This document shows, piece by piece, positions 1 through 64,000 of a stretch of 64,000 nucleotides of DNA. The stretch is from Minisyncoccota bacterium. Its GTDB lineage: Bacteria > Patescibacteriota > Minisyncoccia > Phycocordibacterales > UBA9973. The stretch is from contig JAGOUX010000002.1 of NCBI GenBank assembly GCA_018061035.1, positions 24,722-88,721 on the forward strand. The letters are read 5' to 3'. The notes under the pieces were generated by a model. It saw only the letters and a program-made list of their open reading frames with translations. It was not told where the DNA came from and did no database searches. Within the stretch, counting starts at the first letter, position 1. Each line of letters opens with the position of its first letter. The translations under genes and the position numbers were made by a program.

Positions 1-13
1 TACCGCCCTGGCT

Positions 14-1276
14 GTGTTTTTCGCTTATTTATTTATGACTCGTACGACGATAGATACTAGTACTACACCTGAAGAGAATTTGGGCTTCTTGTCGAGAATC
101 AATCCTTTCAACACTAGACCATCTAGCCAGACAAATAGTGGTGACAACAACCAGCCAAATGAGCCAGTAATTGAAGACGAGACACCGATCATCCCTGAAT
201 CTAATTTGAAACAAATATCTAGTATGCCAATAGCAGGGTACTCTATATTTCAAAAAGAAATACTACTAGAGACTCCAACACTAGAAACAAACACTACTGA
301 AGTAGCACCAGTTAAAACTTCAAAAAAAGTCACTCCGCCGAAGACAGAATTTGTGCCTATGGTTCGATATGTAGCTAAAGAAGACGGAAATATATTTCAG
401 AGTTTCCTAAAAAATGTAGAGGAACGCAGATTCTCAAATACTGTCATACCTAAAATTTACGAAGCATTTTTTGGTAATTCAGGCCAAACAGTATTAATGC
501 GATACTTAAAATCAGACGATAAAACCATAGAAACATTTGTCGGCAATTTACCAAAAGAAATATTAGGTCAGGAGCCGGTGCAAAACAATGAAGTTAAGGG
601 CACTTTTCTACCTGAGAATATTACAAGCATGAGTTTATCACAAGATAGTTCAAAACTATTCTATTTGTTTAATGTAGGTGAGGCAGGAATAGGTATTAAT
701 TACGATCTAGTTAGCAAAAAAACACAAATACTAAATTCTCCATTTACAGAATGGTTGTCACAATACCCAAATAGTAAAATGATCAGCCTTACAACCAAGC
801 CTTCTGGTTTGGTGCAAGGATATATGTACAAGCTAGATATAGGCACAAAGAGCTTAAACAGGGTATTGGGTGGAATAAATGGTTTAACCACACTCACAAG
901 TCCAAATGGTAAGCTAATTATTTTTGCCGACGCTAATCTTTCTTTGAATCTTTATAGTATTGAGACAGGGGAGACCAAATCACTGGGATTGAGAACTATA
1001 CCGGATAAATGTGTTTGGGGTAAAAATAGTGATATGGTTTATTGCGCGACACCAGTATCTATACCACAGGCCACATATCCTGATTCATGGTATATGGGGG
1101 AGACATCATTTAGAGACCAGATTTGGAGAATAGATATATCTACTATAAATACTGTTTTAATATCTAGCCTTTCTGATGCGACTGATGCTATTAATTTAAG
1201 TCTAGATCAAAACGAAGACTACCTTTTGTTTATAAACAAAAACAACTCCTTTTTATGGGAGCTGTCTTTGAAGTAA
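14..1276 (+). CDS. hypothetical protein with N-terminal hydrophobic anchor, Thr/Ser-rich linker and beta-propeller-like repeats; GTG start, may begin just upstream of the window
   Basis: 420-aa ORF. N-terminal LAVFFAYLF hydrophobic segment, low-complexity T/S/P linker, then repeated G-x-L/I-F hydrophobic blocks resembling TolB/PD40-type propeller blades. Confidence 0.4.
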   Translation: MFFAYLFMTRTTIDTSTTPEENLGFLSRINPFNTRPSSQTNSGDNNQPNEPVIEDETPIIPESNLKQISSMPIAGYSIFQKEILLETPTLETNTTEVAPVKTSKKVTPPKTEFVPMVRYVAKEDGNIFQSFLKNVEERRFSNTVIPKIYEAFFGNSGQTVLMRYLKSDDKTIETFVGNLPKEILGQEPVQNNEVKGTFLPENITSMSLSQDSSKLFYLFNVGEAGIGINYDLVSKKTQILNSPFTEWLSQYPNSKMISLTTKPSGLVQGYMYKLDIGTKSLNRVLGGINGLTTLTSPNGKLIIFADANLSLNLYSIETGETKSLGLRTIPDKCVWGKNSDMVYCATPVSIPQATYPDSWYMGETSFRDQIWRIDISTINTVLISSLSDATDAINLSLDQNEDYLLFINKNNSFLWELSLK

Positions 1277-1277
1277 A

Positions 1278-1754
1278 TTAAATAGTTCCTATATATTTTA
1301 TAATTACTCTTCTACTAGGACCGAAACCAGTGGACTCGGTTTTTATATCTATTTCATTTGCTAGAAATTCGTGTACAATCCGTCGTTCGAAAGGGGGCAT
1401 TGGTTCTACTTCCACTGAAGATTTAAAATATCTAGCTCTCTCCGCCATCATATGAGCCAATGCTCGAACACTATCTACCTTTTTCTTTTGAAAATCATTG
1501 ATGTCGATCAAAAACTGAATTCCATCTCTAGGTTCCTCTGACCTTGGTGTTTTGTTCTCAATCATTTTCTTTACTATGTGATTGAGAGCTGAGAGTGCTT
1601 CGCCTTCACGATTGGTGAAAAAGTGGGGCTCAGCAACTTCAACTCTAAACCAAGTATTTGCTGGCTCACTATCTAGAATCGAAACTTCTTTAACCTCGAT
1701 GGTTACTTTTTCAAGGACTTCCTTTATTAAGTTTTGGATTTGCTCTCTATCCAT
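1278..1754 (-). CDS. jag: Jag/KhpB-like RNA-binding protein (KH + R3H domains)
   Basis: C-terminal R3H-like motif RRIVHEFLA...GFGPSRRVII. Sits immediately downstream of yidC in the conserved rnpA-yidC-jag order. Confidence 0.7.
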   Translation of the reverse strand: MDREQIQNLIKEVLEKVTIEVKEVSILDSEPANTWFRVEVAEPHFFTNREGEALSALNHIVKKMIENKTPRSEEPRDGIQFLIDINDFQKKKVDSVRALAHMMAERARYFKSSVEVEPMPPFERRIVHEFLANEIDIKTESTGFGPSRRVIIKYIGTI

Positions 1755-1758
1755 ATTG

Positions 1759-2493
1759 TTATTTTACTACAACTTTTACAAAATTATCTTCTTTCTTCTT
1801 TGCATATATTTGCTGACCAACAGCAAAAGCATTGCTTGTAATCCAATACAAGGCGATTGCTCCGGAAATGTTATAGGAAATAAGAGCAACTATGAAAGGG
1901 AAGAAGTACTTCATTTGCATTTGCATGCTCTTAGCGAAGCTGTCTTGGAAGTTTGGGGTTTCACCACTTGGGGTTTCTGGTGGCTTAGACATGTAATGAG
2001 CTTGGAAATATTGAGAGACACCAGCCAAAATAGCTAAAATTAAGCTTTTACCAGCAATATCGATAGAACCCAAGAAAGACATGTTTAGATTCTCTGGTGT
2101 AGGGATAAAGGAGTATAGTATGCCACCATCGAAATGAATTCCACGAGAAAAAACATAATATAATGCGAAAATAATAGGTATTTGGATTAAAACCAACAAG
2201 CATCCAGAAAAAGGATTGGTTTTGTGTAGTTTGTATAATTCGAATGTCAGCCTAGCTTGCTCTTCTTTACTTGCACCACTTTTCTTTATCTCATTTAGAT
2301 GTGGGGCAAGCTTATTCATCTTGGCTTGGCTCTCAATACCCTTTTGAGATAGGGGGTAAAGTAGGGTTTTTACTATAATAGTCAATATTATAATGGCCAA
2401 ACCAACATCTCCGCCTGGAATAACGTTTACTAAAAAGGCTAAAAGGTTTACAAACGGTTGATATAAAACAGTGGTCCAAATGGTATGTAGCAT
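1759..2493 (-). CDS. yidC: membrane protein insertase YidC/Oxa1 family (short form)
   Basis: 244-aa polytopic membrane protein with YidC-like TM segments; synteny rnpA-yidD-yidC-jag. Confidence 0.85.
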   Translation of the reverse strand: MLHTIWTTVLYQPFVNLLAFLVNVIPGGDVGLAIIILTIIVKTLLYPLSQKGIESQAKMNKLAPHLNEIKKSGASKEEQARLTFELYKLHKTNPFSGCLLVLIQIPIIFALYYVFSRGIHFDGGILYSFIPTPENLNMSFLGSIDIAGKSLILAILAGVSQYFQAHYMSKPPETPSGETPNFQDSFAKSMQMQMKYFFPFIVALISYNISGAIALYWITSNAFAVGQQIYAKKKEDNFVKVVVK

Positions 2494-2543
2494 TCCATAA
2501 TTCTATATGAAATTAAGTAAAATTGCTAGAAATGTTTTAATTT

Positions 2544-2759
2544 TTACTTGAGCGGATCTATATGAACCTTTTGCCACGGGTGGCACCTTAAAATACGACG
2601 GCTTCCCAACAAAACCCCTTTGAAAACCCCATATTTAGCTATGGCTTGTTTGGTATACTCGGAACAAGTAGGGTAAAACACACAGCTTGGTTTAAATAAG
2701 TTAGATATATATCTTTGATAAAGATTAATTAATCTTATTGAGAATGTTTTTAATTTCAT
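2544..2759 (-). CDS. yidD: membrane protein insertion efficiency factor YidD
   Basis: 71 aa with conserved YidD motifs YQRYIS...CRFYPTCSEY (here CVFYPTCSEY) and RCHPW. Confidence 0.8.
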   Translation of the reverse strand: MKLKTFSIRLINLYQRYISNLFKPSCVFYPTCSEYTKQAIAKYGVFKGVLLGSRRILRCHPWQKVHIDPLK

Positions 2760-3087
2760 TATGTAAATATTGATTTATATCATTATTTTTACTTTTTCTC
2801 TGCCCAAATACTTGTAGTGAGTTTTTATTAAATATAAAAACACCTGTCATTGGGTGGGGGATTTGATCGAAATAGTTCTTAAGGACAACATACCCCCTCC
2901 TACGAAGCAAATTCCTTGAAACTGCCTTTTTACTGGTGGTTTTGGGAACAATAAAAGCTATTTTGGGAGTAGATTGGCCCTTTTGGATTATGTATTTAAA
3001 AGTTAGGTTGGGTGAATTAATAAAACGCCCATTTTTGAATATTAGGGCTATTTCATCTTTACTAACTCTACTTTTTTTAGGAAGCAT
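2725..3087 (-). CDS. rnpA: ribonuclease P protein component
   Basis: 120-aa basic protein between rpmH and yidD; RnpA-like KSRVSK...RNLLRRR motifs. Confidence 0.8.
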   Translation of the reverse strand: MLPKKSRVSKDEIALIFKNGRFINSPNLTFKYIIQKGQSTPKIAFIVPKTTSKKAVSRNLLRRRGYVVLKNYFDQIPHPMTGVFIFNKNSLQVFGQRKSKNNDINQYLHNEIKNILNKIN

Positions 3088-3094
3088 TGTTTAA

Positions 3095-3229
3095 CTAAAC
3101 AGTGAGTTTTGCTCGTCCTTTTTGGCGTCTTCGGGCAATAACTTTCTTGCCTGTCTTTGTTCGAGAGCGTACCAAAAACCCGTGAGACCGGGCTCGTTTT
3201 CGTTTCTTTGGTTGGTATGTGAATGACAT
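3095..3229 (-). CDS. rpmH: 50S ribosomal protein L34 (missed by the ORF track, found by hand translation)
   Basis: Reverse-strand translation gives [44 protein letters not shown] (44 aa), a canonical L34, directly upstream of rnpA. Confidence 0.85.
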
Positions 3230-3313
3230 ATAGTAGAGTCTATAATAAAACTACTAATAAATCAATCTCGGTTTATATATAGGGTAGGGCGTACTCAAAC
3301 AGCCCTAGATCTT

Positions 3314-3322
3314 TTATCCACA
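3314..3322 (+). promoter_or_regulatory. perfect DnaA box TTATCCACA in the rpmH-dnaA intergenic (oriC / dnaA promoter) region
   Basis: Exact 9-mer consensus read directly from the sequence. Confidence 0.5.
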
Positions 3323-3389
3323 CTTTATCAACATACTTAATAAGGTTTAACAAGTTCCGAGCAATCTATTAATAGTATAATATGGAGCA

Positions 3390-3462
3390 ATGAATCCCGT
3401 TAGAAGTCTTACAGCGGGAAAATTAGTCGGTACAATTAATATTAATTAACTTCTAACGGGAT
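3390..3462 (+). promoter_or_regulatory. structured 5' leader element with a 19-codon uORF (MNPVRSLTAGKLVGTININ) and a 13-bp inverted repeat whose distal arm covers the dnaA ATG
   Basis: IR arms ATCCCGTTAGAAG (3394-3406) and CTTCTAACGGGAT (3450-3462). TATAAT at 3376-3381 places the uORF ATG (3390) near the TSS. A homologous element precedes msrB at 59892-59965. Confidence 0.4.
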
Positions 3463-4804
3463 GAATACAAAACAGCTGTGGAAAAATTGTCTCGCGGATA
3501 TTGAGACAGGCCTATCTAAGGCAAATTTCAGTACCTGGTTCAAAAATACCTCGATTCTTAAAGAAGAAGCTGGAATAATCTTTATCGGAGTACCAAATGA
3601 ATTCGTTCGAGACTGGCTTAAAAACAAATACCATAAGTTAATCACCAAAACCATCGCAGATGCTTTTGAAAACATGCGTGCGGTAGAATACATCATCACT
3701 AAAACCGAAGTTGAAAAGGATGAACCAGAAAGAACAGAAGAGGTTTTTGCAAATAAAGAGCTTCCGCTTAAGGATCTTTATATTAGCCCAGAAGACAATC
3801 TAAATCCTCGCTATCAGTTTGATTCGTTTATCGTTGGAGGCTTCAATGAGCTTGCTTATGCGGCAGGACAAGCAATTATAGATAATCCTGGTACAAAATA
3901 TAACCCATTTTTTATATATGGTGGAACAGGTTTAGGTAAAACCCACCTTATCCAAGCAATAGGAAACACTATAAAGACTAGATATCCAAATAAAAAGGTT
4001 CATTATATGACTTTGGAGAAGTTTGCGACTGATTTTATCAACTCTCTTCAAAACAACAAAGCTAATTCATTCAAAGAAAAGTATCGTAAATATGATCTTT
4101 TAATCATTGATGATATTCAATTTATTGGTAAGATGGAAAAAATTCAAGAAGAATTATTCCATACTTTTAATACTTTTCATGAGGCCAATAAGCAAATAAT
4201 CTTTTCATCCGACAAACACCCAAACTATATTCCAGAACTTGCTGATAGATTAAAATCTCGTTTTGCTGCAGGTATGATAGTAGACATATCAGAACCAGAA
4301 TACGAATCTCGTTTAGCTATTTTAAAGGTTAAATTAAGAGACCAAAACTTGGACTTAGACCAAAGCGTCGTTGAATACATTGCTGGGGCTATACAAGGCA
4401 ATATACGCGAATTAGAGGGTAGTCTAAACTCAATAGTCATGCAGTATCGACTCAAAAACAGAGCATTAACTCTTCCTGAAGTAAAAAACCTCCTTAAAAA
4501 CAACATGAGGCCAAAGAAAAATATCGCTATTAAGGATGTTGTAAAAATAGTTAGCGAACATTACAAACTCGAAGAATCTTCTGTTTATGAAAAAACTCGA
4601 AAGAAAGAAATTGTTCGAGCTAGGCAGGTGGTGATGTATCTACTTCGAGAGGATTTTAATGTGTCATACCCATTGATAGGACAGAAGTTGGGAGGGAAGG
4701 ACCATACTACAGTCATACACTCTTGTCTCAAGATCAAAGCAGACCTAAAAAACGATCCCCAGCTGATGCAGGAGTTGGAACAGATAAGAGTTATGTTTAA
4801 ATAG
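3461..4804 (+). CDS. dnaA: chromosomal replication initiator protein DnaA
   Basis: 447 aa with AAA+ Walker A GGTGLGKTHL, sensor motifs and the C-terminal DnaA-box binding domain; followed by dnaN. Confidence 0.95.
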   Translation: MNTKQLWKNCLADIETGLSKANFSTWFKNTSILKEEAGIIFIGVPNEFVRDWLKNKYHKLITKTIADAFENMRAVEYIITKTEVEKDEPERTEEVFANKELPLKDLYISPEDNLNPRYQFDSFIVGGFNELAYAAGQAIIDNPGTKYNPFFIYGGTGLGKTHLIQAIGNTIKTRYPNKKVHYMTLEKFATDFINSLQNNKANSFKEKYRKYDLLIIDDIQFIGKMEKIQEELFHTFNTFHEANKQIIFSSDKHPNYIPELADRLKSRFAAGMIVDISEPEYESRLAILKVKLRDQNLDLDQSVVEYIAGAIQGNIRELEGSLNSIVMQYRLKNRALTLPEVKNLLKNNMRPKKNIAIKDVVKIVSEHYKLEESSVYEKTRKKEIVRARQVVMYLLREDFNVSYPLIGQKLGGKDHTTVIHSCLKIKADLKNDPQLMQELEQIRVMFK

Positions 4805-4969
4805 TTGGGGAAAAGTATGGGGAAAGGTATTAGTAAAAAAGGTTTGGGTGTTGATAAAAATTTACAAATTTCCACTTTTACACAGAAAAGTAAAAAGTAG
4901 TAAAAAGTTATTAGATTAAAGTTAGACGAGAAAACAGAGAATACTTATATAAACAAAGCATAGAAATAA

Positions 4970-4978
4970 TTATCCACA
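4970..4978 (+). promoter_or_regulatory. perfect DnaA box TTATCCACA in the AT-rich dnaA-dnaN spacer (candidate oriC/DUE side)
   Basis: Exact 9-mer; the surrounding 4805-5030 stretch is extremely AT-rich with GTAAAAAG-type short repeats. Confidence 0.45.
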
Positions 4979-5030
4979 TATTAACACTACTAATAGTATT
5001 AATAGATTAAATATATAAAGATATAAACAT

Positions 5031-6128
5031 ATGAAACTGGAATGCGGAATAGAAAAAATAAAAAATGGTATTTCTCAAACAGAAAGAATAACTGGTAAGA
5101 ATCTAACTCTTCCAATCTTAAACTCAATACTTTTAATTGCTTCTGGTAAATCTTTAAAACTTAGATCAACAAACTTAAGCCTTGGAATTGAAATAGAAAT
5201 CCCAGCCAAGATTGAGAAAGAGGGAATAGTCGCGGTTTCAGGAAGTGTTCTTTCAGGAGTATTTTCCAATATGAGCTCAAACGAGAATGTTATCCTTGAG
5301 AGTACTGATGGAAATCTGTTAATAAAGACAAATAAAAATAAAATAAAACTCAAAGGGCAACCACACGAGGATTTTCCAACAATTCCTCAAGTAGAAGGTG
5401 TTGAATTTGATATTGAGGCCAAGAAAATTGTTGAGGGGATAAAGTCTGTATATTACAGCTCTTCAGTCTCTGATATTAAACCCGAGATTTCAAGTGTTTA
5501 TATTTATACCAACGACGATAATCTTGTTTTTGTTTCAACCGATTCCTTTAGGCTTGCTGAGAAAAAAATTCGGGTTAAAAATATAGAGGAAATTAACGGA
5601 ATACTTATCCCTTTTAAAAATATTTCAGAAATATTAAGAATATTTGGAGACTTCGCCGGCTCATTGAAAGTAAAGTTTAGTAAAAACCAAATGTCGTTTT
5701 CTTCCGATAACATCTATCTAACTTCAAGGATAATAGACGGAGTTTTTCCAGATTATAGACAGATTATTCCCAAAGAGCCAAAAACCGAAGCTGTGGTGTT
5801 GAAACAAGACTTATTGAGTGCTCTAAAACTCTCAAATATCTTCTCAGACAAGTTTAATCAGGTTAGTCTAGCTATTAAGCTAAAAGAAAAACTATTTGAG
5901 CTGTCATCGTTAAACAACGATATTGGCGAAAACAAAACCTACTTAGATGCAGCTATAAAAGGAGAAGATGTAGAGCTTAGTTTTAATTATAAATACTTCT
6001 TAGACTGCTTCCAATCAATTAATTCAGATAGTGTTGTGATCAAAGTCACTGAGGCTACTAGACCTATAGTAGTATCACCTGTTTCTGATACTTCATTTAC
6101 ATATCTTATAATGCCAATGAATAGGTAA
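5031..6128 (+). CDS. dnaN: DNA polymerase III beta sliding clamp
   Basis: 365 aa with three-domain clamp architecture, directly after dnaA. Confidence 0.9.
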   Translation: MKLECGIEKIKNGISQTERITGKNLTLPILNSILLIASGKSLKLRSTNLSLGIEIEIPAKIEKEGIVAVSGSVLSGVFSNMSSNENVILESTDGNLLIKTNKNKIKLKGQPHEDFPTIPQVEGVEFDIEAKKIVEGIKSVYYSSSVSDIKPEISSVYIYTNDDNLVFVSTDSFRLAEKKIRVKNIEEINGILIPFKNISEILRIFGDFAGSLKVKFSKNQMSFSSDNIYLTSRIIDGVFPDYRQIIPKEPKTEAVVLKQDLLSALKLSNIFSDKFNQVSLAIKLKEKLFELSSLNNDIGENKTYLDAAIKGEDVELSFNYKYFLDCFQSINSDSVVIKVTEATRPIVVSPVSDTSFTYLIMPMNR

Positions 6129-6139
6129 TTAAGAATCGA

Positions 6140-6397
6140 ATGATTGAGATCAAAGATTTATTGTCCCGATTTAGAATAATACTTTCTTCTGATGATTCTA
6201 AAAAGGAGTCTATTATTTCAGCATTAAATAAAACAATAAAAATTTCCTTAAAAAAAGAAGATATCAAGATTAAGAATAATATAATTTACCTCAACATAAA
6301 ACCAATCTATAAAAATGAAATTCTAATCAAAAAAGAACAAATTTTTACCGAACTAAAAAAATCCTTTGGTGAAAAAACACCATCTGATATACGTTAA
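6140..6397 (+). CDS. small DUF721/DciA-like protein
   Basis: 85 aa basic protein immediately after dnaN. C-terminal pattern IYLNIKPIYKNEILIKKEQIFTELKKSFGEK resembles the DUF721 family commonly found at this locus. Confidence 0.35.
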   Translation: MIEIKDLLSRFRIILSSDDSKKESIISALNKTIKISLKKEDIKIKNNIIYLNIKPIYKNEILIKKEQIFTELKKSFGEKTPSDIR

Positions 6398-6399
6398 AG

Positions 6400-8925
6400 T
6401 TATTTAACTCTAAAAGTAGAAGAAACTTCTCCTATGTTATAAGCAGTGTCGTAAGCTATTATTTTCAGAGTGTTTATTGCGGCCAAATTATCTAATTCTC
6501 TCGGAGAGAAAGAGAAAACCAATCCCGAATCAGTCGTACCAAGGTATACATCGTTTATAAAAATATCAGCCTTCGATATTGGCATTGTTCCCATACTTGA
6601 AAGCTTAACTTGGATGTTTTGGTCGACAGGATAGGTGGTGGTGTTATCTGGCTGAAGTATTACCACCACAGGCTTCGAAGACTCTGTGTGGATGTCGTCT
6701 AACAAAACAGGCTTGTCATTTATAGTTATTATTGGATAGTTTTGTTTATTATTAGCCCACCAATTCTGTACCGGTATTTCCCAATGGTTAAACTGTGAGT
6801 TGTTTGCAGGGTTTGTTGGAGCTGGGCCAGTAATATCACTTCGATCAAGCCAATACAAGATTGAATGCACATTAGTAATAACTTTCTCCTGCCTTGTTTC
6901 TTTTGGGGTAAAAACTGTAGCTAGTTTTCCTGATATTTTATCAATAAAAAAATTATCATTTCCTGACCAATACCCTCTAAGAATTGGCTTTACAGTTAGT
7001 TCATCATAATCTAGATCTGGCGTCTCAAATTTTTCATTCGGCAAAGTTTTAAGTGCCTCGGTAATAACTTTATTCCAAATCGGTCCTGCCACAGTAGAAC
7101 CTCCCTTGGTCATTGGCTTATTGTCATTATTACCAGCCCAGACACCTACAACTATCGAAGGAGTGTAACCTATTGTCCAAGCGTCCTTATTGTTGTTTGT
7201 GGTACCGGTTTTAACAGCTACTTCGTGCCCAGCCACCTTAAGAATTGAATTAGCACCAAAGGTTGGGGTTCGAGCAACATTATCCTTTAGAATATCTGAA
7301 ACCATTAGAGCACTGTTTTTAGGTAGTACTTCTCGTGAGTTTGGTATGTATTCTTCTAATATATTGCCATTAGTATCCTCGATTTTTAAAACACCGGTGT
7401 AATTATTGCGAATACCATCATTAGCAAGCACACCATATGCAGAGGTAATATCTAAAAGCGATACTTCACCACCTCCGATAACAAGAGTAAGTCCATACTG
7501 GCCTATATCACCAAGTGTGGTTATACCCATTTTTTCTGCTACAGCGAGTGAGTCTTTTGGTGTAGTTAAATAAAATAGTTTTACTGCGGGAACGTTTATC
7601 GACTGAGCTAGAGCATCACGCAATTTCATTGGCCCTCTAAATTTTCCATCATAGTTGTCTGGCATATAACACTCGCTTTGTTTGTGGCCAGCAGTTGCTT
7701 GTCCATAAGCGTTACAAGTAGTCTGAAATTCAGTAGGTAGGTCAAACAGTACTGTGTCGGGTGTAAACCCCTTGCTGAAGGCTGTAGCGTAAATGAAGGG
7801 CTTAAAAGAGGATCCAGGTTGTCTGTTTGCTGTTGTGATGTTGAAGTTGCCGTCAATTTCTTTATCAAAATAATTCCTCGAGCCAACCATCGTTAGGATC
7901 TGGCCAGTTTTTGGATCAATAGCAATTACGCCAGTATTTTTTCCATTCCAATCCTTTTCATTTTGAAGAGCACCAACCTTTGCAAATTCTTCAGCTTTTG
8001 ATTGAAGATCATAATTTATAGTTGTTGTGACTTTTAGACCACCCTTTTCTATCATGTCAGCTCCATATTTTTGTTCGAGGTAGTCTTTGATGAAAAATAC
8101 AAAGTGAGGAGCTTTAATACCAGTAGTTGCTTGTGGTTGAAAAACCACCACTTCTGTTTTGGCCGCATCATACTCAGCCTGAGTTATAAATTTTAGCTCG
8201 AGTTCACGCGAAAGAACTAAATTTTTACGTGTTTCAAGTTTGTCTTTGTTTTTACCGTAAGGAGAAAGATATGTAGGGGATTGAGGTATGGCAGCCAAAT
8301 ACGCAGCTTCAGCTATTGTGAGATTGACGGCGTGTTTATTAAAATAAGTTTTACTTGCTTCCTCTATACCGTAGATAGTTCCACCGTACGGATTCTCATT
8401 GAGATAATATTCCAAGATTTTATCTTTAGGCATTGAGCCATCTATTTTTACAGCTAGAACCCACTCCTTCATTTTTCTTATAGGGCTTCGTTTTGGGGTA
8501 AGTAAGGTGTTTTTTACAAGCTGTTGAGTAATAGTCGAACCACCACCACCAATTCCAAAACCAAAAAGATTTGAAAGAATAGCTCGAGCTGTAGAAGTCA
8601 CACGAACACCATGATGGTTGTAAAATTCAGAGTCCTCGATAGCGATGGTAGCATTTTTAATATTTGGCCCCATCTGCTCAAAAGTGATATCAGTGCGTTT
8701 TGTGTCGTTGTGTATGTCGTAGAGGAGAATCTCACCAGTACGATCGTATATTTTAGTGGAATTTTCTACCTTGCGGTCGTTAAAAGAATTGAAATCAGGT
8801 ATTCGTAGCGAAGATAACCAGATTATTATGAGTCCTATGAATAAAATGGCTGCACTGACGCCAAAAATCAATACATTTTTCCAAAAGTGCTTGTTCTTTT
8901 TGAATCGTTTAAATATATTTAACAT
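6400..8925 (-). CDS. mrcA: class A penicillin-binding protein (transglycosylase GT51 + transpeptidase) with C-terminal extension
   Basis: GT51 motifs IEDSEFYNHHGV, RKMKE and transpeptidase SxxK/SxN-like regions. ATG at 8923-8925 is chosen because it precedes the TM anchor; the ORF track extends to a TTG at 9033. Confidence 0.85.
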   Translation of the reverse strand: MLNIFKRFKKNKHFWKNVLIFGVSAAILFIGLIIIWLSSLRIPDFNSFNDRKVENSTKIYDRTGEILLYDIHNDTKRTDITFEQMGPNIKNATIAIEDSEFYNHHGVRVTSTARAILSNLFGFGIGGGGSTITQQLVKNTLLTPKRSPIRKMKEWVLAVKIDGSMPKDKILEYYLNENPYGGTIYGIEEASKTYFNKHAVNLTIAEAAYLAAIPQSPTYLSPYGKNKDKLETRKNLVLSRELELKFITQAEYDAAKTEVVVFQPQATTGIKAPHFVFFIKDYLEQKYGADMIEKGGLKVTTTINYDLQSKAEEFAKVGALQNEKDWNGKNTGVIAIDPKTGQILTMVGSRNYFDKEIDGNFNITTANRQPGSSFKPFIYATAFSKGFTPDTVLFDLPTEFQTTCNAYGQATAGHKQSECYMPDNYDGKFRGPMKLRDALAQSINVPAVKLFYLTTPKDSLAVAEKMGITTLGDIGQYGLTLVIGGGEVSLLDITSAYGVLANDGIRNNYTGVLKIEDTNGNILEEYIPNSREVLPKNSALMVSDILKDNVARTPTFGANSILKVAGHEVAVKTGTTNNNKDAWTIGYTPSIVVGVWAGNNDNKPMTKGGSTVAGPIWNKVITEALKTLPNEKFETPDLDYDELTVKPILRGYWSGNDNFFIDKISGKLATVFTPKETRQEKVITNVHSILYWLDRSDITGPAPTNPANNSQFNHWEIPVQNWWANNKQNYPIITINDKPVLLDDIHTESSKPVVVILQPDNTTTYPVDQNIQVKLSSMGTMPISKADIFINDVYLGTTDSGLVFSFSPRELDNLAAINTLKIIAYDTAYNIGEVSSTFRVK

Positions 8926-8962
8926 TATTGGAATTATACCAGAAAATGCTATACTTTGGTTT

Positions 8963-10153
8963 ATGAAAGTCGTCACCGATCCCGTAATAATAGATGAGGT
9001 GTTGAGCCGCGGAGTACACGAAGTATTTACCAAAGAAGAACTCCGTAAAAAGCTATTGAGTGGACAACAACTTCATTTTAAGCTTGGTACGGATGTTACC
9101 GGGTCTTTTTTACACTTGGGTCACTCTGTAATTCATAGAAAGCTTCGAGACTTCCAAGAACTTGGGCACAAAGTTACTTTAATAATTGGAGACTTTACCA
9201 CACTAGTAGGAGACCACTCTGATAAGGTGGACATGAGAAAAGAAACCTCAGAAGAAGAAATTAAACAAAATGAGGAAAAATATAAAGATCAATTTTTTAA
9301 GACAGTGATAGAAGAACAAACCGAAATAAGACACAACTCAGAATGGCTTAAGAATTTAAATTTTAATGATGTTGTAAATCTTGCTAAACAGTTTTCACTT
9401 GCACAAATGCTTGATCGCCAGTCTTTCATGCTGAGATACAAAGCGGGTAATGAAATTGGACTGGATGAATTTATGTATCCTCTCATGCAAGGATATGACT
9501 CAGTTGCACTTAAGTGCGACGTAGAGCTTGGTGGCACAGACCAAACTTTTAACCTTCTTGCTGGTAGGCACATAATGCCATCTTTCGGACTAGAGGCACA
9601 GTGCGCGATAGCAATGAAGTTATTGCTTGGGTCTGATGGACGACCAATGGGTAAGAGCCTGAAGAATTTTATTCCCATAGCTGCTGAACCAAGTGATATG
9701 TATGGTGCAATTATGTCTATTGTAGACGATGTAATTTTTGATTACTTCGAACTAGTAACACGTATTCCGATGGCAGAAATCGCTGAGATGAAGAAGCAGA
9801 TTGAGAGCGGAGAAAACCCAATGCTATTCAAGAAAAAGTTGGCCCGAGAAGTAGTGTCCTTCTATCACAGCCCTGAAGATGCAATATCAGCAGAAGAAAG
9901 TTTTTCTAGTACATTCCAGAAAGGGGAGATACCAGAAGATATGGAGGAAGTAGAAAGCCTGGGTACTCTTATGGAAACCCTAGTAAAGAATAAAGTAGTG
10001 GCATCTAATAGTGAATTTAGGAGGCTGGTAGAAGAGAATGCGATTACCAATCTCGAGACTAACGAAAAAGTCACTGATGCTACATATAAGATAGAATCAG
10101 ATTTTAGATTCAAGATAGGTAAAAAGAGATTCGTGAAGATAATAAAAAAATAA
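8963..10153 (+). CDS. tyrS: tyrosine--tRNA ligase
   Basis: HIGH-type motif LHLGH in a context closely matching E. coli TyrRS ([20 protein letters not shown]), plus a KMGKS-like motif. Start set at ATG 8963 to avoid overlap with the divergent PBP gene. Confidence 0.85.
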   Translation: MKVVTDPVIIDEVLSRGVHEVFTKEELRKKLLSGQQLHFKLGTDVTGSFLHLGHSVIHRKLRDFQELGHKVTLIIGDFTTLVGDHSDKVDMRKETSEEEIKQNEEKYKDQFFKTVIEEQTEIRHNSEWLKNLNFNDVVNLAKQFSLAQMLDRQSFMLRYKAGNEIGLDEFMYPLMQGYDSVALKCDVELGGTDQTFNLLAGRHIMPSFGLEAQCAIAMKLLLGSDGRPMGKSLKNFIPIAAEPSDMYGAIMSIVDDVIFDYFELVTRIPMAEIAEMKKQIESGENPMLFKKKLAREVVSFYHSPEDAISAEESFSSTFQKGEIPEDMEEVESLGTLMETLVKNKVVASNSEFRRLVEENAITNLETNEKVTDATYKIESDFRFKIGKKRFVKIIKK

Positions 10154-10177
10154 CCCCAAACGGGGTTATTTTTTTAT
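10151..10177. terminator. rho-independent terminator (bidirectional) after tyrS
   Basis: Stem TAACCCC/GGGGTTA with AAAC loop followed by a T-tract, preceded by an A-tract. Confidence 0.5.
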
Positions 10178-10192
10178 CGGGTACTATTGATA

Positions 10193-10312
10193 TTATTTGT
10201 CCTTGTCGAAATTATCGTCTTCGTTGTCGTCAAAGGCAAAATCGAGATCAGCATCTACTGCTGCATCATCGTCAATTTTAAACTCATCTTCTGTTGTCTC
10301 TTCTTCTTCCAT
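10193..10312 (-). CDS. possible tiny acidic protein (MEEEETTEDEFKIDDDAAVDADLDFAFDDNEDDNFDKDK)
   Basis: 39-codon ORF convergent with tyrS and sharing its terminator. Composition-driven, so it may be spurious. Confidence 0.2.
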   Translation of the reverse strand: MEEEETTEDEFKIDDDAAVDADLDFAFDDNEDDNFDKDK

Positions 10313-10442
10313 GATTTTTTATTATTTTTTTAAAGCGACCTATTTTAAACTAAAATTATTTTTAATTTACTCTTTTGTACCAAAATGAAGTTACATTGGC
10401 AATAGGAAGATATTGATATATGTGGATAACCCGAAAGATTAA

Positions 10443-10922
10443 CTAATTTCTCATATGTGCAAATGCTGTAAGGGCGATCGCAATGGCATCTAGCTCGTCA
10501 TCTGAGTGTTTATTTTTGTCTATATCTACAAGCATTTTAACCATTTTCATTACTTGTTCTTTGTCTGAAGCTCCGTGTCCAGTCGTTGCCACCTTAATTT
10601 GGGGAGGAGTAGCTTCAAATATTTTTAAACTAGCACAAGCAGCTTCGTAGACAACTACACCACGTGCTTCAGCTACGTGCATTACAGTTTTTTGATTGTT
10701 GGTGGCGAAAAGAGTCTCGATAGATAGTGCTTCTGGTTTATATTCTTTAATTATTTCTCTTACCCGTGATCCGATCAATGCCAAGCGCTCGTGGAATTCC
10801 AATTTTGCGGAAGTTTTAAAGCATTCCGAGAAAAGCACCCGCTCTTTCTTGTCGCCTAGATTCTTTTCGAGTACCGCGACACCGAGCCGTTCAAAACCAG
10901 GGTCAATTCCTAAAATTCGCAT
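10443..10922 (-). CDS. ruvC: crossover junction endodeoxyribonuclease RuvC
   Basis: MRILGIDPG...acidic catalytic residues typical of RuvC; start set at ATG 10920-10922. Confidence 0.85.
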   Translation of the reverse strand: MRILGIDPGFERLGVAVLEKNLGDKKERVLFSECFKTSAKLEFHERLALIGSRVREIIKEYKPEALSIETLFATNNQKTVMHVAEARGVVVYEAACASLKIFEATPPQIKVATTGHGASDKEQVMKMVKMLVDIDKNKHSDDELDAIAIALTAFAHMRN

Positions 10923-10936
10923 ATCCAATTTTAGCA

Positions 10937-11473
10937 CTATTCCGCATTTGTATAAACATCTTGTACGTCGTCATTCTCTTCTAGTTCTTCCACGAGTTTG
11001 TCCAATAGCGCTAGTTCTTCATCTGACGGGGATACACTTGAAGTTGCCGTCCAGATTAATCCTTCCGGTGTTATTTCTTTTTTAAAAGCCCAAGCCGCCG
11101 AGCCGATAGCTCCAAGTGAAGTTCCATTTTCAGATAATATAAACTTTATTTCTTGAGCCGTTCTATTCCTGCTATCTGTGAGTGTATCAATGATTATTCC
11201 TACACCTCCTGGGCCATATGCTTCGTAGGTGATAGCGCTCATCTCTGCACCACCTTCACTAGCTTTTTTGATGGCCCGTTCGATATTATCAGAAGGCATA
11301 TTCACTTTGCGTGCCTTTTCTATCGCAGATCGTAGACCGGGAGATTCCTTTCCACCAGAGAGACGGGCTTCTGTGGCGATATAGCGCACTCTCTTCGAGA
11401 AGATCTTACTCTTCTTCGCATCAGTAATAGCCTTCTTGTGTTTGATTTGCGCCCATTTATTATGTCCTGCCAT
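10937..11473 (-). CDS. yebC: YebC/PmpR family DNA-binding regulator (short form)
   Basis: N-terminus MAGHNKWAQIKHKKA is the YebC signature; 178 aa is shorter than the usual roughly 240. Confidence 0.75.
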   Translation of the reverse strand: MAGHNKWAQIKHKKAITDAKKSKIFSKRVRYIATEARLSGGKESPGLRSAIEKARKVNMPSDNIERAIKKASEGGAEMSAITYEAYGPGGVGIIIDTLTDSRNRTAQEIKFILSENGTSLGAIGSAAWAFKKEITPEGLIWTATSSVSPSDEELALLDKLVEELEENDDVQDVYTNAE

Positions 11474-11476
11474 ATA

Positions 11477-12520
11477 TTACAAAAGTTTTTCTTGGAGATT
11501 TGTGGGTACATCAAAACCCAAATGCTCATATGCTTTCGCTGTAGCTACACGGCCACGAGCAGTGCGCTCGAGTAGACCGAGCTGGATTAGGTATGGCTCA
11601 ATAACTTCTTCAATAGTAGCTTCTTCTTCACTCATAGCTGCTCCAATGGTTTTCAAGCCCACCGGTCCGCCGTTAAATTTTTCTATAAGAACCTCTAAAA
11701 ACTTCCTGTCGGAAGAATTCAAACCGATCTCGTCGATCGCGAGCATATTGAGCGCTTCTTTTGCTGTCTTGTGGTCTAGATTCTTTTTACTTACCTGAGC
11801 AAAGTCGCGCACTCGTTTCAAAAAGTAGTTTGCTGTACGTGGTGTAAAGCGGCTACGCTTTGAGATTTCTTGCAATGCTTCTTCTTCAAGCTCAGTCTCG
11901 AGGAGCTTGCTACTACGGCGCACGATTTCAGCAATTTCTTCATTGGAATAAAATTCTAATCGAAATACTCCACCCGAGAATCTCGAGCGAAGGGGAGATG
12001 ATACAAGTGCTACACGAGTGGTTGCAGCGATAAGTGTAAAAGGTGGTAGGTCGAGTTGAATAGTTCGTGCAGAGGGACCTTTGCCGATGATGATGTCCAA
12101 TACGCCAGACTCCATAGCAGGATAGAGGATTTCCTCCACCATTTTGTTTAGTCTGTGGATTTCGTCTATGAAAAGGATATCTCCTGGAGCTAGGTTGGTT
12201 AGGATGGATGCTAGGTCGCCGACTTTTTCAATAGCTGGGCCAGAAGTGATCTTCATTTGACGTCCGGTTTCCTTGGCTATCAAGTGGGCTAGGGTAGTTT
12301 TCCCCAGGCCAGGAGGACCATAAAAGAGGATATGTTCGGGTATTTGGCCACGCTCCAAAGCAGCCCGTAAAAGGATTTTAACGTTGTCTTTTATGTGTTT
12401 TTGGCCGATATAGTCGTCCCATCTCGATGGACGGAGCGTAGCATCTAAATAGGTATCCCCAGAATTGGCCTTTTTATCCACATTGTCATTATTAAGTTCT
12501 TTATCGTTTTCGCTTGACAT
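11477..12520 (-). CDS. ruvB: Holliday junction branch migration ATPase RuvB
   Basis: Walker A GPPGLGKTTLA, RuvB sensor and winged-helix C-terminal regions. Confidence 0.9.
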   Translation of the reverse strand: MSSENDKELNNDNVDKKANSGDTYLDATLRPSRWDDYIGQKHIKDNVKILLRAALERGQIPEHILFYGPPGLGKTTLAHLIAKETGRQMKITSGPAIEKVGDLASILTNLAPGDILFIDEIHRLNKMVEEILYPAMESGVLDIIIGKGPSARTIQLDLPPFTLIAATTRVALVSSPLRSRFSGGVFRLEFYSNEEIAEIVRRSSKLLETELEEEALQEISKRSRFTPRTANYFLKRVRDFAQVSKKNLDHKTAKEALNMLAIDEIGLNSSDRKFLEVLIEKFNGGPVGLKTIGAAMSEEEATIEEVIEPYLIQLGLLERTARGRVATAKAYEHLGFDVPTNLQEKLL

Positions 12521-12972
12521 TACATTAAGAATATGCTATATTACCAAAGTAAGGGATTTATACACACTGTATACACAGGGCTATGCACAGTATAGCATTT
12601 CTTGTTTTTACAAAGTAGTATAATTTCTTGCAGAGTTCATTAAAGAAGAAGGCATTAATCTCTAAGCAATCAGCCATCGGTTATACGATTTTGCGTAGGA
12701 CGTTCTGGTTCTATTTATAGACCACTGGAGCCATCCTATAATAATTTGTTACTCTCGGGGCCCAGCCCTGAAAGGATTGTTTAGAGATTAGTGCTTTTTT
12801 TATGAAAGCATTACGAAAAGTATGAAAACAAATAAAATACATTTCAATATTAACGCGTATTACCAGTCTTCACATAGAAGGCTGATCTTTGCGTTGTAAA
12901 ATTTTTTATAAATTTACAAACACAACATAAACGTCGGCTTTCTATGAAAAGGGAAGCCGGCGTTTTCCGTTT

Positions 12973-13185
12973 GTGGAAAATGTGCTCTTTAAGGGGTTTA
13001 AGATGGGATACCTACCGCACGACTCGATCGACTCCACCCAGCCATCTGTGATGGAATTGGCAAAGAAAGTCCTCAAGAATGCCGAAGCGTCCGTCGAAGA
13101 AGCGAGAAAGACGCTCAAGAATGCGAGAAAGCATCTTTCGCGAGCACGGCGCTCGGTCGCGAAGCTGTCTTTGTTGAAGAAGTAG
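12973..13185 (+). CDS. small basic coiled-coil protein encoded on a G+C-rich insert
   Basis: 70-aa ORF (possibly starting at the internal M); local sequence is markedly G+C-richer than flanks; a hairpin lies at 12931-12970. Confidence 0.3.
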   Translation: MENVLFKGFKMGYLPHDSIDSTQPSVMELAKKVLKNAEASVEEARKTLKNARKHLSRARRSVAKLSLLKK

Positions 13186-13494
13186 CTTTTAACGCAATAC
13201 AGGTTGAGAATCCTGATCAACTCTCAAAAACCAGCAATACAATAAAATGTTTGCTGGTTTTTTACTTAATTTATAAATATTAAAAATACTGTACATTATA
13301 AGTTTTCAACAGAAAAACCGCCTTTTGGGCGGCCATCTGTTAGTGTACTTTATTGAGTGAACCATTAGAGAACCCCAATAAAACACGCTATTTCTCTGGT
13401 TTTAAGGCCAAAGCTTGGTTAATACCAAGACCTTCATAGGGTACCCAAAGTATACGCCACCGACACCGGTGAGGCAATAGCTAAATGTGGATTG

Positions 13495-13582
13495 CGGAAC
13501 CGAGGAGATTCGAACTCCTGAGACCCTATGAAGATCTTCCAATTTTGGAGATTGGCGCGATAGACCTCTCTGCCACGGTTCC
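13495..13582 (-). tRNA. tRNA with Trp-type anticodon loop CUCCAAA (anticodon CCA), G73 discriminator, but a long stem-loop variable arm (about 19 nt)
   Basis: Hand fold: acceptor GGAACCG/CGGTTCC, T-arm AGGAG-TTCGAAT-CTCCT, anticodon stem CCAAT/ATTGG. D-arm is non-canonical in my fold and needs tRNAscan-SE/ARAGORN. Confidence 0.6.
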
Positions 13583-13844
13583 GTGCTACTACATTTTTTC
13601 CGATAGATAGAAAAACGATGTAACTGTCTCATTCTACTCTCGCCAGAGGAATACTCGCAAGTTAATATCTCTAAAATTTTGTATTAGAAATGTCATTTAA
13701 AAAGCGTCAATATACACACTAGAAAATCCTTTAAAATTAACACACTTTATCCATATGTCTAGTCATATTTTGAGGCACATTCATTTTGGTTTTTGGAGAA
13801 ATTAGTATTTTAGCTAAAATAACAAGGATTATATAGAAAATTCT

Positions 13845-14504
13845 CTATTTCCCGTGCACAGATCTGTGTAAATTTGAGAATAGACTAACGGTTTTGGCAA
13901 AATCTTTTTCAGCTACTATGAAGATGAGCTCGGTAGGGGTAGAGATCAATTCTTCTATGTTGATTCGTGCGCGAGCGGTGACGGAGAGGAGAGAAAAGAA
14001 CACATTTGGCATACCGAAGACCTCGGATCCGTATGATACGCCTACGGCAGCCAAGCCGCGGTTTATTATTTTTGGCTTTACTTTAAAATGCTTTAATACT
14101 TTGTGCTCAATACTCGATGAGCAGATAATATCCACCTCTTTGGTGCCAAGTGTCACAGTGAAGAAATCCTCCTGTGATATTTTTATATTCTTATGGAGCG
14201 TCTCGAGCTCTCTGTTGAATTTCTCAGTATTCTCATAGGCAATTTCAGAGAGGGGAAGCTTGGTGGTGATGTTCTTGATCACCACGTCATGAATGAGCGG
14301 TTTTTCTTTTTTAAATTCTTTACCAAGGCGGGAGAGGGAAACGACGAGGCTAGTGATAGTGACCTGCTTTTTTGTAAGTTTCTCTACTTGTGGACGTATT
14401 CGCTCTGCGTAGCTACTCATATTCATATAGCCATTCGTGAGAGCAAAGGTGGCCTCCACTTCGGAGAGCACAATATCCCGTACGATAGGGTGGATTTTGA
14501 TCAT
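13845..14504 (-). CDS. hypothetical protein, possibly ACT-domain like
   Basis: 219 aa; the C-terminal half has beta-alpha-beta-beta-alpha-beta-like hydrophobic periodicity reminiscent of ACT domains. No firm match. Confidence 0.3.
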   Translation of the reverse strand: MIKIHPIVRDIVLSEVEATFALTNGYMNMSSYAERIRPQVEKLTKKQVTITSLVVSLSRLGKEFKKEKPLIHDVVIKNITTKLPLSEIAYENTEKFNRELETLHKNIKISQEDFFTVTLGTKEVDIICSSSIEHKVLKHFKVKPKIINRGLAAVGVSYGSEVFGMPNVFFSLLSVTARARINIEELISTPTELIFIVAEKDFAKTVSLFSNLHRSVHGK

Positions 14505-14592
14505 TTCTAAAATCTAACAGATTTAACAAAAAGTTACAAATATAAGATAAATACTTAAAAAATTCACTTATTAATCTAGAGTTAGTATCCTT

Positions 14593-14811
14593 ATGTTGGG
14601 AGATCAAATGGTGTCATACCCCCGTGCTCAAGAGATTAGGCAGATGACCCCGCAAGGGCGCGCGTGTGAAGCACGCGACCTCCTGCGCAACGCCCTGTCT
14701 GCGGGCGCTGGAATTTCAAAGATTGACGATCCATTTGTCCTTATCATGTTGGAGCTCGCCATCGCTGACTACATGGCCGGCTCTATGTTCAAGAGGGCAA
14801 AGACGGAGTAG
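14593..14811 (+). CDS. small hypothetical protein on a G+C-rich insert
   Basis: 72-aa ORF in a short, markedly G+C-rich segment (14.60-14.82 kb) within AT-rich intergenic DNA. Confidence 0.25.
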   Translation: MLGDQMVSYPRAQEIRQMTPQGRACEARDLLRNALSAGAGISKIDDPFVLIMLELAIADYMAGSMFKRAKTE

Positions 14812-14908
14812 TTCTTTCATTTACTGGGCGGTGATTCCCATTGATTTGAATTCACCAAAAAACCGGCCACGATCCCACAAGGAGAAAACGTTGCCGGTTT
14901 TTTAATTT

Positions 14909-16615
14909 TTATTCAGCGTTTAGGTCTACTACGCTCTGCACTTCTTCGATAGAAGTAACACCACTTAAGATTTTGATTATGCCGTCCTGGCGCATAGAAA
15001 GTATTCCTTGAGCGCGGGCAACTTTCTTGATTTCTCTTTCGCTTGGATTTTCTAGCATTACCTTTTCTATAGTCTCATCGGTGCGGATAGCTTCGAATAT
15101 TCCGATACGTCCCTTGTATCCGGTCATGTTGCACTTCTCGCAACCCTTAGGTTTCCATATTTTAATTGCTGCATCCTTATCTATGTTGTACTTTTTCGGA
15201 TCTTTACCATCTGTAACAATACTTTCTAATGCAGTTTTGATCAAAGCTATTTCTTTTTCAGTTCCTACGCCTTCAGTTTTACAGGCTGCACATAGTTTTC
15301 TAACCAATCTCTGAGCGATAGAAAGAGTTAGTGCAGATACTAAGATTTTAGGATTTACTCCGAGGTCTATAAGACGGGGAATAACCCCAGCTGCATTGTT
15401 AGTGTGAAGAGTAGAATACACCATGTGTCCAGTAAGAGCTGCTTGCACAGATATTTCCGCAGTATCGCCGTCACGAATTTCACCCACCATGATTACATCA
15501 GGGTCTTGGCGAAGAGCAGAATGAAGACCTTCTGGAAATGTGTATCCCTTTTCAGTATTCACCTGGGTCTGAGTTATGCCTCCGAGATGATATTCTACTG
15601 GATCTTCAATAGTAATTATATTTATCTCAGTAGAATATATTTTACGCAAAAAGGCGTATAAAGTTGTAGTTTTTCCACTACCTGTCGGACCAGTAACCAA
15701 AATCATTCCATTTGGTTTTATGATCTCTTCTTCAACTATTTTAAATAAATAAGGCTCAATTCCTAGCTCTTCGATTTTTACTTGAATTGCCTTAGGATCA
15801 AGAATACGCATAACAATCGATTCACCATAAGCTCCAGGGATAAGAGATGATCGAATACTTATTTCTTCATCACCCTCCATGATATTAAAGCGACCATCTT
15901 GAGCTATTTTCGAGGTAAGCTTCATTCCAGAAAGGAGTTTGATTCGCGAATTGAGGAGCTGATAAAGATCAAGATTGAAAAATATCACATCCTGAAGCAC
16001 TCCGTCGAGACGCAAGCGCAAGCGACCTTGATCCTTTTCAGGTTCGATGTGAATATCAGAAGCCTTAATAGCAATAGCCCCCGCTAAAATAATTTCGAGA
16101 ATACGAGAGATTTTATGAACTTTGTTTTCTTCAATTGCAGCCTTGATAAGTCTCTCGATGTCCTGCATTTTATTAATATCTTTTGCAGTATCACGAAGTA
16201 CTTCACCAGAAATATCTAGGCCTCCGATTTGAGAACTTTCAGCCATAGATATTTCTTTGTATCTGTCCCAAACTTTTTGCAGGCTAGCATTCGAGACCAT
16301 GTAAAATGTAGCAACCAAGTTTTTACGTGCCATCTCTTCTTTGATGGTAGTTAGTAAGGTAGGGTCAGGCGTGCGTACTCCAATAAAAATACTTTTACCA
16401 AGTAGTTTAAATGCTGCGATTTTTCTCTCAACTGCTTCTTTGAGTGGTATTGCACGCAAGGCTTCGTTGTCTACACCGAGGCGATACAGATTTACATAGG
16501 GTAGATTGTATTTAGATTCAGCGAGTGTTTGGATTAGTTGTTCCTCCTCTTCAATTCGTAGGTCGTCTAGTTGTTTCTTTTGTTTTTCTTCATCAAATAT
16601 GGCCATGTTACTCAA
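14909..16615 (-). CDS. pilB: type IV pilus assembly / type II secretion ATPase PilB/GspE family
   Basis: Walker A GPTGSGKTT, Asp/His boxes and a C-terminal tetracysteine-like CEKC...C motif. Confidence 0.85.
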   Translation of the reverse strand: MSNMAIFDEEKQKKQLDDLRIEEEEQLIQTLAESKYNLPYVNLYRLGVDNEALRAIPLKEAVERKIAAFKLLGKSIFIGVRTPDPTLLTTIKEEMARKNLVATFYMVSNASLQKVWDRYKEISMAESSQIGGLDISGEVLRDTAKDINKMQDIERLIKAAIEENKVHKISRILEIILAGAIAIKASDIHIEPEKDQGRLRLRLDGVLQDVIFFNLDLYQLLNSRIKLLSGMKLTSKIAQDGRFNIMEGDEEISIRSSLIPGAYGESIVMRILDPKAIQVKIEELGIEPYLFKIVEEEIIKPNGMILVTGPTGSGKTTTLYAFLRKIYSTEINIITIEDPVEYHLGGITQTQVNTEKGYTFPEGLHSALRQDPDVIMVGEIRDGDTAEISVQAALTGHMVYSTLHTNNAAGVIPRLIDLGVNPKILVSALTLSIAQRLVRKLCAACKTEGVGTEKEIALIKTALESIVTDGKDPKKYNIDKDAAIKIWKPKGCEKCNMTGYKGRIGIFEAIRTDETIEKVMLENPSEREIKKVARAQGILSMRQDGIIKILSGVTSIEEVQSVVDLNAE

Positions 16616-16663
16616 AGTATAACGTATTTACTTCGAAATGTGAAAATATGATAGTATCTCACT

Positions 16664-17170
16664 ATGGAAATCAAGAGAACAATCATATCCAAGAGCCTCA
16701 AAGAAAGTGCCAAATTCGCAGAAGCATTTGTTGGTAATCTTATAATCTCAAAGAATAAATTAAAATCTGCTACAGTTGTCGGTCTCTCTGGGGATTTGGG
16801 AACTGGAAAAACTGCCTTTACTAAAGCAGCAGCCAAACACTTAGGTATAAAATCAAAAGTAAATTCTCCAACTTTTGTTATTATGAAAAGATACCCCATC
16901 AGAGCTGGGAACACGCTGCGAGCTCTCGCGATATCTGACGGGGCAAGTCCCATCAAGCATCATCAGTTTAAGTTTCTATACCACTTAGATGCTTATCGAC
17001 TCAAAAATGCCAAGGAATTGCTCCATTTGGGATGGAGGGAGATGGTTAAAAATCCAGAAAATATTATCTTTATTGAATGGCCAGAGAATGTCAAAACAGT
17101 AATGCCTAAAAAATATCACAAAATACGAATCTCTCATACTAAAGAAGGATATCGAAACTTTAAAATATAA
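16664..17170 (+). CDS. tsaE: tRNA threonylcarbamoyladenosine biosynthesis protein TsaE
   Basis: P-loop GLSGDLGTGKT followed by the conserved SPTF motif (SPTFVIMKRY) typical of YjeE/TsaE. Confidence 0.75.
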   Translation: MEIKRTIISKSLKESAKFAEAFVGNLIISKNKLKSATVVGLSGDLGTGKTAFTKAAAKHLGIKSKVNSPTFVIMKRYPIRAGNTLRALAISDGASPIKHHQFKFLYHLDAYRLKNAKELLHLGWREMVKNPENIIFIEWPENVKTVMPKKYHKIRISHTKEGYRNFKI

Positions 17171-17196
17171 TATTCTGAAATGCTATAATTCTAGTA

Positions 17197-19635
17197 ATGC
17201 CTAAACAACCCACGCAGAAGACCAAAACGCTTGTTCTCCTAGACTCTCATGCGATAATCCATCGCGCGTATCATGCGTTGCCTGAATTTCTTTCCTCTTC
17301 TGGGGAGCCGACAGGTGCACTGTATGGACTTTCGACAATGATTATGAAGATCATTACCGACCTCAAGCCGGACTATATTGTGGCTTGTTACGATCTTCCT
17401 CAGAAAACATTTCGTCATGAAGCATACGATGCTTATAAGGCGGGCCGAGCGAAAACAGATGATGCTCTGATTGTACAGCTCAAAAAATCAAGGGAAATAT
17501 TCAATGCATTCAATATACCGATTTATGACGCACCCGGATTTGAGGCCGATGATGTGTTGGGAACAATTGTTTCTATACTAAAGAAAGATAAAAATGTAAA
17601 TATAATCATTGCTTCAGGTGATATGGACACCATGCAACTTGTCGACGGCAAGAAAGTGCAGATCTACACTCTTAAGAAGGGGATCAACGATACTATACTC
17701 TACGATGAAGATAAGGTAGTAGAACGTTTTGGGTTTAAGCCAATTCTTCTCCCAGACTACAAAGGCTTGCGAGGTGATCCATCCGACAACATTATCGGTA
17801 TCAAAGGCATAGGAGAGAAGACAGCCACGAACCTCATCACAACATTTGGCACTATTGAAGAAATATATAAAAAGTTGAAAAAAGATAGCACTGCGCTTAA
17901 GGCAGCCGGACTTACCCCACGATTAGCTGAGCTTATAAAAGAAAACGAAGAGGAGGCAATGTTTTCCAAAACTCTCGCGACGATTAGAAGGGACGCACCA
18001 GTGGATTTTTCTTTGCCCGAGAAAACTTTTTGGGAGAATTCTGATTTGAAAAAAATTGAGAAAGTTTTTATTCAATTCGAGTTTCGATCTTTATTTGCTC
18101 GATTAAAAAGTTTTTTTAGTAATGGAGAAGGAAAGACTGAGAAGGAGATAAAGAAAGAAATCACAGTGGCCGGAAGTGCCTCCTCAATGTTTGGTGATGG
18201 TACAAAAACTCCGGCTCCTGATAGTGTAAAATTACAAGAAGCGAGTATTGCATTATGGCTGGTTAATTCTGATATTAGTAATCCAACGATCGAAGACATT
18301 CTCATGTTTGGCAAAACAGCATCTTTCGACACAGCATATGACCTTATTTTTAAAAAACTTAAAGAAAGAAATCTCGAGAAAGTATACGAAGAAATTGAGA
18401 AGCCCATCATCATAATAGTCAAAGAAATGGAGGAACACGGTATTCTCATAGATCAGAAATATTTTGAAGATCTTTCCAAGGAGTATCACAAAGAACTAGA
18501 GAGTCTTACTAAGAAGATTTATGCGTATGCGGGGACAGAATTCAATATCAATTCTCCTAAACAACTCGGGGAAGTCTTATTTGGAACTATGGGTATTAAA
18601 ATGCCGGGTAAAATAGCCAAAAAGAACGCAAGTGGAAATTTCTCAACCAAAGTTTCTGTTCTCGAAGAACTCGAGGAAGGCAATCCGATTATCAAAGAAA
18701 TTATGTCTTATCGTGAACTTCAAAAACTGGTGTCTACATATATAGATGTTATCCCTAAAATGGTAGGCGAAGACGGGCGACTTCATTCTAGGTTTTTACA
18801 AAATGCCACAACTACTGGCAGATTTTCTTCTATTGATCCTAATTTACAAAATCTGCCAATAAAAACTGAGTCCGGTCGTCGTATTAGAAACGGCTTCATT
18901 GCAGCGAAAGGCTACAAACTTTCAGCTTTTGATTATAGTCAAATAGAGCTTCGTGTCGCTGCAATATTGTCCGGCGACAAGAAAATGACGGAGATCTTTC
19001 GCCAGAAGGAAGATATTCATGCCGGCGTGGCCTCAATTGTCTTTGGTGTACCTATAGACAAAGTGGATAGGGAAATGCGTCGAAAAGCCAAAGTCATAAA
19101 TTTCGGCATTATTTATGGAATGGGAGTTTCAGCTCTCCGAAAAAACCTCGGTGGTACACGCGAAGAAGCACAAAAATTTTATAATGATTATTTTGAACAA
19201 TTCTCAGGAGTGCGGGATTATTTAGAAAGTGTAAAAAGGTCAGCCGAAAAGAATACATATATCGAAACACTCTTTGGGAGACGAAGATATTTTCCGAATA
19301 TTAATTCGAGGATACCATTCTTGAAAAATATGGCCGAGCGTACCGCTATCAATGCTCCGATACAGGGAACAGCTACCGCAGACATTATCAAGCTTGCTAT
19401 CAGATATGCGGATGATGATATTAAAAAGGCTGGACTTTCGAATAAGGTCCATCTCGCGCTCCAAATCCACGATGAACTTGTGTATGAGATAGAAGAGTCT
19501 GTTTTAGAAAAGGCAAATAGTATTATACAAAAAGCGATGGAGGGAGTTTTAGAGCGTTCCTTTCTTAAATATAAGACCGAGATACCACTAATCGTTCACT
19601 TTGGCTCAGGAAATAATTTTGGCGAAGTGAAATAA
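17197..19635 (+). CDS. polA: DNA polymerase I (5'-3' exonuclease + polymerase domains)
   Basis: N-terminal FEN-like domain (LLDSHAIIHRAYHAL, GIGEKTA) and Pol A motifs A/B/C (RRKAKVINFGIIYG, LQIHDELV). Confidence 0.9.
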   Translation: MPKQPTQKTKTLVLLDSHAIIHRAYHALPEFLSSSGEPTGALYGLSTMIMKIITDLKPDYIVACYDLPQKTFRHEAYDAYKAGRAKTDDALIVQLKKSREIFNAFNIPIYDAPGFEADDVLGTIVSILKKDKNVNIIIASGDMDTMQLVDGKKVQIYTLKKGINDTILYDEDKVVERFGFKPILLPDYKGLRGDPSDNIIGIKGIGEKTATNLITTFGTIEEIYKKLKKDSTALKAAGLTPRLAELIKENEEEAMFSKTLATIRRDAPVDFSLPEKTFWENSDLKKIEKVFIQFEFRSLFARLKSFFSNGEGKTEKEIKKEITVAGSASSMFGDGTKTPAPDSVKLQEASIALWLVNSDISNPTIEDILMFGKTASFDTAYDLIFKKLKERNLEKVYEEIEKPIIIIVKEMEEHGILIDQKYFEDLSKEYHKELESLTKKIYAYAGTEFNINSPKQLGEVLFGTMGIKMPGKIAKKNASGNFSTKVSVLEELEEGNPIIKEIMSYRELQKLVSTYIDVIPKMVGEDGRLHSRFLQNATTTGRFSSIDPNLQNLPIKTESGRRIRNGFIAAKGYKLSAFDYSQIELRVAAILSGDKKMTEIFRQKEDIHAGVASIVFGVPIDKVDREMRRKAKVINFGIIYGMGVSALRKNLGGTREEAQKFYNDYFEQFSGVRDYLESVKRSAEKNTYIETLFGRRRYFPNINSRIPFLKNMAERTAINAPIQGTATADIIKLAIRYADDDIKKAGLSNKVHLALQIHDELVYEIEESVLEKANSIIQKAMEGVLERSFLKYKTEIPLIVHFGSGNNFGEVK

Positions 19636-19707
19636 ATGTGGTTTTTGGAAAGAATTTCAATCACAATAGCTTTTGCAAAGCCATAAAATTGGGAGTACAA
19701 TAAAGAG

Positions 19708-20196
19708 ATGTACAGTTATAGCAAAATCACCACTTCAGAGATCGACGCAGCTATTTCTAAGAACGTCCATAGGGTCTTAGCTAGCTCATATACCGTATAT
19801 TTGGTGCTTTTTTTAGCGGGAGTTATTCTGGATATTATTTACCAGATAAAAATATTTATAAACCCCAACATTGGAATAATAGGAACAGTGTTTTTGGCAT
19901 TTGCGACACTACTTATCGTTTGGGCTCAAAATACTTCACGCAATCTAGATACAAAGAATATTAGCAAAGAGACATTCTGCAAGGGACCATATTGTTTTAC
20001 TCGTAGCCCAACCCACTGGGGACTTTTTATTTTAATGCTTGGTTTTGGGATCATAGCCAATGCTTTTTTTGTCGTGTTATTTACTATGATATCTTTTATT
20101 GTTACTAAAATAGTTTTCCTTAAAAAAGAAGAGCAAATGCTTGCTAATAAATACGGCAATCCCTATCGAGAATATAAGAAAGCTGTTCGACTCTAA
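19708..20196 (+). CDS. isoprenylcysteine carboxyl methyltransferase (ICMT/PEMT) family membrane methyltransferase
   Basis: C-terminal motif TRSPTHWGL...EEQMLANKYGNPYREYKKAV matches the ICMT family signature (RHPxY...EE..L...FG..Y..Y). Confidence 0.6.
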   Translation: MYSYSKITTSEIDAAISKNVHRVLASSYTVYLVLFLAGVILDIIYQIKIFINPNIGIIGTVFLAFATLLIVWAQNTSRNLDTKNISKETFCKGPYCFTRSPTHWGLFILMLGFGIIANAFFVVLFTMISFIVTKIVFLKKEEQMLANKYGNPYREYKKAVRL

Positions 20197-20850
20197 GTGT
20201 CTATGATTTATCTTTTCTACGGCAACGATATAAAAGCCAAACAGCATGCGTATGAGAAGTTTGTTGCCGGTATTAAAAAGGGGATAGATGTTGTGCCTAT
20301 CACCAGAAATACATTCGACAAAATGTCTGTTGAGAGTCTGTATTCTTCCTCGTCATTATTTTCAGCTAGGTCTGCTGTGTTGTTCTCAGGTATTTTAGAG
20401 TACGAAGAGACTCGAGAATTTATTTTAGAAAAATTACCTCTTATCGTAGATTCAGATAATATATTTGTATTCTTGGAAACCAAGCTCGCGAAGCCTATTG
20501 TCGATGCTTTTAAAAAGGTGAAAGCGGAGATCAATGTTTTTGAGTTACCCAAAGCAAAACTCGAAAAATTTGATAACTTTCTGATTGCCAATGCATTTGC
20601 GAATCGAGATAAGCTTAATCTTTGGATATATTTCAGACAAGCTGTAGATGCCGGAGTTGCCATGGAAGAACTCTCTGGTGTACTGTTTTGGAAGTTAAAG
20701 GATATGTTGCTTAAGAAAAACTTCATTAAGTTTAAAGAAATAGAACTGAAAAATTATATAGTAAAGCTCTCATATATCCTGCCGGATGCTCGCCAAAATG
20801 GGGTAGATGCCGAAGCCGCCTTTGAACAGTTTTTGCTTGAGGCGTTCTAA
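20197..20850 (+). CDS. holA: DNA polymerase III delta subunit-like (HolA-like, short)
   Basis: N-terminal IYLFYGND and SLFSARSAVLF motifs parallel HolA YLLLGND / SLFASRQTLLL; 217 aa, shorter than canonical HolA. Confidence 0.45.
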   Translation: MSMIYLFYGNDIKAKQHAYEKFVAGIKKGIDVVPITRNTFDKMSVESLYSSSSLFSARSAVLFSGILEYEETREFILEKLPLIVDSDNIFVFLETKLAKPIVDAFKKVKAEINVFELPKAKLEKFDNFLIANAFANRDKLNLWIYFRQAVDAGVAMEELSGVLFWKLKDMLLKKNFIKFKEIELKNYIVKLSYILPDARQNGVDAEAAFEQFLLEAF

Positions 20851-20890
20851 AACCTTGATTTTTGGCCTTATTTCCTATATATTTTCAAGT

Positions 20891-21040
20891 AAGCGCCGAT
20901 AGCTGTTTTGGTAAGTCGTTAGATTGTAAGCGCTGATAGCTGTTTTGGTAAGTCGTTAGATTATATGCGCCCATAGCTGTTTTGGTAAGTCGTTAGATTA
21001 TATGCGCCCATAGCTGTTTTGGTAAGTCGTTAGATTATAT
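20891..21040 (+). repeat. four tandem 36-40 bp repeats, each a degenerate copy of a tRNA 5' half (acceptor + D-arm: GCGCC[CG]ATAGCTGTTTTGGTAAGTCG) plus TTAGATTATAT
   Basis: Units at 20891-20926, 20927-20966, 20967-21003 and 21004-21040; the last two are identical. The array abuts the genuine tRNA-Lys 5' end. Confidence 0.7.
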
Positions 21041-21113
21041 GCGCCCATAGCTCAGCTGGTAGAGCAGATCCCTTTTAAGGATAAGGTCGTTGGTTCGATT
21101 CCAACTGGGCGCA
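21041..21113 (+). tRNA. tRNA-Lys (anticodon TTT)
   Basis: Cloverleaf by hand: acceptor GCGCCCA/TGGGCGC, D-arm GCTC-AGCTGGTA-GAGC, anticodon loop CTTTTAA, T-loop TTCGATT, discriminator A. Confidence 0.85.
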
Positions 21114-21126
21114 CAGAAAGAAAAAA

Positions 21127-21147
21127 ATCTCCCTGCGGAGATTTTTT
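21127..21147 (+). terminator. rho-independent terminator after tRNA-Lys
   Basis: ATCTCC-CTGC-GGAGAT hairpin followed by TTTTTT. Confidence 0.5.
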
Positions 21148-21282
21148 CGTTTCTGTGCGGACCACAGCGATGTTTTGTGAGTAAACAAAACCGCGAGGGG
21201 TGGGCTGCGAAAATTTTGAGTGGCGACGAGAAATTATTTGTAGCCACAAAAAAACTATTCCTGACCACAAAGTGCGACTTAA

Positions 21283-22896
21283 TTATTTAATATTTTGAGA
21301 TTTATAGTTGATTAAAAATTCATCAACATCTTCGGTATTGTTGGGATATAAATATAGGAGCCAGTGTCGGGCCATTTCATAATTATCTTGTGCTAGATGC
21401 AATGCTGATAGATTTTCTGCGGCACCTTGGTAGGGGAATTCCTGTCTCAGTGCTTCTAGATATAATTCTCGGGCTTTGGCAAGATTACCTTGTTTGAAAT
21501 ATACTAAACCTAGATTATTTATACCTTTTGAATATGTAGGCCTTATATTCATGGCGTATATCAACTCTTCTTCTGCTTTTTCGAGATTACCTCTTAGTAA
21601 ATATATTGCGCCCATGTTTGATCTCGCGATAACACTTTTGGGAGCGCAAATACTAGCCGAAGTAAATAATCGTTCTTCAGTGAGCCAAACACTCTGTCTT
21701 TGAGTGCTTCGTATTGTATATATAACGATTATTATCCAAAAGACTGTTAGAATAATTTTTCTAGCATTTTCTTTTTTAAATATAATTATAGTTTTATAAA
21801 GTAAGTATCCAAATATTATCGAAAATCCAAATGAAGGATAAAAGAAAAGTCTTTCTCCGGCTATAGTCCCAGTCGGAAAAAAAATATTTGATACTGGTAG
21901 GAATGAAAATATGAAGATACTTAACCCGAAAGAAATTAGAGGTTTTTTATTGAGATAAAATACAACTAAGAAAATTGAGGATAGAAATATTAGCAATCCG
22001 AATACGGCCCCTATGTCAGATAGATTGTGAATTATAGGTATTTGGTTGAAAGAATAATCCGAGCACAAGTTGATCGGAAAGATCATTTTAGAGACGTACA
22101 TAGATAGAACTTTAAAAGCAGTAGCAATTCTGCTCCACATATCGGTGAACATAAGAGGGTTTTCTATTATTGTAGTCTTAACACCCAAAAAGTTTGCTGA
22201 TCCAAGTGAAAAAAATCTAAGGACTAAGTAGAACTCTATGGCGATAACCATAGATGCGAGCTCTCTGAAATATTTCTTGAGTACATTTATGGTCAAAGAC
22301 CGTTCTTTTATAAACATTACCAACAATACGAGTGGTAGTGTGGCGAGTCCGGTTTCTTTACTGCCTATAGATAATAGGGTCCAAATACCAAGAAGCCAGA
22401 ACTTTGGCTTTATTTGGGCCATTTCTAGTAAAGCCAAAAGAGAAAACATAAGAGCCAAAAGCTCACTTCTACCCGTTATGTTGGCCACTACTTCTGTGTG
22501 AATAGGTAATACAAGGAATATCAAAGCTACTGCAAAAGCGATGACTTCATTTTCAAATAATTTTTTAATTAGAAGATATATAAATAAACAGATAGAAATA
22601 TATAAAAGAATATTTATGAAATGGAATCCAAAAGAGGAATTTCCAAGTGTCATAAAATTAAATGCATAGCTAAGCACAGTCACTGGTCGGTATAAACCAG
22701 ATTCAGGTGTCCAAAACGGAGTGAGTACGGCCTGGCTTAATCCTTGCGGTGTCGAGAGCATCTCTCGGTTGTTTAATATTTCACGGTCATCGTAGACAAA
22801 ATCTCCACTGAGAGACGCACCATATATGATGGTTACAAGGACAACAAAAATAATTAAAACTGTTGAATTTTTTTGGACGAAATTCCAAGAGAACAT
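21283..22896 (-). CDS. integral membrane glycosyltransferase family 39 (PMT-like) protein with C-terminal TPR repeats
   Basis: About 12 TM segments followed by TPR-like repeats (YSKGINNLGLVYFKQGNLAKARELYLEAL); a common architecture in Patescibacteria. Confidence 0.6.
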   Translation of the reverse strand: MFSWNFVQKNSTVLIIFVVLVTIIYGASLSGDFVYDDREILNNREMLSTPQGLSQAVLTPFWTPESGLYRPVTVLSYAFNFMTLGNSSFGFHFINILLYISICLFIYLLIKKLFENEVIAFAVALIFLVLPIHTEVVANITGRSELLALMFSLLALLEMAQIKPKFWLLGIWTLLSIGSKETGLATLPLVLLVMFIKERSLTINVLKKYFRELASMVIAIEFYLVLRFFSLGSANFLGVKTTIIENPLMFTDMWSRIATAFKVLSMYVSKMIFPINLCSDYSFNQIPIIHNLSDIGAVFGLLIFLSSIFLVVFYLNKKPLISFGLSIFIFSFLPVSNIFFPTGTIAGERLFFYPSFGFSIIFGYLLYKTIIIFKKENARKIILTVFWIIIVIYTIRSTQRQSVWLTEERLFTSASICAPKSVIARSNMGAIYLLRGNLEKAEEELIYAMNIRPTYSKGINNLGLVYFKQGNLAKARELYLEALRQEFPYQGAAENLSALHLAQDNYEMARHWLLYLYPNNTEDVDEFLINYKSQNIK

Positions 22897-22937
22897 CTTT
22901 TTATAATACCATTAACTGTGGTATAACTTTAATATAC

Positions 22938-25055
22938 ATGGCACAAAATAAAGTTTTTAACTTAAAAGGGCACTTCAAACCGGCCGGAGACCAGCCGAAG
23001 GCTATTTCTGAGCTTTTGACGGGCTTAAATAAAGGTATGCGCAAGCAAACTCTACTTGGTGCAACAGGAACAGGAAAGACCTTTACTATGGCCAATGTTA
23101 TAGCAGAACACAATAAACCGACCTTGGTTATTGCTCACAACAAGACTTTAGCCGCCCAGTTAGCTCAAGAGTTCCGAGAGTTTTTTCCAGATGCTGCGGT
23201 ACATTATTTTGTTTCTTACTACGACTATTACCAGCCGGAAGCCTACATGCCTGCATCTGATACATACATAGAGAAGGATGCTCAGATCAACAAAGAGATT
23301 GATCGCTTAAGGCATGCCTCTACACAGGCACTTTTGACTCGCTCTGATGTCGTCATTGTCGCTTCTGTGTCTTGCATTTACGGTCTCGGTTCTCCTGAGG
23401 AATACCAGAAAGTAAATATGAAATTGGATGTGGGAATGAAGATGGACCGCATGACTTTAATGAAAAAGCTGATAGAGATTCATTTTGAACGCACCAATGC
23501 GGATCTCAATCCTGCACAATTTAGATCAATTGGTGCGCGAGTAGAATTTATGCCAGTATCTGAAACGATTATGTATCAAGTGGAGTTTGCAGGTGGAAAA
23601 GTAGATAAAATAACTAAAGTTGATCCGATATCATCGCAAATAATTAAGGAAGAAGAAAGCATCTTCATTTTCCCAGCAAAACATTTCATCACCGAGGATG
23701 CAAAGGTGAAAGTAGCTCTCACTAATATCAAAAAAGAACTCGGGGCCCAGCTTAAAAAATTTGAGAAAGAAGGCAAGCTTCTAGAAGCCGAGAGAATTAA
23801 ACGTCGCACTAGTTACGACCTCGCTATGATTAAAGAAGTTGGTTATTGTAATGGTATCGAAAACTATTCTCGCCATCTTTCAGGCAAGAGTGAAGGGGAG
23901 CCGCCAGAAACTCTCATGTCATATTTCCCACATAAGGCAGATGGCACCCCCGACTTTCTGACTATAATCGACGAATCCCATGTAACCCTACCCCAACTTC
24001 ACGGTATGTATGCTGGGGACGCATCTCGTAAAAATACCCTTGTGGAGTACGGCTTTCGTTTACCTTCTGCTAAGGACAATAGACCACTAAAGTATCCAGA
24101 ATTTGAGGAGAGAATTGGTCAGGTGATATATACTTCTGCAACACCATCTAAGCTAGAGCGCGAAGAAAGTGAACAGATAGTAGAGCAGATTATCCGTCCT
24201 ACCGGTTTGATCGATCCAGAGACAATAGTCCGACCCGTGAGTGAGAAAGGAAATTACAAAGGCCAGATCATTGATTTCATTGCTGAGACTGAAAATACTA
24301 TCAAACGAGGTTTTCGTGTGCTTGCTACTACATTGACCAAGAAGATGGCGGAAGATCTTTCGAATTATTTAAAAGAGAAAAAAATAAAAGCTGAATATTT
24401 GCATAGCGATATTAAAACCATAGAAAGAATTCAAATTCTTACAAAGTTCCGAAAGGGGGACTTTGATGTGCTTGTGGGAGTGAACCTGCTCCGTGAAGGA
24501 CTTGATCTTCCCGAGGTGGCGTTGATTGGAATCCTTGATGCTGATAAAGCAGGCTTCCTTCGTTCTGAGACCTCTCTCATCCAAACCATTGGCCGTGCTG
24601 CACGAAACAGCGAAGGAAAAGTTATTCTATATGCGGATATCATGACTGATGCTATGGATTATGCGCTTAGGGAGACAGCTCGCCGACGCGAGACACAGCT
24701 TGCTTACAATAAAAAACACGGCATTACTCCAAAGACTATTCTCAAACAGATCAAAGACATTACCGAAGAGCTTGAGAGCGAGCACGGCAAGGCAGTGAAT
24801 GCGGAACTCGCTCTTGATGTGGAACTTTTCAAAAAAGCTTTTGCGAAAGACAAGAGCAATAAAGGGAAAAACGAATCTGACTCTATAAAAAACCTTTCAC
24901 TATCTGATGAAGAAAGGAATCTTTTGGTTTACGATAAAATAATCAAGATTAAGGAAAAGGAAATGAATAAAGCAGTAAAAGAGCTAGACTTTGAGACCGC
25001 GGCGATACTCCGAGATGAGATTGTGGTGCTAAAGACTAAGCTCGAAGTAAAATAA
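22938..25055 (+). CDS. uvrB: excinuclease ABC subunit B
   Basis: Helicase motifs (GATGTGKT, DESH), beta-hairpin region and C-terminal UVR domain; ATG at 22938 chosen (the ORF track begins at an upstream TTG). Confidence 0.9.
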   Translation: MAQNKVFNLKGHFKPAGDQPKAISELLTGLNKGMRKQTLLGATGTGKTFTMANVIAEHNKPTLVIAHNKTLAAQLAQEFREFFPDAAVHYFVSYYDYYQPEAYMPASDTYIEKDAQINKEIDRLRHASTQALLTRSDVVIVASVSCIYGLGSPEEYQKVNMKLDVGMKMDRMTLMKKLIEIHFERTNADLNPAQFRSIGARVEFMPVSETIMYQVEFAGGKVDKITKVDPISSQIIKEEESIFIFPAKHFITEDAKVKVALTNIKKELGAQLKKFEKEGKLLEAERIKRRTSYDLAMIKEVGYCNGIENYSRHLSGKSEGEPPETLMSYFPHKADGTPDFLTIIDESHVTLPQLHGMYAGDASRKNTLVEYGFRLPSAKDNRPLKYPEFEERIGQVIYTSATPSKLEREESEQIVEQIIRPTGLIDPETIVRPVSEKGNYKGQIIDFIAETENTIKRGFRVLATTLTKKMAEDLSNYLKEKKIKAEYLHSDIKTIERIQILTKFRKGDFDVLVGVNLLREGLDLPEVALIGILDADKAGFLRSETSLIQTIGRAARNSEGKVILYADIMTDAMDYALRETARRRETQLAYNKKHGITPKTILKQIKDITEELESEHGKAVNAELALDVELFKKAFAKDKSNKGKNESDSIKNLSLSDEERNLLVYDKIIKIKEKEMNKAVKELDFETAAILRDEIVVLKTKLEVK

Positions 25056-25120
25056 AAGAGGAACGACCGGATGGAACGTTGGTCGTCCTCCGGCCGTTGA
25101 TTAGCCCTTGCGGTAATTCT

Positions 25121-25480
25121 TTATCCTGCGGGAAGCTTGAAGTTGACCTTGACTGTCGTGGTGAACGATACGGCAACTTTGTTGAGAAGGAGTGGAAGAT
25201 ACTTCCACTGCAGCACAGCTTCACGTGCGGCTTGATCGAGGAGAGGTACAGACTTGATGACCTTGGCTTTGGTTACGTGCCCATATTTATCAACCACGAT
25301 TTCGAGCCAGACCTGACCTTCGGCCTTCGCTTCAAGAGCGGCAGCCGGGTAGACCGGTCTGACGTCTTTCCATTTTGGCGGCACCTTTACCGAGCCACTG
25401 TTTTCTTTGATTGCGGCAGGCGCGGTGGTGTAGACCACGAAAGCAAAAACGGCGAGAAATACCAAGCGGGTTCGGTTCAT
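25121..25480 (-). CDS. TonB C-terminal-domain protein with N-terminal signal/anchor, on a G+C-rich insert
   Basis: KVPPKWKDVRPVYPAAALEAKAEGQVWLEIVVDKYGHVTKAKVIKS...LDQAAREAVLQWKYLP matches the TonB_C fold signature; composition is visibly G+C-richer than flanking uvrB/uvrA. Confidence 0.5.
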   Translation of the reverse strand: MNRTRLVFLAVFAFVVYTTAPAAIKENSGSVKVPPKWKDVRPVYPAAALEAKAEGQVWLEIVVDKYGHVTKAKVIKSVPLLDQAAREAVLQWKYLPLLLNKVAVSFTTTVKVNFKLPAG

Positions 25481-25738
25481 GTCAGCTCCTTAGAAGAACG
25501 GTTACCAATTAAAATTTATATTATACTTTTTCGCAAAATATGTAAATGTGGTTAAAATTGGATCCAATTGACAGAATTTCAAATTAACAGGAGAAGTTGT
25601 TAATTTCATGATGGTTTCATTATTAATTAATATAAATTGAGTTTCTGTTATTTTCTGGTATAATGTTGATAGCCTAATATAGATATACACCCCCATAGAA
25701 TGTGGCCGGGTGTCATTCTGACGTTAAGCCTAAAACCT

Positions 25739-28378
25739 ATGAAAACTGATAAAAATATAGATAAAATAGTCGTTAAGGGGGCTAGGACCCACAACCTCAA
25801 AAACATAAGTGTAGAGATGCCCCGCAATAAAATGGTGGTGATTACTGGTGTCTCCGGATCTGGAAAGTCATCACTGGCATTTGATACAATCTTCGCCGAA
25901 GGTCAGCGCAGATATGTGGAGTCTCTGTCTTCTTATGCACGACAATTTTTAAACCAAATGCCTAAGCCTGATGTGGACGAGATCACAGGTCTTTCACCTG
26001 CAATTTCTATCGACCAGAAATCTCGGTCAAACAATCCGCGCTCTACAGTAGCAACAATCACAGAGATCTACGACTATCTCCGTGTTATGTATGCACGTAT
26101 TGGCCACCCGCATTGTCCTGTCTGCGGAGAAGAGATCAAGAAGCTTTCCAATGAAGAGATTTTGAATTTTGTTTTGGATTCCATAAGAACTTACGAACTT
26201 AAAAGCTCTACTTCTAACGGAACAGGAAAAGGTAAAAAGAAAGTTATGGGAGTTGAATATAATGATACTGAAATTAGTATACTTTCGCCGATAGTCCGCG
26301 GACGAAAGGGGGAGTACTACCAGCTTCTATATGATTTACTCGGTAAAGGTTTTGCCGAGATACGACTTGATGGCTCAATGAAGAAACTTCGGGAATCTAT
26401 TACACTCTCCAAGAACAAAGCTCACAACATTGATATATTAGTGGACCATTTTGCTCTTCACGAATTTAAAGATGACAAGGATGCGAGTCGAATGAGATTA
26501 GCTGAAGCACTTGAGCGCGCATTAATTGAATCTGATGGACTGGTCACAATCAAGATCGGAGAAGAAGAATTCATCATGTCTGCAAAATTTGCGTGTAAGA
26601 ATGATGGATTTTCATTCCCAGAAGTTGAGCCGAGATTGTTCTCTTTCAACTCACCATACGGTGCGTGCCCAACCTGTAATGGTCTTGGAACTAAATACTT
26701 CGGAGGATTAGATGTGTGTGATGATTGTAAGGGTGCACGACTTCGTCCTGAAGCTCTAAATGTTTTCCTCACAGCCAATATGCCAGCAGGGAAGAAAAGT
26801 GCGCATAAGGGCCGAGTAAATATTCTCGACTTAGCAGACCTTTCTATTGCAGATGCTCATGAGTTCTTCAAGAACTTAAAACTTTCTGATCAAGAGAAAG
26901 ATATTTCTGTACCTGTAGTAAAGGAAATCGAAGCGCGACTTCAATTTATGCTCGACGTCGGATTAGATTATCTTCAGCTGTCTCGTAAGGCGAACACTCT
27001 CTCTGGAGGAGAAGCGCAAAGAATACGCCTGGCTTCTCAGCTCGGTTCTCGACTTGTGGGAGCACTGTATGTGCTCGATGAGCCTACTATTGGTCTTCAC
27101 CAGCGAGATAATGATAGACTCATAAAAACCCTATTAAACCTGCGTGATTTGGGTAATACTATATTGGTGGTAGAACACGACGAAGATACTATTTATGCAT
27201 CAGATTATATTGTGGATATTGGACCAAAGGCTGGAGTGCATGGAGGTAAAGTTATCGCCGCGGGTTATCTCGATGAATTTCTTACTGCTAAAAAAAATAC
27301 AACTGGTTCAAGAACCTTGGGATATTTGCGTGAAGAATTAAAGATTGAAATTCCTGAGAAAAGAAGGGAATCAAAAGGCGTACTACGTATTGCTGGCGGA
27401 AAAGTGTTTAACATTAACAACCTTAACGTTGAAGTACCGCTTGGTGTTATGACTTCCATCACTGGAGTTTCTGGTAGTGGTAAGAGTTCTTTCATGTATG
27501 AAATTCTGTATAAGAATCTCCAGGGAAGACTGGAAAGAAAATATCGTACGGCACAGATATTCAATTGTTCATCTTTTACTGGGACAGAATATATTTCTCG
27601 AGTGATACTGATTGATCAATCTCCGATTGGACGAACGCCCCGCTCAAACATCGCTACATACACTGGCACCTTTACTCACATCCGCGATATCTTTGCGACA
27701 ACAGAAGATGCACGATTACGAGGATGGAAGGCCAACAGATTTTCTTTCAATGTTAAGGGAGGACGATGTGAAGCTTGTGAGGGCAATGGTGAGATCGCAG
27801 TAGAGATGCATTTTTTGCCGACCGTATATGTGACCTGTGATGTCTGTGGTGGTAAGAGATTCGACAAAGAGACACTGACCGTAAAATACAAAAAGAAAAA
27901 TATCTACGAAGTCCTTAAAATGACAGTAGAGGAAGGACTGGAATTCTTTAAGGATATCCCAGCTATTTCTGATCGCTTAGAAACACTTCAGAATGTTGGT
28001 CTTGGATATCTCGAGCTTGGTCAGTCTGCCACAACACTTTCAGGTGGTGAGGCTCAGCGTGTAAAAATCTCTAGCGAGCTCTATCGTCCACACACAGAGA
28101 AGACCGTATACCTGCTCGATGAACCGACAGTGGGACTTCACTATGATGACGTGCATAAACTACTCGAAGTGCTTAATAAGCTTGTATCTAAAGGCAATAC
28201 CGTAGTTCTCATTGAGCACAACCTCGATATCATTAAATGTTCTGATTATATAATAGACATAGGACCTGAAGGAGGAGTAAATGGAGGTAATGTTGTAGCA
28301 AAGGGAACACCCGAAGAAGTTGCAGGTAATAGTAAGTCATATACTGGGAAATATCTAAAAAAGGTTTTGCGTAAATAA
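25739..28378 (+). CDS. uvrA: excinuclease ABC subunit A
   Basis: Two ABC ATPase modules (GVSGSGKSS twice), zinc-finger Cys clusters and LSGGE signatures. Confidence 0.9.
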
Positions 28379-28380
28379 GT

Positions 28381-29562
28381 ATGAAAATAGCTCACCTTAA
28401 AAAATTTAAACTTCCCAATAAACCCGGAGTATATTTTTTCTTAAAAGGGAAGGAGATTGTATATATCGGTAAGGCTACATCTCTGCGTGATAGGGTGAAA
28501 AGTTATTTCAGCAAAGATCTTATCGAGACTAGGGGTCCGATAATTTTGGATATGGTCTTTAAAGCAGATCAGATCAAATTTGAGGTGACCGATAGCGTCC
28601 TCGAAGCACTCATCCTTGAAGCCGAGCTGATAAAAAGGTATCAGCCAAAATCCAACACCAAAGAAAAGTCCGACAAAAGCTTCAATTATGTATTAATTAC
28701 AAAAGACGAGGTGCCAAAAGTATTGATTGTGCGAGGTAAAGATTTACCTAATCATAAAGGTCCGTCTTTTGGACCATATACCAATGGTGCACAACTGAAA
28801 ACAGCCTTGCAGATAATTCGTAAAATATTTCCTTTTGTAGATGAAGCTTCTAGCAAGAGAGCCAATGTGGAGTTTTACAAACAAATCCACCTCACTCCAG
28901 CAAACACTGAAGAGTATCTTAGAAATATCAAAAATCTCAAACTATTTTTGCATGGCAAGAAAAAAGATGTGCTTCGAAATCTTAAAAAGGAAATGAATGC
29001 ATATGCCAAGGTCAAAGCTTTCGAAAGGGCGGGCGAAGTCAAAAGGCAAATTTTTGCTCTGATGCATATCAACGATGTCGCCCTTCTCAAGGGAGACAAA
29101 GTATTTTCTAGGCACGCTGTCCGTATCGAAGCTTATGATATAGCCCACATGGGCGGCAAGAATATGGTGGGCGTTATGACTGTAGTAGAAAACGGGGAAG
29201 CAGTAAAAAGTGAATATAAGAAATTCAAGATACGGACTCAATCTGATGCCAATGACACAGGGGCATTGAAAGAGGTCCTTGAGAGGCGCCTGGGGCACCC
29301 TGAGTGGCCCGCACCAGCATTTATAGTGGTGGATGGCTCTACTGCGCAGATCAATACAGCTGAGGCTGTGATAGCCAAAATGGACCTTTCTGTGCCAGTA
29401 GTATCAGTGGTAAAGGATGACAAACACAAAGCCAAAGACATAATGGGGGACAAGACTTTGGCAGTGAAATACAAGAGGGAAATATTATTGGCCAATAGTG
29501 AAGCACATAGGTTTGCTATCAGTTATCACAAGAATATGCGTAATAAAAATTTCTTAAAATAG
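28381..29562 (+). CDS. uvrC: excinuclease ABC subunit C, short form lacking the C-terminal (HhH)2 domain
   Basis: GIY-YIG N-terminus (GVYFFLKGKEIVYIGKATSLRDRVKSYF), UvrB-interacting UVR-like segment and RNase H-like endonuclease region (FIVVDGSTAQ); ends at 393 aa. Confidence 0.75.
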   Translation: MKIAHLKKFKLPNKPGVYFFLKGKEIVYIGKATSLRDRVKSYFSKDLIETRGPIILDMVFKADQIKFEVTDSVLEALILEAELIKRYQPKSNTKEKSDKSFNYVLITKDEVPKVLIVRGKDLPNHKGPSFGPYTNGAQLKTALQIIRKIFPFVDEASSKRANVEFYKQIHLTPANTEEYLRNIKNLKLFLHGKKKDVLRNLKKEMNAYAKVKAFERAGEVKRQIFALMHINDVALLKGDKVFSRHAVRIEAYDIAHMGGKNMVGVMTVVENGEAVKSEYKKFKIRTQSDANDTGALKEVLERRLGHPEWPAPAFIVVDGSTAQINTAEAVIAKMDLSVPVVSVVKDDKHKAKDIMGDKTLAVKYKREILLANSEAHRFAISYHKNMRNKNFLK

Positions 29563-29571
29563 TGTATAATA

Positions 29572-30516
29572 TTGGATATGAATTTTGAACCTGATGTACC
29601 CAATTTAGTAAAAGGACCTGCTGTTAAATTTACTAGTCTTGTTATAGAGAGAGGTAAAACAGAATTATTCGACAATCTACCAGACAATAGCATTGCTCTT
29701 GATGGTTATGTCCAAGGACCAGAGTTTGATTTGGAGCGCAACAGATTTTCGTTTGACCATCACGATAGAGTAAATCGTCAGATTACACGCGCGAGTTGCC
29801 AGCAAGTGATGGACGCTATCCTCTTAGGATATGAACCAAAGGATGCCAGTATTCACATAAACGATATTGATGGTGATACCGTTCTGTCTGTTTGGCTTTT
29901 GCGTCATCCTGAAATGGCAAAGGATCCAAAAGTTAGAATGTTGGTGGAATCAGTGGGAGGTGTTGATGCTCATGGTCCCGCATATTTAGCCCTTGATCCA
30001 GAACTAGCTGAAAAGTTTTTTCAAGGAGTTATGAAACCAGAAGGCGACGCAAGGAGAAGCAGGACTTATGCTCAAGCTGACCTTGCTGTCTTATTAGAAC
30101 AATGTTTAAAAAACTTAGATGATCTAGTGTCCGGCAAGCTTGAATACACTAAAGTAGAAAATGAAAAAAGTTTTAAAGTCATAAAGGAAGGTTCAGGTTG
30201 GATTATGGCTGAGTCAGAGGATTTTGTTTTTGATCTTGTTTATAAAGCTGGTCATACTAGGGCAGTGGCAATACAAAGACAGCCAGACGGTAGTATTGCT
30301 TATACTGTTGCTAAAAAGTCCGAACTCGTGAGTAATTTTCCAGTTGGTCCAATGTCAAAAGAAGGTTCGATTCTTTATGAATTAAATAAAATTGAACCGG
30401 GTTGGGGCGGAGGTTCGACTATCGGAGGTGCGCCAAGAAATCCAGATGGTTCAAGGTCTAGATTATCACCAGAGCAAGTTTTTGAAGTGATTGAAAGAAT
30501 TGTAGGTAAAAAATAA
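29572..30516 (+). CDS. hypothetical protein with DHH-like (FDHHDR) and GGGS motifs; possible DHH/DHHA1-type phosphoesterase
   Basis: 314 aa (the NrnA size class), with motifs ALDGY, FDHHDRV, NDIDGD and GWGGGSTIGG; TTG start; moderately higher GC than the backbone. Confidence 0.35.
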   Translation: MDMNFEPDVPNLVKGPAVKFTSLVIERGKTELFDNLPDNSIALDGYVQGPEFDLERNRFSFDHHDRVNRQITRASCQQVMDAILLGYEPKDASIHINDIDGDTVLSVWLLRHPEMAKDPKVRMLVESVGGVDAHGPAYLALDPELAEKFFQGVMKPEGDARRSRTYAQADLAVLLEQCLKNLDDLVSGKLEYTKVENEKSFKVIKEGSGWIMAESEDFVFDLVYKAGHTRAVAIQRQPDGSIAYTVAKKSELVSNFPVGPMSKEGSILYELNKIEPGWGGGSTIGGAPRNPDGSRSRLSPEQVFEVIERIVGKK

Positions 30517-30524
30517 TCATTTTT

Positions 30525-31823
30525 ATGAAAACCCTCGACCAACAAGCACCAACACCACCACTTACAGGACGAGCCGGACTTGATCTCTTAAAAGCATCAT
30601 CTGCAAAAGTTGCAGGTATTCGTTTGGTTGATTTACTTAAAACCCCAGAAGGCAAAGAATTATTAAAAATAAAGAAGATTATTCTTGCTGGGCCACCTCG
30701 TTCAGGAAAATCCTGTCTACGACAAGGATTAAAAGATACTATTCGCACCATACCTGATGCTCCATATCCTCTTTTTATTACTGGTTGTCCAGATGGTGAA
30801 GGCGCGTGGTTTCAAGAGGCCATGAATAATGACCCAGCCCTAGCTGCTAAATTAAAAGCAGAATATAAATCTAAATTTACTCCAGAATTTGTATCGAGGG
30901 TCTCGGAAGGGGTAAAAAATCTATCCTTACCCCATAGTCCATTAAATTTTATAGATATAGGCGGAGTGACATCTCCAGAAAATGAAGAAATCTGCAAGTA
31001 TGCAAATGGTGCTGTTCTATTGTGCGGAGAAAGTGCCACAAAAAATGGAGCACCGGCAGAATGGAAAGCTTTTTTTGCAAAACTAGGTATTCCTGTTATT
31101 GCGGAAGTTTATTCAGATTATCATGGCAAGACTGATATTATTGATGGAGTGGGGGAGGATGGTGTTTTTAGGGGTTCTGTCCATCACCTTGAGCGTGGAG
31201 AGAATCTTTCAGGAAGAGAAGCAATTCAAGATTTGGCAAAATTTATTGTAAATTTAGGCGAGGAGCAAAGCAAAGAATCCAACTTGTCGCTAATGTCTAT
31301 TGAGCAAATAAAAGAAAGGGTCGATCTTCTAATTGAAGATTGGCAGAAGAAACTACCACAGACCCGAATCGTATTAGGCGGATCATTGGTGTCTGGATTG
31401 TTTATTTTAGATGAGCACACAAAATTGATTGATGTTGATGTAAGATTTCTGACTGATGGACAACCAAGTCAAGATTTAATAGAAAATATTGAAAATGTTA
31501 CAGGTTTGAAATATAGAAAAACAATAGCAGTGGAAGATTGGCCACAGGGTACGAGCGAAGGGTATATGATAGAAGGCCAAATTAAATTACCCGACTGCGA
31601 TTTGCCTTTAGACATAGAGGGTTGTTTGAGGAATAATAAGTATGTTGGCTGGGCAAGATTTTATCAACAAGTTTTGACACCCACAGAGCTGGTTGACTTC
31701 TTGGAAAAGAAGAAAAGTCTACGAGATCATAAGGTGGAATATAAAGCATTAAAAAAAGAAATGATAAAATTAGTTATTGGGCGGTGCATTGAGCGAGGTC
31801 TTGTTGATGCACCACAAGGCTAA
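30525..31823 (+). CDS. two-domain protein: N-terminal P-loop kinase-like NTPase (GPPRSGKS) fused to a C-terminal minimal nucleotidyltransferase-like domain (GGS...DxD)
   Basis: Walker A ILAGPPRSGKSCL; C-terminal IVLGGSLVSGLFILDEHTKLIDVDV fits the Pol-beta NTase hG[GS]x9-13Dh[DE]h pattern. Confidence 0.45.
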   Translation: MKTLDQQAPTPPLTGRAGLDLLKASSAKVAGIRLVDLLKTPEGKELLKIKKIILAGPPRSGKSCLRQGLKDTIRTIPDAPYPLFITGCPDGEGAWFQEAMNNDPALAAKLKAEYKSKFTPEFVSRVSEGVKNLSLPHSPLNFIDIGGVTSPENEEICKYANGAVLLCGESATKNGAPAEWKAFFAKLGIPVIAEVYSDYHGKTDIIDGVGEDGVFRGSVHHLERGENLSGREAIQDLAKFIVNLGEEQSKESNLSLMSIEQIKERVDLLIEDWQKKLPQTRIVLGGSLVSGLFILDEHTKLIDVDVRFLTDGQPSQDLIENIENVTGLKYRKTIAVEDWPQGTSEGYMIEGQIKLPDCDLPLDIEGCLRNNKYVGWARFYQQVLTPTELVDFLEKKKSLRDHKVEYKALKKEMIKLVIGRCIERGLVDAPQG

Positions 31824-32584
31824 TTATTTTCTGGATATTTATTCCACAGTGCGTCAAAAAGCATTTCAAAGGTTTTTGCTATGTTTACGTCTTCTATGAT
31901 TGTAGTAATAGAGCAATCTTTAAAAGAAGTTAGACCAACCTTGTCGCCGTATATAATAACCTGAGCTGGATTGTTTAATTCAATCCTAGGCACCCTTCTT
32001 CTTTCTATTAGGTACTTCTCGTCCTCCTCTTTGGTGACTGAGCTTGGTGTGTTTTTTATTGGAACAATTAGTTTTATTTTAATACCAGCTTCACGAAATA
32101 CCTCTCTATTTTTAGAGGTTATGGACTTCAAATCATCAGTGTTGTTATCAAGAGGGGAGCGAATCAGCTTTATATCTTTTCGTGTGTGTAGTATGTCTTT
32201 ATTCAAAATTTTAATTCCTTCCAGTCCTTCATAAAAACGTACTGTTGGTTTTCCACAAATAAGATTAAATTGTGCACCCATAGTACTTATAGCTTCATGA
32301 AGAGCTTGGTCTGCTAGTTTTAAGTCTTCTTCTTTTTTTTGTACCAATGTATGGAGCTTGGATGGATGCAGTGCTGAGAAGGTGCTTACAGATCCAGGTA
32401 CGGAATGCTCATTTATAAGCCCCAATTCTACAAGTTGCTTTAATATTTTATACACCAAACTACGATTAACCCTACTTTCCAGGGCAATTTTTCTGGCATG
32501 TAGTGTGCCCGTATTCACTAACGTAGAATATACTTTTGCCTGTTCCTCATTTAAGCCTATTTGCTCTAGTAATTTTATACTCAT
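31820..32584 (-). CDS. TrmB-family transcriptional regulator
   Basis: N-terminal wHTH LNEEQAKVYSTLVNTGTLHARKIALESRVNRSLVYKILKQLVELGLI and TrmB-like C-terminal domain; convergent with and overlapping the upstream module by 4 nt. Confidence 0.6.
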   Translation of the reverse strand: MSIKLLEQIGLNEEQAKVYSTLVNTGTLHARKIALESRVNRSLVYKILKQLVELGLINEHSVPGSVSTFSALHPSKLHTLVQKKEEDLKLADQALHEAISTMGAQFNLICGKPTVRFYEGLEGIKILNKDILHTRKDIKLIRSPLDNNTDDLKSITSKNREVFREAGIKIKLIVPIKNTPSSVTKEEDEKYLIERRRVPRIELNNPAQVIIYGDKVGLTSFKDCSITTIIEDVNIAKTFEMLFDALWNKYPENN

Positions 32585-32764
32585 AAATTGTTTTTTCTAT
32601 ATAACAATAATACCCTTATATTATCACGGTGGTATGCATGCTGTCAAATTTGTGTGAAAATATCCTTATTTATATAGATATATAATAAATTATGCTTGAC
32701 TTTAGACCCCTAATATGCTATACTTATATTAGTAAGGTTGGTTCTTTGAAAATAACCAGAGTCC

Positions 32765-32817
32765 TCGGCAGGTGAAGATAAACGTGAGAATTTTTCGTTT
32801 TTATCTTCACCTGCCGA
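32765..32817. other. perfect 18-bp-stem hairpin (TCGGCAGGTGAAGATAAA ... TTTATCTTCACCTGCCGA) bounding the left edge of a G+C-rich island
   Basis: Arms at 32765-32782 and 32800-32817 with a 17-nt loop; a possible terminator, insulator or att-associated structure. Confidence 0.45.
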
Positions 32818-32870
32818 CAAGCGGAGGGTGAAAAACAACCCGTCGGCGTAAAAGTCGACATTTTTGAGGA

Positions 32871-33176
32871 GTGATAATGACGACGACGTACAATGTTGTT
32901 CTCGAGGGTGGAAACACCCTCAAAATGTCATTCGGCGTTTCGGCGCAGAATGACGTGATTGTCCGCGACGCTGTCGCGGCGGTCAAGGCGCTCGAGCTGA
33001 CCGGTGGTAAGCTGGTCAAGCTCAACGGACCGGCGAGCCTGCCGGTCGCGTGCGCCATCGCGCACGAGGTCGGGCACCTTTACGGTGCCGTTGCCTGCTT
33101 CGACCCGAAGCTGGCAAAGTATGTCGTGGCAGTGAGCCACGACCCCGACTTCGCGGTCGGTGATCTCGTGGACTGA
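32871..33176 (+). CDS. small protein resembling Csx3/Crn3 (CRISPR-associated ring nuclease family), on a G+C-rich island
   Basis: About 100 aa with pattern GGKLVKLNGPASLPVACAIAHEVGHLYGAVACFDPKLAKYVVAVSHDPDFAVGDLV. This recalls the Csx3 core (GRAPIWLY..H..H..YDPRLG..VVVxRHHPDYPF) from memory only; strong RBS GAGGAG. Confidence 0.3.
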   Translation: MIMTTTYNVVLEGGNTLKMSFGVSAQNDVIVRDAVAAVKALELTGGKLVKLNGPASLPVACAIAHEVGHLYGAVACFDPKLAKYVVAVSHDPDFAVGDLVD

Positions 33177-33445
33177 AACATCAAATCCTGGACTCCCAAA
33201 AGGATCTAGGTCGGGTGATCATCGCATCACCCGTGCACTCGCAAGATGTGTATCTTGCCTGATGAGTCCAAAAGGACGAAAGTGTGGTTCTTTAAAAATA
33301 AAATATTCTGAAACTAGACAACTAGATTGTAAATCTATTTGTTGTTTGCTTGTCTGGTTTCAGACTAAAGGTGAAGTTGGCGACCTGAACTGCCAACATT
33401 TCACGCTCACGGCACAAGCCACGAGCACGAAAACGGGAGAGAAAA

Positions 33446-34942
33446 ATGAGAACGATCAGAATCGACACGACCAAGCGCGGTTTTGCAGCGATGTGGGAGT
33501 CGGGTGGAGGAATGACCTCCGGCGGTTCGGCTACCATCATCACTGGCAAGAATGGCGAAGCGCGGCGCCCGGTTTACATGCCACGTGGCGGGCATCTCGC
33601 CTGTGGCAATCACGCACTCATCACGGTTCACGAAGGTTTCTATGTCGTGCATGCCAGTGTGTCGCGCGGCACTCGTTCATCAGCCAGTATCTCCCGAATC
33701 GTCTCGGTGTCCGTGAAAGACATCGACGGCGAGAAGTGGGAAGCGAAGGCTGAAGTGGAGGAGGTTTATACCTTTTCCAAGGGCGAGTGGAACAAACCGC
33801 TCGAAGAGAAGTTCATCAAGGCAGTCGAGGCGGCCTTCCGTAAGGCAGGGGTGTATCACTGCCGGTCGGCCTACTACATCGACATTTCGGCGAAGCCGGA
33901 AGCCTCCGAGGCTGAGTTGACGAAACAAGCCGAAGAGACTCGCAGGCAGGACGAAGATCGTGCGCGTCTCCGGCAGGCCAAGGTTGACCGCGAAGCACAA
34001 GCCAAGGCGGAAGCCGAAGCTGCGAGCAAGGCGGCCAAGGAAGCCGGACTCGGTGCTCGTCTCGATGCGGTAAATGTTCGTCTGACGGCTCTCGGGCGCG
34101 AGCTTGTGGAGCAGGGTGAGGTTTCGTTCAAGTGGAGCTGGCAGAACCAGTACTACACTGAACAGGTCGTCGCCAACGTCGAGCGGAGCGTGACCCAGCT
34201 CGAGGCCGAGAAGATCGAGCAGGAACGCAAGCGCATCACGCGTGAAACGTTCCAGCCGAAGTTCGAGGTGTTCAAGCCCCGGATCGAAGCACTCAGTCTC
34301 ACGGTCGAGTTCGGAACGGACAGCGTCCGTCTCACTGGAGACTACTACGGGCAACCGTACTCCGATGAAGGTGTGGCGAAGTTCGCGGCCGAACTAGAAA
34401 AGCGGGAGCGGGACGCTGCCGAGGCGAGGGCAAAAGCCGACGCCGAAGCGAACTACCAACGGCGAAAGACGGAAGCGGTGGTCTTCGGGCTGCCGACCGA
34501 CATCCGCATCTGGCGTCGTCGCGGTGGTCGTACCAACGCGGGTGACGGGTGGGTCATCGGACCTAACGGCCAGGACCGTGCCAACACGGGTTGGTCGGAT
34601 CCGTACTCGCGTCGCCTTCAGCGCTACGGCGAGGGCGAGATGATCTGGGAGCAGGTGCTTCCGGGCGAGATCGTACTCAAGTGGTCGAAGTCGTCTTCGG
34701 CTGCCCCGCACGAGTTCGTGGTCGTCTACCACCCCACTGAGCCTCTCACCGAGGCTCAACTCGAGCGCATTCTGGAAATCGAGGATGAGCTGGAGAAGGA
34801 GTGGAAAAATGCTCGTGGTCTCGCTTCCGGCCTGTCGAGTCCGCCTGTCGGTGGTGGTTGGGGTCTTCTCCCGAAGTCCTCACCAAGCTCGAAAGGAGGC
34901 ACGGCGACGCTCGACGATCTCCGCTGCAAGTGGGGCGGGTGA
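33446..34942 (+). CDS. hypothetical 498-aa protein: N-terminal globular domain, Ala/Glu/Lys-rich coiled-coil (TolA-like AEAKAEAE repeats), C-terminal domain
   Basis: G+C-rich ORF with RBS GGGAGAG. It has no signal peptide or TM segment and no recognisable catalytic motif. Confidence 0.4.
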   Translation: MRTIRIDTTKRGFAAMWESGGGMTSGGSATIITGKNGEARRPVYMPRGGHLACGNHALITVHEGFYVVHASVSRGTRSSASISRIVSVSVKDIDGEKWEAKAEVEEVYTFSKGEWNKPLEEKFIKAVEAAFRKAGVYHCRSAYYIDISAKPEASEAELTKQAEETRRQDEDRARLRQAKVDREAQAKAEAEAASKAAKEAGLGARLDAVNVRLTALGRELVEQGEVSFKWSWQNQYYTEQVVANVERSVTQLEAEKIEQERKRITRETFQPKFEVFKPRIEALSLTVEFGTDSVRLTGDYYGQPYSDEGVAKFAAELEKRERDAAEARAKADAEANYQRRKTEAVVFGLPTDIRIWRRRGGRTNAGDGWVIGPNGQDRANTGWSDPYSRRLQRYGEGEMIWEQVLPGEIVLKWSKSSSAAPHEFVVVYHPTEPLTEAQLERILEIEDELEKEWKNARGLASGLSSPPVGGGWGLLPKSSPSSKGGTATLDDLRCKWGG

Positions 34943-34971
34943 TAAATTCCTTTCTGAAAGGAGGTGATAAA

Positions 34972-35115
34972 ATGTTGAAGTTCGTTGGCTTGGCCCTGTT
35001 GTTGGTGTGGGCCGGTGCGATCGCAATTACGCACAAGGCCCCCACAGAGCTCTTTTTTCTCGGCACCATCGCATTATTGGGTGGTGTTGTTGAGAACCAC
35101 TTCTCTCGCAAGTAG
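34972..35115 (+). CDS. 47-aa single-TM membrane peptide (MLKFVGLALLLVWAGAIAITHK...)
   Basis: Strong RBS GGAGGTG 7 nt upstream; G+C-rich; last gene of the island. Confidence 0.35.
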   Translation: MLKFVGLALLLVWAGAIAITHKAPTELFFLGTIALLGGVVENHFSRK

Positions 35116-35204
35116 AGAGAGTGAGGTTATAAAACATATCTGCCGAGCATGAAAATTGTTCGGCATTCTTGTTAAGTTTATAAGTTTCTTGTAGATTTAT
35201 AGGG

Positions 35205-35693
35205 ATGAAGAAAATGGAAAACACAAAAGAGAATATAGTCATACTAAACGACATCAGAAGCGTGGAGAATGTGGGTGCTATGTTTCGCACGGCTGATGCC
35301 GCGGGTATAGATAAGATTTACCTAGTTGGCACCAGCCCTTGCCCAATTGATAGATTTGGGCGAAAAAGAAATGATCTAGCTAAATCTGCTCTTGGTGCAG
35401 AGGAATTCGTGGCCTGGGAGTACAAAAAGACTATTTCACCGCTTTTAACTAAACTAAAAAAAGACGGCTATCAAATAATTGCGATAGAGCAAGATGAAAA
35501 ATCTGTAAATTATAAAAAAGTAAAAACAAAAAATAAAAATGCTTTTATTGTTGGCACTGAAGTCTCAGGCATACCAAAGAATATTTTGAATAAATGCGAT
35601 ATTATCTCCGAGATACCCATGAAGGGGAAGAAGGAATCTCTTAATGTTTCTGTGGCTTTGGGTGTGGTCTTGTTTCGGATACTTGGTATATAA
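35205..35693 (+). CDS. SpoU/TrmH-family RNA 2'-O-methyltransferase
   Basis: SPOUT motifs VENVGAMFRTADAAG, IVGTEVSGIP and SLNVSVALGVVL. Confidence 0.7.
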   Translation: MKKMENTKENIVILNDIRSVENVGAMFRTADAAGIDKIYLVGTSPCPIDRFGRKRNDLAKSALGAEEFVAWEYKKTISPLLTKLKKDGYQIIAIEQDEKSVNYKKVKTKNKNAFIVGTEVSGIPKNILNKCDIISEIPMKGKKESLNVSVALGVVLFRILGI

Positions 35694-35700
35694 TTGATTT

Positions 35701-36150
35701 ATGAACTTTAAAGAATCACTAAGATCAGCAAAGGATGACTTTCGTAGACTAAGGATCGAGGCTGGCGGAGAGAAAAAGTGTCTAGATAATAATTGTGTTG
35801 TTTACTGTGATAGGCCGTTTGAGGGAGTCTTAGAATTACACATAACACAGGGATTTACTAGGCAGGTATTGCGTGAAGTTCATACAAATTTGATTGAAAT
35901 TGTTAAAAACGATGTACACATACAAAAGATAAAAATGGTTTCTCCTGTTGTTTTAGAGCATCAAAATTTAATGGAAAGATTTGGATTTGAAGTTAATACA
36001 AGCCTGAGTGAAAAATCTAAAGCTGAGATATCAGCTGCGCTACCAAAAAATATGCAAGGCAAACCATTTATTGAGATGCAAATTTCTAGAGAAAAATTCC
36101 TTGAGATGAATAAAATCACTATTTCTGACACTTTGGACAAAAAATTGTAG
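35701..36150 (+). CDS. hypothetical protein
   Basis: 149-aa ORF with backbone-like composition. It has no recognisable motif. Confidence 0.35.
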   Translation: MNFKESLRSAKDDFRRLRIEAGGEKKCLDNNCVVYCDRPFEGVLELHITQGFTRQVLREVHTNLIEIVKNDVHIQKIKMVSPVVLEHQNLMERFGFEVNTSLSEKSKAEISAALPKNMQGKPFIEMQISREKFLEMNKITISDTLDKKL

Positions 36151-37084
36151 TGCGGTTTTGGATAAGCATTTTCTTTAGGGGAGTTTTGCAATTTGAACAA
36201 GGTTTACCTTCTTTGCCGTACACTTTGTGTTCACGAGCGTAATTACCGCGCGAGTCATCTATGAGCCTGTAGGTAGCCACAGATGAGCCTCCTACAGCTA
36301 TAGCCCTCTTTATTATCCGAACTATGGCTTTGTGGAGTCTAGCAACTTCATCTTTCTTTAGACTCATGCCTGTGCGGTCGGGGCGAATACCTGCCTCAAA
36401 AAGACTTTCATCCGCGTAAATATTCCCAACCCCGGTCACTATGTCTTGCCCCAAGAGCAGGGCCTTTATTTTACCCTTTTTGTTTTTGAGCATTTCTTCA
36501 AAATATTTTACCGTGAAAGATTTATCTAAGGGTTCAACACCTAGGTTGCCAAAGTGATTTTCAGCTTCGAATGATTCGAGGGTAGGGTAGTAGACCACAT
36601 AACCAAACATTCTAGTGTCATTGTAATACAGTGTGCCTTTCTCTAATTCAAAAATTATATGGCTGTGTTTGTTTGGCAAAGTGGTTTCAGATATTTCTAT
36701 TGGGTGGCCTCCGAAGACAGTCTCCACCGGGCTCGAATTTTTTCTCGTTCCTCGCGCAGTCACCATCTTGTCGCTCGAAAAATTCCGAGCCCGGTTTTGC
36801 TTGGGTAAATAGACGAACTGCCCAGTCATTTTTAGGTGACCCAATATAAGCTTTTCGTGGCTTAGTCTAAAAATTAGATTCTTTGCTCGTCTTTCTACCG
36901 CTATAAATTTTTCACCAGTTATTCCTTTGATAAACTCTGAAACTTTTTTAGGAGAGGCGACACGCAAAGTACCTTTACCAGAAACTATCTTTGGTTTGGT
37001 GACTTTTACATTTTTTATTTTTTGCTCAAGGATAAATTTCTCTAAACCTCGGCGCAAATTTTCAACTTCAGGCAATTCAGGCAT
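36119..37084 (-). CDS. mutM: formamidopyrimidine-DNA glycosylase (Fpg/MutM/Nei family)
   Basis: N-terminal MPELPEVE catalytic Pro2/Glu3, H2TH region and C-terminal zinc finger CSNCKTPL...CPKCQ. Confidence 0.85.
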   Translation of the reverse strand: MPELPEVENLRRGLEKFILEQKIKNVKVTKPKIVSGKGTLRVASPKKVSEFIKGITGEKFIAVERRAKNLIFRLSHEKLILGHLKMTGQFVYLPKQNRARNFSSDKMVTARGTRKNSSPVETVFGGHPIEISETTLPNKHSHIIFELEKGTLYYNDTRMFGYVVYYPTLESFEAENHFGNLGVEPLDKSFTVKYFEEMLKNKKGKIKALLLGQDIVTGVGNIYADESLFEAGIRPDRTGMSLKKDEVARLHKAIVRIIKRAIAVGGSSVATYRLIDDSRGNYAREHKVYGKEGKPCSNCKTPLKKMLIQNRTTIFCPKCQK

Positions 37085-37169
37085 CCAATTAAAAAATTAA
37101 AATTAATAATTATTATCTTTACGCATAAACCCGTAAATTTTCTAACGGGACGCGTGGTATAATTGTAGT

Positions 37170-38012
37170 ATGGATCGCATTAGAAACATATTAATACTCA
37201 CTCTTTTAACTTCAGGACTATTCTTTGCGCCATTGTACTCTTATGCTGCAACCCCGGTCAAGATTCTGCTTGTTCCTGGGCATGACAATGAAGTCTGGGG
37301 TGCTCAGTATGGCAATGTAAAAGAGGCAGCAATGAATCTAGCGGTGGCAAGCAGAATATACAATATCCTTAAAAAGGATAAGCATTTTGAGGTATATATT
37401 ACACGCGACATCTCAGGCTACACCAAAGAATTTTCCGATTTTTTAACTACCAAAAGAGAAGAAATAAATGCATTTAGAGCCGATCTCAAGAAAAATATGG
37501 TCGCTAAAATTGAAAGTGGTGAATTCATCCAAAAGGAAAATGTTCCTCACAACAACGCCGGAGAAGATGCTGCTGTTATGCTTTATGGAATTAATAAATG
37601 GGCCAACGAGAACAAGATGGATGCTGTGATCCACATTCACTTTAACGATTATCCCAGGAAGACTAGCTGGACTATAGGCAAGCACACAGGCTTTGCCATA
37701 TATATGCCCGATGGCGAGCTAGAGAATTGGTTTGAAAGTGGGCAATTGGCTGCAGATATATATACTCAGCTTCGAAAAAAGTATCAGACCAGCACCTACG
37801 AAGAAGAGCTCGGCGGGTTAGTTGCAGATCAAAAACTTATTGCAATTGGCGCCAATGGAAGCCTTTCTTCAAGCGTGCGGTCCGTTTTAGTAGAGTATGG
37901 ATATATGTACGAGAAGAAATTCCGTAATTACACAACTCGTCATCAAGCCTATGCTGATATGGCAAAGCTAACAGCTCAAGCTATAAAGAATTACTTTTCC
38001 CCAAAAAATTAG
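37170..38012 (+). CDS. N-acetylmuramoyl-L-alanine amidase (Amidase_3 family) with signal peptide
   Basis: ILLVPGHDNEVWGAQ, E-rich helix and DAVIHIHFND zinc-ligand pattern of Amidase_3; TGgTATAAT extended -10 at 37153-37161. Confidence 0.7.
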   Translation: MDRIRNILILTLLTSGLFFAPLYSYAATPVKILLVPGHDNEVWGAQYGNVKEAAMNLAVASRIYNILKKDKHFEVYITRDISGYTKEFSDFLTTKREEINAFRADLKKNMVAKIESGEFIQKENVPHNNAGEDAAVMLYGINKWANENKMDAVIHIHFNDYPRKTSWTIGKHTGFAIYMPDGELENWFESGQLAADIYTQLRKKYQTSTYEEELGGLVADQKLIAIGANGSLSSSVRSVLVEYGYMYEKKFRNYTTRHQAYADMAKLTAQAIKNYFSPKN

Positions 38013-38030
38013 TTTGTAAAGGACAGTCCT

Positions 38031-38600
38031 TTACAATTTTCCGCCAAGTATTTTGAGCGCTTCTTTTATTTTTTTGTTGGTGTCTAGATCAGGTGAAACT
38101 TTTTTAAGAGCATCGCGGGATTCGTTCTGAGAATATCCCAAGCTCTTTAATGCTTCGAGAGCGTCCAATTCGCCTTGTAGGGAAGTACTCATATCTTCCT
38201 TGCCCATCTTGTCTCGGAGTTCGATTACTATTTTCTCTGCTGTCTTTTTGCCAATACCAGAAATCTTAGTGAGGTATGATACATCTCCAGTGCCGATGGC
38301 CTTGCGAAGTGTTTCGATGGAAGCAATGCCAAGGATGGCTAGAGCGGACCGTGGACCAATACCAGATACATTGAGAAGCATTTCGAAAAACTCTAATTCT
38401 TGTTCTGCGAGAAAACCGTATAGATCAAAACTATCCTCGCGAACATGAGTGTGAATGAAAAAGAAAACCTCACCATCCTTCTTCTGGATTTTAGAGATGG
38501 TGTCGGGGGAGACGGCTACTTTATAGCCTACGCCACCTATTTCGACGAGGATGAATTTCTCTGTTTGGAGGGTTATTTTACCCCGAATGCTACCGATCAT
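38031..38600 (-). CDS. ruvA: Holliday junction DNA helicase RuvA
   Basis: OB-fold N-terminus MIGSIRGKI, tandem HhH motifs (GIGPRSA, GIGKKTA) and C-terminal domain III. Confidence 0.85.
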   Translation of the reverse strand: MIGSIRGKITLQTEKFILVEIGGVGYKVAVSPDTISKIQKKDGEVFFFIHTHVREDSFDLYGFLAEQELEFFEMLLNVSGIGPRSALAILGIASIETLRKAIGTGDVSYLTKISGIGKKTAEKIVIELRDKMGKEDMSTSLQGELDALEALKSLGYSQNESRDALKKVSPDLDTNKKIKEALKILGGKL

Positions 38601-38712
38601 GGGTTAATCATAACAATAATAGGCAGTATTCACACTTATTGACTTTTTGCATAAAAAGTGTATAATATAACGGTTAAAATGCTCTCTAGCGCTCTGAAAG
38701 GAGAAATAGATC

Positions 38713-39384
38713 ATGTCAAAGGACATGCTCGGCCCGCTGACCCGGGCGCTCGTCGGAGTTCCAGCAAAGATGCTGGGGCTCGTGCTCGATATCACCAACC
38801 GCCTCGGATCGGCGGACAGTGATACCTTCTACTCCGACCTCGCGAAGTTCGTGAGAGAGTGGAAGAAGGCAGTGGCGGTAATTCCGTCCCTGCTCGAGTT
38901 CGTCCGCACCACGACTGCGCCGGACACGAGCGAACCGTTCATCGCCAACGCTAAGTTCAAGCTGAAGAAGGACGGAGGAATCTGCTCCTACCTCGGCGAC
39001 AACTTCAATGCGTGGTTCCTCGCGGGCACCGGCAACATCGACGCTCCTGGCGGTGAGACGACGCTGACGATATCGCGGCTCACCAAGGCTTCGGTTGACC
39101 AGCCGATTCTGGACGAGCTCGGCGACAAGACCGATGTGGCACTCGTGGACATGTTTGCCAAGATGGAGGCACAGTCCAAAGGTCAGCCGGGTGAACTCCT
39201 CGTCGACGGTCGCGTGAACATCTTCTACGTTCGCGACCAGGACGGCGTCCTGCGCCCTGTCTACGTGCACTGGCTCGGCGACGGCTGGTGCGTCAACGCC
39301 TGCTCCACCGACTGCACTGCTCATTGGTATGCCGCTTACCAGGTCTTCTCTCGCAATTCTGCCCTCACATACTCGGCGCCTTAG
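38713..39384 (+). CDS. hypothetical protein on a G+C-rich insert
   Basis: 223 aa; own promoter TTGACT-16-TATAAT (38637-38664) and RBS AGGAG. It has no recognisable domain; a long antisense ORF is a composition artefact. Confidence 0.4.
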   Translation: MSKDMLGPLTRALVGVPAKMLGLVLDITNRLGSADSDTFYSDLAKFVREWKKAVAVIPSLLEFVRTTTAPDTSEPFIANAKFKLKKDGGICSYLGDNFNAWFLAGTGNIDAPGGETTLTISRLTKASVDQPILDELGDKTDVALVDMFAKMEAQSKGQPGELLVDGRVNIFYVRDQDGVLRPVYVHWLGDGWCVNACSTDCTAHWYAAYQVFSRNSALTYSAP

Positions 39385-39569
39385 GAATCAGCCGCAAGCT
39401 GAGCCTCAGACCCTGGGAATCTTGGACACTCGGTTCGCTTACGCGGGCCGGGTGTCTTTTTCGTTTTGTACAAAGTCTGTTTTATGAAGGAATATTGCTC
39501 TAAGGTACTCCTTTTAATTTTGAGGCGATGAAATTTGCATTTTAAGGCTATTTTTGCTACATTATCTCT

Positions 39570-39821
39570 ATGCCAATAACACAATCAGCTAAGAAAGCGA
39601 TCCGAGGATCCCTTCGCAAGAAGGCTGTTAATGATTCCCGAAAGCGCGCTATGAAAGAAATAATCAAGAAAATTGAGAAATCCGTTAAGGCTGACAAGGC
39701 CGAAGCTCTCAAGATGCTCTCTGGTGCCTTTGCAGCTATTGATAAAGCCGCTAAAAAAGGTGTTATCAAAAAGAATAATGCTTCTCGCAAGAAAGCTCGT
39801 CTTTCTCGCTTAACAAAATAA
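39570..39821 (+). CDS. rpsT: 30S ribosomal protein S20
   Basis: MPITQSAKKAIRGSLRKKAVNDSRKRAMKE... is a canonical S20. Confidence 0.85.
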   Translation: MPITQSAKKAIRGSLRKKAVNDSRKRAMKEIIKKIEKSVKADKAEALKMLSGAFAAIDKAAKKGVIKKNNASRKKARLSRLTK

Positions 39822-39931
39822 GCATTTCGGACTATAATTAATAAAAGCACGCATAAAATTCTACTGAATTTTTGCTCAAGACTACGGGCTGTCGCCCTCC
39901 GTATGGCTTTTATTAATAATAATCCTTCACT

Positions 39932-40195
39932 ATGAATCATCTACTTCATTTTTATGGTACCGAATGTCCTCACTGCGTGCATATGCATGAGTTAGTGGAG
40001 CGACTGGAAAAAGAAGAGGGGATCAAAATGGAATCCCTGGAAGTCTGGCACAACAAAGACAACGAAGCTAAATTACTTGAATTAGACAAAGATCTCTGTG
40101 GAGGAGTTCCTTTTTTCTACAATACTAAAACCAATAAATGGATTTGTGGGGAAGAGTCCTACGAGGCTCTTAAGGATTGGGCACAAGACAAATAG
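39932..40195 (+). CDS. small thioredoxin/glutaredoxin-like protein (CPHC active site)
   Basis: 87 aa with a YGTECPHC motif and a thioredoxin-fold length. Confidence 0.6.
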   Translation: MNHLLHFYGTECPHCVHMHELVERLEKEEGIKMESLEVWHNKDNEAKLLELDKDLCGGVPFFYNTKTNKWICGEESYEALKDWAQDK

Positions 40196-40221
40196 TCCAT
40201 ACTCTCGATTCTAAATTTAAT

Positions 40222-41961
40222 ATGGAAGAAAAAAAAGTACAATCGAATAAACCGAGTATTTTTACGCTCTTAAAACAATACCAAGGAATGATTATTTTCC
40301 TAGTAATTTTAGCACTTCTTAGCAACATCCTGACTCTTATATTACCTAAAGTCATTTCTCATAGTATCGATGCTTTTGTTCGTGGAAACTTTATATACAA
40401 AACTGCAATTATAGAATTCATTGTGCTAGCATTTGGTATACTTATTCTCACTTTTTTACAAAATATTATTCAAACATACGCCTCAGAAAAGGTCGCCTTA
40501 AATCTACGTACAGACCTAGCTGCTAAGGTCTCTAGAAGTAGCCATTTGTTTATTCAGAAGTCCAACCCTTCGACGCTTCTCACATATCTGACCTCGGATG
40601 TAGACTCAGTTAAGATGTTTGTAGCGCAAGCAGTATCCTCACTTATTTCATCCGTGGTGATCATATTCGGAGCTAGTATCATGCTGGTAACTATTAATTG
40701 GAGACTAGGATTGGCTGTCATGGCTATTATTCCGATTATAGCTTTTACTTTTTTTACAATCCTTAGCAAAGTGCGGGTGCTTTTTGTTAAGAGCCGAGAG
40801 ATCATAGATTGGCTGAATAAGGTCATCAATGAAAGTATACTCGGAGCGCTTTTGATCAGAGTTATTAATTCTAAAAATCTAGAACATCAGAAATTTGATC
40901 AAGCGAATAGTAATGCCCGTACACTAGGACTAAAAATCCTTGGATACTTTTCGCTCATGATTCCGATCATCACTTTCGTTGCGAACCTGGGCACACTTAT
41001 AATTCTTACCCTCGGCGGACATTTTGTCATAAATGGATCCATGTCTATCGGAGATTTCACTGCGTTCAATAGCTATGTCGCTATATTGATCTTCCCGATA
41101 TTCATTATCGGATTTATGATGAACATAATTTCTCAGGCTCAAGCTTCCTACGCTCGAATCTCAAATGTTCTAACTGCTCCGGAAATATTGGATGGAGGAA
41201 ATACAAAGAAGGAAATAAAAGGGGAGATAGAAGTAAAAGATGTATCTATAAATTATGGAGAGAAGGCTGCGCTCAAGCATGTATCATTTAGTGTAAAAGC
41301 AGGCACTCGTACGGCTATCATAGGGCCAACAGCGGCAGGAAAGTCTCAGCTCCTATATCTTCTCACTGGTCTTACTGTCCCTGATTCAGGTGTCGTAGAG
41401 TACGACCATCTGCCAGTGGAAGAATACGACAGCGAAAATCTCCATCGCCAGATAGGATTTGTATTTCAAGATAGTATTATGTTCAATCTAAGCATCCGCG
41501 AGAATATTGCCTTTAGTGATACGGTTACAGATAAATCTTTGCAAGGGGCGATCGATACAGCAGAACTCCAAGATTTCCTCGGATCATTGCCGGAGGGCCT
41601 TAATACTATCGTGTCAGAGCGCGGTTCTAGTCTCTCAGGGGGTCAGAAACAGCGTATCATGCTTGCTCGTGCGCTAGCACTTGATCCCAAGGTATTGCTC
41701 TTGGATGATTTCACTGCTCGCGTAGACACAAGTACTGAGCAAAGAATTCTCGCTAATATCACAAAGAATTACCCGAACATTACCCTTGTTTCTGTTACTC
41801 AGAAGATATCTTCGGTCGAGGATTATGATGAGATTATTCTTCTCATGGAAGGAGAGGTTTTAGCAAAGGGTACACACGCGGAGCTCATGGAATCATCAGC
41901 CGAGTATGTGCAGATTTACAATTCACAAAGAAGCACCAGCCATTATGAACTACAAGCTTAA
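40222..41961 (+). CDS. ABC transporter permease/ATP-binding protein (type I exporter half-transporter)
   Basis: Six TM helices, Walker A GPTAAGKSQ, signature LSGGQKQR and Walker B LLLDD. Confidence 0.8.
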   Translation: MEEKKVQSNKPSIFTLLKQYQGMIIFLVILALLSNILTLILPKVISHSIDAFVRGNFIYKTAIIEFIVLAFGILILTFLQNIIQTYASEKVALNLRTDLAAKVSRSSHLFIQKSNPSTLLTYLTSDVDSVKMFVAQAVSSLISSVVIIFGASIMLVTINWRLGLAVMAIIPIIAFTFFTILSKVRVLFVKSREIIDWLNKVINESILGALLIRVINSKNLEHQKFDQANSNARTLGLKILGYFSLMIPIITFVANLGTLIILTLGGHFVINGSMSIGDFTAFNSYVAILIFPIFIIGFMMNIISQAQASYARISNVLTAPEILDGGNTKKEIKGEIEVKDVSINYGEKAALKHVSFSVKAGTRTAIIGPTAAGKSQLLYLLTGLTVPDSGVVEYDHLPVEEYDSENLHRQIGFVFQDSIMFNLSIRENIAFSDTVTDKSLQGAIDTAELQDFLGSLPEGLNTIVSERGSSLSGGQKQRIMLARALALDPKVLLLDDFTARVDTSTEQRILANITKNYPNITLVSVTQKISSVEDYDEIILLMEGEVLAKGTHAELMESSAEYVQIYNSQRSTSHYELQA

Positions 41962-43720
41962 TACAACTGAAACAATAGGGGAGAAGAAGAAAAAGGTGGG
42001 TACCTTGCGTGCTGTTGCAAGTTTGTGGCCTCTACTTCATGGGGAAGAGAAAAATGTCTCTTGGGCTTTTGTTGCGATCATAATCAATTCGCTTGTGAAT
42101 CTATTTGGGCCGTTCTTGATCGGAAGAACTGTGGACCACTATGTCCTCACCAAGGACTATCATGGAGTTTTCGTTTTTTCAGGAATACTGCTCGGTATGT
42201 TTGCCGTAGGACTAGTGGCAAGCTATCTTCAGACAAAATGGATGGGGTCGGTGAGTCAGCGAGTCCTGTTCCGGCTAAGGGGCACGGTGTTCAATAAGCT
42301 TCAGGAGCTACCGGTGGCTTTTTTCAATCAGAATAAGGCAGGAGATCTTATTTCTCGTATCAACAACGACACAGATAAACTCAATCAATTCTTCTCTCAA
42401 TCTCTTATGCAGTTCATAGGAAGCGTGTTCATAATGATTGGCGCGGGAATATTCCTTGTTGTCATCAACTGGCAGCTTGGTGGAGCTGCTCTTATTCCAG
42501 CAGGAATAATTCTTATTCTGACCCAAATCATGTCGCCATGGATAAAGAGGAAGAATTCCGAAAATCTAAAGAGTACTGGAGACCTTTCTGCTGAAATTCA
42601 GGAGAGTCTGAATAATTTTAAAGTCATAGTAGCATTCAACCGCCGAGACTATTTCCGCAACAAATTCGAAGAGTCCAACAAGCAAAATTATAAAACTGCA
42701 GTAGGTGCTGGAATTGCCAACAATCTTTTTGTGCCGATTTATAGCTTTGCATCGACCATAGCTCAGCTTATTATAATTACATATAGTATTTATTTAATTA
42801 CACACGGACACTTCACCCTCGGTCTTCTTATTAGCTTCCTTTCATATGTAAATAATTTTTACAGTCCGCTTCGCCAGCTTGCTGCCTTGTGGGCAAATTT
42901 TCAGACAGCATTGGCTAGTTGGGATCGTATTAATGCAATTTTGCAAATGAAGAATGACCTAGTAACTATTCCAGATGGCTCAGTGGATAGAGAAGCAAAA
43001 GATGCAGTGCTATGTTTTAAAAATGTTAGTTTTGGTTACGAGGATGGCAAAGAAATTCTTCACAATATCAACTTCACTCTAAAGCAGGGCAAGACATACG
43101 CTCTCGTCGGTCCTACAGGTGGAGGCAAGACTACTACAGCATCACTCATGGCTCGCATCTTCGATCCGACCAAGGGTACTGTGCTGTTGGACGGTAAAGA
43201 TATTCGTTCGTACGATGAAGCTGAAAGAACCAAAAAGATAGGATTTATTTTACAGGAACCATTCCTATTCACTGGTACAGTCAAAGACAATATCATTTAT
43301 GGCAATGAAGAGTATAAGGATCTCTCTACTTCGGAATTAGAGAAAGTAATTAAAGAATCAAATCTCGACAGTCTGCTTTCTTGGTTTGATAAAGGGCTCG
43401 ACACTCCTGTCGCAACAGGAGGAGATACTATCTCTCTAGGTCAAAGGCAGCTTATCGCTTTTGTCCGCGCAGTATTGCGCAAGCCGGAGCTACTTATTCT
43501 AGACGAAGCAACTGCGAATATCGATACTGTGACTGAACAGCTTCTAGAAGAAATATTAAAAAAATTACCAAATACTACAACTCGAGTTATCATTGCCCAT
43601 CGATTGAATACTATCGAAAATGCGGATGACATATTCTTCGTCAACGCTGGTGAAGTGACTGAGGCGGGTTCTATGGAGCATGCAGTAGAAATGCTCCTTC
43701 ACGGCAAGCGCAAAAGTTAA
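41945..43720 (+). CDS. ABC transporter permease/ATP-binding protein (partner half-transporter)
   Basis: Six TM helices, Walker A GPTGGGKTT, Walker B ILDEAT and H-loop; overlaps the upstream gene by 17 nt, consistent with a heterodimeric exporter. Confidence 0.8.
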   Translation: MNYKLNTTETIGEKKKKVGTLRAVASLWPLLHGEEKNVSWAFVAIIINSLVNLFGPFLIGRTVDHYVLTKDYHGVFVFSGILLGMFAVGLVASYLQTKWMGSVSQRVLFRLRGTVFNKLQELPVAFFNQNKAGDLISRINNDTDKLNQFFSQSLMQFIGSVFIMIGAGIFLVVINWQLGGAALIPAGIILILTQIMSPWIKRKNSENLKSTGDLSAEIQESLNNFKVIVAFNRRDYFRNKFEESNKQNYKTAVGAGIANNLFVPIYSFASTIAQLIIITYSIYLITHGHFTLGLLISFLSYVNNFYSPLRQLAALWANFQTALASWDRINAILQMKNDLVTIPDGSVDREAKDAVLCFKNVSFGYEDGKEILHNINFTLKQGKTYALVGPTGGGKTTTASLMARIFDPTKGTVLLDGKDIRSYDEAERTKKIGFILQEPFLFTGTVKDNIIYGNEEYKDLSTSELEKVIKESNLDSLLSWFDKGLDTPVATGGDTISLGQRQLIAFVRAVLRKPELLILDEATANIDTVTEQLLEEILKKLPNTTTRVIIAHRLNTIENADDIFFVNAGEVTEAGSMEHAVEMLLHGKRKS

Positions 43721-43737
43721 TCGTGTGTCTCTCTTGC

Positions 43738-43763
43738 ACATTTACGCTATCGCGTATACATGC
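43738..43763. promoter_or_regulatory. operator-like site ACATTTACGCTATCGCGTATACATGC (copy 1), overlapping the cas2-like gene promoter
   Basis: Near-identical to the copy at 44178-44205; internal dyad symmetry (CAT...ATG ends); TATAAT at 43772-43777 just downstream. Confidence 0.45.
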
Positions 43764-43801
43764 AATGGGTGTATAATTTACACATGCCTTACTATAAGGG
43801 T

Positions 43802-44161
43802 ATGCGAGTAAATGGTTTCGGCTTGCCAACCTTTAAAGATAATAGTAAAAGCCGCGTAAAGCAGAAGAGTAGGAAAAGGAACATCTACCACACTACCTTT
43901 TCTTCTCCGTTTGAAAAGGATTCACCCAAGAACCTAATTTTGATGTATGACGTCGCTGAAGAGAAAAAGAAGGAGAGGGATTGGTTTCGTCGGCAACTCA
44001 AAAACTTTGGTTTTACAATGATCCAAAGAAGTGTCTGGGTCGGTCCTTCGCCTCTACCTACAGAGTTCCTAGACTATGTTAAAGTAATTGGCTTGAAAGA
44101 CAATCTTAAGACTTTCAAATTGGCTAAAGCTTATACAGGGAAGGAGAGCGTATTTAATTAA
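43802..44161 (+). CDS. Cas2-like small protein (solo, no cas1 or CRISPR array nearby)
   Basis: Core LILMYDVAEEKKKERDWFRRQLKNFGFTMIQRSVWV parallels the Cas2 N-terminal motif (ILMFDM...ER..FRKFL...GF.M.QFSV). ATG at 43802 chosen because earlier in-frame ATGs lie inside or upstream of the -10. Confidence 0.4.
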   Translation: MRVNGFGLPTFKDNSKSRVKQKSRKRNIYHTTFSSPFEKDSPKNLILMYDVAEEKKKERDWFRRQLKNFGFTMIQRSVWVGPSPLPTEFLDYVKVIGLKDNLKTFKLAKAYTGKESVFN

Positions 44162-44177
44162 ACATAAAATCTGAATT

Positions 44178-44205
44178 ACATATTTACGCTATCGCGCATA
44201 TATGC
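44178..44205. promoter_or_regulatory. operator-like site ACATATTTACGCTATCGCGCATATATGC (copy 2), upstream of the 44281 gene promoter
   Basis: Direct repeat of 43738-43763 with a 2-nt insertion; TTGACG-18-TACTAT promoter-like hexamers follow at 44229-44252. Confidence 0.45.
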
Positions 44206-44280
44206 TTTTTATTGTTCTTGCTTGACGGAAGGTATCAGGGGGGGGTACTATTAGGTTGTTATTAATTAACTAATAAAAAT

Positions 44281-44706
44281 ATGTCTACAGGAAACCCAAG
44301 TTTTCCCAATCCACAAGATGGAAAAAATCGTGCAGAAACAGAAAAGAAGCAGCCAGATAGTCAAGTCGAAAAAATAAGAGAATATAATGCAGTTGTTAGG
44401 GAGCTTAATCCTTTAATTATTCAAATTAAAGAACTTGATGCCGCTCGAGAGCTTTACCTGGACGCTGTGGGTGGTACTTGGTCTAAGCCACTACCTCCTG
44501 GTCTCGTGGGGGAGGACTGGTCTCATGTATCTACTGGAAACTTGCCTAATGATATTAAAACTGCAGTATTACATGGACTCGAAACAACTTTCGAAGACCT
44601 GGTTAATAGAAATAGTGAGCAAAAAGTTGAAGTGAGAGCCAGAGAGCTTGCTGCTAAGGCACAAAAGCTTTTACAAGAAGCTGGTATGGATAGAAAATCT
44701 ATTTAG
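44281..44706 (+). CDS. hypothetical protein
   Basis: 141-aa ORF followed by a strong terminator. It has no recognisable motif. Confidence 0.35.
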   Translation: MSTGNPSFPNPQDGKNRAETEKKQPDSQVEKIREYNAVVRELNPLIIQIKELDAARELYLDAVGGTWSKPLPPGLVGEDWSHVSTGNLPNDIKTAVLHGLETTFEDLVNRNSEQKVEVRARELAAKAQKLLQEAGMDRKSI

Positions 44707-44716
44707 GATGAGCTAA

Positions 44717-44750
44717 AACAAAAAACCACCCGCGAGGGTGGTTTTTTATT
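44717..44750. terminator. bidirectional rho-independent terminator shared by the 44281 gene and the convergent csp gene
   Basis: AAAACCACCC-GCGA-GGGTGGTTTT with flanking A- and T-tracts. Confidence 0.55.
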
Positions 44751-44757
44751 TGATAGC

Positions 44758-44955
44758 TTACGCGCGTTGTACGTTTGTAGCGTTCAAGCCTTTTGGAGAT
44801 TCCTCAGTTTCGAAAGAAACTGCGTCACCTTCCTTAAGCTCATCAAAGGTTACTCCTACTAGATTGTTTGAGTGAAAGAATAAATCCTTCGCTAGACCCT
44901 CTCCAGTTATGAAGCCGAAACCTTTATCAGTGATTCTTTTTATAGTACCAGTCAT
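44758..44955 (-). CDS. cspA: cold-shock protein (CspA family)
   Basis: MTGTIKRITDKGFGFITGEG... RNP1/RNP2 motifs; 65 aa. Confidence 0.85.
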   Translation of the reverse strand: MTGTIKRITDKGFGFITGEGLAKDLFFHSNNLVGVTFDELKEGDAVSFETEESPKGLNATNVQRA

Positions 44956-45129
44956 GATTTTGATTGTTTAAGTTGTTAAATACAAACGGGCTGTACTTTT
45001 AGAAGTCGACGATTCCGCACCCGTTCTGTATATCAAGTATAGCATTTATGAATCTAAAAGTCAAGCACTTGGGGTGTCAAAATCAAATAAACCTTGCAAA
45101 TTCAAGCTAAAATGTTATAGTCTCTCTAC

Positions 45130-46611
45130 ATGGCAGACAATAGCAATAAGGAAACAATAGTCCGTTTTGATGATGTCTCATTTGAATGGGGAGTAAACAA
45201 ACCTATCTTGGATGAGGTGTCTTTTTCTATTAGACGAGGGGCAAAGCTTACCGTCATGGGCCAAAATGGAGCAGGCAAAAGCACTATTTTTGGTCTTATT
45301 CGAGGTGCATTTACTCCTGAATCCGGTACTATCAATATAGTTAAAGGCCTCACTATCGCAACGTCACTTCAGGTGATACCGAGAGATCAACTCGACCTCA
45401 CAGTCCGAGAATTTTTTGAAAAATCATTTAAACACAAAGTATACGATATAGATCCACGGATAGATGAAGTACTCGAAGTAGTAAATCTTAAAAATCACAC
45501 CAAGATCCACGACAAGAAAATAAATACATTTTCTGGTGGTCAGCAAGCGAGATTGCTCCTTGCTTCTGCTATTATTCAAGACCCCGACTTACTTTTGCTA
45601 GATGAGCCAACCAACAATCTCGACAAAGCCGGAATAGCCCACCTGACTAAATTTCTAATCAATTATAAAAAGACGGTTTTGGTGATTTCTCACGAAGCAG
45701 AATTTCTAAATGCCTTTACTGAAGGAGTTTTGTATCTTGATGTATACACTAAGAAGATCGAGCAATATGTCGGTAACTATTTCAACGTGGTAAAAGATAT
45801 CACTGCCAGAGTGGAGAAAGAGAATATGAAGAATGCCCAGCTTGAAAAAGAGATCCAAGCAAAGAAGGATCAAGCAAACGTTTTTGCTCACAAAGGAGGC
45901 CGTCTTCGATTGGTTGCTAGGCGAATGCGTGAAAAGGCAGAAGAACTCGAAGAGGAGATAGTGGAAGTGCGTAAAGAAGACAAAGCCATTCGACCATTCG
46001 TTATACCATCCCAGCCAGATATGATCGGAGAAATCTTAAACATCTCGTCCTTTACCACCATGAAAAACGGAAAGATCGTGAAGCACAAGGCTGCCATATC
46101 ACTTAATAAAAATACTCACTTACAGCTACAAGGCCCAAACGGCATCGGCAAAACCACACTACTCGAGCGTCTTGCTTCTGGTCATGCCGAAGGAGAAAAA
46201 GTGAAAGAAGGAATTCGAATAGGGTATTATCGTCAGGATTTTTCTACCCTTAACTTCGAGGACACTGTTTACCAGTCATTAGCTGAAGCAATGCTTTTGG
46301 GAGGAGAGAGACTCGACGAAGAGAAAATGCGATCTATTGCCGCAGGATTTCTGATCACGGGAGAGTTTATTCGTACCAAAATCGGAAGTCTGTCGGAAGG
46401 GCAGAAAGGGCTTGTGGCTTTTGCGCGATTGGTACTTCAAAAGCCGGGTCTACTCATACTCGATGAGCCGACCAACCATATAAACTTCCGCCACTTGCCG
46501 ATAATAGCAAAAGCTCTCGATGAATATAAAGGCGCTATGATACTCGTATCTCACGTGCCCGAATTCGTAAAGCAGATCAGGATTGATGAAGTACTTGATC
46601 TAGAAAAGTAG
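45130..46611 (+). CDS. ABC-F family ATPase (tandem ABC domains, no TM; translation-factor-like)
   Basis: Two NBDs (GQNGAGKST / GPNGIGKTT, LSGGQ / LSEGQ) joined by a charged linker. Confidence 0.8.
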   Translation: MADNSNKETIVRFDDVSFEWGVNKPILDEVSFSIRRGAKLTVMGQNGAGKSTIFGLIRGAFTPESGTINIVKGLTIATSLQVIPRDQLDLTVREFFEKSFKHKVYDIDPRIDEVLEVVNLKNHTKIHDKKINTFSGGQQARLLLASAIIQDPDLLLLDEPTNNLDKAGIAHLTKFLINYKKTVLVISHEAEFLNAFTEGVLYLDVYTKKIEQYVGNYFNVVKDITARVEKENMKNAQLEKEIQAKKDQANVFAHKGGRLRLVARRMREKAEELEEEIVEVRKEDKAIRPFVIPSQPDMIGEILNISSFTTMKNGKIVKHKAAISLNKNTHLQLQGPNGIGKTTLLERLASGHAEGEKVKEGIRIGYYRQDFSTLNFEDTVYQSLAEAMLLGGERLDEEKMRSIAAGFLITGEFIRTKIGSLSEGQKGLVAFARLVLQKPGLLILDEPTNHINFRHLPIIAKALDEYKGAMILVSHVPEFVKQIRIDEVLDLEK

Positions 46612-47227
46612 AAAGCTCCTTGCCTTTTATTTGTCTTAGAGAGTTGGGTTTCATTTTACCGAGCTCAATATTCATGATTCTGGTGCGTTTTAATTCTTGT
46701 ACCTCTTGAAAGAGAGCAGAACACATACGACGGATCTGGTGTTTCTTGCCCTCAGTTAGGACGATGTTGAAAGTGTTGTCGTTCAATATTTTAACTTTAC
46801 ATTTTTTAGTGAGATAGCCTTCGATATTTACGCCTGCCTCCATCTTTGTTTTAAAATTATTTCGAAGTTTTTCTTTGGTTCGTACTACATATTCTTTTTC
46901 GTGGAAATATTTTGGATTAAGTAGCGAGTCGGTGATACGTCCGTCGTTGGTGACAATGAGAAGCCCGTGAGAGGCCTTATCGAGCCGGCCGAGAGGGAAG
47001 AGACCTTCGCGTGGAGAATCGGTTTCTACGCCAGCTGGTTTGTTATAAGCAAAATACACATACTTCTTTTCTTCAGCGCCCCTTACTTCAACTTTATCCT
47101 TTTCATTTACCTTGCTTCCAAGTAGGGCCAATTTGCCATTAATAAAAACCTTTTTATTGGTTATAAGCTCGTCTGCGCCTCTTCTTGTAGAGATCTTTTG
47201 CAAGGCGAGGTATTTATTTATCCTCAT
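46577..47227 (-). CDS. rRNA pseudouridine synthase, RsuA/RluB family (S4 domain + catalytic domain)
   Basis: S4-like N-terminus MRINKYLALQKISTRRGADELI and catalytic GRLDKASHGLLIVTNDG with Asp. Confidence 0.7.
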   Translation of the reverse strand: MRINKYLALQKISTRRGADELITNKKVFINGKLALLGSKVNEKDKVEVRGAEEKKYVYFAYNKPAGVETDSPREGLFPLGRLDKASHGLLIVTNDGRITDSLLNPKYFHEKEYVVRTKEKLRNNFKTKMEAGVNIEGYLTKKCKVKILNDNTFNIVLTEGKKHQIRRMCSALFQEVQELKRTRIMNIELGKMKPNSLRQIKGKELSTFLDQVLHQS

Positions 47228-47364
47228 TGGATATGAGTTTTCTTCTTTTAACATGTACTTACTCTAGCACATATTGTATAAGAAGCACCTGTTTGAAATT
47301 TATCCCAAAATCAAATACACCACAGTTGCCTGTGGTGTATTTGATTTCATTATTTTATTACCAA

Positions 47365-49293
47365 TTAATGATGCGCAGTATGATTGTCGTGTCCATCTAG
47401 TGGATGAGAATCATATGAAGTTGGTGGTACTGGTGCGGCTAAGTATCGCTCTACGTATCGTGGTCGAGTCTGGTCGTACAAGTATCGTCCAAGGGCGATA
47501 AGTATGAGCACGAGCACGATTAGTAGTAACCAGCCGAAGATATTTGAAGGAAGGAAAAATCCTGATCCAAAAGCATTGGCTCCAAAGAATCCCACTTCAT
47601 TACCATCTCTCCATACCTGAGCTGAAACATTTGCGCTCACGGTTTGAGTCTGACCATTCACATCAGTGTATGAAAGAATTGCAGGGAAGTTTAGAACTGT
47701 TCCAGGATTGATATTCTCTCGTACTTTGACGCGGATAGTTATAGAACCTTGAGCTCCAGCTCGTAGAGTTCCGAGATTGAAGGTTAGATTATTTCCATTT
47801 CGGAAAGGGTTATTGGGATTAGAGAACATATAATCAACCTCTGATGGAAGAGATATCTGAAGAGTAAGATTTGTGACAGAAGTAGTACCTACGTTCTGAT
47901 AGCTCACTGTGTAGGTGATCTCGTCTCCTGGTCGTGGGTTGGTGTTATCAAGAGTAGGAACGATAGGCTGATTGCGATCTACAGAAGAAGAAACGATCAC
48001 AAGAGAGCTTGCTAGGGTTTTTACTGTTGTAGACTGACCTCGTACATTTACAGTTGCAGAATTACTGATAGAACCATAACCATTTGTACAAGTGATACTA
48101 TATGTTCGGCTTGATGTTAGAGAACCAGTATAGAAAGATGCAGGACCAATGCTTTTTGTACCAGCCCATCCTACAGATCCGCCGGTGCCGTAACAAGAAG
48201 TAGCATTTGCTGTGCTCCATCTTATGAAGGTAGCGCCATTGTAGGCTACTGAAGTGTCGTCAGCATAGATAGTGACTGTGGGCTGATTGTTTATGACAGT
48301 ATTGTATCTGCAAGGAAGTACGCCTCGGTAGTTGATAGCGCTGACATCGTTACAGATTTGAAGTTGTGGGTACTGACATGGAAGAGCACCTCGGTAGTTG
48401 GTAGCTGAGGGGTCATTACATAGTAGTACTTGGTAGTACTGACAAGGCAATGCACCACGATAATTAGTTGCTGATGGATCATTACATACCTGTACTTGAT
48501 AGTACTGACATGGAAGAGCACCTCGGTAGTTGGTAGCTGTAGGATCATTACATACTTGCTGTTGATAATACTGACATGGCAGTGTGCCGTGATAGTTGGT
48601 AGCAGAAGGATCCTGACAAAGCTGAGGTGGGTAAGTACATGGAAGACTTCCTCCATAGTTGCTTGCAGTTGTATCCTGACAAGTTTGGTTGCTTACATAT
48701 ACGATAGCAGATGCGTTGGCAGAGCCAGCACTATTTGTACAGGTGATATTGTAAGGAGTTGTACCGGTAAGGACGCCGGTAGGGAATGTGCCAGAAGTAT
48801 TCTTTCCTCCTGACCATCCGAATGCACCAGCGCTTCCCACACAAGAAGTTGCGTTGGTTGAAGACCAGATAACAGTACTAGATCCTCCATAGCTAATACT
48901 GCTTGGATTCGCAGAGATGGTAACTGTTGGAAGCTGGGTTGGGCCTGTACAAGAACCACCACTCATAACTGTTCCTGTTACGTAAGCAGTGGCCACTACT
49001 CCTGAAGAATTTGTTCCAGTAATAGTGAAAGTTGTTGTTTGATTCAAAGTTACATCTCGTTCACCTGTAGGAGGGACAGATCCAACATTGGTTATGTTAA
49101 CCACTGTAGCGTCTGTTGATGACCAGATTAAATGAATCTGCTGTCCTGCGCAAACAGTGCTAGGAGATGCAGATATGCTTACTGAGGGAACTCCATTTTC
49201 AGCCTTAGCTTGAGATAGGGGAAATAAAAAGGCCCCTAGGACAATTACTAGCGACATGAAAACATTGATAATGGCGTTTTGTGTGTGTTTCAT
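47365..49293 (-). CDS. secreted cell-surface repeat protein with DUF11-like domain and C-terminal TM anchor
   Basis: Signal peptide and Thr/Ser/Gly-rich Ig-like modules. Five or so tandem 22-aa repeats CNDPSATNYRGALPCQYYQVQV (66-bp DNA repeats at about 48306-48690), a DUF11-like segment and a C-terminal hydrophobic anchor. Confidence 0.6.
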   Translation of the reverse strand: MKHTQNAIINVFMSLVIVLGAFLFPLSQAKAENGVPSVSISASPSTVCAGQQIHLIWSSTDATVVNITNVGSVPPTGERDVTLNQTTTFTITGTNSSGVVATAYVTGTVMSGGSCTGPTQLPTVTISANPSSISYGGSSTVIWSSTNATSCVGSAGAFGWSGGKNTSGTFPTGVLTGTTPYNITCTNSAGSANASAIVYVSNQTCQDTTASNYGGSLPCTYPPQLCQDPSATNYHGTLPCQYYQQQVCNDPTATNYRGALPCQYYQVQVCNDPSATNYRGALPCQYYQVLLCNDPSATNYRGALPCQYPQLQICNDVSAINYRGVLPCRYNTVINNQPTVTIYADDTSVAYNGATFIRWSTANATSCYGTGGSVGWAGTKSIGPASFYTGSLTSSRTYSITCTNGYGSISNSATVNVRGQSTTVKTLASSLVIVSSSVDRNQPIVPTLDNTNPRPGDEITYTVSYQNVGTTSVTNLTLQISLPSEVDYMFSNPNNPFRNGNNLTFNLGTLRAGAQGSITIRVKVRENINPGTVLNFPAILSYTDVNGQTQTVSANVSAQVWRDGNEVGFFGANAFGSGFFLPSNIFGWLLLIVLVLILIALGRYLYDQTRPRYVERYLAAPVPPTSYDSHPLDGHDNHTAHH

Positions 49294-49513
49294 AAAATTT
49301 CTATTAATTTAATAAATCCTTAATAATATACCTATTGTATCATAAAGAAAATTAATGTCAAGGGTTAGCAGAAAATCCTCAAACTTGACATTGCGTATAA
49401 TATCTGATACAATACTTAATGAGATTTTAATATGAGGTGCAAGGTGCGCCTCATGTAGTTCGTCGAAAGCTTAATGACCTCATCCGTTAGGATAGAGGTT
49501 CGAAGGAGAGGTC

Positions 49514-50833
49514 ATGAACAAATTCAAGTTTTTTGCAGTCCTCGTGTTGTTCTCGGTTTTCTCAGCAGCTTGTCCGGAGAAGTTCAAGCGTCCGTGCAGC
49601 GACGATGAGTGTAAGACCACATCGTCGCCACTCGCGCCTACTACTGCTGTTTTGGTGGAAGTTTGCGTTTCGGCAAATGCCAGCGCTTCCGCAATGGCAG
49701 TGTGTACGTATGGTGTTGCAACCGGTACCGGTAGCGGTTCGGCTAAAGTTTGTGCAATGGTCTCTCCAGAGAATCACGAGGCGTGGAAGAAGGAGAACCT
49801 GGCTGTCGCGCAAAAGGACGCGAATGCTCAAGCCACAGCAACTGCTGTTTGTCTTGCGCCACCTGTTGTTCCTCCGACAGCTCCACCCACCGCTCCGCCA
49901 CCCACATCGCCACCACCCGCAATCGACGTGTGCCCGAACATCTCGGGCGTGCAGGAAACCATTCCTTCGGGAATGATCAAGGATGGGAACGGTAATTGCG
50001 TGGTTCCGCCAGTAATCACTGCTCCTACGTGCTCAGCACAGGGGAGCGTCCAGGCAGGTAATGCTGCAGTTTTCACCGCAACGGGAGGGAATGGTACATA
50101 CACTTGGTTTGGCAACGGTTCGCCGTCGTCAGCAAGTGGCTCTGTGTTCTCAACAACATACGCGAGCGCTGGCACTTACTCGGTGACGGTCAGCTCAGCA
50201 GGAATGAGTAATACCTGCAGTGTCGTTGTCACCACAGTTCCGCCGCCGGCGTGTGTTTGGTCGGTTGATCCGGTGATTCACTTCACCGCATCGGGCGGCC
50301 AAGGTTCGGCATCAGTTATTCCGAATCGGTCGGACTGTCCACAACCGACGTGGACTTCAAGCGGTTACCCAAGCTGGGTGACAGTGAATAGATCGTCTGG
50401 ATCGGGAGCTGGCTCTATTGGAGTCACTGCTCCATCAAACCCGACGACCTCGATTCGCAGCCAGGTCGTCACAGTGACGGCTTCGGATGGCAACCACACG
50501 GTGACCATTACCCAGGATGCAGGCGTGGCAAGCTGCACTTGGGCAGTGGAAAATGCCACGATCGGCTGGCAGGGGGGCGAAGTTAGCGCCTCGGTCACAC
50601 CAGGCATCGGTTGTTCTGGTAACTGGTCGGCAACGACCAACAACCCTCAACAGCTTGACCTTTTGACTACAGGCGGTTCGCCGGTGATTACAATCAACGG
50701 CATAAACGCAGGGACCGTCAGGGGGTCGGTGTCGACTAATAACACCACAATCATTCGGACCTTTACCATCACGTGGACTGGTCCGGGTGGAATTTCTAAG
50801 ACTATTACGGTTACGCAAGCCGCGCATCCGTAA
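49514..50833 (+). CDS. secreted Pro/Thr/Ser/Gly-rich protein with Ig/PKD-like repeats, on a G+C-rich insert
   Basis: Signal peptide MNKFKFFAVLVLFSVFSAAC, PPTAPPTAPPPTSPPP linker and repeated Cys-containing beta-rich modules; RBS GGAGAGG; conspicuously G+C-rich. Confidence 0.5.
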   Translation: MNKFKFFAVLVLFSVFSAACPEKFKRPCSDDECKTTSSPLAPTTAVLVEVCVSANASASAMAVCTYGVATGTGSGSAKVCAMVSPENHEAWKKENLAVAQKDANAQATATAVCLAPPVVPPTAPPTAPPPTSPPPAIDVCPNISGVQETIPSGMIKDGNGNCVVPPVITAPTCSAQGSVQAGNAAVFTATGGNGTYTWFGNGSPSSASGSVFSTTYASAGTYSVTVSSAGMSNTCSVVVTTVPPPACVWSVDPVIHFTASGGQGSASVIPNRSDCPQPTWTSSGYPSWVTVNRSSGSGAGSIGVTAPSNPTTSIRSQVVTVTASDGNHTVTITQDAGVASCTWAVENATIGWQGGEVSASVTPGIGCSGNWSATTNNPQQLDLLTTGGSPVITINGINAGTVRGSVSTNNTTIIRTFTITWTGPGGISKTITVTQAAHP

Positions 50834-51137
50834 CTCCAGTTCTTTCACATCAAGTCCTCAGAAAGGAGGCACATCAAAGGGCCCTATCGCTATCGCGAAG
50901 GGCCCTTTAATAATTTAGGTACAGATTTTTAATACTCGTAAAGTTTTAGTGATAAGAAATTACTAATTTTCCAATTAAACATAATTTTAATATTCAAATA
51001 AAAAACCATTAAAAAATTTTCTAATGGTTTTTTATTTCTTATCATCCACTCTACAAAATCATAACGTTTTATTTATAACTTTGTAGAGTGGAGAAGAGGG
51101 AGGGGTTGACCTCGCATCTTCTCCGATAGATCTTGCA

Positions 51138-51800
51138 TCAGCGCTTAGCGCGAATGCAATTGGCGTACCAGTAGTAGGTGCTACCTGCTCCTACCACAAG
51201 GCTGCCGGCTACCCATTTCCATGGAAAGCCTTTACCCTTTTTTTCTGGGAGGACGGCGTCTTTGCCGTCGCGACCATCTCGGCCGGGAGGTCCAGGAGGA
51301 CCAGGGATTCCTTCCGGGCCTTGCGGTCCAGCGGGACCCACGTCTCCTTTGGGGCCGGCTGGTTTTTCCAGCGGCACCCACTCTCGAATCGTGTTCCAGC
51401 ACGACGCGTCCAAGTACGGGACACCGTTGATGTCAAATACGAGATTGTCTCCAATTTCGTGGATGACCCAGGTGTATTCGCCGGCCTTTGTGATCTTGGA
51501 CTCACGGACCGACTCGAAGGCACAACCCGCTGTGGGTGAGCCCTTGGCGTTGGGGTGCCGTGGCTTGTCGTACTTCGGATGGTTCCTGTAAGAGCGGTAG
51601 TTTCCGCTTTTGTACGCGGCGACGCATGACTCTTTCGAGTCGAAGAAGGTCATCGTCTCGATGGCCTCCGGCGTGTGCTGGGCCGCGACGGCCTTCTGTG
51701 CGGCATCGACGAAGTCCTTCTTGGTCAATGTTGACGCGGTGAGGGTGTTCATCGTGCCCGTGAGGCACAGGACCAGCATCAGTGCAAAAAACTTCTTCAT
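51138..51800 (-). CDS. secreted collagen-like (G-X-Y)n repeat protein with C-terminal TM anchor, G+C-rich
   Basis: Signal peptide; GPKGDVGPAGPQGPEGIPGPPGPPGRDGRDGKD gives 11 consecutive GXY triplets; C-terminal WKWVAGSLVVGAGSTYYW hydrophobic segment. Confidence 0.55.
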   Translation of the reverse strand: MKKFFALMLVLCLTGTMNTLTASTLTKKDFVDAAQKAVAAQHTPEAIETMTFFDSKESCVAAYKSGNYRSYRNHPKYDKPRHPNAKGSPTAGCAFESVRESKITKAGEYTWVIHEIGDNLVFDINGVPYLDASCWNTIREWVPLEKPAGPKGDVGPAGPQGPEGIPGPPGPPGRDGRDGKDAVLPEKKGKGFPWKWVAGSLVVGAGSTYYWYANCIRAKR

Positions 51801-51995
51801 TTCCGGACTCCTTGAATTGTGGGGAACAGGGGACGGGCGGGCGGAATGCCAGCCACACTCCTAATAATTATATCACTTTATATTAAAATGTCAATGTTAA
51901 ATTTGTATTATTTACATATCTAAAAAATGGGTGTTTTGGCTCAAAAAAACAAAAAAGAATACCGCAGACGGTACTCCTTTTTGTTTCCACACATT

Positions 51996-52013
51996 GTGCC
52001 CTCACCAGGAATC
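51996..52013. repeat. 18-bp duplicate of the tRNA-Arg 3' end (GTGCCCTCACCAGGAATC), att-like direct repeat
   Basis: Identical to 52083-52100 within the tRNA 87 bp away; the flanking pseudo-T-arm is degenerate. Confidence 0.5.
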
Positions 52014-52080
52014 TTTCCTTACAGGAACAGTATACCTTTTCGCTTCCTCTACGAAGCCAAGCAGTTGGCTTCTTTCGGTC

Positions 52081-52155
52081 TGGTGCCCTCACCAGGAATC
52101 GAACCTGGATCGCAAACTCCGCAAGCTCGCATTCTATCCATTAAACTATGAGGGC
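52081..52155 (-). tRNA. tRNA-Arg (anticodon GCG by hand fold; CCA encoded)
   Basis: Acceptor GCCCTCA/TGAGGGC, D-loop AATGGATA, anticodon loop TTGCGGA, T-arm CCAGG-TTCGATT-CCTGG, discriminator A. Confidence 0.7.
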
Positions 52156-52194
52156 AGTTGTTTCTAGACTATCAGTTTTTTACGAAAAGTCCAT

Positions 52195-52671
52195 TTAGAA
52201 ACCCAGCACATCCATTATTTTCTCTGATGGATGCTCTTTCATCTCTTCTTCTATTACTTCACTCTCTAGAAAAATTTGGTGAATTCTTTCCATCATATCT
52301 TCTTCGATTGGGATATTTACTACAGGCATAAACACTCGGCGAGTTTTTACAAAAAGAATTGGCTTCGGTTCCTTTTGTACAAAAAACGATTTCACTTCTT
52401 TGAAAGGGAAGAGTCGGCTATTGATCACGATGCCTTTGTCGACAATCTCATATCTCACCATGTCGGGCTCGCGAGTAGCATAAAAGCCCAGAAGTGCACC
52501 GCTTATGATTATCAAAATCGCAAAAAAATAATTTCCATAAATAAGTGCCGCCGCAGAAACTGCAAAGACAATCACACCAAGAGCCCAAAACCAATCCTTA
52601 CTTCTTTCCTTTGTTTCATATTCAAGTACGGACCAAGATAATTCTGTATTTGAGTTTTCTTCTTCGTTCAT
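52195..52671 (-). CDS. hypothetical membrane protein (two TM helices, acidic N-terminus)
   Basis: 158-aa ORF with hydrophobic segments WFWALGVIVFAVSAAALIY and FFAILIIISGALLGFY. Confidence 0.4.
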   Translation of the reverse strand: MNEEENSNTELSWSVLEYETKERSKDWFWALGVIVFAVSAAALIYGNYFFAILIIISGALLGFYATREPDMVRYEIVDKGIVINSRLFPFKEVKSFFVQKEPKPILFVKTRRVFMPVVNIPIEEDMMERIHQIFLESEVIEEEMKEHPSEKIMDVLGF

Positions 52672-52721
52672 GGATTAATTATAACAGTAATGCAATCCTA
52701 ATAACAAATTTATATCTAAAT

Positions 52722-53690
52722 TTAAGCGTCATTTTTTAAATTTTGTGGGCTTAAAAGCACAGGTATCTCTTTTTCTAGATTGATTAGACTTGTTATTCTG
52801 TCGATTGAAGTATTTGAATTCCAATGTAAGAGTCGAATTATTGCAATTACATAATTTCTAAATAAAACCACATTAGATAGGGTGAGATATTCAAGGGGTG
52901 TAATCGGTCGAATATCCACATATGCTTTTAGATATATTTTAGCTGAAGCTATTCCTTCGTCGTCTAATATGTTCCAAATGCTATAACCAAGACACACAAT
53001 TAATGGGGAGTATTTGAGGTCGTCAAAATCAATGATACCGGCGATTTTGTCATTATTGGTAATAACATTTCCATCTAAGTCTATATCAAGGTGGTTGTAA
53101 CCATGCGGAAGATCAGAACTCAGAAAATAATTATATTTTTTAATTCTTTCAATTAGGTTTTGCACTTCCTGTCCGCCAATTTCCGAGCGGTCAATCTTTG
53201 AAGCCAGAGTGTCACGTAATGCAACCCATGATTTTTTTGGTCCATCTGTGATTTTAGAGAATTCAATACCAAGTAAGTGCATTTTAGCCTGTAGTGTTGC
53301 TAGGTTCACTATCAGCTCTTTGGAAGGTTTAGTTGTTCTGCTTTGTCCTTCTACCAAGTCCATAAGAATTGTTTGCCAGCGCTTACCTGAAATTTCCACA
53401 ATGTTTAATTTCTCTCCTTTTGTGTTTGGATGAATTATCGGTATGGGTATATTATGGTGACGCAAGTAATCTTGGAAGTTAATTTCAAGAAGAATATCGC
53501 TGTCATTTTTTCCTTGCGCGTATACACGAAGTACGTATTTTTTATCAGCTAAGAATATTCGGAATGACGAATTTTCTATTCCTTGATTTATTGTTTCAAA
53601 ATCAAAGTGCAAAATACCATATGATTTACATATGGTATCCATAATCTCATTGTTAATAACAATTTGATTTTCGGGTTTTAATTTTACCAT
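52722..53690 (-). CDS. phosphotransferase-family protein (APH / choline-kinase-like fold)
   Basis: Brenner-type motif HGYNHLDIDLDGNVI and downstream IIDFDD, typical of the aminoglycoside phosphotransferase superfamily. Confidence 0.5.
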   Translation of the reverse strand: MVKLKPENQIVINNEIMDTICKSYGILHFDFETINQGIENSSFRIFLADKKYVLRVYAQGKNDSDILLEINFQDYLRHHNIPIPIIHPNTKGEKLNIVEISGKRWQTILMDLVEGQSRTTKPSKELIVNLATLQAKMHLLGIEFSKITDGPKKSWVALRDTLASKIDRSEIGGQEVQNLIERIKKYNYFLSSDLPHGYNHLDIDLDGNVITNNDKIAGIIDFDDLKYSPLIVCLGYSIWNILDDEGIASAKIYLKAYVDIRPITPLEYLTLSNVVLFRNYVIAIIRLLHWNSNTSIDRITSLINLEKEIPVLLSPQNLKNDA

Positions 53691-53714
53691 TTATTAATAT
53701 CCTTACTTATTATG

Positions 53715-53801
53715 CGGAGGCGGTGAGATTCGAACTCACGGACCCCGTAAAGAGTCTCCTGTTTTCAAGACAGGTGCCTTCAACCACTCAGCCACGCCTC
53801 C
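53715..53801 (-). tRNA. tRNA-Ser (anticodon TGA), class II
   Basis: Acceptor GGAGGCG/CGCCTCC, anticodon loop CTTGAAA, long variable arm, T-arm GTGAG-TTCGAAT-CTCAC, discriminator G. Confidence 0.8.
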
Positions 53802-53858
53802 TTGTCTCCGCTTTTCGATATTACCAAAAAAGTACTTTTTATGCTAGTCTTCATGCAT

Positions 53859-54296
53859 ATGAAGACTCTAGGCATAGACTATGGTACCAAACGTATTGGC
53901 GTGGCGATTTCTGATGAGAACAATATCTTGGCTTTTCCCAAGGAGATCGTTTTAAATAATAACGATACATTTAAACGAATCGGGGATATAATAAAGGAGG
54001 AGGGGGTTGGTCATATTGTCGTAGGAGAGTCTGTGGACTTTTCGGGCAAGTTGAACGCTCTCACAGCGAGAATCGACGTTTTCAGTCTTGAGCTCGGAGA
54101 GACGTTTGGCTTACCGATACATAAACAGAAAGAATTTCTAACTTCAGTTGAGGCTCGAAAGGGAGGAAGTAGTAAAAAAGATTTAAGTCCATCTCAGGCT
54201 CATAGCAAAGTAAAGCAGATCAAAAGTGGCCGTATTGATGCGTCAGCCGCAGCTCTTATACTTCAGAGATATTTGGATAAAGTAAATAAAAAATAA
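53859..54296 (+). CDS. ruvX: Holliday junction resolvase-like protein YqgF/RuvX
   Basis: MKTLGIDYGTKRIGVAISD motif; ATG at 53859 chosen (the ORF track starts at a TTG abutting the tRNA). Confidence 0.8.
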   Translation: MKTLGIDYGTKRIGVAISDENNILAFPKEIVLNNNDTFKRIGDIIKEEGVGHIVVGESVDFSGKLNALTARIDVFSLELGETFGLPIHKQKEFLTSVEARKGGSSKKDLSPSQAHSKVKQIKSGRIDASAAALILQRYLDKVNKK

Positions 54297-54298
54297 TT

Positions 54299-54679
54299 AT
54301 GTCAGAAGAAAATACAACAACCCCAATAGTAGAAGCAAAAAAGCCAACAATGGTCACCTTTGACGAATTCAAAAAAATAGAGATACGAGTCGGCAAAATT
54401 TTGTCTGCCGAAAAAATTCCCGAAACAGATAAACTACTCAAACTAGCAGTTGATATGGGGGAATCTTCACCGAGACAGATTGTGTCTGGTATCTCTATGT
54501 ATTTTCCTGATCCTATGCTACTCGTTGGCAAGAAATGCATGTTTGTTGCTAATCTTGAGCCACGTACTATCAAAGGCTTCGAAAGCCAAGGTATGATATT
54601 TGCAGTCTCTACCGATGATGGCAAATTCTCATTACTAGAACCAAGCGTGGATCTACCACCTGGAACACTCGCTAAATAA
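54299..54679 (+). CDS. tRNA-binding protein (CsaA/Trbp111/EMAP-like OB fold)
   Basis: EIRVGKILSAEKIPETDKLLKLAVDMGE...RQIVSGI is the classic tRNA-binding OB-fold signature. Confidence 0.7.
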   Translation: MSEENTTTPIVEAKKPTMVTFDEFKKIEIRVGKILSAEKIPETDKLLKLAVDMGESSPRQIVSGISMYFPDPMLLVGKKCMFVANLEPRTIKGFESQGMIFAVSTDDGKFSLLEPSVDLPPGTLAK

Positions 54680-54683
54680 TTCG

Positions 54684-55286
54684 GTGATATTACCTATCAT
54701 ACAAACAATCGGTATTATCGGAATATTTCTTTTTGTATTCGCTGAGAGTGGTCTTTTCTTCGGGTTCTTCTTGCCTGGTGATTCACTGCTTTTTACTGCG
54801 GGAATTCTCGCGGCAGCCGGACATTTCAATTTGTGGCTTCTATTTATAGGATGTTTTTTTGCCGCAATCTTGGGTGATACAGTGGGATATTGGTTTGGAT
54901 ACAAAATAGGACCAAAGATATTTTCTCGGGAAGATTCTTTTTTTTGGAATAAAAAAAATATTGATAAAACAAGTCTTTTCTACCAAAAATATGGCAACAA
55001 GACTATCGTGCTGGCACGCTTTGTGCCAGTGGTGAGGACATTTGCGCCGATTATGGCTGGAGTAGGTAAGATGAATTATCAAATTTTTCTTTTCTGGAAT
55101 ATTATCGGTGGCTTAGTATGGACAGGGGGAATGATTTTCGGAGGATATTTCTTGGGTAGTAAGGTGAAAAATATTGATAATTATATATTGCCGATAGTGG
55201 TGGCAATTATTTTCCTTTCATTTGTGCCGATATTTATCGAATATATAAAAAACAAAAGAGAGAATACGAAAAAGATCGAAAACTAA
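54684..55286 (+). CDS. DedA-family membrane protein
   Basis: Conserved GFFLPGDSLLFTAG motif and multi-TM topology. Confidence 0.7.
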   Translation: MILPIIQTIGIIGIFLFVFAESGLFFGFFLPGDSLLFTAGILAAAGHFNLWLLFIGCFFAAILGDTVGYWFGYKIGPKIFSREDSFFWNKKNIDKTSLFYQKYGNKTIVLARFVPVVRTFAPIMAGVGKMNYQIFLFWNIIGGLVWTGGMIFGGYFLGSKVKNIDNYILPIVVAIIFLSFVPIFIEYIKNKRENTKKIEN

Positions 55287-55324
55287 TAGCACTAAAACGA
55301 ACGACAAGGTATAATATTATTACA

Positions 55325-56407
55325 ATGTTCAGGAATTCATTTCGTAGATTTTTTCCAACGCCAACTTTTTTATCCATGCCATCTTTCGGTTTGGATATTT
55401 CCGATGAATCGATAAAATTCGTCGAGCTCAATGTCACCAAGGAAGGCATACGCTTGGGCAAATATGGCGAGCGGCCCATAGCTCCTGGAATCATAGAATC
55501 AGGAAAAATTATTGATCCTAAAAAACTTAGCGACCTACTTCAAAATTTGCGTATGACCGAGGGCCTACGTTCTGTGCGTGTGTCTTTGCCCGAAGAACAA
55601 ATATATTTATTTAATCTCAGACTAGAAAAGTCTGGTTTGAAAAGTGTACGTGAGGGAATAGAGCTTTCACTCGAAGAACATATTCCGATACCTGCGCCAG
55701 ATGCTATTTTTGATTACGAATTGCTCGGCGAAGATGCAAAGAGTTTCAACCTTCAGGTGGCGGCTATTCCCAAAAACATAATCGAAGGATATTTATCTGT
55801 ATTTCAGACTGCAGGCATTCGAGTTCAGTCATTTGAATTGGAAGCTCAAGCTATCACACGGGCAGTAATAGAAAAAGGAGATCTGGACACATATATGATA
55901 GTTGATTTTGGAGAGAAACGTACGGGAATATTTATTGTATCGAGGGGTGTGGTGATGTTCACATCCACACTCGATGTGGGCGGAATCATGCTGACTTCTG
56001 TGATTGAAAAGAGTTTCAACGTAAGTTTTGAGGAAGCGGAAAAAATGAAAAAAGAATATGGATTGCAACGCAATGTAGCCAACAAAGAAATTTTCGCTGT
56101 ACTTTTAAATAGTGTATCTATTTTGCGTGATGAAATCGTAAAACATTTCTTATACTGGCACACTCACAAAGATGAAGAGGGGAGGAATAATCAACCAATC
56201 AAAAAGATTATTTTGTGTGGGGGAGATTCGAATCTTATAGGCTTGTCTGATTATTTTTCTGTGAGCATGAAAACAAAGGTCGATATGGCAAATGTCTGGG
56301 TGAATATAGTGGAGACTAGCAAATCTGTGCCCGAAATAAATTTTAAACAAGCACTATCGTTCGCAGCTGCTATCGGATTGGCCTTGGGGGATTTTGAAAA
56401 TAACTAA
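55325..56407 (+). CDS. pilM: type IV pilus assembly protein PilM
   Basis: Actin-like ATPase fold with N-terminal FGLDISDESIKFVEL; followed by pilN/pilO-like genes. Confidence 0.75.
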   Translation: MFRNSFRRFFPTPTFLSMPSFGLDISDESIKFVELNVTKEGIRLGKYGERPIAPGIIESGKIIDPKKLSDLLQNLRMTEGLRSVRVSLPEEQIYLFNLRLEKSGLKSVREGIELSLEEHIPIPAPDAIFDYELLGEDAKSFNLQVAAIPKNIIEGYLSVFQTAGIRVQSFELEAQAITRAVIEKGDLDTYMIVDFGEKRTGIFIVSRGVVMFTSTLDVGGIMLTSVIEKSFNVSFEEAEKMKKEYGLQRNVANKEIFAVLLNSVSILRDEIVKHFLYWHTHKDEEGRNNQPIKKIILCGGDSNLIGLSDYFSVSMKTKVDMANVWVNIVETSKSVPEINFKQALSFAAAIGLALGDFENN

Positions 56408-56408
56408 T

Positions 56409-56951
56409 ATGATCAACTTAATTCCAAATGAAGAAAAGAAAAGAATGCGCCGAGATTTCTATTATCGGCTTACTGTGCTATTTTTATTGGCACTCGGATC
56501 CTCGATCTTTATCGGTGTGGCGGTGATGGTGCCTTCGTATTTTGTTTCAAAGGTGAAGCTAAATGTAGCTGAGAGCAAACTCGCAGCACAGAAAATAGAG
56601 CCTGTACCACTGCCAGATCAAAAAACTCTGGTAATGATCAAGGACTTGGATAATAAACTCACAGTCGTAGAAAAGGCAGAAAAGAATCGTTTTAATGTTT
56701 CTGAAAAGATAATAAATTCAATTTTGGTGAATAAAATGCCAGATATAAAAATTTATGAAATATCTTATGACAATGATTCGACCAAAGGTAAGACGGTAAA
56801 CATACGCGGAGTTGCGCCTTCGAGAGATAGATTATTGTTGTTTCGTTTGGCATTGGAAGGCGACCCAACATGGAAGTCGGTAAATTTGCCAATATCAAAT
56901 TTTATCAAAGGGTCGAACATTCAATTTTCGCTCAGTCTAATTCCATCATAA
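56409..56951 (+). CDS. pilN: type IV pilus assembly protein PilN-like
   Basis: N-terminal INLIPNEEKKR motif plus a single TM and a periplasmic domain. Confidence 0.6.
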   Translation: MINLIPNEEKKRMRRDFYYRLTVLFLLALGSSIFIGVAVMVPSYFVSKVKLNVAESKLAAQKIEPVPLPDQKTLVMIKDLDNKLTVVEKAEKNRFNVSEKIINSILVNKMPDIKIYEISYDNDSTKGKTVNIRGVAPSRDRLLLFRLALEGDPTWKSVNLPISNFIKGSNIQFSLSLIPS

Positions 56952-56952
56952 A

Positions 56953-57492
56953 ATGAAAATCAATTTTCAAAAAATTCCATTTGTACTTTCGATTGTATTT
57001 TTGCTCAGTGCTTGTTTTGCATTTATTTTTCTGTATGGACAAATAATTAATAACAATTCTCAGGCTGAGGTGGTAAATAAAGAATGGGGTTCAGAATTTG
57101 CTAGAAGAGAGGAAATTAAATCTCTCGACAGATCTTTGCGGGCTGTAGATGCTGGTAAGGTTGCCCTCGAATCACACTTTGCCAAGAGCACAGATGCAGT
57201 ACCTTTTTTGGATACAATAGAGTCGTTGGCTGTGGTAGCTGGTGCTCAGTTTGAAATAATATCTGTTGAAGAAGCTGGAACATCAGGGATCTTGGTGCTT
57301 GATGTCAAATCAAAAGGAAGTTTTGAGTCAATATATAAATTTTTAACACTACTTGAAAATTCACCATATGAAATCGAGTTTACTTCAGTAAATGTCACCA
57401 AACCTTTGCCTCAGGGTGGAGTGAATACGAATACCAAGAATGCTGATTGGGAGGGATTGCTCACTATGCGTTTACTAACCTATGTTAAATAG
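56953..57492 (+). CDS. pilO: PilO-like pilus assembly protein
   Basis: N-terminal TM, coiled-coil and C-terminal domain; positioned after pilN. Confidence 0.5.
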   Translation: MKINFQKIPFVLSIVFLLSACFAFIFLYGQIINNNSQAEVVNKEWGSEFARREEIKSLDRSLRAVDAGKVALESHFAKSTDAVPFLDTIESLAVVAGAQFEIISVEEAGTSGILVLDVKSKGSFESIYKFLTLLENSPYEIEFTSVNVTKPLPQGGVNTNTKNADWEGLLTMRLLTYVK

Positions 57493-57503
57493 ATTTCAAA
57501 ATT

Positions 57504-57812
57504 ATGAAAATAGAACTTTTAAAATCAAAGAATCAAATCAAGAAATCTAGGAATAATATAAACCCTGATTTTTATTGGGCAATGGTTTTTGGTGGGGGGT
57601 TGATCGCTACACTAGTTGTTTTTGCATTTGGTTTATATGTTTTCACTAAAACCAATCAGGAATTTGAGTTTACAGACGAGGCCTCGATTAATCAGATCGG
57701 AAATATTAGAAAAGAACGTATAGATAAAGCCCTCTCTTATTTTGAGCGTAATAAGGTCCGGTCAGCTGAAATAATTTCTAATTCATCGCCAGTCGTTGAC
57801 CCATCGCTTTAA
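57504..57812 (+). CDS. small single-TM protein, possibly pilus-associated
   Basis: 102 aa with TM WAMVFGGGLIATLVVFAFGLYVF; last gene of the pilMNO cluster. Confidence 0.3.
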   Translation: MKIELLKSKNQIKKSRNNINPDFYWAMVFGGGLIATLVVFAFGLYVFTKTNQEFEFTDEASINQIGNIRKERIDKALSYFERNKVRSAEIISNSSPVVDPSL

Positions 57813-57845
57813 ACGTGTTAATTTAGATAGGTTAGTCAAATATTT

Positions 57846-57874
57846 ATGCGCTTTAGCTGTTTTGGTAAGTCGTT
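57846..57874 (+). repeat. degenerate tRNA 5'-half-like motif ATGCGCTTTAGCTGTTTTGGTAAGTCGTT upstream of tRNA-Val (same family as the 20891-21040 repeats)
   Basis: Shares TAGCTGTTTTGGTAAGTCGTT with each unit of the tRNA-Lys-proximal array; followed by TTGACT and an AT-rich stretch. Confidence 0.55.
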
Positions 57875-57916
57875 GACTTGTTTTGTAAATATAGTTCTTT
57901 TGTTACTTTAATATAT

Positions 57917-57992
57917 GCGCGGTTAGCTCAGTTGGTAGAGCAACCCGTTTACACCGGGAAGGTCGTAGGTTCGAGTCCTACACCGCGCACCA
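57917..57992 (+). tRNA. tRNA-Val (anticodon TAC), CCA encoded
   Basis: Acceptor GCGCGGT/ACCGCGC, D-arm GCTC-AGTTGGTA-GAGC, anticodon loop TTTACAC, T-loop TTCGAGT. Confidence 0.85.
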
Positions 57993-58001
57993 GCCATCCA
58001 T

Positions 58002-58073
58002 GCCTTCGTAGTTCAATGGATAGAACAGGGCTCTTCTAAGGCCTTGATGTAGGTTCGATTCCTGCCGAAGGCA
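58002..58073 (+). tRNA. tRNA-Arg (anticodon TCT)
   Basis: Acceptor GCCTTCG/CGAAGGC, anticodon loop CTTCTAA (matches E. coli tRNA-Arg-UCU CCUUCUAAG), T-loop TTCGATT. Confidence 0.8.
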
Positions 58074-58075
58074 CA

Positions 58076-58801
58076 ATGAACAAAATAAAAGTTTTATACG
58101 AAGACTCCAATATTCTTGCCATAGACAAACCCTATGGTATTTCAGTGCACCCAGATGGCCGTACCAAAGAGAAGACTATTACAGATTGGGTCATCAAGAA
58201 CTACCCACGAATGAAGAATGTCGGCGAGCCGATGTTTGTGGAAAATAAGGGTAAGAAGATCGAGATCAAGCGTCCAGGAGTAGTGCATCGACTTGATCGT
58301 GATACTTCCGGGGTAATGCTTTTGGCAAAAACTCAAAAAGCGCATGAATTTCTAAAGGAACAATTTCAAAATAGAGAGGTGAAAAAAACATACCAAGCGA
58401 TCGTTTCTGGTTGGTTCAAGGATGAGCGGGGAGTGATCAACAAAAAGATCGGACGAAGCCCGACAGATTTTCGTAAATATTCTGCGAGTCGTGGTGCGCG
58501 AGGGGAGATGCGCGATGCTGTCACCCAGTACAAGGTTCTCAAAAGATTCGAGTCTCCAACAAAATTTACATACCTCGAGATATATCCCAAGACCGGGCGT
58601 ACTCATCAGATTCGAGTGCATATGAAGTCTGTGGACCATCCTGTGGCCTGTGATGCACTTTATAATGCTGGATCTGTGTGCCCTAAGGGATTAAAACGAA
58701 TGGCTCTCCACGCGCTCAAAATTGAATTCAAAGACCTAAAAGGTAAAACTGTAAAAATAGAGTCACCATTACCGTCTGATATCAAAAAATTCATAATTTA
58801 G
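58076..58801 (+). CDS. RluA-family pseudouridine synthase
   Basis: Catalytic HRLDRDTSGVMLLAKT motif; 241 aa. Confidence 0.8.
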   Translation: MNKIKVLYEDSNILAIDKPYGISVHPDGRTKEKTITDWVIKNYPRMKNVGEPMFVENKGKKIEIKRPGVVHRLDRDTSGVMLLAKTQKAHEFLKEQFQNREVKKTYQAIVSGWFKDERGVINKKIGRSPTDFRKYSASRGARGEMRDAVTQYKVLKRFESPTKFTYLEIYPKTGRTHQIRVHMKSVDHPVACDALYNAGSVCPKGLKRMALHALKIEFKDLKGKTVKIESPLPSDIKKFII

Positions 58802-58858
58802 CTGGTCTTTCTGGCTCTGTTTGCCTTTAAAAATATTTTATGCTAAAGTATTTTGGCA

Positions 58859-59260
58859 ATGAAAGTGAATACATTTAAATTCAGCCCAGTAGATATTGAG
58901 GAAAGAAAGAAGTTGGACTTCCAGTCTGGCGACACTATCCGTGTTTGGTCTAAGATTTTGGACGAAAAGGGTAAGTCTCGAACCCAGGCTTTTGAGGGTA
59001 CAGTGCTTGCACGCAAGCATGGCACAGAAGCAGGAGCTACTTTTACTGTTCGACGTATCGCTTCTGGTGTTGGAGTAGAGCGTATCTTCCCATTATATTC
59101 TCCTATGGTAGACAAGGTAGAGATCGTAAAGAAATCTCGAGCCCGCCGATCAAAGTTGTACTACATTCGTACTAAAGCCGTGAAGGATGTTCGACGCAAG
59201 ATGCGAACAAGCACCAATCAGCCTGAAGCTGAGGTGGAGGCGGAAGCAAAGGCAGAATAA
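58859..59260 (+). CDS. rplS: 50S ribosomal protein L19
   Basis: FSPVDIEE...FQSGDTIRV...RTQAFEGTVLARKHG is a canonical L19; basic C-terminal extension. Confidence 0.85.
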   Translation: MKVNTFKFSPVDIEERKKLDFQSGDTIRVWSKILDEKGKSRTQAFEGTVLARKHGTEAGATFTVRRIASGVGVERIFPLYSPMVDKVEIVKKSRARRSKLYYIRTKAVKDVRRKMRTSTNQPEAEVEAEAKAE

Positions 59261-59293
59261 TATTCTGCCTTTTGTTATAATAGAATAGTTTGA

Positions 59294-59357
59294 TTTGCCC
59301 CCGATCGCCTGCTCGTAGACTCGCAACGGCGATTCTGTAAGACAGATTGGGGGCAAA
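59294..59357 (+). other. long imperfect hairpin (TTTGCCCCC.GATCGCC ... GGCGAT ... GGGGGCAAA) between rplS and tRNA-Leu
   Basis: Nested inverted repeats read directly from the sequence; a possible rplS terminator or tRNA-processing structure. Confidence 0.35.
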
Positions 59358-59374
59358 GTAAAGCAGTTTACTTT

Positions 59375-59461
59375 GCCCAGGTGGCGAAACTGGTAGACGT
59401 ACTACCTTGAGGTGGTAGCGCCCGCAAGGGCATGGGAGTTCGAGTCTCCCCCTGGGCACCA
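59375..59461 (+). tRNA. tRNA-Leu (anticodon GAG), class II, CCA encoded
   Basis: Acceptor GCCCAGG/CCTGGGC, anticodon loop TTGAGGT, long variable arm, T-loop TTCGAGT, discriminator A. Confidence 0.85.
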
Positions 59462-59464
59462 ACG

Positions 59465-59492
59465 AAAAATCTAGCACAAGCTAGATTTTTTT
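59465..59492 (+). terminator. rho-independent terminator after tRNA-Leu
   Basis: AAATCTAGC-ACAA-GCTAGATTT followed by TTTT. Confidence 0.55.
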
Positions 59493-59588
59493 GTGGGTAG
59501 GGAGTTCGAAAGACGTAGGTTGTGAGTTGATTTTCTGGCTTAAAATGGTAAAGTCTTTGATAGTTTCACTCGGTCACCTGTTCTTTTT

Positions 59589-59783
59589 TTGGGGAGAAAA
59601 ATGGGACGAAACCTGACACCAGCTTACCTCGCGCCAACGAGCATCATCGACAAGCGTTTGGCGGAAGCACGCGACCGCGCTGCAAAAACGGCAGCACCTG
59701 AAGCCGGCAGCAAGCCAGCCAATCCGGAAGGGACGTACACCCGTCTCGACCATCCGGACGAGACTCCCATCGGCCACGCTTAG
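59589..59783 (+). CDS. small hypothetical protein on a short G+C-rich insert
   Basis: 64-aa ORF; G+C-rich against AT-rich flanks; followed by hairpin CGCCACAAAGAGAAATCTTGTGGCG. Confidence 0.2.
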   Translation: MGRKMGRNLTPAYLAPTSIIDKRLAEARDRAAKTAAPEAGSKPANPEGTYTRLDHPDETPIGHA

Positions 59784-59891
59784 TCGAGCCGCACCAGCCA
59801 CAGTATCACAATAGGTGCAATCAACACCGCCACAAAGAGAAATCTTGTGGCGATTTCTCTTTTAAATGTACAAATGAGTTATAATAATTAT

Positions 59892-59965
59892 ATGGATCCC
59901 GTTGGAAATTCGAAAACGGGAAGTTTTAAGATTAATTATTACTAAGTAAAATTTCTACGGGATGG
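59892..59965 (+). promoter_or_regulatory. second copy of the structured leader element: 17-codon uORF (MDPVGNSKTGSFKINYY) plus inverted repeat whose distal arm covers the msrB ATG
   Basis: Homologous to 3390-3462 along its length (GGATCCCGTTGGAA ... CGGGAA ... ATTAATTA ... TTCTACGGGATGG); TATAAT at 59880-59885 is about 7 nt upstream of the uORF ATG. Confidence 0.4.
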
Positions 59966-60351
59966 ATATAAACGAAGAAGAATTGAAAAATAAATTAACT
60001 CCTGAAGAATATGCAGTGTTGCGCCAGAAGGGAACCGAGGCTCCTGGCACAGGTAAGTATCTGCATGAAAAAAGGCAAGGAACATACGCGTGTAAAGTCT
60101 GTGGGGCAGAACTTTTTCCCTCAGACACCAAATTTGATTCCGGAACAGGATGGCCATCTTTCGATCAGGCTATCCCAGGAGCAGTAAAAGAGATCACTGA
60201 TGATTCCCATGGCATGAGTCGCACCGAAGTGGTGTGCGCGAATTGCGGTTCGCATCTCGGCCATGTATTTGATGATGGCCCTACCGAGACAGGTAAGAGA
60301 TATTGCATGAATTCTGTTTGTTTAGATTTGAAAGCAAAGGACGGAGAGTAA
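59962..60351 (+). CDS. msrB: peptide-methionine (R)-S-oxide reductase MsrB
   Basis: Two CxxC zinc motifs ([21 protein letters not shown]) and catalytic region GTGWPSF. Confidence 0.85.
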
Positions 60352-60388
60352 TATTGTTTTCGAAGTCCGGAATTGTTAGAATTAGTTT

Positions 60389-60847
60389 ATGATTATCACA
60401 GATGAAGTTGTGCTTCGAGGTATTATTTTTATTCTAACCGTTTGCGGTTTTTTTATTTCTAAACACATTCATACGGGGAAGCAAAAAGCAGAGCCACTTG
60501 TCTGCCCAATGAATTTTAATTGTCATGCCGTAGTGCATAGTGAATACTCAAGCTTCTTTGGAATAAATCTCGAGGTTTTCGGTATGATCTATTACGCGCT
60601 CGTAGCACTGCTATATCTCGCGCTTATGTTTGTCGTTGCTCCATTGCCTTTCTTCCTCAGCATCTCGCTTGTAGTGCTTGCAACTGGGGCATTCTTGTTT
60701 TCCATTTATCTTACTCTGGTACAGCTTGTTATCCTCAAGGAAGGCTGTTTCTGGTGTTTCGTTTCAGCATTCATCTCTCTCATTGTTTTCGTTATCGCTG
60801 TCTTCTTGTACGACCTCGGACCTATCATCCGCACTCTATTAAGCTAA
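60389..60847 (+). CDS. vitamin K epoxide reductase (VKOR) family membrane protein
   Basis: Loop cysteine pair C-x6-C (LVCPMNFNCH), conserved SEYSSFFG segment and TM CxxC (CFWC). Confidence 0.55.
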   Translation: MIITDEVVLRGIIFILTVCGFFISKHIHTGKQKAEPLVCPMNFNCHAVVHSEYSSFFGINLEVFGMIYYALVALLYLALMFVVAPLPFFLSISLVVLATGAFLFSIYLTLVQLVILKEGCFWCFVSAFISLIVFVIAVFLYDLGPIIRTLLS

Positions 60848-60893
60848 GCATATAGCATTTCTCAGTAATTTTTGCTAAAGTACCTCTACACAT

Positions 60894-60969
60894 GGTGCCT
60901 ATGGTGTAATGGTTAGCACTAGAGCTTGTGGAGCTCTTAGTCAGGGTTCGAATCCCTGTAGGCACCCCA
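60894..60969 (+). tRNA. tRNA-His (anticodon GTG) with encoded G-1 and CCA
   Basis: G-1 + GTGCCTA/TAGGCAC acceptor, anticodon loop TTGTGGA, T-loop TTCGAAT, discriminator C. Confidence 0.85.
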
Positions 60970-61051
60970 GTATTTTAAATATGATTAACAAGGGTTAAAA
61001 TTTGACACCCTACAAGGAATCGAACTTTTGTAAATAATTTCGTGTTAAAAT

Positions 61052-62149
61052 ATGACTATGACAAAATTCATACCAGGAATGAAATTGAGTAAGTTGTATT
61101 ACGAAAAAGAAGTAAGACCTATTTTAGATAAAAGCTTCCCTGATCTCAAATACTCGGCTGGTCTATTTGGCTGGGGTTCAGAGGTTTTAGGTTATGACAC
61201 AGAAATCTCAAGAGATCATAATTGGGGGCCACGAGTATTTATATTTCTTGGAGAAAAGGATTACTCAAAATTAAAAGATAAAATTGATAAACTCTTAGCT
61301 GAAAAATTATCCTACAATTTTATGGGGTATTCAACTAACTACAGCAAATCAGCTTTAAACGGTGTAAAACACCCTGTAAAAATAACTTCAGGAAGAGTGA
61401 ATCATATGGTTGGTGTTTATACAATAAAATCCTTTTTTGAAATGCGCCTGAAGTTTAACCCCGAGAAAAAAATAACAGCATCTAATTGGTTAAGTTTTCC
61501 ACAACAAAGATTATTAGAAATAATCAGTGGGGAAGTTTTTCATGACGGATTAGGTAAGTTAAAAAAAGCTAGGGAAAAGTTCGAGTATTATCCAAAAGAT
61601 ATTTGGTTATATATATTAGCTTCTCAATGGACTAGAATTTCTCAAGAAGAAGCTTTTGTGGGTCGCACAGGACATGCAGGGGATGAATTAGGTTCGCAGG
61701 TCGTGGCCTGTAGAATTGTCCGAGACATAATGAAATTATGTTTTTTAATGGAGAAAAAATACTATCCTTACAGTAAGTGGTTTGGCACCGCGTTTAGTAA
61801 ATTGAAAGTGGCTAAGCAACTTTCTCCATTACTTAGAAAAGTTTTATTATCTCAATCCTGGGAACAAAGAGAGAGGGAGCTTTCTAAGGCATACAAAATA
61901 ATTATTAAAGCGCATAATTCCTTAAAAATAACGCAGCCGTTCCCAGTAAAAGTATCTAAATACTATGGTAGGCCATACCTTGTAATTCATGGGGAAGGAT
62001 TCGCTAAGGCAATAAAAGGAGAAATTAAAGACTCAGAAGTAAAGAAAATAAAAACAAATATAGGTTCCGTGGATCAATTTACAGATAGTACAGACATAAC
62101 GGAAAACCTTAATATTTGCCATCAATTAAGTTTACTTCATAAGAATTAA
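61052..62149 (+). CDS. hypothetical protein (possibly nucleotidyltransferase-associated / DUF4037-like)
   Basis: 365-aa ORF downstream of tRNA-His. There is no clear catalytic motif, so the family call is weak. Confidence 0.35.
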   Translation: MTMTKFIPGMKLSKLYYEKEVRPILDKSFPDLKYSAGLFGWGSEVLGYDTEISRDHNWGPRVFIFLGEKDYSKLKDKIDKLLAEKLSYNFMGYSTNYSKSALNGVKHPVKITSGRVNHMVGVYTIKSFFEMRLKFNPEKKITASNWLSFPQQRLLEIISGEVFHDGLGKLKKAREKFEYYPKDIWLYILASQWTRISQEEAFVGRTGHAGDELGSQVVACRIVRDIMKLCFLMEKKYYPYSKWFGTAFSKLKVAKQLSPLLRKVLLSQSWEQRERELSKAYKIIIKAHNSLKITQPFPVKVSKYYGRPYLVIHGEGFAKAIKGEIKDSEVKKIKTNIGSVDQFTDSTDITENLNICHQLSLLHKN

Positions 62150-62433
62150 TGTGGTCCTTGATACTAGCGATTTTCGTGTATAATGACTCCATGTATTCGG
62201 CATCTTCCATTATTCGTATAATAGTGTTTGGATACTGACCCAAATAATCGGAGATTTTTGGGTGCCTAAGCGTGCAAACTACTTTGCACGCGACAGGGAT
62301 GAGAAAAGCTTTTCGTTATGGGCGAGCGATTTATCGCGAATCCATCGAAAAGGTATACTGGTCATGTAATGACCGAAATTCCCTGTAGGCCTAAAAAATA
62401 AAAAGGGAACCGAGTTATCCCCAGGTGATATTG

Positions 62434-62462
62434 TTGACAGTGAACGCTCGTTCACTTATACT
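62434..62462 (+). promoter_or_regulatory. sigma70-type promoter TTGACA-17-TATACT whose spacer carries a Gram-positive-type SOS (Cheo) box GAACGCTCGTTC
   Basis: Hexamers at 62434-62439 and 62457-62462; GAAC-N4-GTTC at 62442-62453; upstream of the small ORF and lexA. Confidence 0.6.
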
Positions 62463-62503
62463 AATTAAGTAGTAAGTTATTAGTATTTAATCAATAAAAT
62501 CAC

Positions 62504-62698
62504 ATGTCACAATCACAATATTTAAAAATGTTAGAGAGGGAAATCCAAAAGATCAACAAGATAATAGATATGAAGATCATGCGAGGGGAGGTATACTTCA
62601 AAGAGGCGAGAGACCATAAGCTAATGCTTCGAAAGGTTCGATACCACGCACGACAGAATTTCTTTCGGAAATTTTTTCCAACACTTTTCGCTTACTAA
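62504..62698 (+). CDS. small basic protein co-transcribed upstream of lexA (SOS-regulated, function unknown)
   Basis: 64-aa ORF ending 3 nt before the lexA ATG, downstream of the SOS-box promoter. Confidence 0.35.
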   Translation: MSQSQYLKMLEREIQKINKIIDMKIMRGEVYFKEARDHKLMLRKVRYHARQNFFRKFFPTLFAY

Positions 62699-62701
62699 TA
62701 T

Positions 62702-63268
62702 ATGCAGAATATTTATCAAGAAAAAATAGAATCATTCTACAAGGGGAATAAGCGCATGCCGACATATACCGAGATGATGCAAATGTTCGGTTTTAAGTCT
62801 AAGAATGCGATTGCCCGAATAGTAGCCAAGCTCATCGAAGGTGGAATCGTTGCGAAGGATCATCTCGGTAGATTGATACCAACCGAATCATTCAACGAAG
62901 TGCCAATGCTCGGATTTGTAACTGCGGGCCTGCCTGCTGCTGTGGAGGAAGAAATGACCGATCGGATAAACTTAGAAGATTTTTTAATACAAAAGAAAGC
63001 TTTTACATACATGCTGGAAGTTGATGGCGATTCTATGATCGACGCTCACATTGAGAAAGGGGACATGGTCCTCGTAGAGCGGGCAAATCAGGCAAAAGAC
63101 ATGCAGATAGTTATTGCAGAAGTCGATGGAGAATTCACAATGAAATATTTTAGAAAAAAAGGAGAGAAAGTATGGCTTGAGCCCGCGAATAAGAATTATA
63201 AGCCCATCTATCCAGAGCATTCGCTGAACATAACTGCAGTAGTCAAGGCGGTTATTAGAAAGTATTAA
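62702..63268 (+). CDS. lexA: LexA repressor (S24 peptidase)
   Basis: N-terminal wHTH; cleavage-site region VTAGLPAA; catalytic Ser in DGDSMID and Lys in VLVERANQAKD-type segment. Confidence 0.8.
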   Translation: MQNIYQEKIESFYKGNKRMPTYTEMMQMFGFKSKNAIARIVAKLIEGGIVAKDHLGRLIPTESFNEVPMLGFVTAGLPAAVEEEMTDRINLEDFLIQKKAFTYMLEVDGDSMIDAHIEKGDMVLVERANQAKDMQIVIAEVDGEFTMKYFRKKGEKVWLEPANKNYKPIYPEHSLNITAVVKAVIRKY

Positions 63269-63657
63269 TTCTTTCCTTCTATCTCCTCATCCATGTGTTC
63301 GAGTTTCTTCTCGAGTCTCTCCAGAGTATGCTGGAGATTTTTTAGTTGATTTTCTTCCGTCTCTATTTCTTCTTTTGCTTTTTCTGATATTTTCTTTTCG
63401 CCGATGAGTCCTGAGATGATGAGTCTATTTCCGATAAATTCGGCAACGAATACTCCAGTCATGAGAAGGATTACCGATCCTGCAACAAGCGATACAAAGC
63501 TACCCATTCCAAAATCGTCTGCTATGTGCCAAACTCCACGCCAAAATAGCACAAGTCCAAATCCGCCTATAAAAGCATATAAAATAGGATAATGGCTCAA
63601 TTTGCCACGAACTCGATCTTCTAATTTGTCGAAAAATCTGATTACATTCTTGATCAT
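63265..63657 (-). CDS. hypothetical membrane protein with C-terminal coiled coil
   Basis: 130 aa with two TM helices followed by EEIETEENQLKNLQHTLERLEKKLEHMDEE. Confidence 0.35.
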   Translation of the reverse strand: MIKNVIRFFDKLEDRVRGKLSHYPILYAFIGGFGLVLFWRGVWHIADDFGMGSFVSLVAGSVILLMTGVFVAEFIGNRLIISGLIGEKKISEKAKEEIETEENQLKNLQHTLERLEKKLEHMDEEIEGKN

Positions 63658-63720
63658 AATGATTTAATCATACACTAAGTATTTGATTTACAAAAGTTAC
63701 CAATCTGATATAAATACTCT

Positions 63721-64000
63721 ATGAACGAAGCGATATGGACAGATGCACACCTAATTAAAACTCTCCAGGGGGGAGGAGTAGCAGTTATGCCTACAGATAC
63801 CTTGTATGGAATAGTTGGGCAGGCACTAAATAAAGAAACATTCGAGAGATTGTATGCCGTCCGTAAACGCCCTCCACAGAAACCCTCAATAGTGCTCATT
63901 GGCGACATGTCTGAACTCGAAAAATTTGGAGTCGAGTTGAGTCTGGCGCAAAAGGAAAAGCTTGCAGAATACTGGCCTGGCCCGGTAAGTGTTGTGCTTG
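63721..64000 (+). CDS. tsaC: L-threonylcarbamoyladenylate synthase TsaC/YrdC/Sua5 (3'-truncated by the window end)
   Basis: VAVMPTDTLYGIVGQALNKETFERLYAVRKRPPQKP is the YrdC-domain signature. Confidence 0.7.
   Translation, partial: MNEAIWTDAHLIKTLQGGGVAVMPTDTLYGIVGQALNKETFERLYAVRKRPPQKPSIVLIGDMSELEKFGVELSLAQKEKLAEYWPGPVSVVL

Follow-up and report, generated by a model that had tools for sequence, protein, structure and literature searches.

In ermC-type leader attenuation, and in termination-reinitiation coupling, a short upstream ORF (uORF) runs over one arm of an mRNA stem, the start of the main gene lies in the other arm, and an alternative local pairing is available. Stems in mRNA that are able to alter expression are also formed by the Correia elements (CREE) of Neisseria, which are short, lack a transposase, have terminal inverted repeats and a target duplication, and occur in many copies, often just 5' of genes; RNase III cleavage and element-borne promoters have been documented for them (PMC10969869). 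The Rickettsia palindromic elements (RPEs) are palindromic selfish DNA within a reduced genome; inserted in frame into its protein-coding genes, they are translated as additional peptide (PMC10969869). piggyBac and IS1380, its prokaryotic relatives, make a 4-bp duplication of the T..A type (TTAA, with the variants TAAA, TCAA and CTAA), have repeats that start with CCC and excise precisely (PMC10813416).

The leader of dnaA in the stretch of 64,000 nucleotides analysed here (hereafter the window) resembles the ermC-type leaders in the position of its uORF over one stem arm and of the main start in the other, in its alternative local pairing and in the uORF stop near the main start, which both copies in the window have. 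Unlike those leaders it has no conserved leader peptide, no conservation among orthologues and no known signal, and it would have arisen by one insertion. With the Correia elements it shares the small size, the missing transposase, the terminal inverted repeats, the target duplication, the many copies and the frequent position just 5' of genes, and its repeats, too, are predicted to form a stem in the mRNA. It differs from them in length (45–130 bp compared to 100–155 bp), in an unrelated repeat sequence, in a 4-bp TNNA duplication instead of TA, and in an insertion within the start codon, the start being rebuilt by the last base of the element. The likeness to RPEs is one of behaviour only, with no homology claimed: intragenic copies of the present family are in frame and open, whereas RPEs are about 150 bp long and reside in Rickettsia, and the dnaA copy of the window is out of frame. 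We know of no start-codon preference of RPEs. The piggyBac end CCCTAGAAAGATA resembles CCCGTTAGAAAT of this family, which is set apart from piggyBac and IS1380 by an extra Y/R base outside CCCG...CGGG and by having TGAA and TAAA, not TTAA, as its commonest duplications. A kinship suggested by the resemblance of the ends and of the duplication may serve as a lead only; in the 2.2 Mb searched no transposase was found beside the repeats.

We attribute the dnaA feature, with a probability of about 0.87, to a non-autonomous, MITE-like palindromic element of 67 bp that was inserted at the start of an originally leaderless dnaA; hairpin and uORF would then be tolerated by-products and not an evolved attenuator. 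That the element moved by transposition we infer from structure alone.

Architecture of the dnaA leader

The features of the dnaA region and the other copies in the window were located as follows.

3314–3322 and 3325–3333, plus strand: tandem DnaA boxes, TTATCCACA and TTATCAACA, read from the sequence; the pair is also present in orthologues
3373–3381, plus strand: dnaA promoter −10 region, TAGTATAAT, with TATAAT at 3376–3381; before the insertion it served a leaderless dnaA mRNA
3390–3392 (ATG) to 3447–3449 (TAA), plus strand: uORF of 19 codons and stop, translation MNPVRSLTAGKLVGTININ
3391–3394, unstranded: first TGAA of the 4-bp target-site duplication, 5' of the element, from flank statistics on 149 copies and from empty sites A-TGAA-T
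3395–3461, unstranded: the palindromic insert itself, 67 bp long and made up of T + CCCGTTAGAAG...CTTCTAACGGG + A, from a 71-nt alignment gap and from family members
3394–3407, plus strand: left stem arm of 14 nt, in which the terminal inverted repeat is joined by the A of the duplication; its complementarity to 3449–3462 is 100%
3408–3419, plus strand: degenerate repeat of the 3' arm within the element, CTTACAGCGGGA, pairing locally with 3395–3401
3449–3462, plus strand: right stem arm; the element ends with A3461, and with this base the rebuilt dnaA start codon begins
3462–3465, unstranded: downstream copy of the duplication TGAA; its TG completes the ATG and its AA begins codon 2
3461–4804, plus strand: dnaA ORF of 447 aa, intact from the rebuilt ATG, with Pfam DnaA domains
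59897–59962, unstranded: second element copy, 66 bp, at A/TGGA/T of leaderless msrB, with the same architecture and inner arm copy as at dnaA
59893–59896 and 59963–59966, unstranded: duplications of the msrB copy, read from the sequence
37130–37149, unstranded: possible collapsed remnant of the family, CCCGTAAATTTTCTAACGGG, by resemblance only

The TATAAT hexamer and the 19-codon ORF reported for this leader in the initial annotation were both present. The inverted repeat described there as 13 bp is perfect, but it measures 14 nt per arm with 41 nt between the arms. The dnaA ATG, placed by the same source within the second arm, is indeed buried, but only A3461 and T3462 lie inside the arm itself. 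RNA of positions 3388–3475 folded as a long hairpin with −21.2 kcal/mol (z = −4.5; none of 200 shuffles was equally stable), and this thermodynamically preferred fold conceals the rebuilt dnaA AUG. The proposed inner alternative pairing was recovered as a local hairpin of 7 bp and −8.7 kcal/mol, and pairings able to hide or expose the start, the long stem versus the local hairpin, are both present in the leader. The uORF is in a different frame from dnaA and its stop lies 11 nt 5' of the rebuilt ATG.

Genes of this organism are mostly leaderless and hardly use Shine-Dalgarno (SD) sequences. In the window a −10-like hexamer was observed 5–10 nt before the ATG in 31 of 60 crude ORF calls, compared to 15% of internal control ATGs, and SD-like motifs were not enriched (13% versus 10.5%). 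The lack of room for an SD, which had been remarked on for dnaA, is true of the site and carries no special meaning, because the organism hardly uses SD sequences in any case.

The DnaA protein of the window is 100% identical to that of a Candidatus Pacebacteria MAG and shares 82–92% identity with numerous DnaA sequences from Ca. Nomurabacteria/Paceibacterota, the closest relative, P0002, being at 92%. Its N-terminus MNTKQLWKNC is common to the orthologues. The DnaA-box pair, about 40–60 nt 5' of the −10 region, was kept in nearly all 80 orthologous dnaA upstream regions; of the region 5' of dnaA it is this pair that is really conserved, and it is a candidate for autoregulation or origin function. 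Rfam 15 held no family for the dnaA element: the window gave tRNAs only, positions 3300–3520 gave nothing credible at E-values up to 10, and six related loci gave no match.

The homologous element that had been noted in front of msrB was confirmed. There, TATAAT at 59880–59885 lies 6 nt 5' of the upstream ATG at 59892, and the rebuilt msrB ATG is at 59962; the arms contain one bulge, the uORF has 17 codons and stops 16 nt before the msrB ATG, and the local hairpin has −9.7 kcal/mol. No msrB homologue was present among the related loci compared, hence no empty msrB site there. At 37130–37187 the remnant-like CCCGTAAATTTTCTAACGGG is situated just 5' of the TGGTATAAT promoter of a leaderless gene at 37170. 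This gene begins with ATGGATCGCATTAGAAAC, in agreement with ATGGAT + CCCGTTAGAAG at 14 of 17 positions, and may be the product of an old element end fused to a gene. Other long imperfect inverted repeats in the window, unrelated in sequence to the family and with 57–103 nt between the arms, were seen at 12646–12800 (26-nt arms, 85%), 39829–39925 (20-nt arms, 90%) and 61724–61853 (33-nt arms, 73%).

Empty and filled sites and the element family

The upstream regions of 80 orthologous Nomurabacteria dnaA loci (81 with the window; gene calls throughout are crude) were compared. In about 70 of the 80 dnaA was leaderless, with the ATG right behind the promoter in the form TAGTATAAT-N7-8-ATG(A/G)AT-ACA-AAA-CAG. 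One locus, L010, has a promoter string, tagtataatatggagcaATGAAT, identical to that 5' of the window uORF, and its dnaA site is empty. Relative to the empty-site orthologues the window contained one clean extra block of 71 nt (alignment A1), which corresponds to the element and one copy of the duplication. Filled sites were found in 9 of 81 loci (the window, L013, L024, L031, L034, L040, L060, L062 and L065), dispersed among empty-site relatives in a neighbour-joining tree that is rough and leaves the number of independent gains uncertain. The nearest relatives compared at the DNA level (L002, L003 and L206, the last with a DnaA identity of 89%) had no intact element. uORF lengths varied from 7 to 39 codons (7, 8, 8, 10, 19 and 20 in dnaA carriers), as did the position of the stop between carriers, and homology of the peptides was limited to P-V-R, because it is the terminal repeat that gets translated. 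The leader had initially been taken for a conserved one, and missing conservation in orthologous leaders had been named in advance as the result that would speak against this; with most orthologues leaderless and the uORF of variable length, that is what we observed.

The same loci also hinted at loss and renewed gain of the element. At the dnaA start of L023 (8070–8081) and L039 (1557–1568) we found ATGAAT-ATGAAC (protein MNMNTKQ), that is A + TGAA + T + A + TGAA + C, which looks like an excision scar that keeps both copies of the duplication and the terminal T and A. In L024 (1420–1514) an element is inserted into scar-type sequence at the dnaA start, which suggests repeated insertions at one site. 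At dnaN, L040 and L060 carry the element, whereas the window has an empty site. In other dnaA orthologues leaders of 20–68 nt occurred without recognisable terminal repeats (L046 9930–10000, L206 1440–1500, L053 160–189; in L206 a TAGTA... promoter-like string is duplicated), and these may be decayed copies or unrelated insertions.

The insert is a member of a large family of short palindromic mobile elements that is common in small groundwater bacteria. Family ends read Y-CCCGTTAGAA...TTCTAACGGG-R (YCCCGTTAGAA/TTCTAACGGGR), and the length is 45–130 bp, with a few copies of about 276 bp. Matching termini were present at more than 20 sites in Nomurabacteria loci and, by a pattern scan counted regardless of taxonomy, in at least 120 metagenome contigs. 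This sample of at least 120 stretches is biased towards exact 10-mer ends and lengths of 60–90 bp and includes several contigs of 0.3–1.0 Mb. Altogether 186 copies were gathered, 149 of them simple; two lie in the window, and the density reached 5–6 per 21 kb in L013 and L040. With the same termini in hundreds of copies elsewhere, the view of the element as a reusable module and not a chance palindrome was borne out.

The extent of the duplication was determined from the flanks of the 149 simple copies. Direct matches were frequent at positions 2–5 (0.85, 0.81, 0.78 and 0.86) and not at positions 1 and 6 (0.47 and 0.44), and the bases touching CCCG...CGGG were complementary in 96% of the copies, being either C..G or T..A. 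Since the match is confined to positions 2–5 and the innermost bases are complementary, the duplication is a 4-bp TNNA and the element ends in Y...R. Flanks with 0–1 mismatch over 6 bp were observed for 78 copies, compared to 14 with shuffled flanks. Variants of the duplication were TGAA, TAAA, TCAA and TTAA, of which TGAA and TAAA were the commonest targets. A 6-bp duplication ATGRAT was also considered and was dropped in favour of the 4-bp TNNA with Y/R ends on the basis of the per-position flank statistics. The pairing arms of the dnaA leader, initially read as a regulatory design, are therefore the terminal inverted repeats of a mobile element with its target-site duplication.

Copies occur in both orientations, between genes and in frame within genes, and the family has the characteristics of MITEs: short length without a transposase ORF, terminal inverted repeats, a duplication, many dispersed copies, and filled and empty orthologous sites. 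An autonomous copy with a transposase and matching ends was found neither among repeat pairs 0.7–4 kb apart nor beside solo repeats in the 2.2 Mb searched. The interior varies between copies and is not conserved; some GC-rich members contain inner hairpins whose arms differ between copies in a compensatory manner (CTCGC/GCGAG, CTCAC/GTGAG, CTCTCG/CGAGAG). Tandem or nested copies, with elements in or beside one another, were seen at L092 616–799, L156 1326–1473, L147 107–452, L161 1276–1385 and L162 6800–6874. The element pattern was matched four times in IMG/VR viral contigs (L202–L205), twice within a single contig of 30 kb; these contigs could be phages of Patescibacteria or mis-binned DNA. 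Full-text literature held nothing relevant on the repeat sequence or on MITEs in Patescibacteria, and the family, abundant in the reduced genomes of this group, is apparently undescribed in the literature searched.

Copies at start codons and within reading frames

The position of the copies relative to genes depended on their terminal bases. Of 47 T..A-ended copies 36 lay exactly at an ORF start, compared to 20 of 92 C..G-ended ones, and TGAA was the duplication in 39 of 57 start copies. In the Nomurabacteria loci 512 TGRA sites lie at predicted starts and 2958 are intergenic, and yet all 13 TGRA insertions were at starts, in about nine independent genes besides dnaA. Start-codon occupancy thus far exceeds the neutral expectation. 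In gene-start copies, both window copies included, the duplicated inner arm was always a 3' arm lying beside the 5' arm when read in the direction of the gene (12 to 0). Copies were also far better conserved than their surroundings: those at dnaA in L034 and L040 are 95% identical, compared to 66%. C..G-ended copies rebuild the start as GTG, with the recurrent pair ATGAAC...GTGAAA, and 15 of the 20 C..G start copies contain an in-frame ATG that opens M-x-K-K...I-S-N-G-V-K (for example L156, L160, L150, L200, L139, L146, L152 and L121); here the element supplies a new N-terminus, and translation probably does not begin at the annotated GTG.

Much of the start excess, the orientation bias and the conservation can be explained by a survival filter. 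Survivors at start codons would be favoured because it is only there that the duplication, together with the terminal purine, makes the gene whole again. Insertions in the reverse orientation would be lost because they would place a tight local hairpin on the start, and copies would stay young because of turnover from a conserved master copy. The same three observations could also mean that the host uses the element. Selection for uORF stops close to the main start was not detected: the distances were spread over 4–93 nt, and none was clearly overrepresented apart from that set by the TAA of the repeat. A search for an outward promoter in the gene-proximal arm gave −10-like hexamers (at least 4 of 6 positions) in 15 of 37 proximal versus 10 of 37 distal ends and hence no clear asymmetry.

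Copies within reading frames were frequently compatible with translation. Of the 149 copies, 86 have a length divisible by 3 (about 50 expected), and many lack stops when read as CCC-GTT-AGA...TCT-AAC-GGG or in the frame translated as T-P-L-E...L-T-G. Virtual excision restored an ORF with at least 60 codons on both sides for 15 copies, of which 11 were in frame and open. The dnaA copy itself, with a 65-nt core and a stop, is out of frame. Because multiples of 3 and stop-free sequences are enriched, the intragenic copies are translated and not skipped; removal at the RNA level in the manner of an intron, or bypassing by ribosomes between matching take-off and landing codons, was ruled out by these copies.

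In yidD an insert of 25 aa, IN-PVRSRSPQGDRST..AASNG-IN, was found in L013, L018 and L023, while the window and 36 other loci have a form of 71 aa. The three copies (L013 9246–9314, L018 9281–9349, L023 7441–7509) are 69 nt long, GC-rich and nearly identical, with 94–96% identity versus 46–50% at yidD third codon positions. Their differences include compensatory changes in the inner hairpin, CTCGC/GCGAG versus CTCAC/GTGAG. In L031 (324–400) and L040 (9193–9269) the yidD start apparently lies within the element (MKNN..ILTSNG-IKLINFYQ), and start codon and N-terminus seem to come from it. In type IV pilin-like genes we observed in-frame copies at the prepilin motif G-F-T/L-I-E-L, read FTPLE...LLTGFT (L098 304–363, L127 8544–8603, L158 2159–2230, L178 8234–8302), the target being TTTA within GG-TTT-AC.

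Probable origin of the dnaA insertion and its consequences

In the proposed event, A/TGAA/T to A-TGAA-[T CCCG...CGGG A]-TGAA-T, the element entered, and duplicated, the TGAA that reaches from the dnaA start codon into codon 2. The upstream TGAA preserves the old ATG at the 5' end, and a meaningless reading frame of 19 codons now runs from it into the element. The terminal A of the element, together with the downstream TGAA, rebuilds ATG-AAT and leaves the DnaA reading frame untouched, and in the transcript the terminal inverted repeats necessarily form the 14-bp stem that buries the rebuilt ATG. A single insertion accounts for the upstream ATG, the uORF, the stem and the intact dnaA together.

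The reading from which this work started, a dedicated and conserved leader-peptide attenuator of dnaA that was duplicated to msrB, draws on a geometry that is as described, with the uORF running through arm 1 and the start in the stem. It is very improbable given that about 70 of 80 orthologous leaders do not have the element, that length, frame and stop of the uORF vary and its peptide is a translated terminal repeat, and that the element also occurs within ORFs, between genes and in both orientations. Hardly tenable, and the least probable of the readings, is a structured cis-regulatory RNA (a riboswitch or thermometer) with the start codon enclosed in its closing helix. The stable closing helix and the compensatory inner hairpins of some GC-rich members fit such an RNA, but neither the region nor six other loci matched Rfam at E-values up to 10, the interior varies between copies, and flanking duplications, presence/absence polymorphism and in-frame translation within proteins speak against it. 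Spread of the palindrome by a route other than cut-and-paste, either REP/RAYT-type single-strand transposition or recombination and gene conversion, would agree with the missing transposase partner in the 2.2 Mb searched and with the high similarity of copies across diverged species. Staggered-cut DDE transposition, for its part, typically leaves a direct target duplication and perfect terminal inverted repeats, and REPs create no target duplication. The 4-bp TNNA duplication, palindromic in its consensus, and the perfect repeats of the present family therefore point to the DDE type, and the apparent scar in L023 and L039 keeps both copies of the duplication and the terminal T and A, which renders the non-cut-and-paste routes improbable.

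More weight, while still unlikely, is given to exaptation, in which the mobile T..A-ended subfamily became, or always was, a portable start-codon-homing unit of translational control: pairing of arm 1 with the inner arm would be the ON state, pairing of arm 1 with arm 2 the OFF state, and ribosomes on the upstream AUG would switch between them. The 36 of 47 T..A copies at starts (20 of 92 for C..G), the 13 of 13 TGRA insertions at starts and the 12 to 0 orientation of the inner arm are in line with this, as are the two window copies, in both of which the local hairpin is present (−8.7 and −9.7 kcal/mol) and the uORF ends 11 or 16 nt short of the main ATG. In every frame, moreover, an upstream ATG either fuses to the gene, ends at the TAA of the repeat 4 nt before the start, or ends at a TGA overlapping the ATG, and the copies are better conserved than their flanks. 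Loss of gene-silencing insertions would, however, filter to the same pattern, as the start codon alone restores an intact ORF, and turnover from a conserved master copy also predicts high conservation. In addition, the uORF stops lie anywhere between 4 and 93 nt 5' of the start, the −10-like hexamers revealed no asymmetry, and most species do not have the element at dnaA. A related proposal, doubtful but somewhat better placed, sees in the T..A subfamily a start-codon-homing element adapted to leaderless genes. It would enter A/TGNA just 3' of the transcription start, rebuild the start, be translation-safe in three frames and form a two-state 5' hairpin, altogether a portable, reversible cassette; the A end would give ATG, the G end of the C..G subfamily GTG, and an in-frame fusion would read P-V-R...S-N-G. 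We retain the tolerated MITE-like insertion as the preferred origin of the dnaA feature.

After such an insertion dnaA could be translated in several ways. As the likeliest route, which we favour tentatively and at somewhat less than even odds, a ribosome on the 5'-terminal AUG would cover arm 1, end 11 nt before the dnaA AUG and free it for re-initiation or fresh initiation. Alternatively, kinetic trapping could keep arm 1 in the local hairpin with the inner arm copy and leave arm 2 unpaired. The internal promoter-like site CTTACA-17-TACAAT at 3408–3436, which is weak and at chance level for the region, might give a short leader without arm 1, or a nuclease might cut in the stem as for Correia elements. 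The opening of the hairpin by ribosomes, as originally suggested, is thus a possible physical consequence of the insertion, while a dedicated evolved control of dnaA is unsupported.

The insertion removes a false lead, that of a new leader-peptide control of the replication initiator. It indicates a family that is tolerated in start codons and reading frames of essential genes, with consequences for gene calling, start-site annotation and the comparison of protein lengths in metagenome-derived genomes. If the start-codon preference reflects real targeting, the leaderless architecture of genes would here be exploited by a transposon in a novel manner, and if the start-homing proposal were true, a cassette would repeatedly enter and leave essential genes (dnaA, dnaN, yidD) in Patescibacteria.

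Follow-up and report, generated by a model that had tools for sequence, protein, structure and literature searches.

Two adjacent genes (genes 1 and 2), encoding a DHH/DHHA1-like protein and a fusion of a P-loop domain to a nucleotidyltransferase, may be the A+T-rich arm of a Csx3 module that has two arms and works independently of CRISPR. We tentatively favor the reading that this module turns over or relays an oligoadenylate-type signal. The P-loop domain matches a known CRISPR-ancillary domain, and a Csx3 gene lies close to it here and in most loci that hold such a domain.

The features of the module are as follows, with positions numbered along the window, the whole 64-kb stretch of DNA that was analysed.

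29572-30516, plus strand: gene 1, DHH/DHHA1-like (family 'G1'), 314 aa; ORF, fold and motifs
30525-31823, plus strand: gene 2, P-loop ('AAA') plus predicted Pol-beta-type nucleotidyltransferase, 432 aa; ORF, PADLOC and Foldseek
31820-32584, minus strand: TrmBL2-type winged-helix regulator, 254 aa; Pfam TrmB and TrmBL2 profile match
32585-32870, no strand assigned: divergent control region; promoter scan, fold energy and conservation
32871-33176, plus strand: Csx3/Crn3-family ring-nuclease homolog, 101 aa; Pfam Cas_csx3 and PADLOC Csx3-AAA
33233-33287, plus strand: predicted type III hammerhead ribozyme; Rfam RF00008, intact core and covariation
33446-34942, plus strand: 'P498', a 498-aa gene, downstream cargo of the Csx3 transcript; ORF
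35141-35165, plus strand: terminator-like hairpin ending the G+C-rich arm; consensus scan only

Layout and composition of the locus

The ORFs and coordinates of gene 1, gene 2 and the TrmB-type gene are exactly as a preliminary description had given them, and all of the motifs that it quoted are present, as is the 4-nt overlap (31820-31823) of gene 2 with the convergent regulator gene. The module extends further to the Csx3 gene, the hammerhead and P498; the Csx3 gene, which is divergent from the regulator and lies 287 bp beyond it, had been overlooked. Genes 1 and 2 come after uvrA and uvrC in the same orientation, separated by 8-9 nt (9 nt from the end of uvrC to the start of gene 1), and the module is flanked by the house-keeping uvrC and a SpoU methylase gene.

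Contrary to the first proposal, genes 1 and 2 and the regulator gene are not intermediate in composition: their G+C content of 36-40% equals or falls below the average of the window (40.5%), and their GC3 values (0.26-0.29) are lower than those of uvrA and uvrC (0.35-0.42). The Csx3 gene and P498 are 61% G+C as against ∼39% elsewhere. This bias is restricted to the genes, the spacers between them being A+T-rich. Both the G+C-rich arm and the hammerhead recur across loci of 'candidate phyla radiation' (CPR) bacteria, and in 47 of 48 CPR loci the Csx3 arm exceeds the host locus by 10-25 G+C points. Such an excess would be expected if the arm were recently acquired foreign DNA, the module being mobile-element counter-defence cargo in which a ring nuclease and a phosphodiesterase destroy immune nucleotide signals, much as viral ring nucleases (AcrIII-1) do. 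Serine recombinases adjoin the module in loci L012 and L105, tRNA genes stand at the end of the arm in L011, L013 and L016, and homologs of gene 1 (33-39% identity) are encoded by eight viral contigs of 131-409 kb, jumbo-phage contigs included, all of which fit such an origin. We nevertheless consider it quite improbable, given that 2.9 million viral contigs yielded no match to the P-loop domain, that the bias is confined to genes between A+T-rich spacers, and that the arm stays in a fixed position beside the regulator across proteins just 45-80% identical, contrary to what recent independent insertions would give.

The P-loop protein, Csx3 and the regulator

The P-loop domain of gene 2 (residues ∼45-246, nt 30657-31262) carries the motif ILAGPPRSGKSCL (52-64), and the nucleotidyltransferase domain (residues ∼257-428, nt 31293-31808) carries GGS (285-287) followed by DVDV (303-306). 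Gene 2 matches the PADLOC Csx3-AAA profile PDLC01045 over positions 87-285 of 286 (E 4.9e-47) as well as PDLC01515 (E 1e-42), and its P-loop domain is thereby the 'AAA' portion of Csx3-AAA, a CRISPR-ancillary protein. The preliminary description had not recognised the cassette as a described system; the P-loop domain is nonetheless a described ancillary domain (PADLOC E 5e-47), and PADLOC lists it, like Csx3, as a CRISPR-associated accessory family and not as a stand-alone defence system. Gene 2 itself lacks a Csx3 domain, Csx3 being encoded by its separate gene.

Walker A (GPP-x-SGKS) and Walker B (D144-x-GG) are invariant among 19-24 sequences; in a set of 22-24 homologs of gene 2 both of these and the GGS...DxD residues are invariant or nearly so, as are L284-G285-G286-S287 and D303-V-D305 among 22 full-length homologs. 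Nearly invariant E350 and E365 are candidates for the third catalytic carboxylate, and D90, 28 residues past the Walker-A lysine, is invariant. The Pfam NTP_transf_2 match is below threshold (E 0.2, 12.5 bits against a cut-off of 21). The AF2 model (pLDDT 86.8) has its best Foldseek match in 6n39 (E 7e-7), the mycobacterial CoaE fusion of dephospho-CoA kinase to GrpB/UPF0157, which has the same domain order although at 14% identity and a TM-score of ∼0.25; the P-loop domain of gene 2 is of the Csx3-associated family and not of CoaE. Further matches are to Pol mu (E 1.9e-4), Pol lambda, RelP/SAS2, the CCA enzyme and SIMIBI P-loops. The modeled fold thus bears out the proposed fusion, with gene 2 predicted to be a P-loop (kinase/SIMIBI-like) domain followed by a Pol-beta-type nucleotidyltransferase. 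Elsewhere the C-terminal partner of the P-loop domain is a Nudix-like or an HD domain (P0206).

In Csx3-AAA of cyanobacterial type III CRISPR-Cas (also Csx3' or Crn3-AAA) the same P-loop domain is fused to Csx3, so that of gene 2 most likely acts with Csx3. Both settings share the Csx3 residue pattern H..H/D-P-K/H, but in the window the domains are separate genes on either side of a regulator, the P-loop carries a C-terminal nucleotidyltransferase, and no CRISPR array or cas10 is nearby within the 64 kb; the window adds to the cyanobacterial theme a TrmBL2-like regulator, a G+C-rich arm and hammerheads. No function has been assigned in the literature to the cyanobacterial protein (PMC7371418, PMC12409355) or to its P-loop domain (PMC7371418, PMC8284326, PMC12409355).

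Csx3 is the sole part of the module with a biochemically defined relative. In CRISPR immunity the enzyme is known to destroy a cyclic-nucleotide alarm signal. Csx3/Crn3 binds cyclic tetra-adenylate (cA4) as a sandwich between a pair of dimers, and in the presence of Mn2+ cleaves it to linear di-adenylate that bears a 3' phosphate (PMC7371418). The A. fulgidus protein (AfCsx3, AF_1864) is also a deadenylating RNase (cited in PMC7371418), with binding ∼100-fold weaker than for cA4 (PMC7371418). The window Csx3, whose probable start is the ATG at 32877, scores 30.8 bits against Pfam Cas_csx3 (cut-off 21) and aligns with positions 3-98 of PADLOC Csx3-AAA (E 4e-20), although with 27.7 it stays short of the NCBIfam equivalog cut-off of 55.4. 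Aligned to AF_1864 it keeps the equivalents of H57, D69 and H80, whereas the position of H60, essential in AfCsx3, is a glycine with a histidine one residue later (61), R71 is replaced by lysine, and there is no CRISPR context. The same catalytic-residue pattern is found in CRISPR-linked cyanobacterial Csx3; an alanine or glycine at H60 with the other five residues identical occurs in 34 of 55 CPR-like and 13 of 18 cyanobacteria-like stand-alone Csx3 proteins, and most of the remainder differ only at the H60 position.

The regulator matches Pfam TrmB (E 2.9e-13), and when 22 homologs are combined into a profile, its positions 10-251 of 254 align with TrmBL2 (5bpd; E 8.4e-11). It thus is of TrmB type, as the preliminary description had it, with an N-terminal TrmB winged helix and a TrmBL2-like C-terminal domain and without the sugar-binding domain. 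In the divergent control region, a promoter scan yielded promoter-like sites on the minus strand (32647..32620, TTGACA-16-GATAAT) and on the plus strand (32696-32724, TTGACT-17-TATACT), followed by a 5' leader that is structured and contains a 21-bp hairpin (32765-32817); the fold energy is -62.8 kcal/mol (z -6.5). Across 8 loci the promoter blocks are conserved, as is the hairpin, whose stem shows compensatory changes.

Of the 86 loci with a gene 2-type P-loop domain, 81 have Csx3 next to it or fused with it, and 36 related loci have a TrmBL2-like regulator. Repeated additions, fused or adjacent, are DHH-like, nucleotidyltransferase, Nudix-like and HD domains, and HD_4 genes recur nearby. Most related loci do without the nucleotidyltransferase and the DHH-like gene alike; the two are optional add-ons and not part of the core. 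A second, stand-alone copy of Csx3 is common in CPR and cyanobacterial settings. CRISPR arrays accompany 12 of 30 cyanobacteria-like loci, whereas none of at least four repeats was found in ∼50 CPR-like loci; nor has the window any array, and among its 58 ORFs there is no match to Cas10, Csm or Cmr.

A conserved core of sensor and P-loop with swappable enzymatic domains is the usual logic of a defence system, and the module could act in abortive infection, with Csx3 or a histidine-less paralog sensing a nucleotide signal, the P-loop protein as switch, and the variable enzymes (nucleotidyltransferase, DHH-like, Nudix-like and HD), together with G+C-rich cargo such as P498, as effectors, either depleting or altering nucleotides or harming the cell. 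Csx3 copies without the histidines that keep the D69 cA4-binding face do adjoin the P-loop gene in L010, L011, L013, L018, L020 and L021; conflict-system neighbours are found (MoxR-VWA in 9 loci, a Cap15 receptor-domain gene in L012), and the gene behind the hammerhead is variable. This is a possibility that we regard as somewhat unlikely, since PADLOC has these proteins only as CRISPR-associated accessory families, neither a toxic effector domain nor a signal source is recognised, and the window module sits between house-keeping genes.

Gene 1 and its linkage to the module

Gene 1 contains the motifs F61-DHH-DR, N97-DIDGD and G277-WGGGSTIGG. In a set of 37 homologs, 50-87% identical to gene 1, D44, D62, H63, H64, N97, D98, D100, D102 and D132 are invariant, as are G277, W278, G280, G285, G286, P288 and R289. 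These motifs, like those of gene 2, are not chance strings, being invariant or nearly so across homologs. The counterpart in DHHA1 of the invariant GWGGGS-x-IGG-x-PR (277-289) would be GGGH, and the order of motifs is non-canonical, with DHH upstream of DxDGD in place of the order I-IV. The protein has no Pfam or NCBIfam match even at E ≤ 1, DHH (PF01368) and DHHA1 (PF02272) included, and none in PADLOC; a profile of the family, which counts 624 homologs and 805 clusters at 50% identity, found nothing in the PDB.

The assignment to the DHH/DHHA1 type made in the preliminary description is borne out by fold. With the AF2 model (pLDDT 90.9), the best 18 Foldseek matches in the PDB are all of the DHH family (8a8k, 9r7o, 5xsp, 5o1u and 5x4h among them), with archaeal PAP phosphatase (8a8k), NrnA, DhhP, GdpP, TM1595 and RecJ at the top; viral DHH proteins were also matched. 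Probabilities reach 0.99 and the best E is 4.9e-4, with TM-scores of just 0.3-0.4, as expected for two mobile domains. NrnA, GdpP, DhhP and TM1595 share with gene 1 a two-domain architecture of ∼310 residues and conserved DHH and glycine-rich motifs, although gene 1 departs from these nanoRNases and pApA phosphodiesterases in its TM-scores, motif order and lack of sequence-level membership. By its modeled two-domain fold, gene 1 therefore appears to be a divergent DHH/DHHA1 phosphoesterase. A parallel is NrN, a DHH-family phosphodiesterase of CorA-type type III CRISPR systems that degrades SAM-AMP and is sometimes fused to its effector as nrn-corA (PMC10600005). Like NrN, gene 1 encodes a protein of DHH/DHHA1 fold and neighbours a component of nucleotide signalling, and the NrN structure 9lqb is among its Foldseek matches (E 0.05); unlike NrN, to which it has no detectable sequence similarity, its DHH precedes DxD and it matches neither Pfam model.

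Homologs of gene 1 are mostly in unrelated neighbourhoods, and their presence there and in jumbo-phage contigs indicates that gene 1 is not dedicated to the module. These neighbourhoods, and the position of genes 1 and 2 closely behind uvrA-uvrC on the same strand, would suit ordinary metabolic enzymes with no relation to each other, a nanoRNase-like phosphoesterase and a nucleotide kinase/transferase, that became neighbours by chance. That explanation is largely refuted by conserved linkage and is very improbable. DHH-like genes adjoin the P-loop gene in L010, L011, L013, L015, L020 and L046, and one (G1B) is fused to the P-loop domain in L018, these being independent lineages; the motif GWGG..TI.G.P is common to gene 1 and the DHH-like neighbours. 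Furthermore, L104, with a protein 75% identical to gene 2, repeats the exact order of gene 1, gene 2, TrmB on the minus strand and Csx3 in a different genomic neighbourhood.

The hammerhead ribozyme and possible roles of the module

Csx3 and P498 are separated by a predicted self-cleaving type III hammerhead (33233-33287), with cleavage predicted 3' of C33240. It matches RF00008 over the full model with an intact CUGAUGA/GAAA core (37.8 bits, E 1.4e-5), albeit below the gathering score of 48.5, which no related copy reaches either. Another 23 distinct hammerheads were found in related loci, on the same strand, and none in reversed controls. Among 16 related copies 96.3% of cells are paired, compared with 31-50% in slid controls, and 14 of 17 pairs show compensatory changes on both sides, supporting all three helices; both figures are to be read in light of a descriptor that required these helices when the copies were collected. 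In 14 loci a hammerhead follows Csx3 at a distance of 51-189 nt, and same-strand pairs flank single genes in L013, L015, L036, L049 and L058. We found no paper linking hammerheads to Csx3 or reporting them in Patescibacteria/CPR, nor one describing a CRISPR-less Csx3 set combined with hammerhead RNA. P498 has no family match (Pfam, NCBIfam, PADLOC); its more than 120 homologs in CPR are without Pfam domains, related C-terminal domains adjoin Csx3/AAA in L014, L055 and L058, and P498 also follows a hammerhead in L101.

The hammerheads raise the question of an RNA end-healing or processing kit acting on ends with 5'-OH and 2',3'-cyclic phosphate, such as those from the ribozymes of the locus. 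The P-loop protein would be a polynucleotide or ribose-hydroxyl kinase, the nucleotidyltransferase would tail 3' ends, the DHH-like protein would be a 3'-phosphatase or nanoRNase, and Csx3 an Mn-dependent 3' exoribonuclease, as it was first described. The best structural match of gene 2 does join a ribose-3'-OH kinase (CoaE) to a nucleotidyltransferase fold, the CCA-adding enzyme is matched too, the spacing of D90 from the Walker-A lysine may be that of many P-loop kinases, and the RNase activity of AfCsx3 and the placement of the hammerheads are consistent with such a role. It is improbable, however, as no ligase (RtcB, Rnl) is seen among the recurrent neighbours, the RNase binding of Csx3 is so much the weaker, and most loci dispense with both the nucleotidyltransferase and the DHH-like gene.

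Turnover or relay of an oligoadenylate-type signal, the reading that we tentatively prefer, builds on observed homologies, folds, motif conservation, gene linkage and fusions, and ribozyme covariation. It is supported by the Csx3-AAA identity of the P-loop domain, its linkage to Csx3 and the TrmB-like gene, the order in L104, the adjacency and fusion of DHH-like genes and their shared motif, the Nudix-like, HD and HD_4 partners, the fold of gene 1, the precedent of NrN-CorA as a signal off-switch (PMC10600005), the cyanobacterial-type residue pattern of Csx3 and the conserved divergent promoter region. Opposed to it are that no signal synthase was found, that neither the window nor ∼50 CPR-type loci contain a CRISPR array and none of the 58 window ORFs is cas10, that the literature assigns no function to the P-loop domain, the changes at H60 and R71, and the occurrence of gene 1 homologs mostly elsewhere; it also leaves the G+C bias and the variable cargo genes unaccounted for. 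The earlier idea of a self-contained nucleotide-signalling cassette fits the tight link to Csx3, although, with no signal synthase found, 'self-contained' is unproven.

The substrates, order of steps, protein contacts and signal source of the following scheme are all ones that we infer. Csx3 would bind and open an oligoadenylate-type signal, the P-loop/nucleotidyltransferase protein would modify or relay the product by end phosphorylation or nucleotidylation, and the DHH-like enzyme would break short linear products down into mononucleotides, in the way that NrnA/GdpP-type enzymes act on pApA and NrN on SAM-AMP. The TrmBL2-like repressor would govern the divergent promoter of the Csx3-hammerhead-cargo transcript, which the hammerhead would split into separate mRNAs. 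The gene set around Csx3 is widespread in CPR bacteria, and the nucleotidyltransferase of gene 2 and the gene 1 protein may be interchangeable nucleotide-processing additions to it.

Gene layout and the two halves of Csx3-AAA

The three genes assigned to this region in the preliminary description are all present in the window with the positions and sizes it gave, and the 4-nt convergent overlap of gene 2 with the regulator was borne out. The motifs quoted for genes 1 and 2 are likewise present, and alignments of homologs show that they are under selection. A Csx3 gene 287 bp past the regulator had been overlooked. The features of the region are as follows.

29572-30516 (+), gene 1, DHH-like, 314 aa, starting 9 nt after uvrC
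30525-31823 (+), gene 2, P-loop plus Pol-beta-type nucleotidyltransferase, 432 aa, 8-nt gap to gene 1
31820-32584 (-), TrmB-type regulator, 254 aa, convergent with gene 2, 4-nt overlap
32871-33176 (+), Csx3/Crn3 homolog, 101 aa, divergent from the regulator
33233-33287 (+), complete type III hammerhead (Rfam), between Csx3 and the 498-aa gene
33446-34942 (+), 498-aa gene, 61% G+C, 3' of the hammerhead

Csx3-AAA proteins have been counted among the type III CRISPR accessories since 2019. The fusion is described in cyanobacterial type III CRISPR loci, and the literature assigns no function to its P-loop half (PMC7371418, PMC8284326, PMC12409355). Residues 27-242 of gene 2 match the PADLOC Csx3-AAA profile (positions 87-285 of 286, E 4.9e-47), and the 101-aa protein matches positions 3-98 of it (E 4e-20) and exceeds the cut-off of Pfam Cas_csx3. 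Because gene 2 matches the P-loop half and the 101-aa ORF the Csx3 half, both halves of the fusion are, by profile similarity, present in the window; they are split into separate genes here, whereas the cyanobacterial loci carry the fused form. The earlier interpretation of genes 1 and 2 as nucleotide enzymes is retained in part, but not its view that the system is undescribed, since the P-loop half is that of PADLOC Csx3-AAA.

The Walker A motif, D144-x-GG, GGS (285-287) and D303-x-D305 of gene 2 vary little or not at all among its homologs. The C-terminal half carries a minimal Pol-beta nucleotidyltransferase signature with a weak Pfam match (E 0.2). The top Foldseek match of the gene 2 model (pLDDT 86.8) is mycobacterial CoaE (E 7e-7), in which a ribose-3'-OH kinase is joined to a GrpB domain of nucleotidyltransferase fold; lower in the list, the C-terminal domain matches Pol mu/lambda, RelP and CCA enzyme, and the N-terminal domain SIMIBI-class or kinase P-loops. 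Compared with the PDB, a P-loop domain profile matched the P-loop itself and nothing beyond it. The regulator contains a TrmB winged helix, and its alignment with TrmBL2 (E 8e-11) spans the whole protein.

Residues H57, D69 and H80 of AF_1864, the A. fulgidus Csx3/Crn3, have equivalents in the window Csx3, although H60 is replaced by glycine with a histidine one position later, and R71 by lysine. This pattern (H57, a small residue at H60 followed by His, D-P-K, H80) is that of the majority of stand-alone Csx3 proteins, both CPR-like and CRISPR-linked cyanobacteria-like, which makes the window Csx3 a normal member of the bacterial branch and a putative ring nuclease. Six related loci have a second Csx3 adjoining the P-loop gene. 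These paralogs are A+T-rich and host-like in composition, and have lost the equivalents of H57, H61 and H80 while keeping the D69 (D-P-K) face that binds cyclic tetra-adenylate (cA4) in Csx3, which suggests a binding-only partner.

Second Csx3 paralogs, by locus
L010 9310-9657
L011 1502-1849
L013 3109-3456
L018 9532-9927
L020 9576-9947
L021 3151-3555

Conservation of the module and its CRISPR context

The gene 2 alignment was scanned against one genome per species, and the returned loci were searched with our own HMMs. The P-loop domain was found in 86 loci, with Csx3 adjacent or fused in 81 of them and a TrmBL2-like gene in 36. The order of P-loop gene, opposite-strand regulator and Csx3 some 300 bp on is common to the window, L014-L017, L019 and L021, and the complete order of gene 1, gene 2, regulator and Csx3 is seen again in L104, amid different neighbours and with gene 2 at 75% identity. 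The nucleotidyltransferase is fused to the P-loop domain in the window and L010-L013 and is a gene of its own in L035, L036, L016 and L089; other P-loop homologs bear Nudix-like or HD domains, and small HD_4 genes recur close by. A second DHH-like family, G1B, adjoins the P-loop gene in L010, L011, L013, L015 and L020; in L018 the two are fused. G1B shares the C-terminal GWGG..TI.G.P motif with gene 1, and its N-terminal motifs are parallel; hhalign of the two families detected the C-terminal ∼45 residues and no more, so that the N-terminal halves are linked by the parallel motifs only. From these linkage and fusion counts, Csx3 and the P-loop domain are the core of the module; gene 1 and the nucleotidyltransferase recur as nucleotide-processing additions that a locus can do without.

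Alignment of 37 homologs that share 50-87% identity with gene 1 shows no variation at D62-H63-H64, N97-D98-x-D100-x-D102, D132 or G277-W-x-G...G285-G286-x-P-R. No match to gene 1 was found in Pfam, NCBIfam or PADLOC, nor to its family profile (G1) among PDB sequences. G1 is a large family, with 624 homologs; an exhaustive profile search returned 805 clusters at 50% identity, and gave no sequence bridge from G1 to the DHH family. The best 18 Foldseek matches in the PDB to the AlphaFold model (pLDDT 90.9) are all DHH/DHHA1 enzymes, including archaeal PAP phosphatase, DhhP, GdpP, TM1595 and RecJ, with the SAM-AMP phosphodiesterase NrN lower in the list, at modest scores (best E 4.9e-4, TM-scores 0.3-0.4). 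The model thus argues for a DHH/DHHA1-fold protein, which we regard as divergent and outside the Pfam families because its DHH motif lies upstream of DxD.

Ten multi-domain G1 members contain no Pfam domain and, in a local HMM scan, no P-loop, nucleotidyltransferase or Csx3. In P0393, P0401 and P0408 (873-962 aa) and in P0447, P0475, P0492 and P0504 (∼590-640 aa), a long N-terminal region is fused ahead of the gene 1-type domain, and neither a Pfam domain nor another module domain was found in it. The neighbourhoods of gene 1 homologs are mostly unrelated to the module, and the gene 1 side of the link is loose. That these are simply metabolic enzymes adjacent by chance is nevertheless hardly credible, since the conserved linkage of the module genes largely excludes it.

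Of the 30 loci of the cyanobacteria, Poribacteria and Entotheonella type, among which Cas10 is a recurrent neighbour, 12 have CRISPR arrays at a distance of up to 10 kb, and one gene 1 homolog is placed among type III accessory genes (Csx1-like CARF, Card1, RT-Cas1). No array of at least four repeats was found among the CPR-type loci; the 64-kb window has no array, and no match to Cas10, Csm or Cmr was obtained among its 58 larger ORFs. Judged from the window and the CPR-type loci, the module is likely independent of CRISPR. The sole cas-like match in the window is a 133-aa ORF, 43760-44161 (+), in which residues 59-97 correspond to the N-terminal third of the Cas2 profiles (E 5e-8). CBASS and other known stand-alone defence systems were rejected, as PADLOC yields Csx3-type matches only. 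A sensor-switch-effector defence system, to which the putative binding-only Csx3 copies could be fitted, is a somewhat unlikely reading.

Other gene associations were seen. Short P-loop/Csx3 pairs have two recurrent sets of neighbours. One is a protein of ∼800-1200 aa with a C-terminal GNAT domain, whose gene abuts the TrmB-like gene (L025 2665-5160, and 13 further CPR-type loci); the other is a pair of MoxR and VWA genes (L043 13083-16034, and eight further loci). L103 (3030-8602) groups a TrmB-like gene with a DHH-like gene of the G1B type and a G+C-rich homolog of the 498-aa protein, in a cluster that has no Csx3 or P-loop gene; such parts can therefore come together without the Csx3 core.

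Counter-defence cargo of a mobile element is a further, improbable explanation. tRNA genes at the far end of the G+C-rich arm (L011 5245-5316, L013 7803-8028, L016 13110-13182) and serine recombinase/resolvase genes beside the module (L012 1124-1951, L105 2914-4206) hint at mobility. Eight very large viral contigs (L093-L100, IMG/VR, 131-409 kb) encode full-length gene 1 homologs at 33-39% identity; the viral-contig scan found no gene 2 P-loop domain.

The G+C-rich Csx3 arm and its hammerheads

The composition of genes 1, 2 and the regulator is not intermediate, as had been proposed: they have 36-40% G+C, where the window averages 40.5%, and in G+C at third codon positions (GC3, 0.26-0.29) they lie below the adjoining uvrA and uvrC. 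Csx3 and the 498-aa gene are 61% G+C (GC3 0.71-0.77) with spacers of 34-44%. Across 48 CPR-type loci the histidine-bearing Csx3 averages 13.8 G+C points over its own locus, with an excess above 5 points in 47, compared to 0.9 points in cyanobacteria-like loci (p 1e-9). In the window (61% over a backbone of 40%) and in the CPR-type loci L010-L062 the enrichment is bound to genes, with GC3 up to 0.9 and A+T-rich spacers. Csx3 and the gene 3' of the hammerhead show it, as does the short P-loop gene in many loci; it is missing from the cyanobacterial homologs. Assembly chimerism was rejected as its source, as independent JGI and NCBI assemblies show the same arrangement. Raised G+C (0.46-0.52) also occurs at 38000-40000, 49000-52000 and 59000-60000 of the window, where the hammerhead descriptor found nothing. 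At 20893-21052 a 37-bp unit in 4.3 tandem copies (95% identical) borders on, or runs into, the beginning of a tRNA gene (21041-21113).

The window hammerhead scores 37.8 bits (E 1.4e-5), under the Rfam gathering score of 48.5, which none of the copies reached. A covariance model was dropped because MAFFT misaligned copies of unequal length; a descriptor scan, with reversed sequences as control, took its place. It found 26 motifs (24 distinct) in the 1.58 Mb of loci that were fetched, every one on the Csx3/coding strand, and none in the reversed control. They typically begin 51-189 nt past the Csx3 stop or between G+C-rich genes, and in several loci two bracket one gene. In 16 equal-length copies 96.3% of cells pair, compared to 31-50% in slid controls, and both sides change in 14 of 17 pairs, figures to be read with the descriptor's own demand for helices.

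Hammerheads in related loci
L011 4599, 4706; L013 6227, 7655; L014 7912; L015 11014, 12705
L016 12867; L017 2889; L019 9201; L021 5723; L032 7779; L034 11184
L036 11736, 15062, 15747; L039 6405; L042 4953; L044 8553
L049 8160, 8957; L058 9812, 12868; L101 6727

The identity of the gene 3' of the hammerhead differs from locus to locus. For the 498-aa protein, over 120 homologs occur in CPR, none with a known domain, one of which is also encoded 3' of a hammerhead in a locus lacking Csx3. In the regulator-Csx3 spacer (32585-32870), promoter-like sites placed back to back are conserved, and the 5' leader is structured: it has a hairpin of 21 bp (32765-32817) and a second, small one. The stems show compensatory changes across loci, and the region could therefore be an operator or a regulatory RNA. 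Literature searches on Csx3 in Patescibacteria, hammerheads in CPR, and hammerheads with Csx3 found nothing relevant, and we found no description of a G+C-rich arm punctuated by ribozymes. A quite unlikely alternative is a kit for healing RNA ends, linked to the products of these hammerheads, with the likeness of gene 2 to the CoaE kinase fusion in its favour.

Possible function and significance

Homology, gene linkage, fusions and RNA covariation are established for the module. It is the Csx3-AAA accessory module in a split, regulator-linked and apparently CRISPR-independent form, to which a nucleotidyltransferase and a DHH-like protein are added. The best-supported reading, held tentatively, is turnover or relay of an oligoadenylate-type signal, for which we infer the substrates, step order, protein contacts and signal origin. 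Csx3 would bind and open the signal, the P-loop/nucleotidyltransferase protein would work with Csx3 on the opened product, and the DHH-like enzyme would complete hydrolysis to mononucleotides, by analogy to the action of NrnA/GdpP on pApA and of NrN on SAM-AMP; the TrmBL2-like protein would govern the Csx3-hammerhead-cargo transcript. NrN is in some cases fused to its partner (PMC10600005), a likeness to the P-loop-G1B fusion of L018.

A broader proposal, unlikely as it stands, is that Patescibacteria have a widespread CRISPR-independent Csx3 system of two arms, with the composition split reflecting selection on RNA. The A+T-rich arm would comprise the P-loop protein, swappable nucleotide enzymes and a TrmBL2-type repressor; the G+C-rich arm would be a transcript of Csx3, hammerhead and variable cargo gene, cut by the ribozyme into separate messages. 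GC3 of 0.7-0.9 versus 0.25-0.3 might result, for example, from messages surviving an A/U-directed RNase during the response. If true, nucleotide-signal systems would gain a new kind, one whose effector cassettes are processed by ribozymes.

Routine annotation would miss both the sub-threshold hammerheads and the gene-bound G+C bias; the two together could account for the 'G+C-rich islands' of these A+T-rich genomes. The CPR loci are natural experiments in which the P-loop domain is split from Csx3 and fused to four nucleotide-processing enzymes, apparently free of Cas10; their variety narrows the possible roles of this domain and supplies compact proteins for biochemistry. They also raise the question of what use an oligoadenylate ring nuclease has in organisms mostly without CRISPR.

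Follow-up and report, generated by a model that had tools for sequence, protein, structure and literature searches.

The window, by which we mean the whole 64-kb stretch of DNA that was analysed, belongs to the low-GC genome of a Candidatus Pacebacteria member and contains a GC-rich island of ~2.2 kb (~32800-35050). As the preliminary description of this DNA had stated, three co-oriented ORFs lie on it, each preceded by an RBS-like motif (GAGGAG, GGGAG and AGGAGG 5' of ORFs 1, 2 and 3, respectively). The region comprises the following features, the parts of the hammerhead being as read from the sequence.

30525-31823, plus strand: gene of a 432-aa protein (KBD55_01165) with a P-loop domain at residues 49-246; host-like GC3 of 0.27
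31820-32584, minus strand: gene of a TrmB-family HTH regulator (Pfam TrmB, E 2.9e-13), divergent from the island operon
32696-32724, plus strand: sigma-70-like promoter of the island operon, by consensus match only (TTGACT-17-TATACT with a TG extension; 10/12 consensus matches)
32765-32817, plus strand: 18-bp perfect hairpin in the AT-rich, host-like 5' UTR (arms 32765-32782 and 32800-32817, 100% complementary)
32877-33176, plus strand: csx3, encoding a 99-aa Csx3/Crn3-family protein (101 aa from an alternative GTG start at 32871)
33213-33232, plus strand: 7-bp hairpin GGGUGAU/AUCACCC, its 3' end 8 nt before the predicted cleavage site
33233-33287, plus strand: type III hammerhead ribozyme between csx3 and the 498-aa gene, with predicted cleavage after C33240
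33234-33239 and 33281-33286, plus strand: hammerhead helix III
33241-33258, plus strand: hammerhead helix I
33259-33265, plus strand: hammerhead core CUGAUGA
33266-33277, plus strand: hammerhead helix II
33278-33281, plus strand: hammerhead GAAA
33304-33367, plus strand: leader hairpin P1, long and AT-rich, part of the MFE fold (arms of 18 nt with 89% complementarity)
33376-33397, plus strand: leader hairpin P2, GUUGGC/GCCAAC with loop GACCUGAACU
33400-33431, plus strand: leader hairpin P3, UUC-AC-GCUC-AC-GGC(ACAA)GCC-AC-GAGC-AC-GAA, just 5' of the ribosome-binding site
33446-34942, plus strand: gene of a 498-aa protein (KBD55_01180) of a CPR-specific family
34972-35115, plus strand: ORF of a hydrophobic 47-aa peptide, ribosome-binding site AGGAGG
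35141-35165, plus strand: intrinsic-terminator-like hairpin closing the operon (9-bp stem, then TTCTTGTT)

The foreign composition claimed for the island is borne out both by 300-nt windows, with a GC content of 0.58-0.64 inside and 0.31-0.42 in the flanks, and by GC3, which reaches 0.77 in csx3 and 0.71 in the 498-aa gene, compared with 0.27-0.43 in six flanking genes. The 47-aa ORF has a GC3 of 0.71 and therefore belongs compositionally to the island, within which the intergenic leader forms an AT-rich dip (33290-33400). The island is real and the largest of its kind in the window, but it is not the only one, since other GC-rich ORFs occur at 38713-39384 and within 49.5-51.8 kb. It had also been described as bounded by hairpins. 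Both hairpins exist and the 3' one is terminator-like, but the 18-bp hairpin lies ~35 nt 3' of the sigma-70-like promoter and is therefore a 5'-UTR element in host-like sequence rather than a boundary; an operator palindrome and an RNA stabiliser are candidate roles. Promoter-like sites are enriched in the region (9 observed versus 1.9 expected), and one of them, on the minus strand at 32647-32620 near the TrmB gene, has 11/12 matches.

The sharp compositional step at either end of the island could in principle reflect a chimeric assembly, in which the fragment of a GC-rich organism has been joined into a low-GC contig. We consider this explanation close to negligible, because the junctions recur in JGI, NCBI and Logan assemblies. 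Indeed, an identical gene order including the boundaries is found in JGI 3300043411 and NCBI GCA_020047435.1, a Candidatus Pacebacteria MAG at NCBI has it as well, on a contig of 102 kb (locus tags KBD55_01165-01180), and a related version of the csx3-ribozyme-498-aa order is carried by a 273-kb contig (locus L026). Besides, promoter, 5' UTR and terminator are host-like and frame the island sensibly, and many CPR genomes have similar GC-rich inserts on long contigs, among them the complete 1.05-Mb chromosome of locus L009. DEDD and DHH-like nucleases as well as RtcB are also present in these islands. The proposed high-GC donor lineage was not found: all relatives reside in CPR genomes, where they are GC-rich relative to each host.

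The assignment of the first product to the Csx3/Crn3 family holds at the levels of profile, fold and conserved catalytic residues. Its start is probably ATG 32877, which fits both the gene call and the N-terminus of the family. The 99-aa protein scores 30.8 bits against Pfam PF09620 (cut-off 21, E 2.7e-7), thus above the curated threshold, matches the PADLOC Csx3 models with E values of 3.9e-20, 6.5e-17, 1.7e-8, 1.9e-7 and 5.7e-6, and has the Csx3 fold, while it stays below the cut-off of the NCBIfam equivalog TIGR02579 (27.7 versus 55.4). Catalytic and binding residues of AfCsx3 are H57, H60, D69, R71 and H80 (PMC7371418). Among 66 Csx3 homologues, four residues do not vary (H65, H69, D78, H90) and K80 hardly does; H65/H69/D78/H90/K80 align to AfCsx3 H57/H60/D69/H80/R71, the H60 assignment depending on gap placement by a one-residue shift. 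In total, 439 Csx3 homologues are widespread in CPR genomes. The reported lack of a CRISPR array, Cas10 or type III effector stands for the 64-kb window: a PADLOC scan of its 64 ORFs revealed neither Cas10 or Csm/Cmr nor a cyclase, and CARF and SAVED effectors were likewise missing. The sole CRISPR-related signal of the window lies at 43760-44158, a Cas2-like match that is only partial.

The view of this Csx3 as a standalone protein had to be abandoned, since a homologue of residues 49-246 of the 432-aa protein, its P-loop domain, lies near Csx3 in all five distinct Csx3 loci and the two genes are adjacent in four of them (L026, L037, L039 and L040). The 432-aa protein aligns to positions 87-285 of the 286-position PADLOC model PDLC01045 'Csx3-AAA' (E 4.9e-47), of which the 99-aa Csx3 covers positions 3-98. 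It has no match in Pfam or NCBIfam, its C-terminal half resembles a Pol-beta-type nucleotidyltransferase by eye only, and several of its 622 homologues are named 'Csx3' by JGI or NCBI. A fusion of Csx3 to a 'kinase/transferase' domain is on record (PMC7371418). As judged from these model alignments, csx3 and the P-loop domain represent the known 'Csx3-AAA' architecture in split form. By extension from the other loci, the two proteins may also pair functionally in the window, where the partner gene is host-like and lies beyond another gene, and the biochemical activities of the pair, such as the Mn-dependent cleavage of cyclic tetra-adenylate expected of a Csx3, are putative.

The predicted architecture of the 498-aa protein, with a beta-rich N-domain, long helices (helical hairpins) and a beta-rich C-domain, agrees with the earlier outline. 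The family has at least 123 members and no known fold; all members are from CPR, and their genes are GC-rich in every case, whatever the GC of the host. The protein is without a match in Pfam, NCBIfam or PHROG, and no PADLOC-DB 2.0 family matches it at E 1e-5. Fusions of the family's C-terminal domain to DEAH/HA2 helicases were met repeatedly, which makes it probable that the 498-aa protein works on RNA or together with it; its biochemical activity is putative. A phage link was considered and dropped, as IMG/VR holds no relative and PHROG no match; two weak N-domain matches in Fusobacterium jumbo phages are all that phage records contain. For the 47-aa peptide, Pfam, NCBIfam, PHROG and the PADLOC defence models gave no match, and it forms a singleton cluster.

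The intergenic region between csx3 and the 498-aa gene holds a hammerhead and a leader, both unseen by the preliminary description. The conserved core of the hammerhead is complete (C3-A9, G12-A14, A15.1-U16.1) and the cleavable N17 is a C (U-C site); self-cleavage is predicted. Against Rfam RF00008 the hammerhead reaches 37.8 bits (2.7-kb search, E 6e-6), which is under the gathering score of 48.5, and it goes unreported in gathering mode, as a consequence of which such copies are missed by standard annotation. Model R1 retrieved 18 copies in related loci, all intergenic and on the coding strand, one of which (L009) has a core change, U4-to-C. The helices and type III topology are supported by compensatory changes, with 13 of the 16 pairs changed on both sides and 96.3% of cells pairing versus 36-46% in slid controls; on four of five measures, none of 500 shuffles reached the observed value, and 3/500 did so on the fifth. 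The 50 nt upstream of the hammerhead fold with a z of -5.0, and a hairpin just 5' of the ribozyme can be drawn for most of the 18 copies, with z below -2 in ~7 only. An exact hammerhead pattern was also tried as a link to IMG/VR and discarded as generic. It matched 17 contigs, viroid-sized records among them, and Csx3, the 498-aa protein, the P-loop protein and the TrmB homologue are encoded on none of these. A literature search returned nothing on hammerheads in CPR.

The ribozyme is followed on its 3' side by a conserved three-hairpin leader of ~150 nt, for which Rfam offers no credible family. The predicted post-cleavage 5' UTR has an MFE fold with a z of -4.8 that contains P1, and the nhmmer leader profile spans 33329-33447 (E 1.6e-21). 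P2 shows compensatory changes in five of its six pairs across 7 loci and a conserved loop motif, GRCCnnAACU. P3 has four CACG repeats with tandem A.C mismatches; 98% of its cells pair versus 19-55% in slid controls, one pair covaries between C-G and U-A (7:7), and its inner stem, variable in length and sequence, folds in every case. Sixteen copies of P3 were found, every one located 10-19 nt upstream of an ORF start. As the leader also precedes four unrelated ORFs (L004, L021, L023 and L028), its interpretation as a gene-specific autoregulatory site was rejected. A co-oriented upstream ORF goes together with a hammerhead in the window, L009, L014, L026, L028 and, within its short contig, L024, while a TTGACA-N17-TAnnnT promoter takes the place of the hammerhead in L003, L012, L020, L021 and L022, five loci without such an ORF; this comparison covers loci other than L004, L005 and L006, where the leader is present as well. 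Finally, the repeats of the unit inside L028 are nearly identical, and an ORF flanked by two units with equal helix III is found in L028 and L023 (6500/9166).

Csx3, the 498-aa protein and the peptide could together form a single cyclic-oligoadenylate signalling, defence or counter-defence machine, in which Csx3 would sense or degrade cA4, the 498-aa protein would serve as effector or scaffold and the peptide as membrane effector. Consistent with such a machine, the three genes are co-oriented, close to each other, alike in their foreign composition and placed between one promoter and one terminator, Csx3 truly is of the ring-nuclease family, and the csx3-ribozyme-498-aa order is met once more in the distant genome of L026. 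However, csx3 precedes the 498-aa gene in only two of ~25 distinct loci (closer set A2, the broad alignment A1 being too divergent), the three other Csx3 loci that were read all lack the 498-aa gene, and homologues of the peptide are missing from all related loci, so that the three products do not constitute a conserved module as initially thought. The predicted self-cleaving ribozyme between the cistrons, the lack of a PADLOC defence match for the 498-aa protein and the window devoid of cyclase, CARF or SAVED effector further speak against it, and we hold this reading to be improbable. In the same vein, nucleotide homology between the island and most loci starts at ~33400-33460 (in or just after P3) and stops at ~34870-34935, the exceptions being L024 (from 33369) and L026 (from 32941, inside csx3), which argues that the csx3 and 498-aa parts have mostly separate histories. 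In L005, the 498-aa homologue is preceded by a 96-aa ORF that was considered by eye as a second ring nuclease (DUF1874/AcrIII-1) and dropped for want of a Pfam or PHROG match.

Another possibility is that a mobile element or degraded prophage carries the island as anti-defence cargo, the Csx3/P-loop pair destroying type III cA4 like AcrIII-1 and the hammerheads being usual prophage transcript-processing signals. This would fit the foreign composition, the variable gene neighbourhoods, the phage-like Csx3 locus L039 (RuvC, DNA methylase, primase, RtcB), and gene-flanking hammerheads known from prophages, in one reported case beside the anti-restriction gene ardA (PMC3088659). Ring nucleases are also known to be carried by viruses and plasmids. 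It nevertheless appears unlikely, given that the island lacks flanking phage structural or integrase genes in the 64-kb window, that none of its proteins matches a PHROG, that the 498-aa gene is missing from IMG/VR and phage records apart from the weak N-domain matches, and that Csx3 and its P-loop partner occur very widely in CPR genomes, where type III CRISPR systems are generally rare. Across the related loci, there is no consistent linkage to a recombinase or any other mobility gene, which, like the lack of the 498-aa gene from phage and IMG/VR contigs, also counts against circulating cassettes.

Full-length homologues of the TrmB regulator are encoded on the opposite strand upstream of 498-aa-family genes in L006, L010, L017 and L033. 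The presence of a TrmB-type regulator upstream in five loci from different CPR lineages could point to an old neighbourhood maintained by vertical descent, not to a mobile cassette. Recent transfer would then be dispensable: TrmB and the 498-aa gene would form an old CPR locus whose high GC is held by selection, for instance on mRNA structure or stability or on the codon use of an RNA-associated protein. The GC richness of every family member at any host GC, the absence of a non-CPR donor among the relatives seen and a coding RNA more stable than its shuffles (z -3.3, 20 shuffles) are in line with this. However, homologues of the 498-aa protein that are 78-84% identical have different flanking genes in unrelated neighbourhoods of different CPR classes, and the genes adjoining the hammerhead/leader cassettes vary from locus to locus. 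Besides, selection alone could hardly keep GC3 at 0.71-0.77 in a genome of GC3 ~0.3, and the unrelated csx3 and 47-aa ORF have this high GC3 in common. A purely vertical history thus seems a minor possibility to us.

The explanation that we favour, and regard as fairly probable, is an operon built of modular cassettes that are insulated by the ribozyme and drawn from a GC-rich pool of accessory genes found across CPR, rather than a single signalling machine of three proteins; the island itself would be of horizontal origin. One transcription unit would run from the promoter near 32700 to the terminator near 35150, facing the divergent TrmB-type regulator gene. Cassette 1 would be csx3, whose partner, the P-loop domain, is encoded 1 kb upstream in the 432-aa gene. 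Cassette 2 would begin with the type III hammerhead cutting the primary transcript after C33240, leaving a csx3 mRNA with a 3'-terminal hairpin (33213-33232) and a 2',3'-cyclic phosphate, and a separate 498-aa mRNA with a 5'-OH, a folded ribozyme body and the three-hairpin leader directly before the ribosome-binding site. Cleavage may thereby affect mRNA stability. The hammerhead-plus-leader unit would be a portable insulator and expression module, also used before unrelated ORFs.

More speculatively, and in our opinion very improbably, the hammerhead-plus-leader units could define RNA-level cassettes, i.e. circular protein-coding RNAs that spread or express the GC-rich CPR pool. Double cleavage between units of equal helix III would yield a unit-length RNA with 5'-OH and 2',3'-cyclic-phosphate ends, which would rebuild a full hammerhead and circularise by itself or by RtcB; Csx3/P-loop, DEDD and DHH-like nucleases and RtcB would then act on ribozyme-made ends instead of CRISPR messengers. 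If true, bacteria would thereby have a counterpart to the retrozymes of eukaryotes and to viroid-like circular RNAs.

To our knowledge, the biological role of bacterial hammerheads is largely unsettled, and the composite unit of 3' hairpin, type III hammerhead and three-hairpin leader suggests a concrete one under the cassette model, namely insulation between neighbouring cistrons. The large CPR Csx3 subfamily, with hundreds of members, keeps the ring-nuclease residues and has a P-loop protein as partner instead of CRISPR, which points either to cyclic-oligoadenylate signalling outside CRISPR in reduced genomes or to a Csx3 with another RNA-end-related job. As regards composition, the small GC-rich islets of low-GC CPR genomes seem to be the sign of a common accessory gene pool.

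Compared with known systems, the window Csx3 is only 22% identical to AfCsx3 (AF_1864; PF09620), with Lys for R71 and Pro for R46. It occurs in CPR bacteria, whereas the Csx3/Crn3 family has been described mainly in euryarchaea and cyanobacteria, and, unlike a CRISPR ring nuclease, it is found without type III CRISPR, CARF effector or array in the window. Like Csx3-AAA/Csx3' (PDLC01045, PDLC01059), the two proteins of the window correspond to the N- and C-terminal halves of one model, but the halves are separate genes of differing composition, 1 kb apart with the TrmB gene between them, and the P-loop protein has the additional nucleotidyltransferase-like C-terminal domain.

RiboJ is an engineered ribozyme insulator, and the mobile regulatory cassettes/promoter-early stem-loops of T4-type phages and the gene cassettes of integrons are comparable modular systems. 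As in the latter two, a short repeated regulatory unit stands before interchangeable ORFs in variable regions, but the repeated unit is here a ribozyme with an RNA leader instead of a promoter or an attC site; an integrase is not consistently linked, and recombination at the units is only putative. The closest parallel concerns the clustered hammerheads of prophages, which flank genes and cleave polycistronic RNA in vitro (Perreault et al. 2011, PMC3088659). Both sets have complete intergenic cores on the coding strand, several per locus, which delimit single genes, and the proposed role is in both cases to cut polycistronic RNA into gene-length mRNAs. In contrast to the prophage hammerheads, the copies of the window type lie in CPR, in the window outside any prophage context, are of type III, are coupled to a ~150-nt leader and an upstream hairpin, and form a composite unit that is reused before different ORFs.

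The G+C-rich island is best read as an operon of modular cassettes drawn from a CPR-wide, GC-rich accessory gene pool. In 300-nt windows, the GC content steps from 0.31-0.39 to 0.58-0.64 at ~32800 and drops again at ~35050, with an AT-rich dip inside the island (33290-33400). GC3 reaches 0.77 in csx3, 0.71 in the 498-aa gene and 0.71 in the 47-aa ORF versus 0.27-0.43 in six neighbours, so that the compositional break reported in the preliminary description is real, as are its three ORFs, each preceded by a purine-rich ribosome-binding site. Both of its hairpins are present as well, but the first one is a part of the 5' UTR that lies in host-like sequence, ~35 nt 3' of a promoter-like site. A mis-assembled foreign fragment had also been considered. 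An assembly chimera is very unlikely since the identical arrangement and junctions recur in a JGI metagenome, two NCBI assemblies and one Logan assembly; in one of the NCBI assemblies, a Candidatus Pacebacteria MAG, they lie on a contig of 102 kb (locus tags KBD55_01165-01180).

Features of the island and its surroundings (window coordinates)
30525-31823 (+), 432-aa gene encoding a P-loop domain
32696-32724, promoter-like site TTGACT-17-TATACT
32765-32817, perfect hairpin of 18 bp, 5' UTR, host-like sequence
32871/32877-33176, island ORF1, csx3
33304-33367, P1, long AT-rich hairpin
33376-33397, P2, hairpin with loop GRCCnnAACU
33400-33431, P3, hairpin UUC-AC-GCYC-AC-[variable stem]-AC-GRGC-AC-GAA just 5' of the ribosome-binding site
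33446-34942, island ORF2, 498-aa gene
34972-35115, island ORF3, 47-aa ORF
35141-35165, terminator-like stem with a T-rich tail

The csx3 5' UTR also contains a possible attenuator (32842-32859), located 3' of the 18-bp hairpin and 5' of the ribosome-binding site: a small GC-rich stem-loop with a trailing ATTTTT, which is scored as terminator-like.

The initial assignment of the first product to the Csx3 family is well supported by sequence comparison. The protein passes Pfam Cas_csx3 (30.8 bits for a cut-off of 21) and matches five PADLOC Csx3 models with E down to 3.9e-20; it scores under the stricter NCBIfam equivalog cut-off, and its best PDB sequence matches are AfCsx3 in every case. The residues H57, H60, D69, R71 and H80, which have been described as absolutely conserved or catalytic in Crn3 (PMC7371418), correspond here to H65, H69, D78, K80 and H90, all invariant or nearly invariant across 66 CPR homologues. 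Many of its 439 detectable relatives are from Patescibacteria. Csx3 had been described as standalone, a view that overlooked its neighbour: in each of the five distinct Csx3 loci read, a P-loop protein of ~190 aa is encoded beside Csx3. Its homology is to residues 49-246 of the product of the 432-aa gene. In the PADLOC model "Csx3-AAA", a known fused Csx3/P-loop architecture, positions 3-98 are matched by Csx3 and positions 87-285 by the 432-aa protein. The upstream P-loop protein is thus the best candidate for the real partner of Csx3. The GC3 of its gene is host-like (0.27 vs 0.77 for csx3). The nearest homologues of this P-loop domain have a length of just 190-260 aa, hence the fusion in the 432-aa protein seems lineage-specific; by eye, its C-terminal half (~residues 250-432, GGSLVSG...DVDVRF) resembles a Pol-beta-type nucleotidyltransferase motif. 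In two unrelated loci, bpMoxR AAA+ genes are found a few kb 3' of the Csx3/P-loop pair (L037, 8826-10312; L040, 9869-10306), and the next gene in L037 gives a faint match to a VWA domain. L014 and L040 both lie near rpsO, an NYN-domain gene and a tyrosine recombinase gene, which suggests a shared variable region.

The lack of a CRISPR context was borne out. No Cas10, CARF or SAVED effector was detected among 64 window ORFs scanned with PADLOC, and neither a CRISPR array nor cas1 was found in the window. The sole related signal is a partial Cas2-like match in a 133-aa ORF (43760-44158), in which residues 59-97 align with the first third, at the N-terminal end, of several Cas2 models (E ~5e-8). 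Without CRISPR, Csx3 may degrade cA4 as counter-defence or process RNA ends. Among the neighbouring cassettes of the related loci are found RNase T (L017) and RtcB (L039), both by Pfam match, a weakly RNase H-like ORF (L009; PHROG E 9e-4) and, by eye only, a DHH-like ORF in L012 (6636-7508) and L020 (5554-6501). The latter stands after the hammerhead located 3' of the 498-aa family gene; its start, MKIFTHF.VDLDAVCS, resembles DHH phosphoesterase motif I, with no PHROGs match and no Pfam recorded for the called gene.

The 498-aa protein has at least 123 homologues, the full-length ones being 42-84% identical, and no Pfam domain is present in any of them. The few that are named by organism are nearly all assigned to Patescibacteria, Parcubacteria, Saccharibacteria or Moraniibacteria, plus one MAG labelled Gammaproteobacteria. 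The proposed three-part layout is upheld by a confident AlphaFold model (pLDDT 91), which displays two beta-rich domains, one N-terminal and one C-terminal, separated by three long helices that carry small beta inserts. Taken alone, the C-terminal domain matches 226 representative clusters; the matched proteins range from 93 to 1448 aa and bear it at their C-terminus without exception. Five of nine sampled long matches are DEAD/DEAH-type helicases, four with HA2 domains, and one helicase fusion is located in L011. These fusions point to an RNA-related role of the 498-aa protein, and no further than that. The family gene has a GC content of 0.56-0.68, above its surroundings in every locus save L008, where the entire locus is at 0.63. 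Long antisense ORFs overlap it in many loci, up to full gene length (e.g. 33680-34354 (-) in the window and 5968-7452 (-) in L003), and, rather than being real genes, most likely result from high GC and the periodicity of codons. Family proteins that are 78-84% identical occur in unrelated neighbourhoods, and nucleotide homology to most other loci runs from ~33400-33460, within or just after P3, to the stop codon; the exceptions are L024 and L026, and in the latter homology begins inside csx3. Vertical inheritance of the locus is kept alive as an alternative by a homologous TrmB-type regulator that recurs on the opposite strand, 5' of the family gene, in five loci. Exchange of cassettes from a common pool remains our preferred reading.

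The 269-nt intergenic region between csx3 and the 498-aa gene holds CUGAUGAG-UCC-AAAA-GGA-CGAAA with flanking helices in the type III topology of a hammerhead ribozyme. Its Rfam score (37.8 bits, E 6e-6) is under the gathering score, which explains why it is unreported in default mode. The same element also occurs in related loci, which were identified via the 498-aa protein. When five copies are aligned without gaps, both partners have changed in 13 of the 16 base pairs, and the proportion of cells that pair is 96%, compared with 36-46% in slid controls. Across 33 sources, a covariance model built from these copies retrieved 18 hammerheads (E 2.8e-20 to 2.2e-6), each of them intergenic and on the coding strand. 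Cleavage in the window is predicted after C33240, 8 nt 3' of the end of a 7-bp hairpin (33213-33232). Folding draws a hairpin at the same position 5' of most copies, which beats shuffles (z < -2) in only ~7.

Locations of the hammerhead and of the leader in the window and in related loci
Window, L009, L014, L024, L026, L028: hammerhead 5' of the 498-aa gene
L012, L017, L020, L021, L023, L025, L026: hammerhead just 3' of the 498-aa gene
L037 (a Csx3 locus): hammerhead between the P-loop gene and the next gene
L021, L023, L028, L004: leader before another ORF (306, 230, 254 and 345 aa, respectively)

From the ribozyme to the start codon, hairpins P1 to P3 form a leader that belongs to no Rfam family. 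Compensatory changes affect five of six P2 pairs. In P3, which contains tandem A.C mismatches and, on one of its strands, four CACG repeats, 98% of cells pair; one pair is C-G or U-A in equal numbers (7:7), and the inner stem always folds despite its variable length and sequence. The fold of the predicted post-cleavage 5' UTR has a z of -4.8. Its presence before other ORFs shows that the leader is not tied to the 498-aa gene. In L028, the 254-aa ORF lies between two hammerhead-plus-leader units (108-351 and 1250-1495) that are almost identical and share their helix III; if both were cleaved, this would yield an RNA of ~1.14 kb with ends able to rebuild a complete hammerhead. The hammerheads at 6500 and 9166 in L023 also have a common helix III. 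The hammerhead is present in loci with a co-oriented ORF 5' of the 498-aa gene, and a TTGACA-N17-TAnnnT promoter takes its place in L003, L012, L020, L021 and L022 (L004, L005 and L006 have the leader and lie outside this tally). This pattern fits an insulator, by which the downstream mRNA would acquire a defined 5' end irrespective of what precedes it.

The 47-aa ORF, previously presented as a membrane peptide of the module, has an island-like codon bias and a strong ribosome-binding site, and may encode a real small membrane protein. However, it forms a singleton cluster without relatives in any related locus, which on sequence grounds places it outside any conserved system. Gene co-occurrence thus gives no support to a single three-protein cOA machine. 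The operon would rather combine csx3, partnered by the upstream P-loop protein, a hammerhead-plus-leader expression unit driving a putatively RNA-associated 498-aa protein and, lastly, a lineage-specific small ORF.

Elsewhere in the window, a second GC-rich islet (38713-39384), between ruvA and a low-GC region, encodes a 223-aa ORF (GC3 0.79) with no PHROG match and no hammerhead or leader nearby. Two other ORFs are GC-enriched (49514-50833 and 51138-51800 (-)); of their products, the 439-aa one is Pro/Thr/Ser-rich with a hydrophobic N-terminal segment and the 220-aa one contains a collagen-like GPxG repeat tract. A tandem repeat at 20893-21052 (37-nt unit, 4.3 copies, 95% identical) consists of units that each open with the initial 12 nt of the tRNA gene at 21041-21113, as would result from repeated duplication of the tRNA 5' end. 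Another one (48370-48612; 66-nt or 132-nt unit, 3.7 copies) lies within the minus-strand ORF 47368-49293.

There is precedent for clustered hammerheads cutting polycistronic RNAs of prophages (PMC3088659), and our literature search found no paper on hammerheads in CPR. Compared with these systems, the new elements are the CPR setting of the hammerheads, their integration in a composite and reused ribozyme-leader unit, the link of this unit with a large non-CRISPR Csx3/P-loop subfamily, and the uncharacterised 498-aa family.
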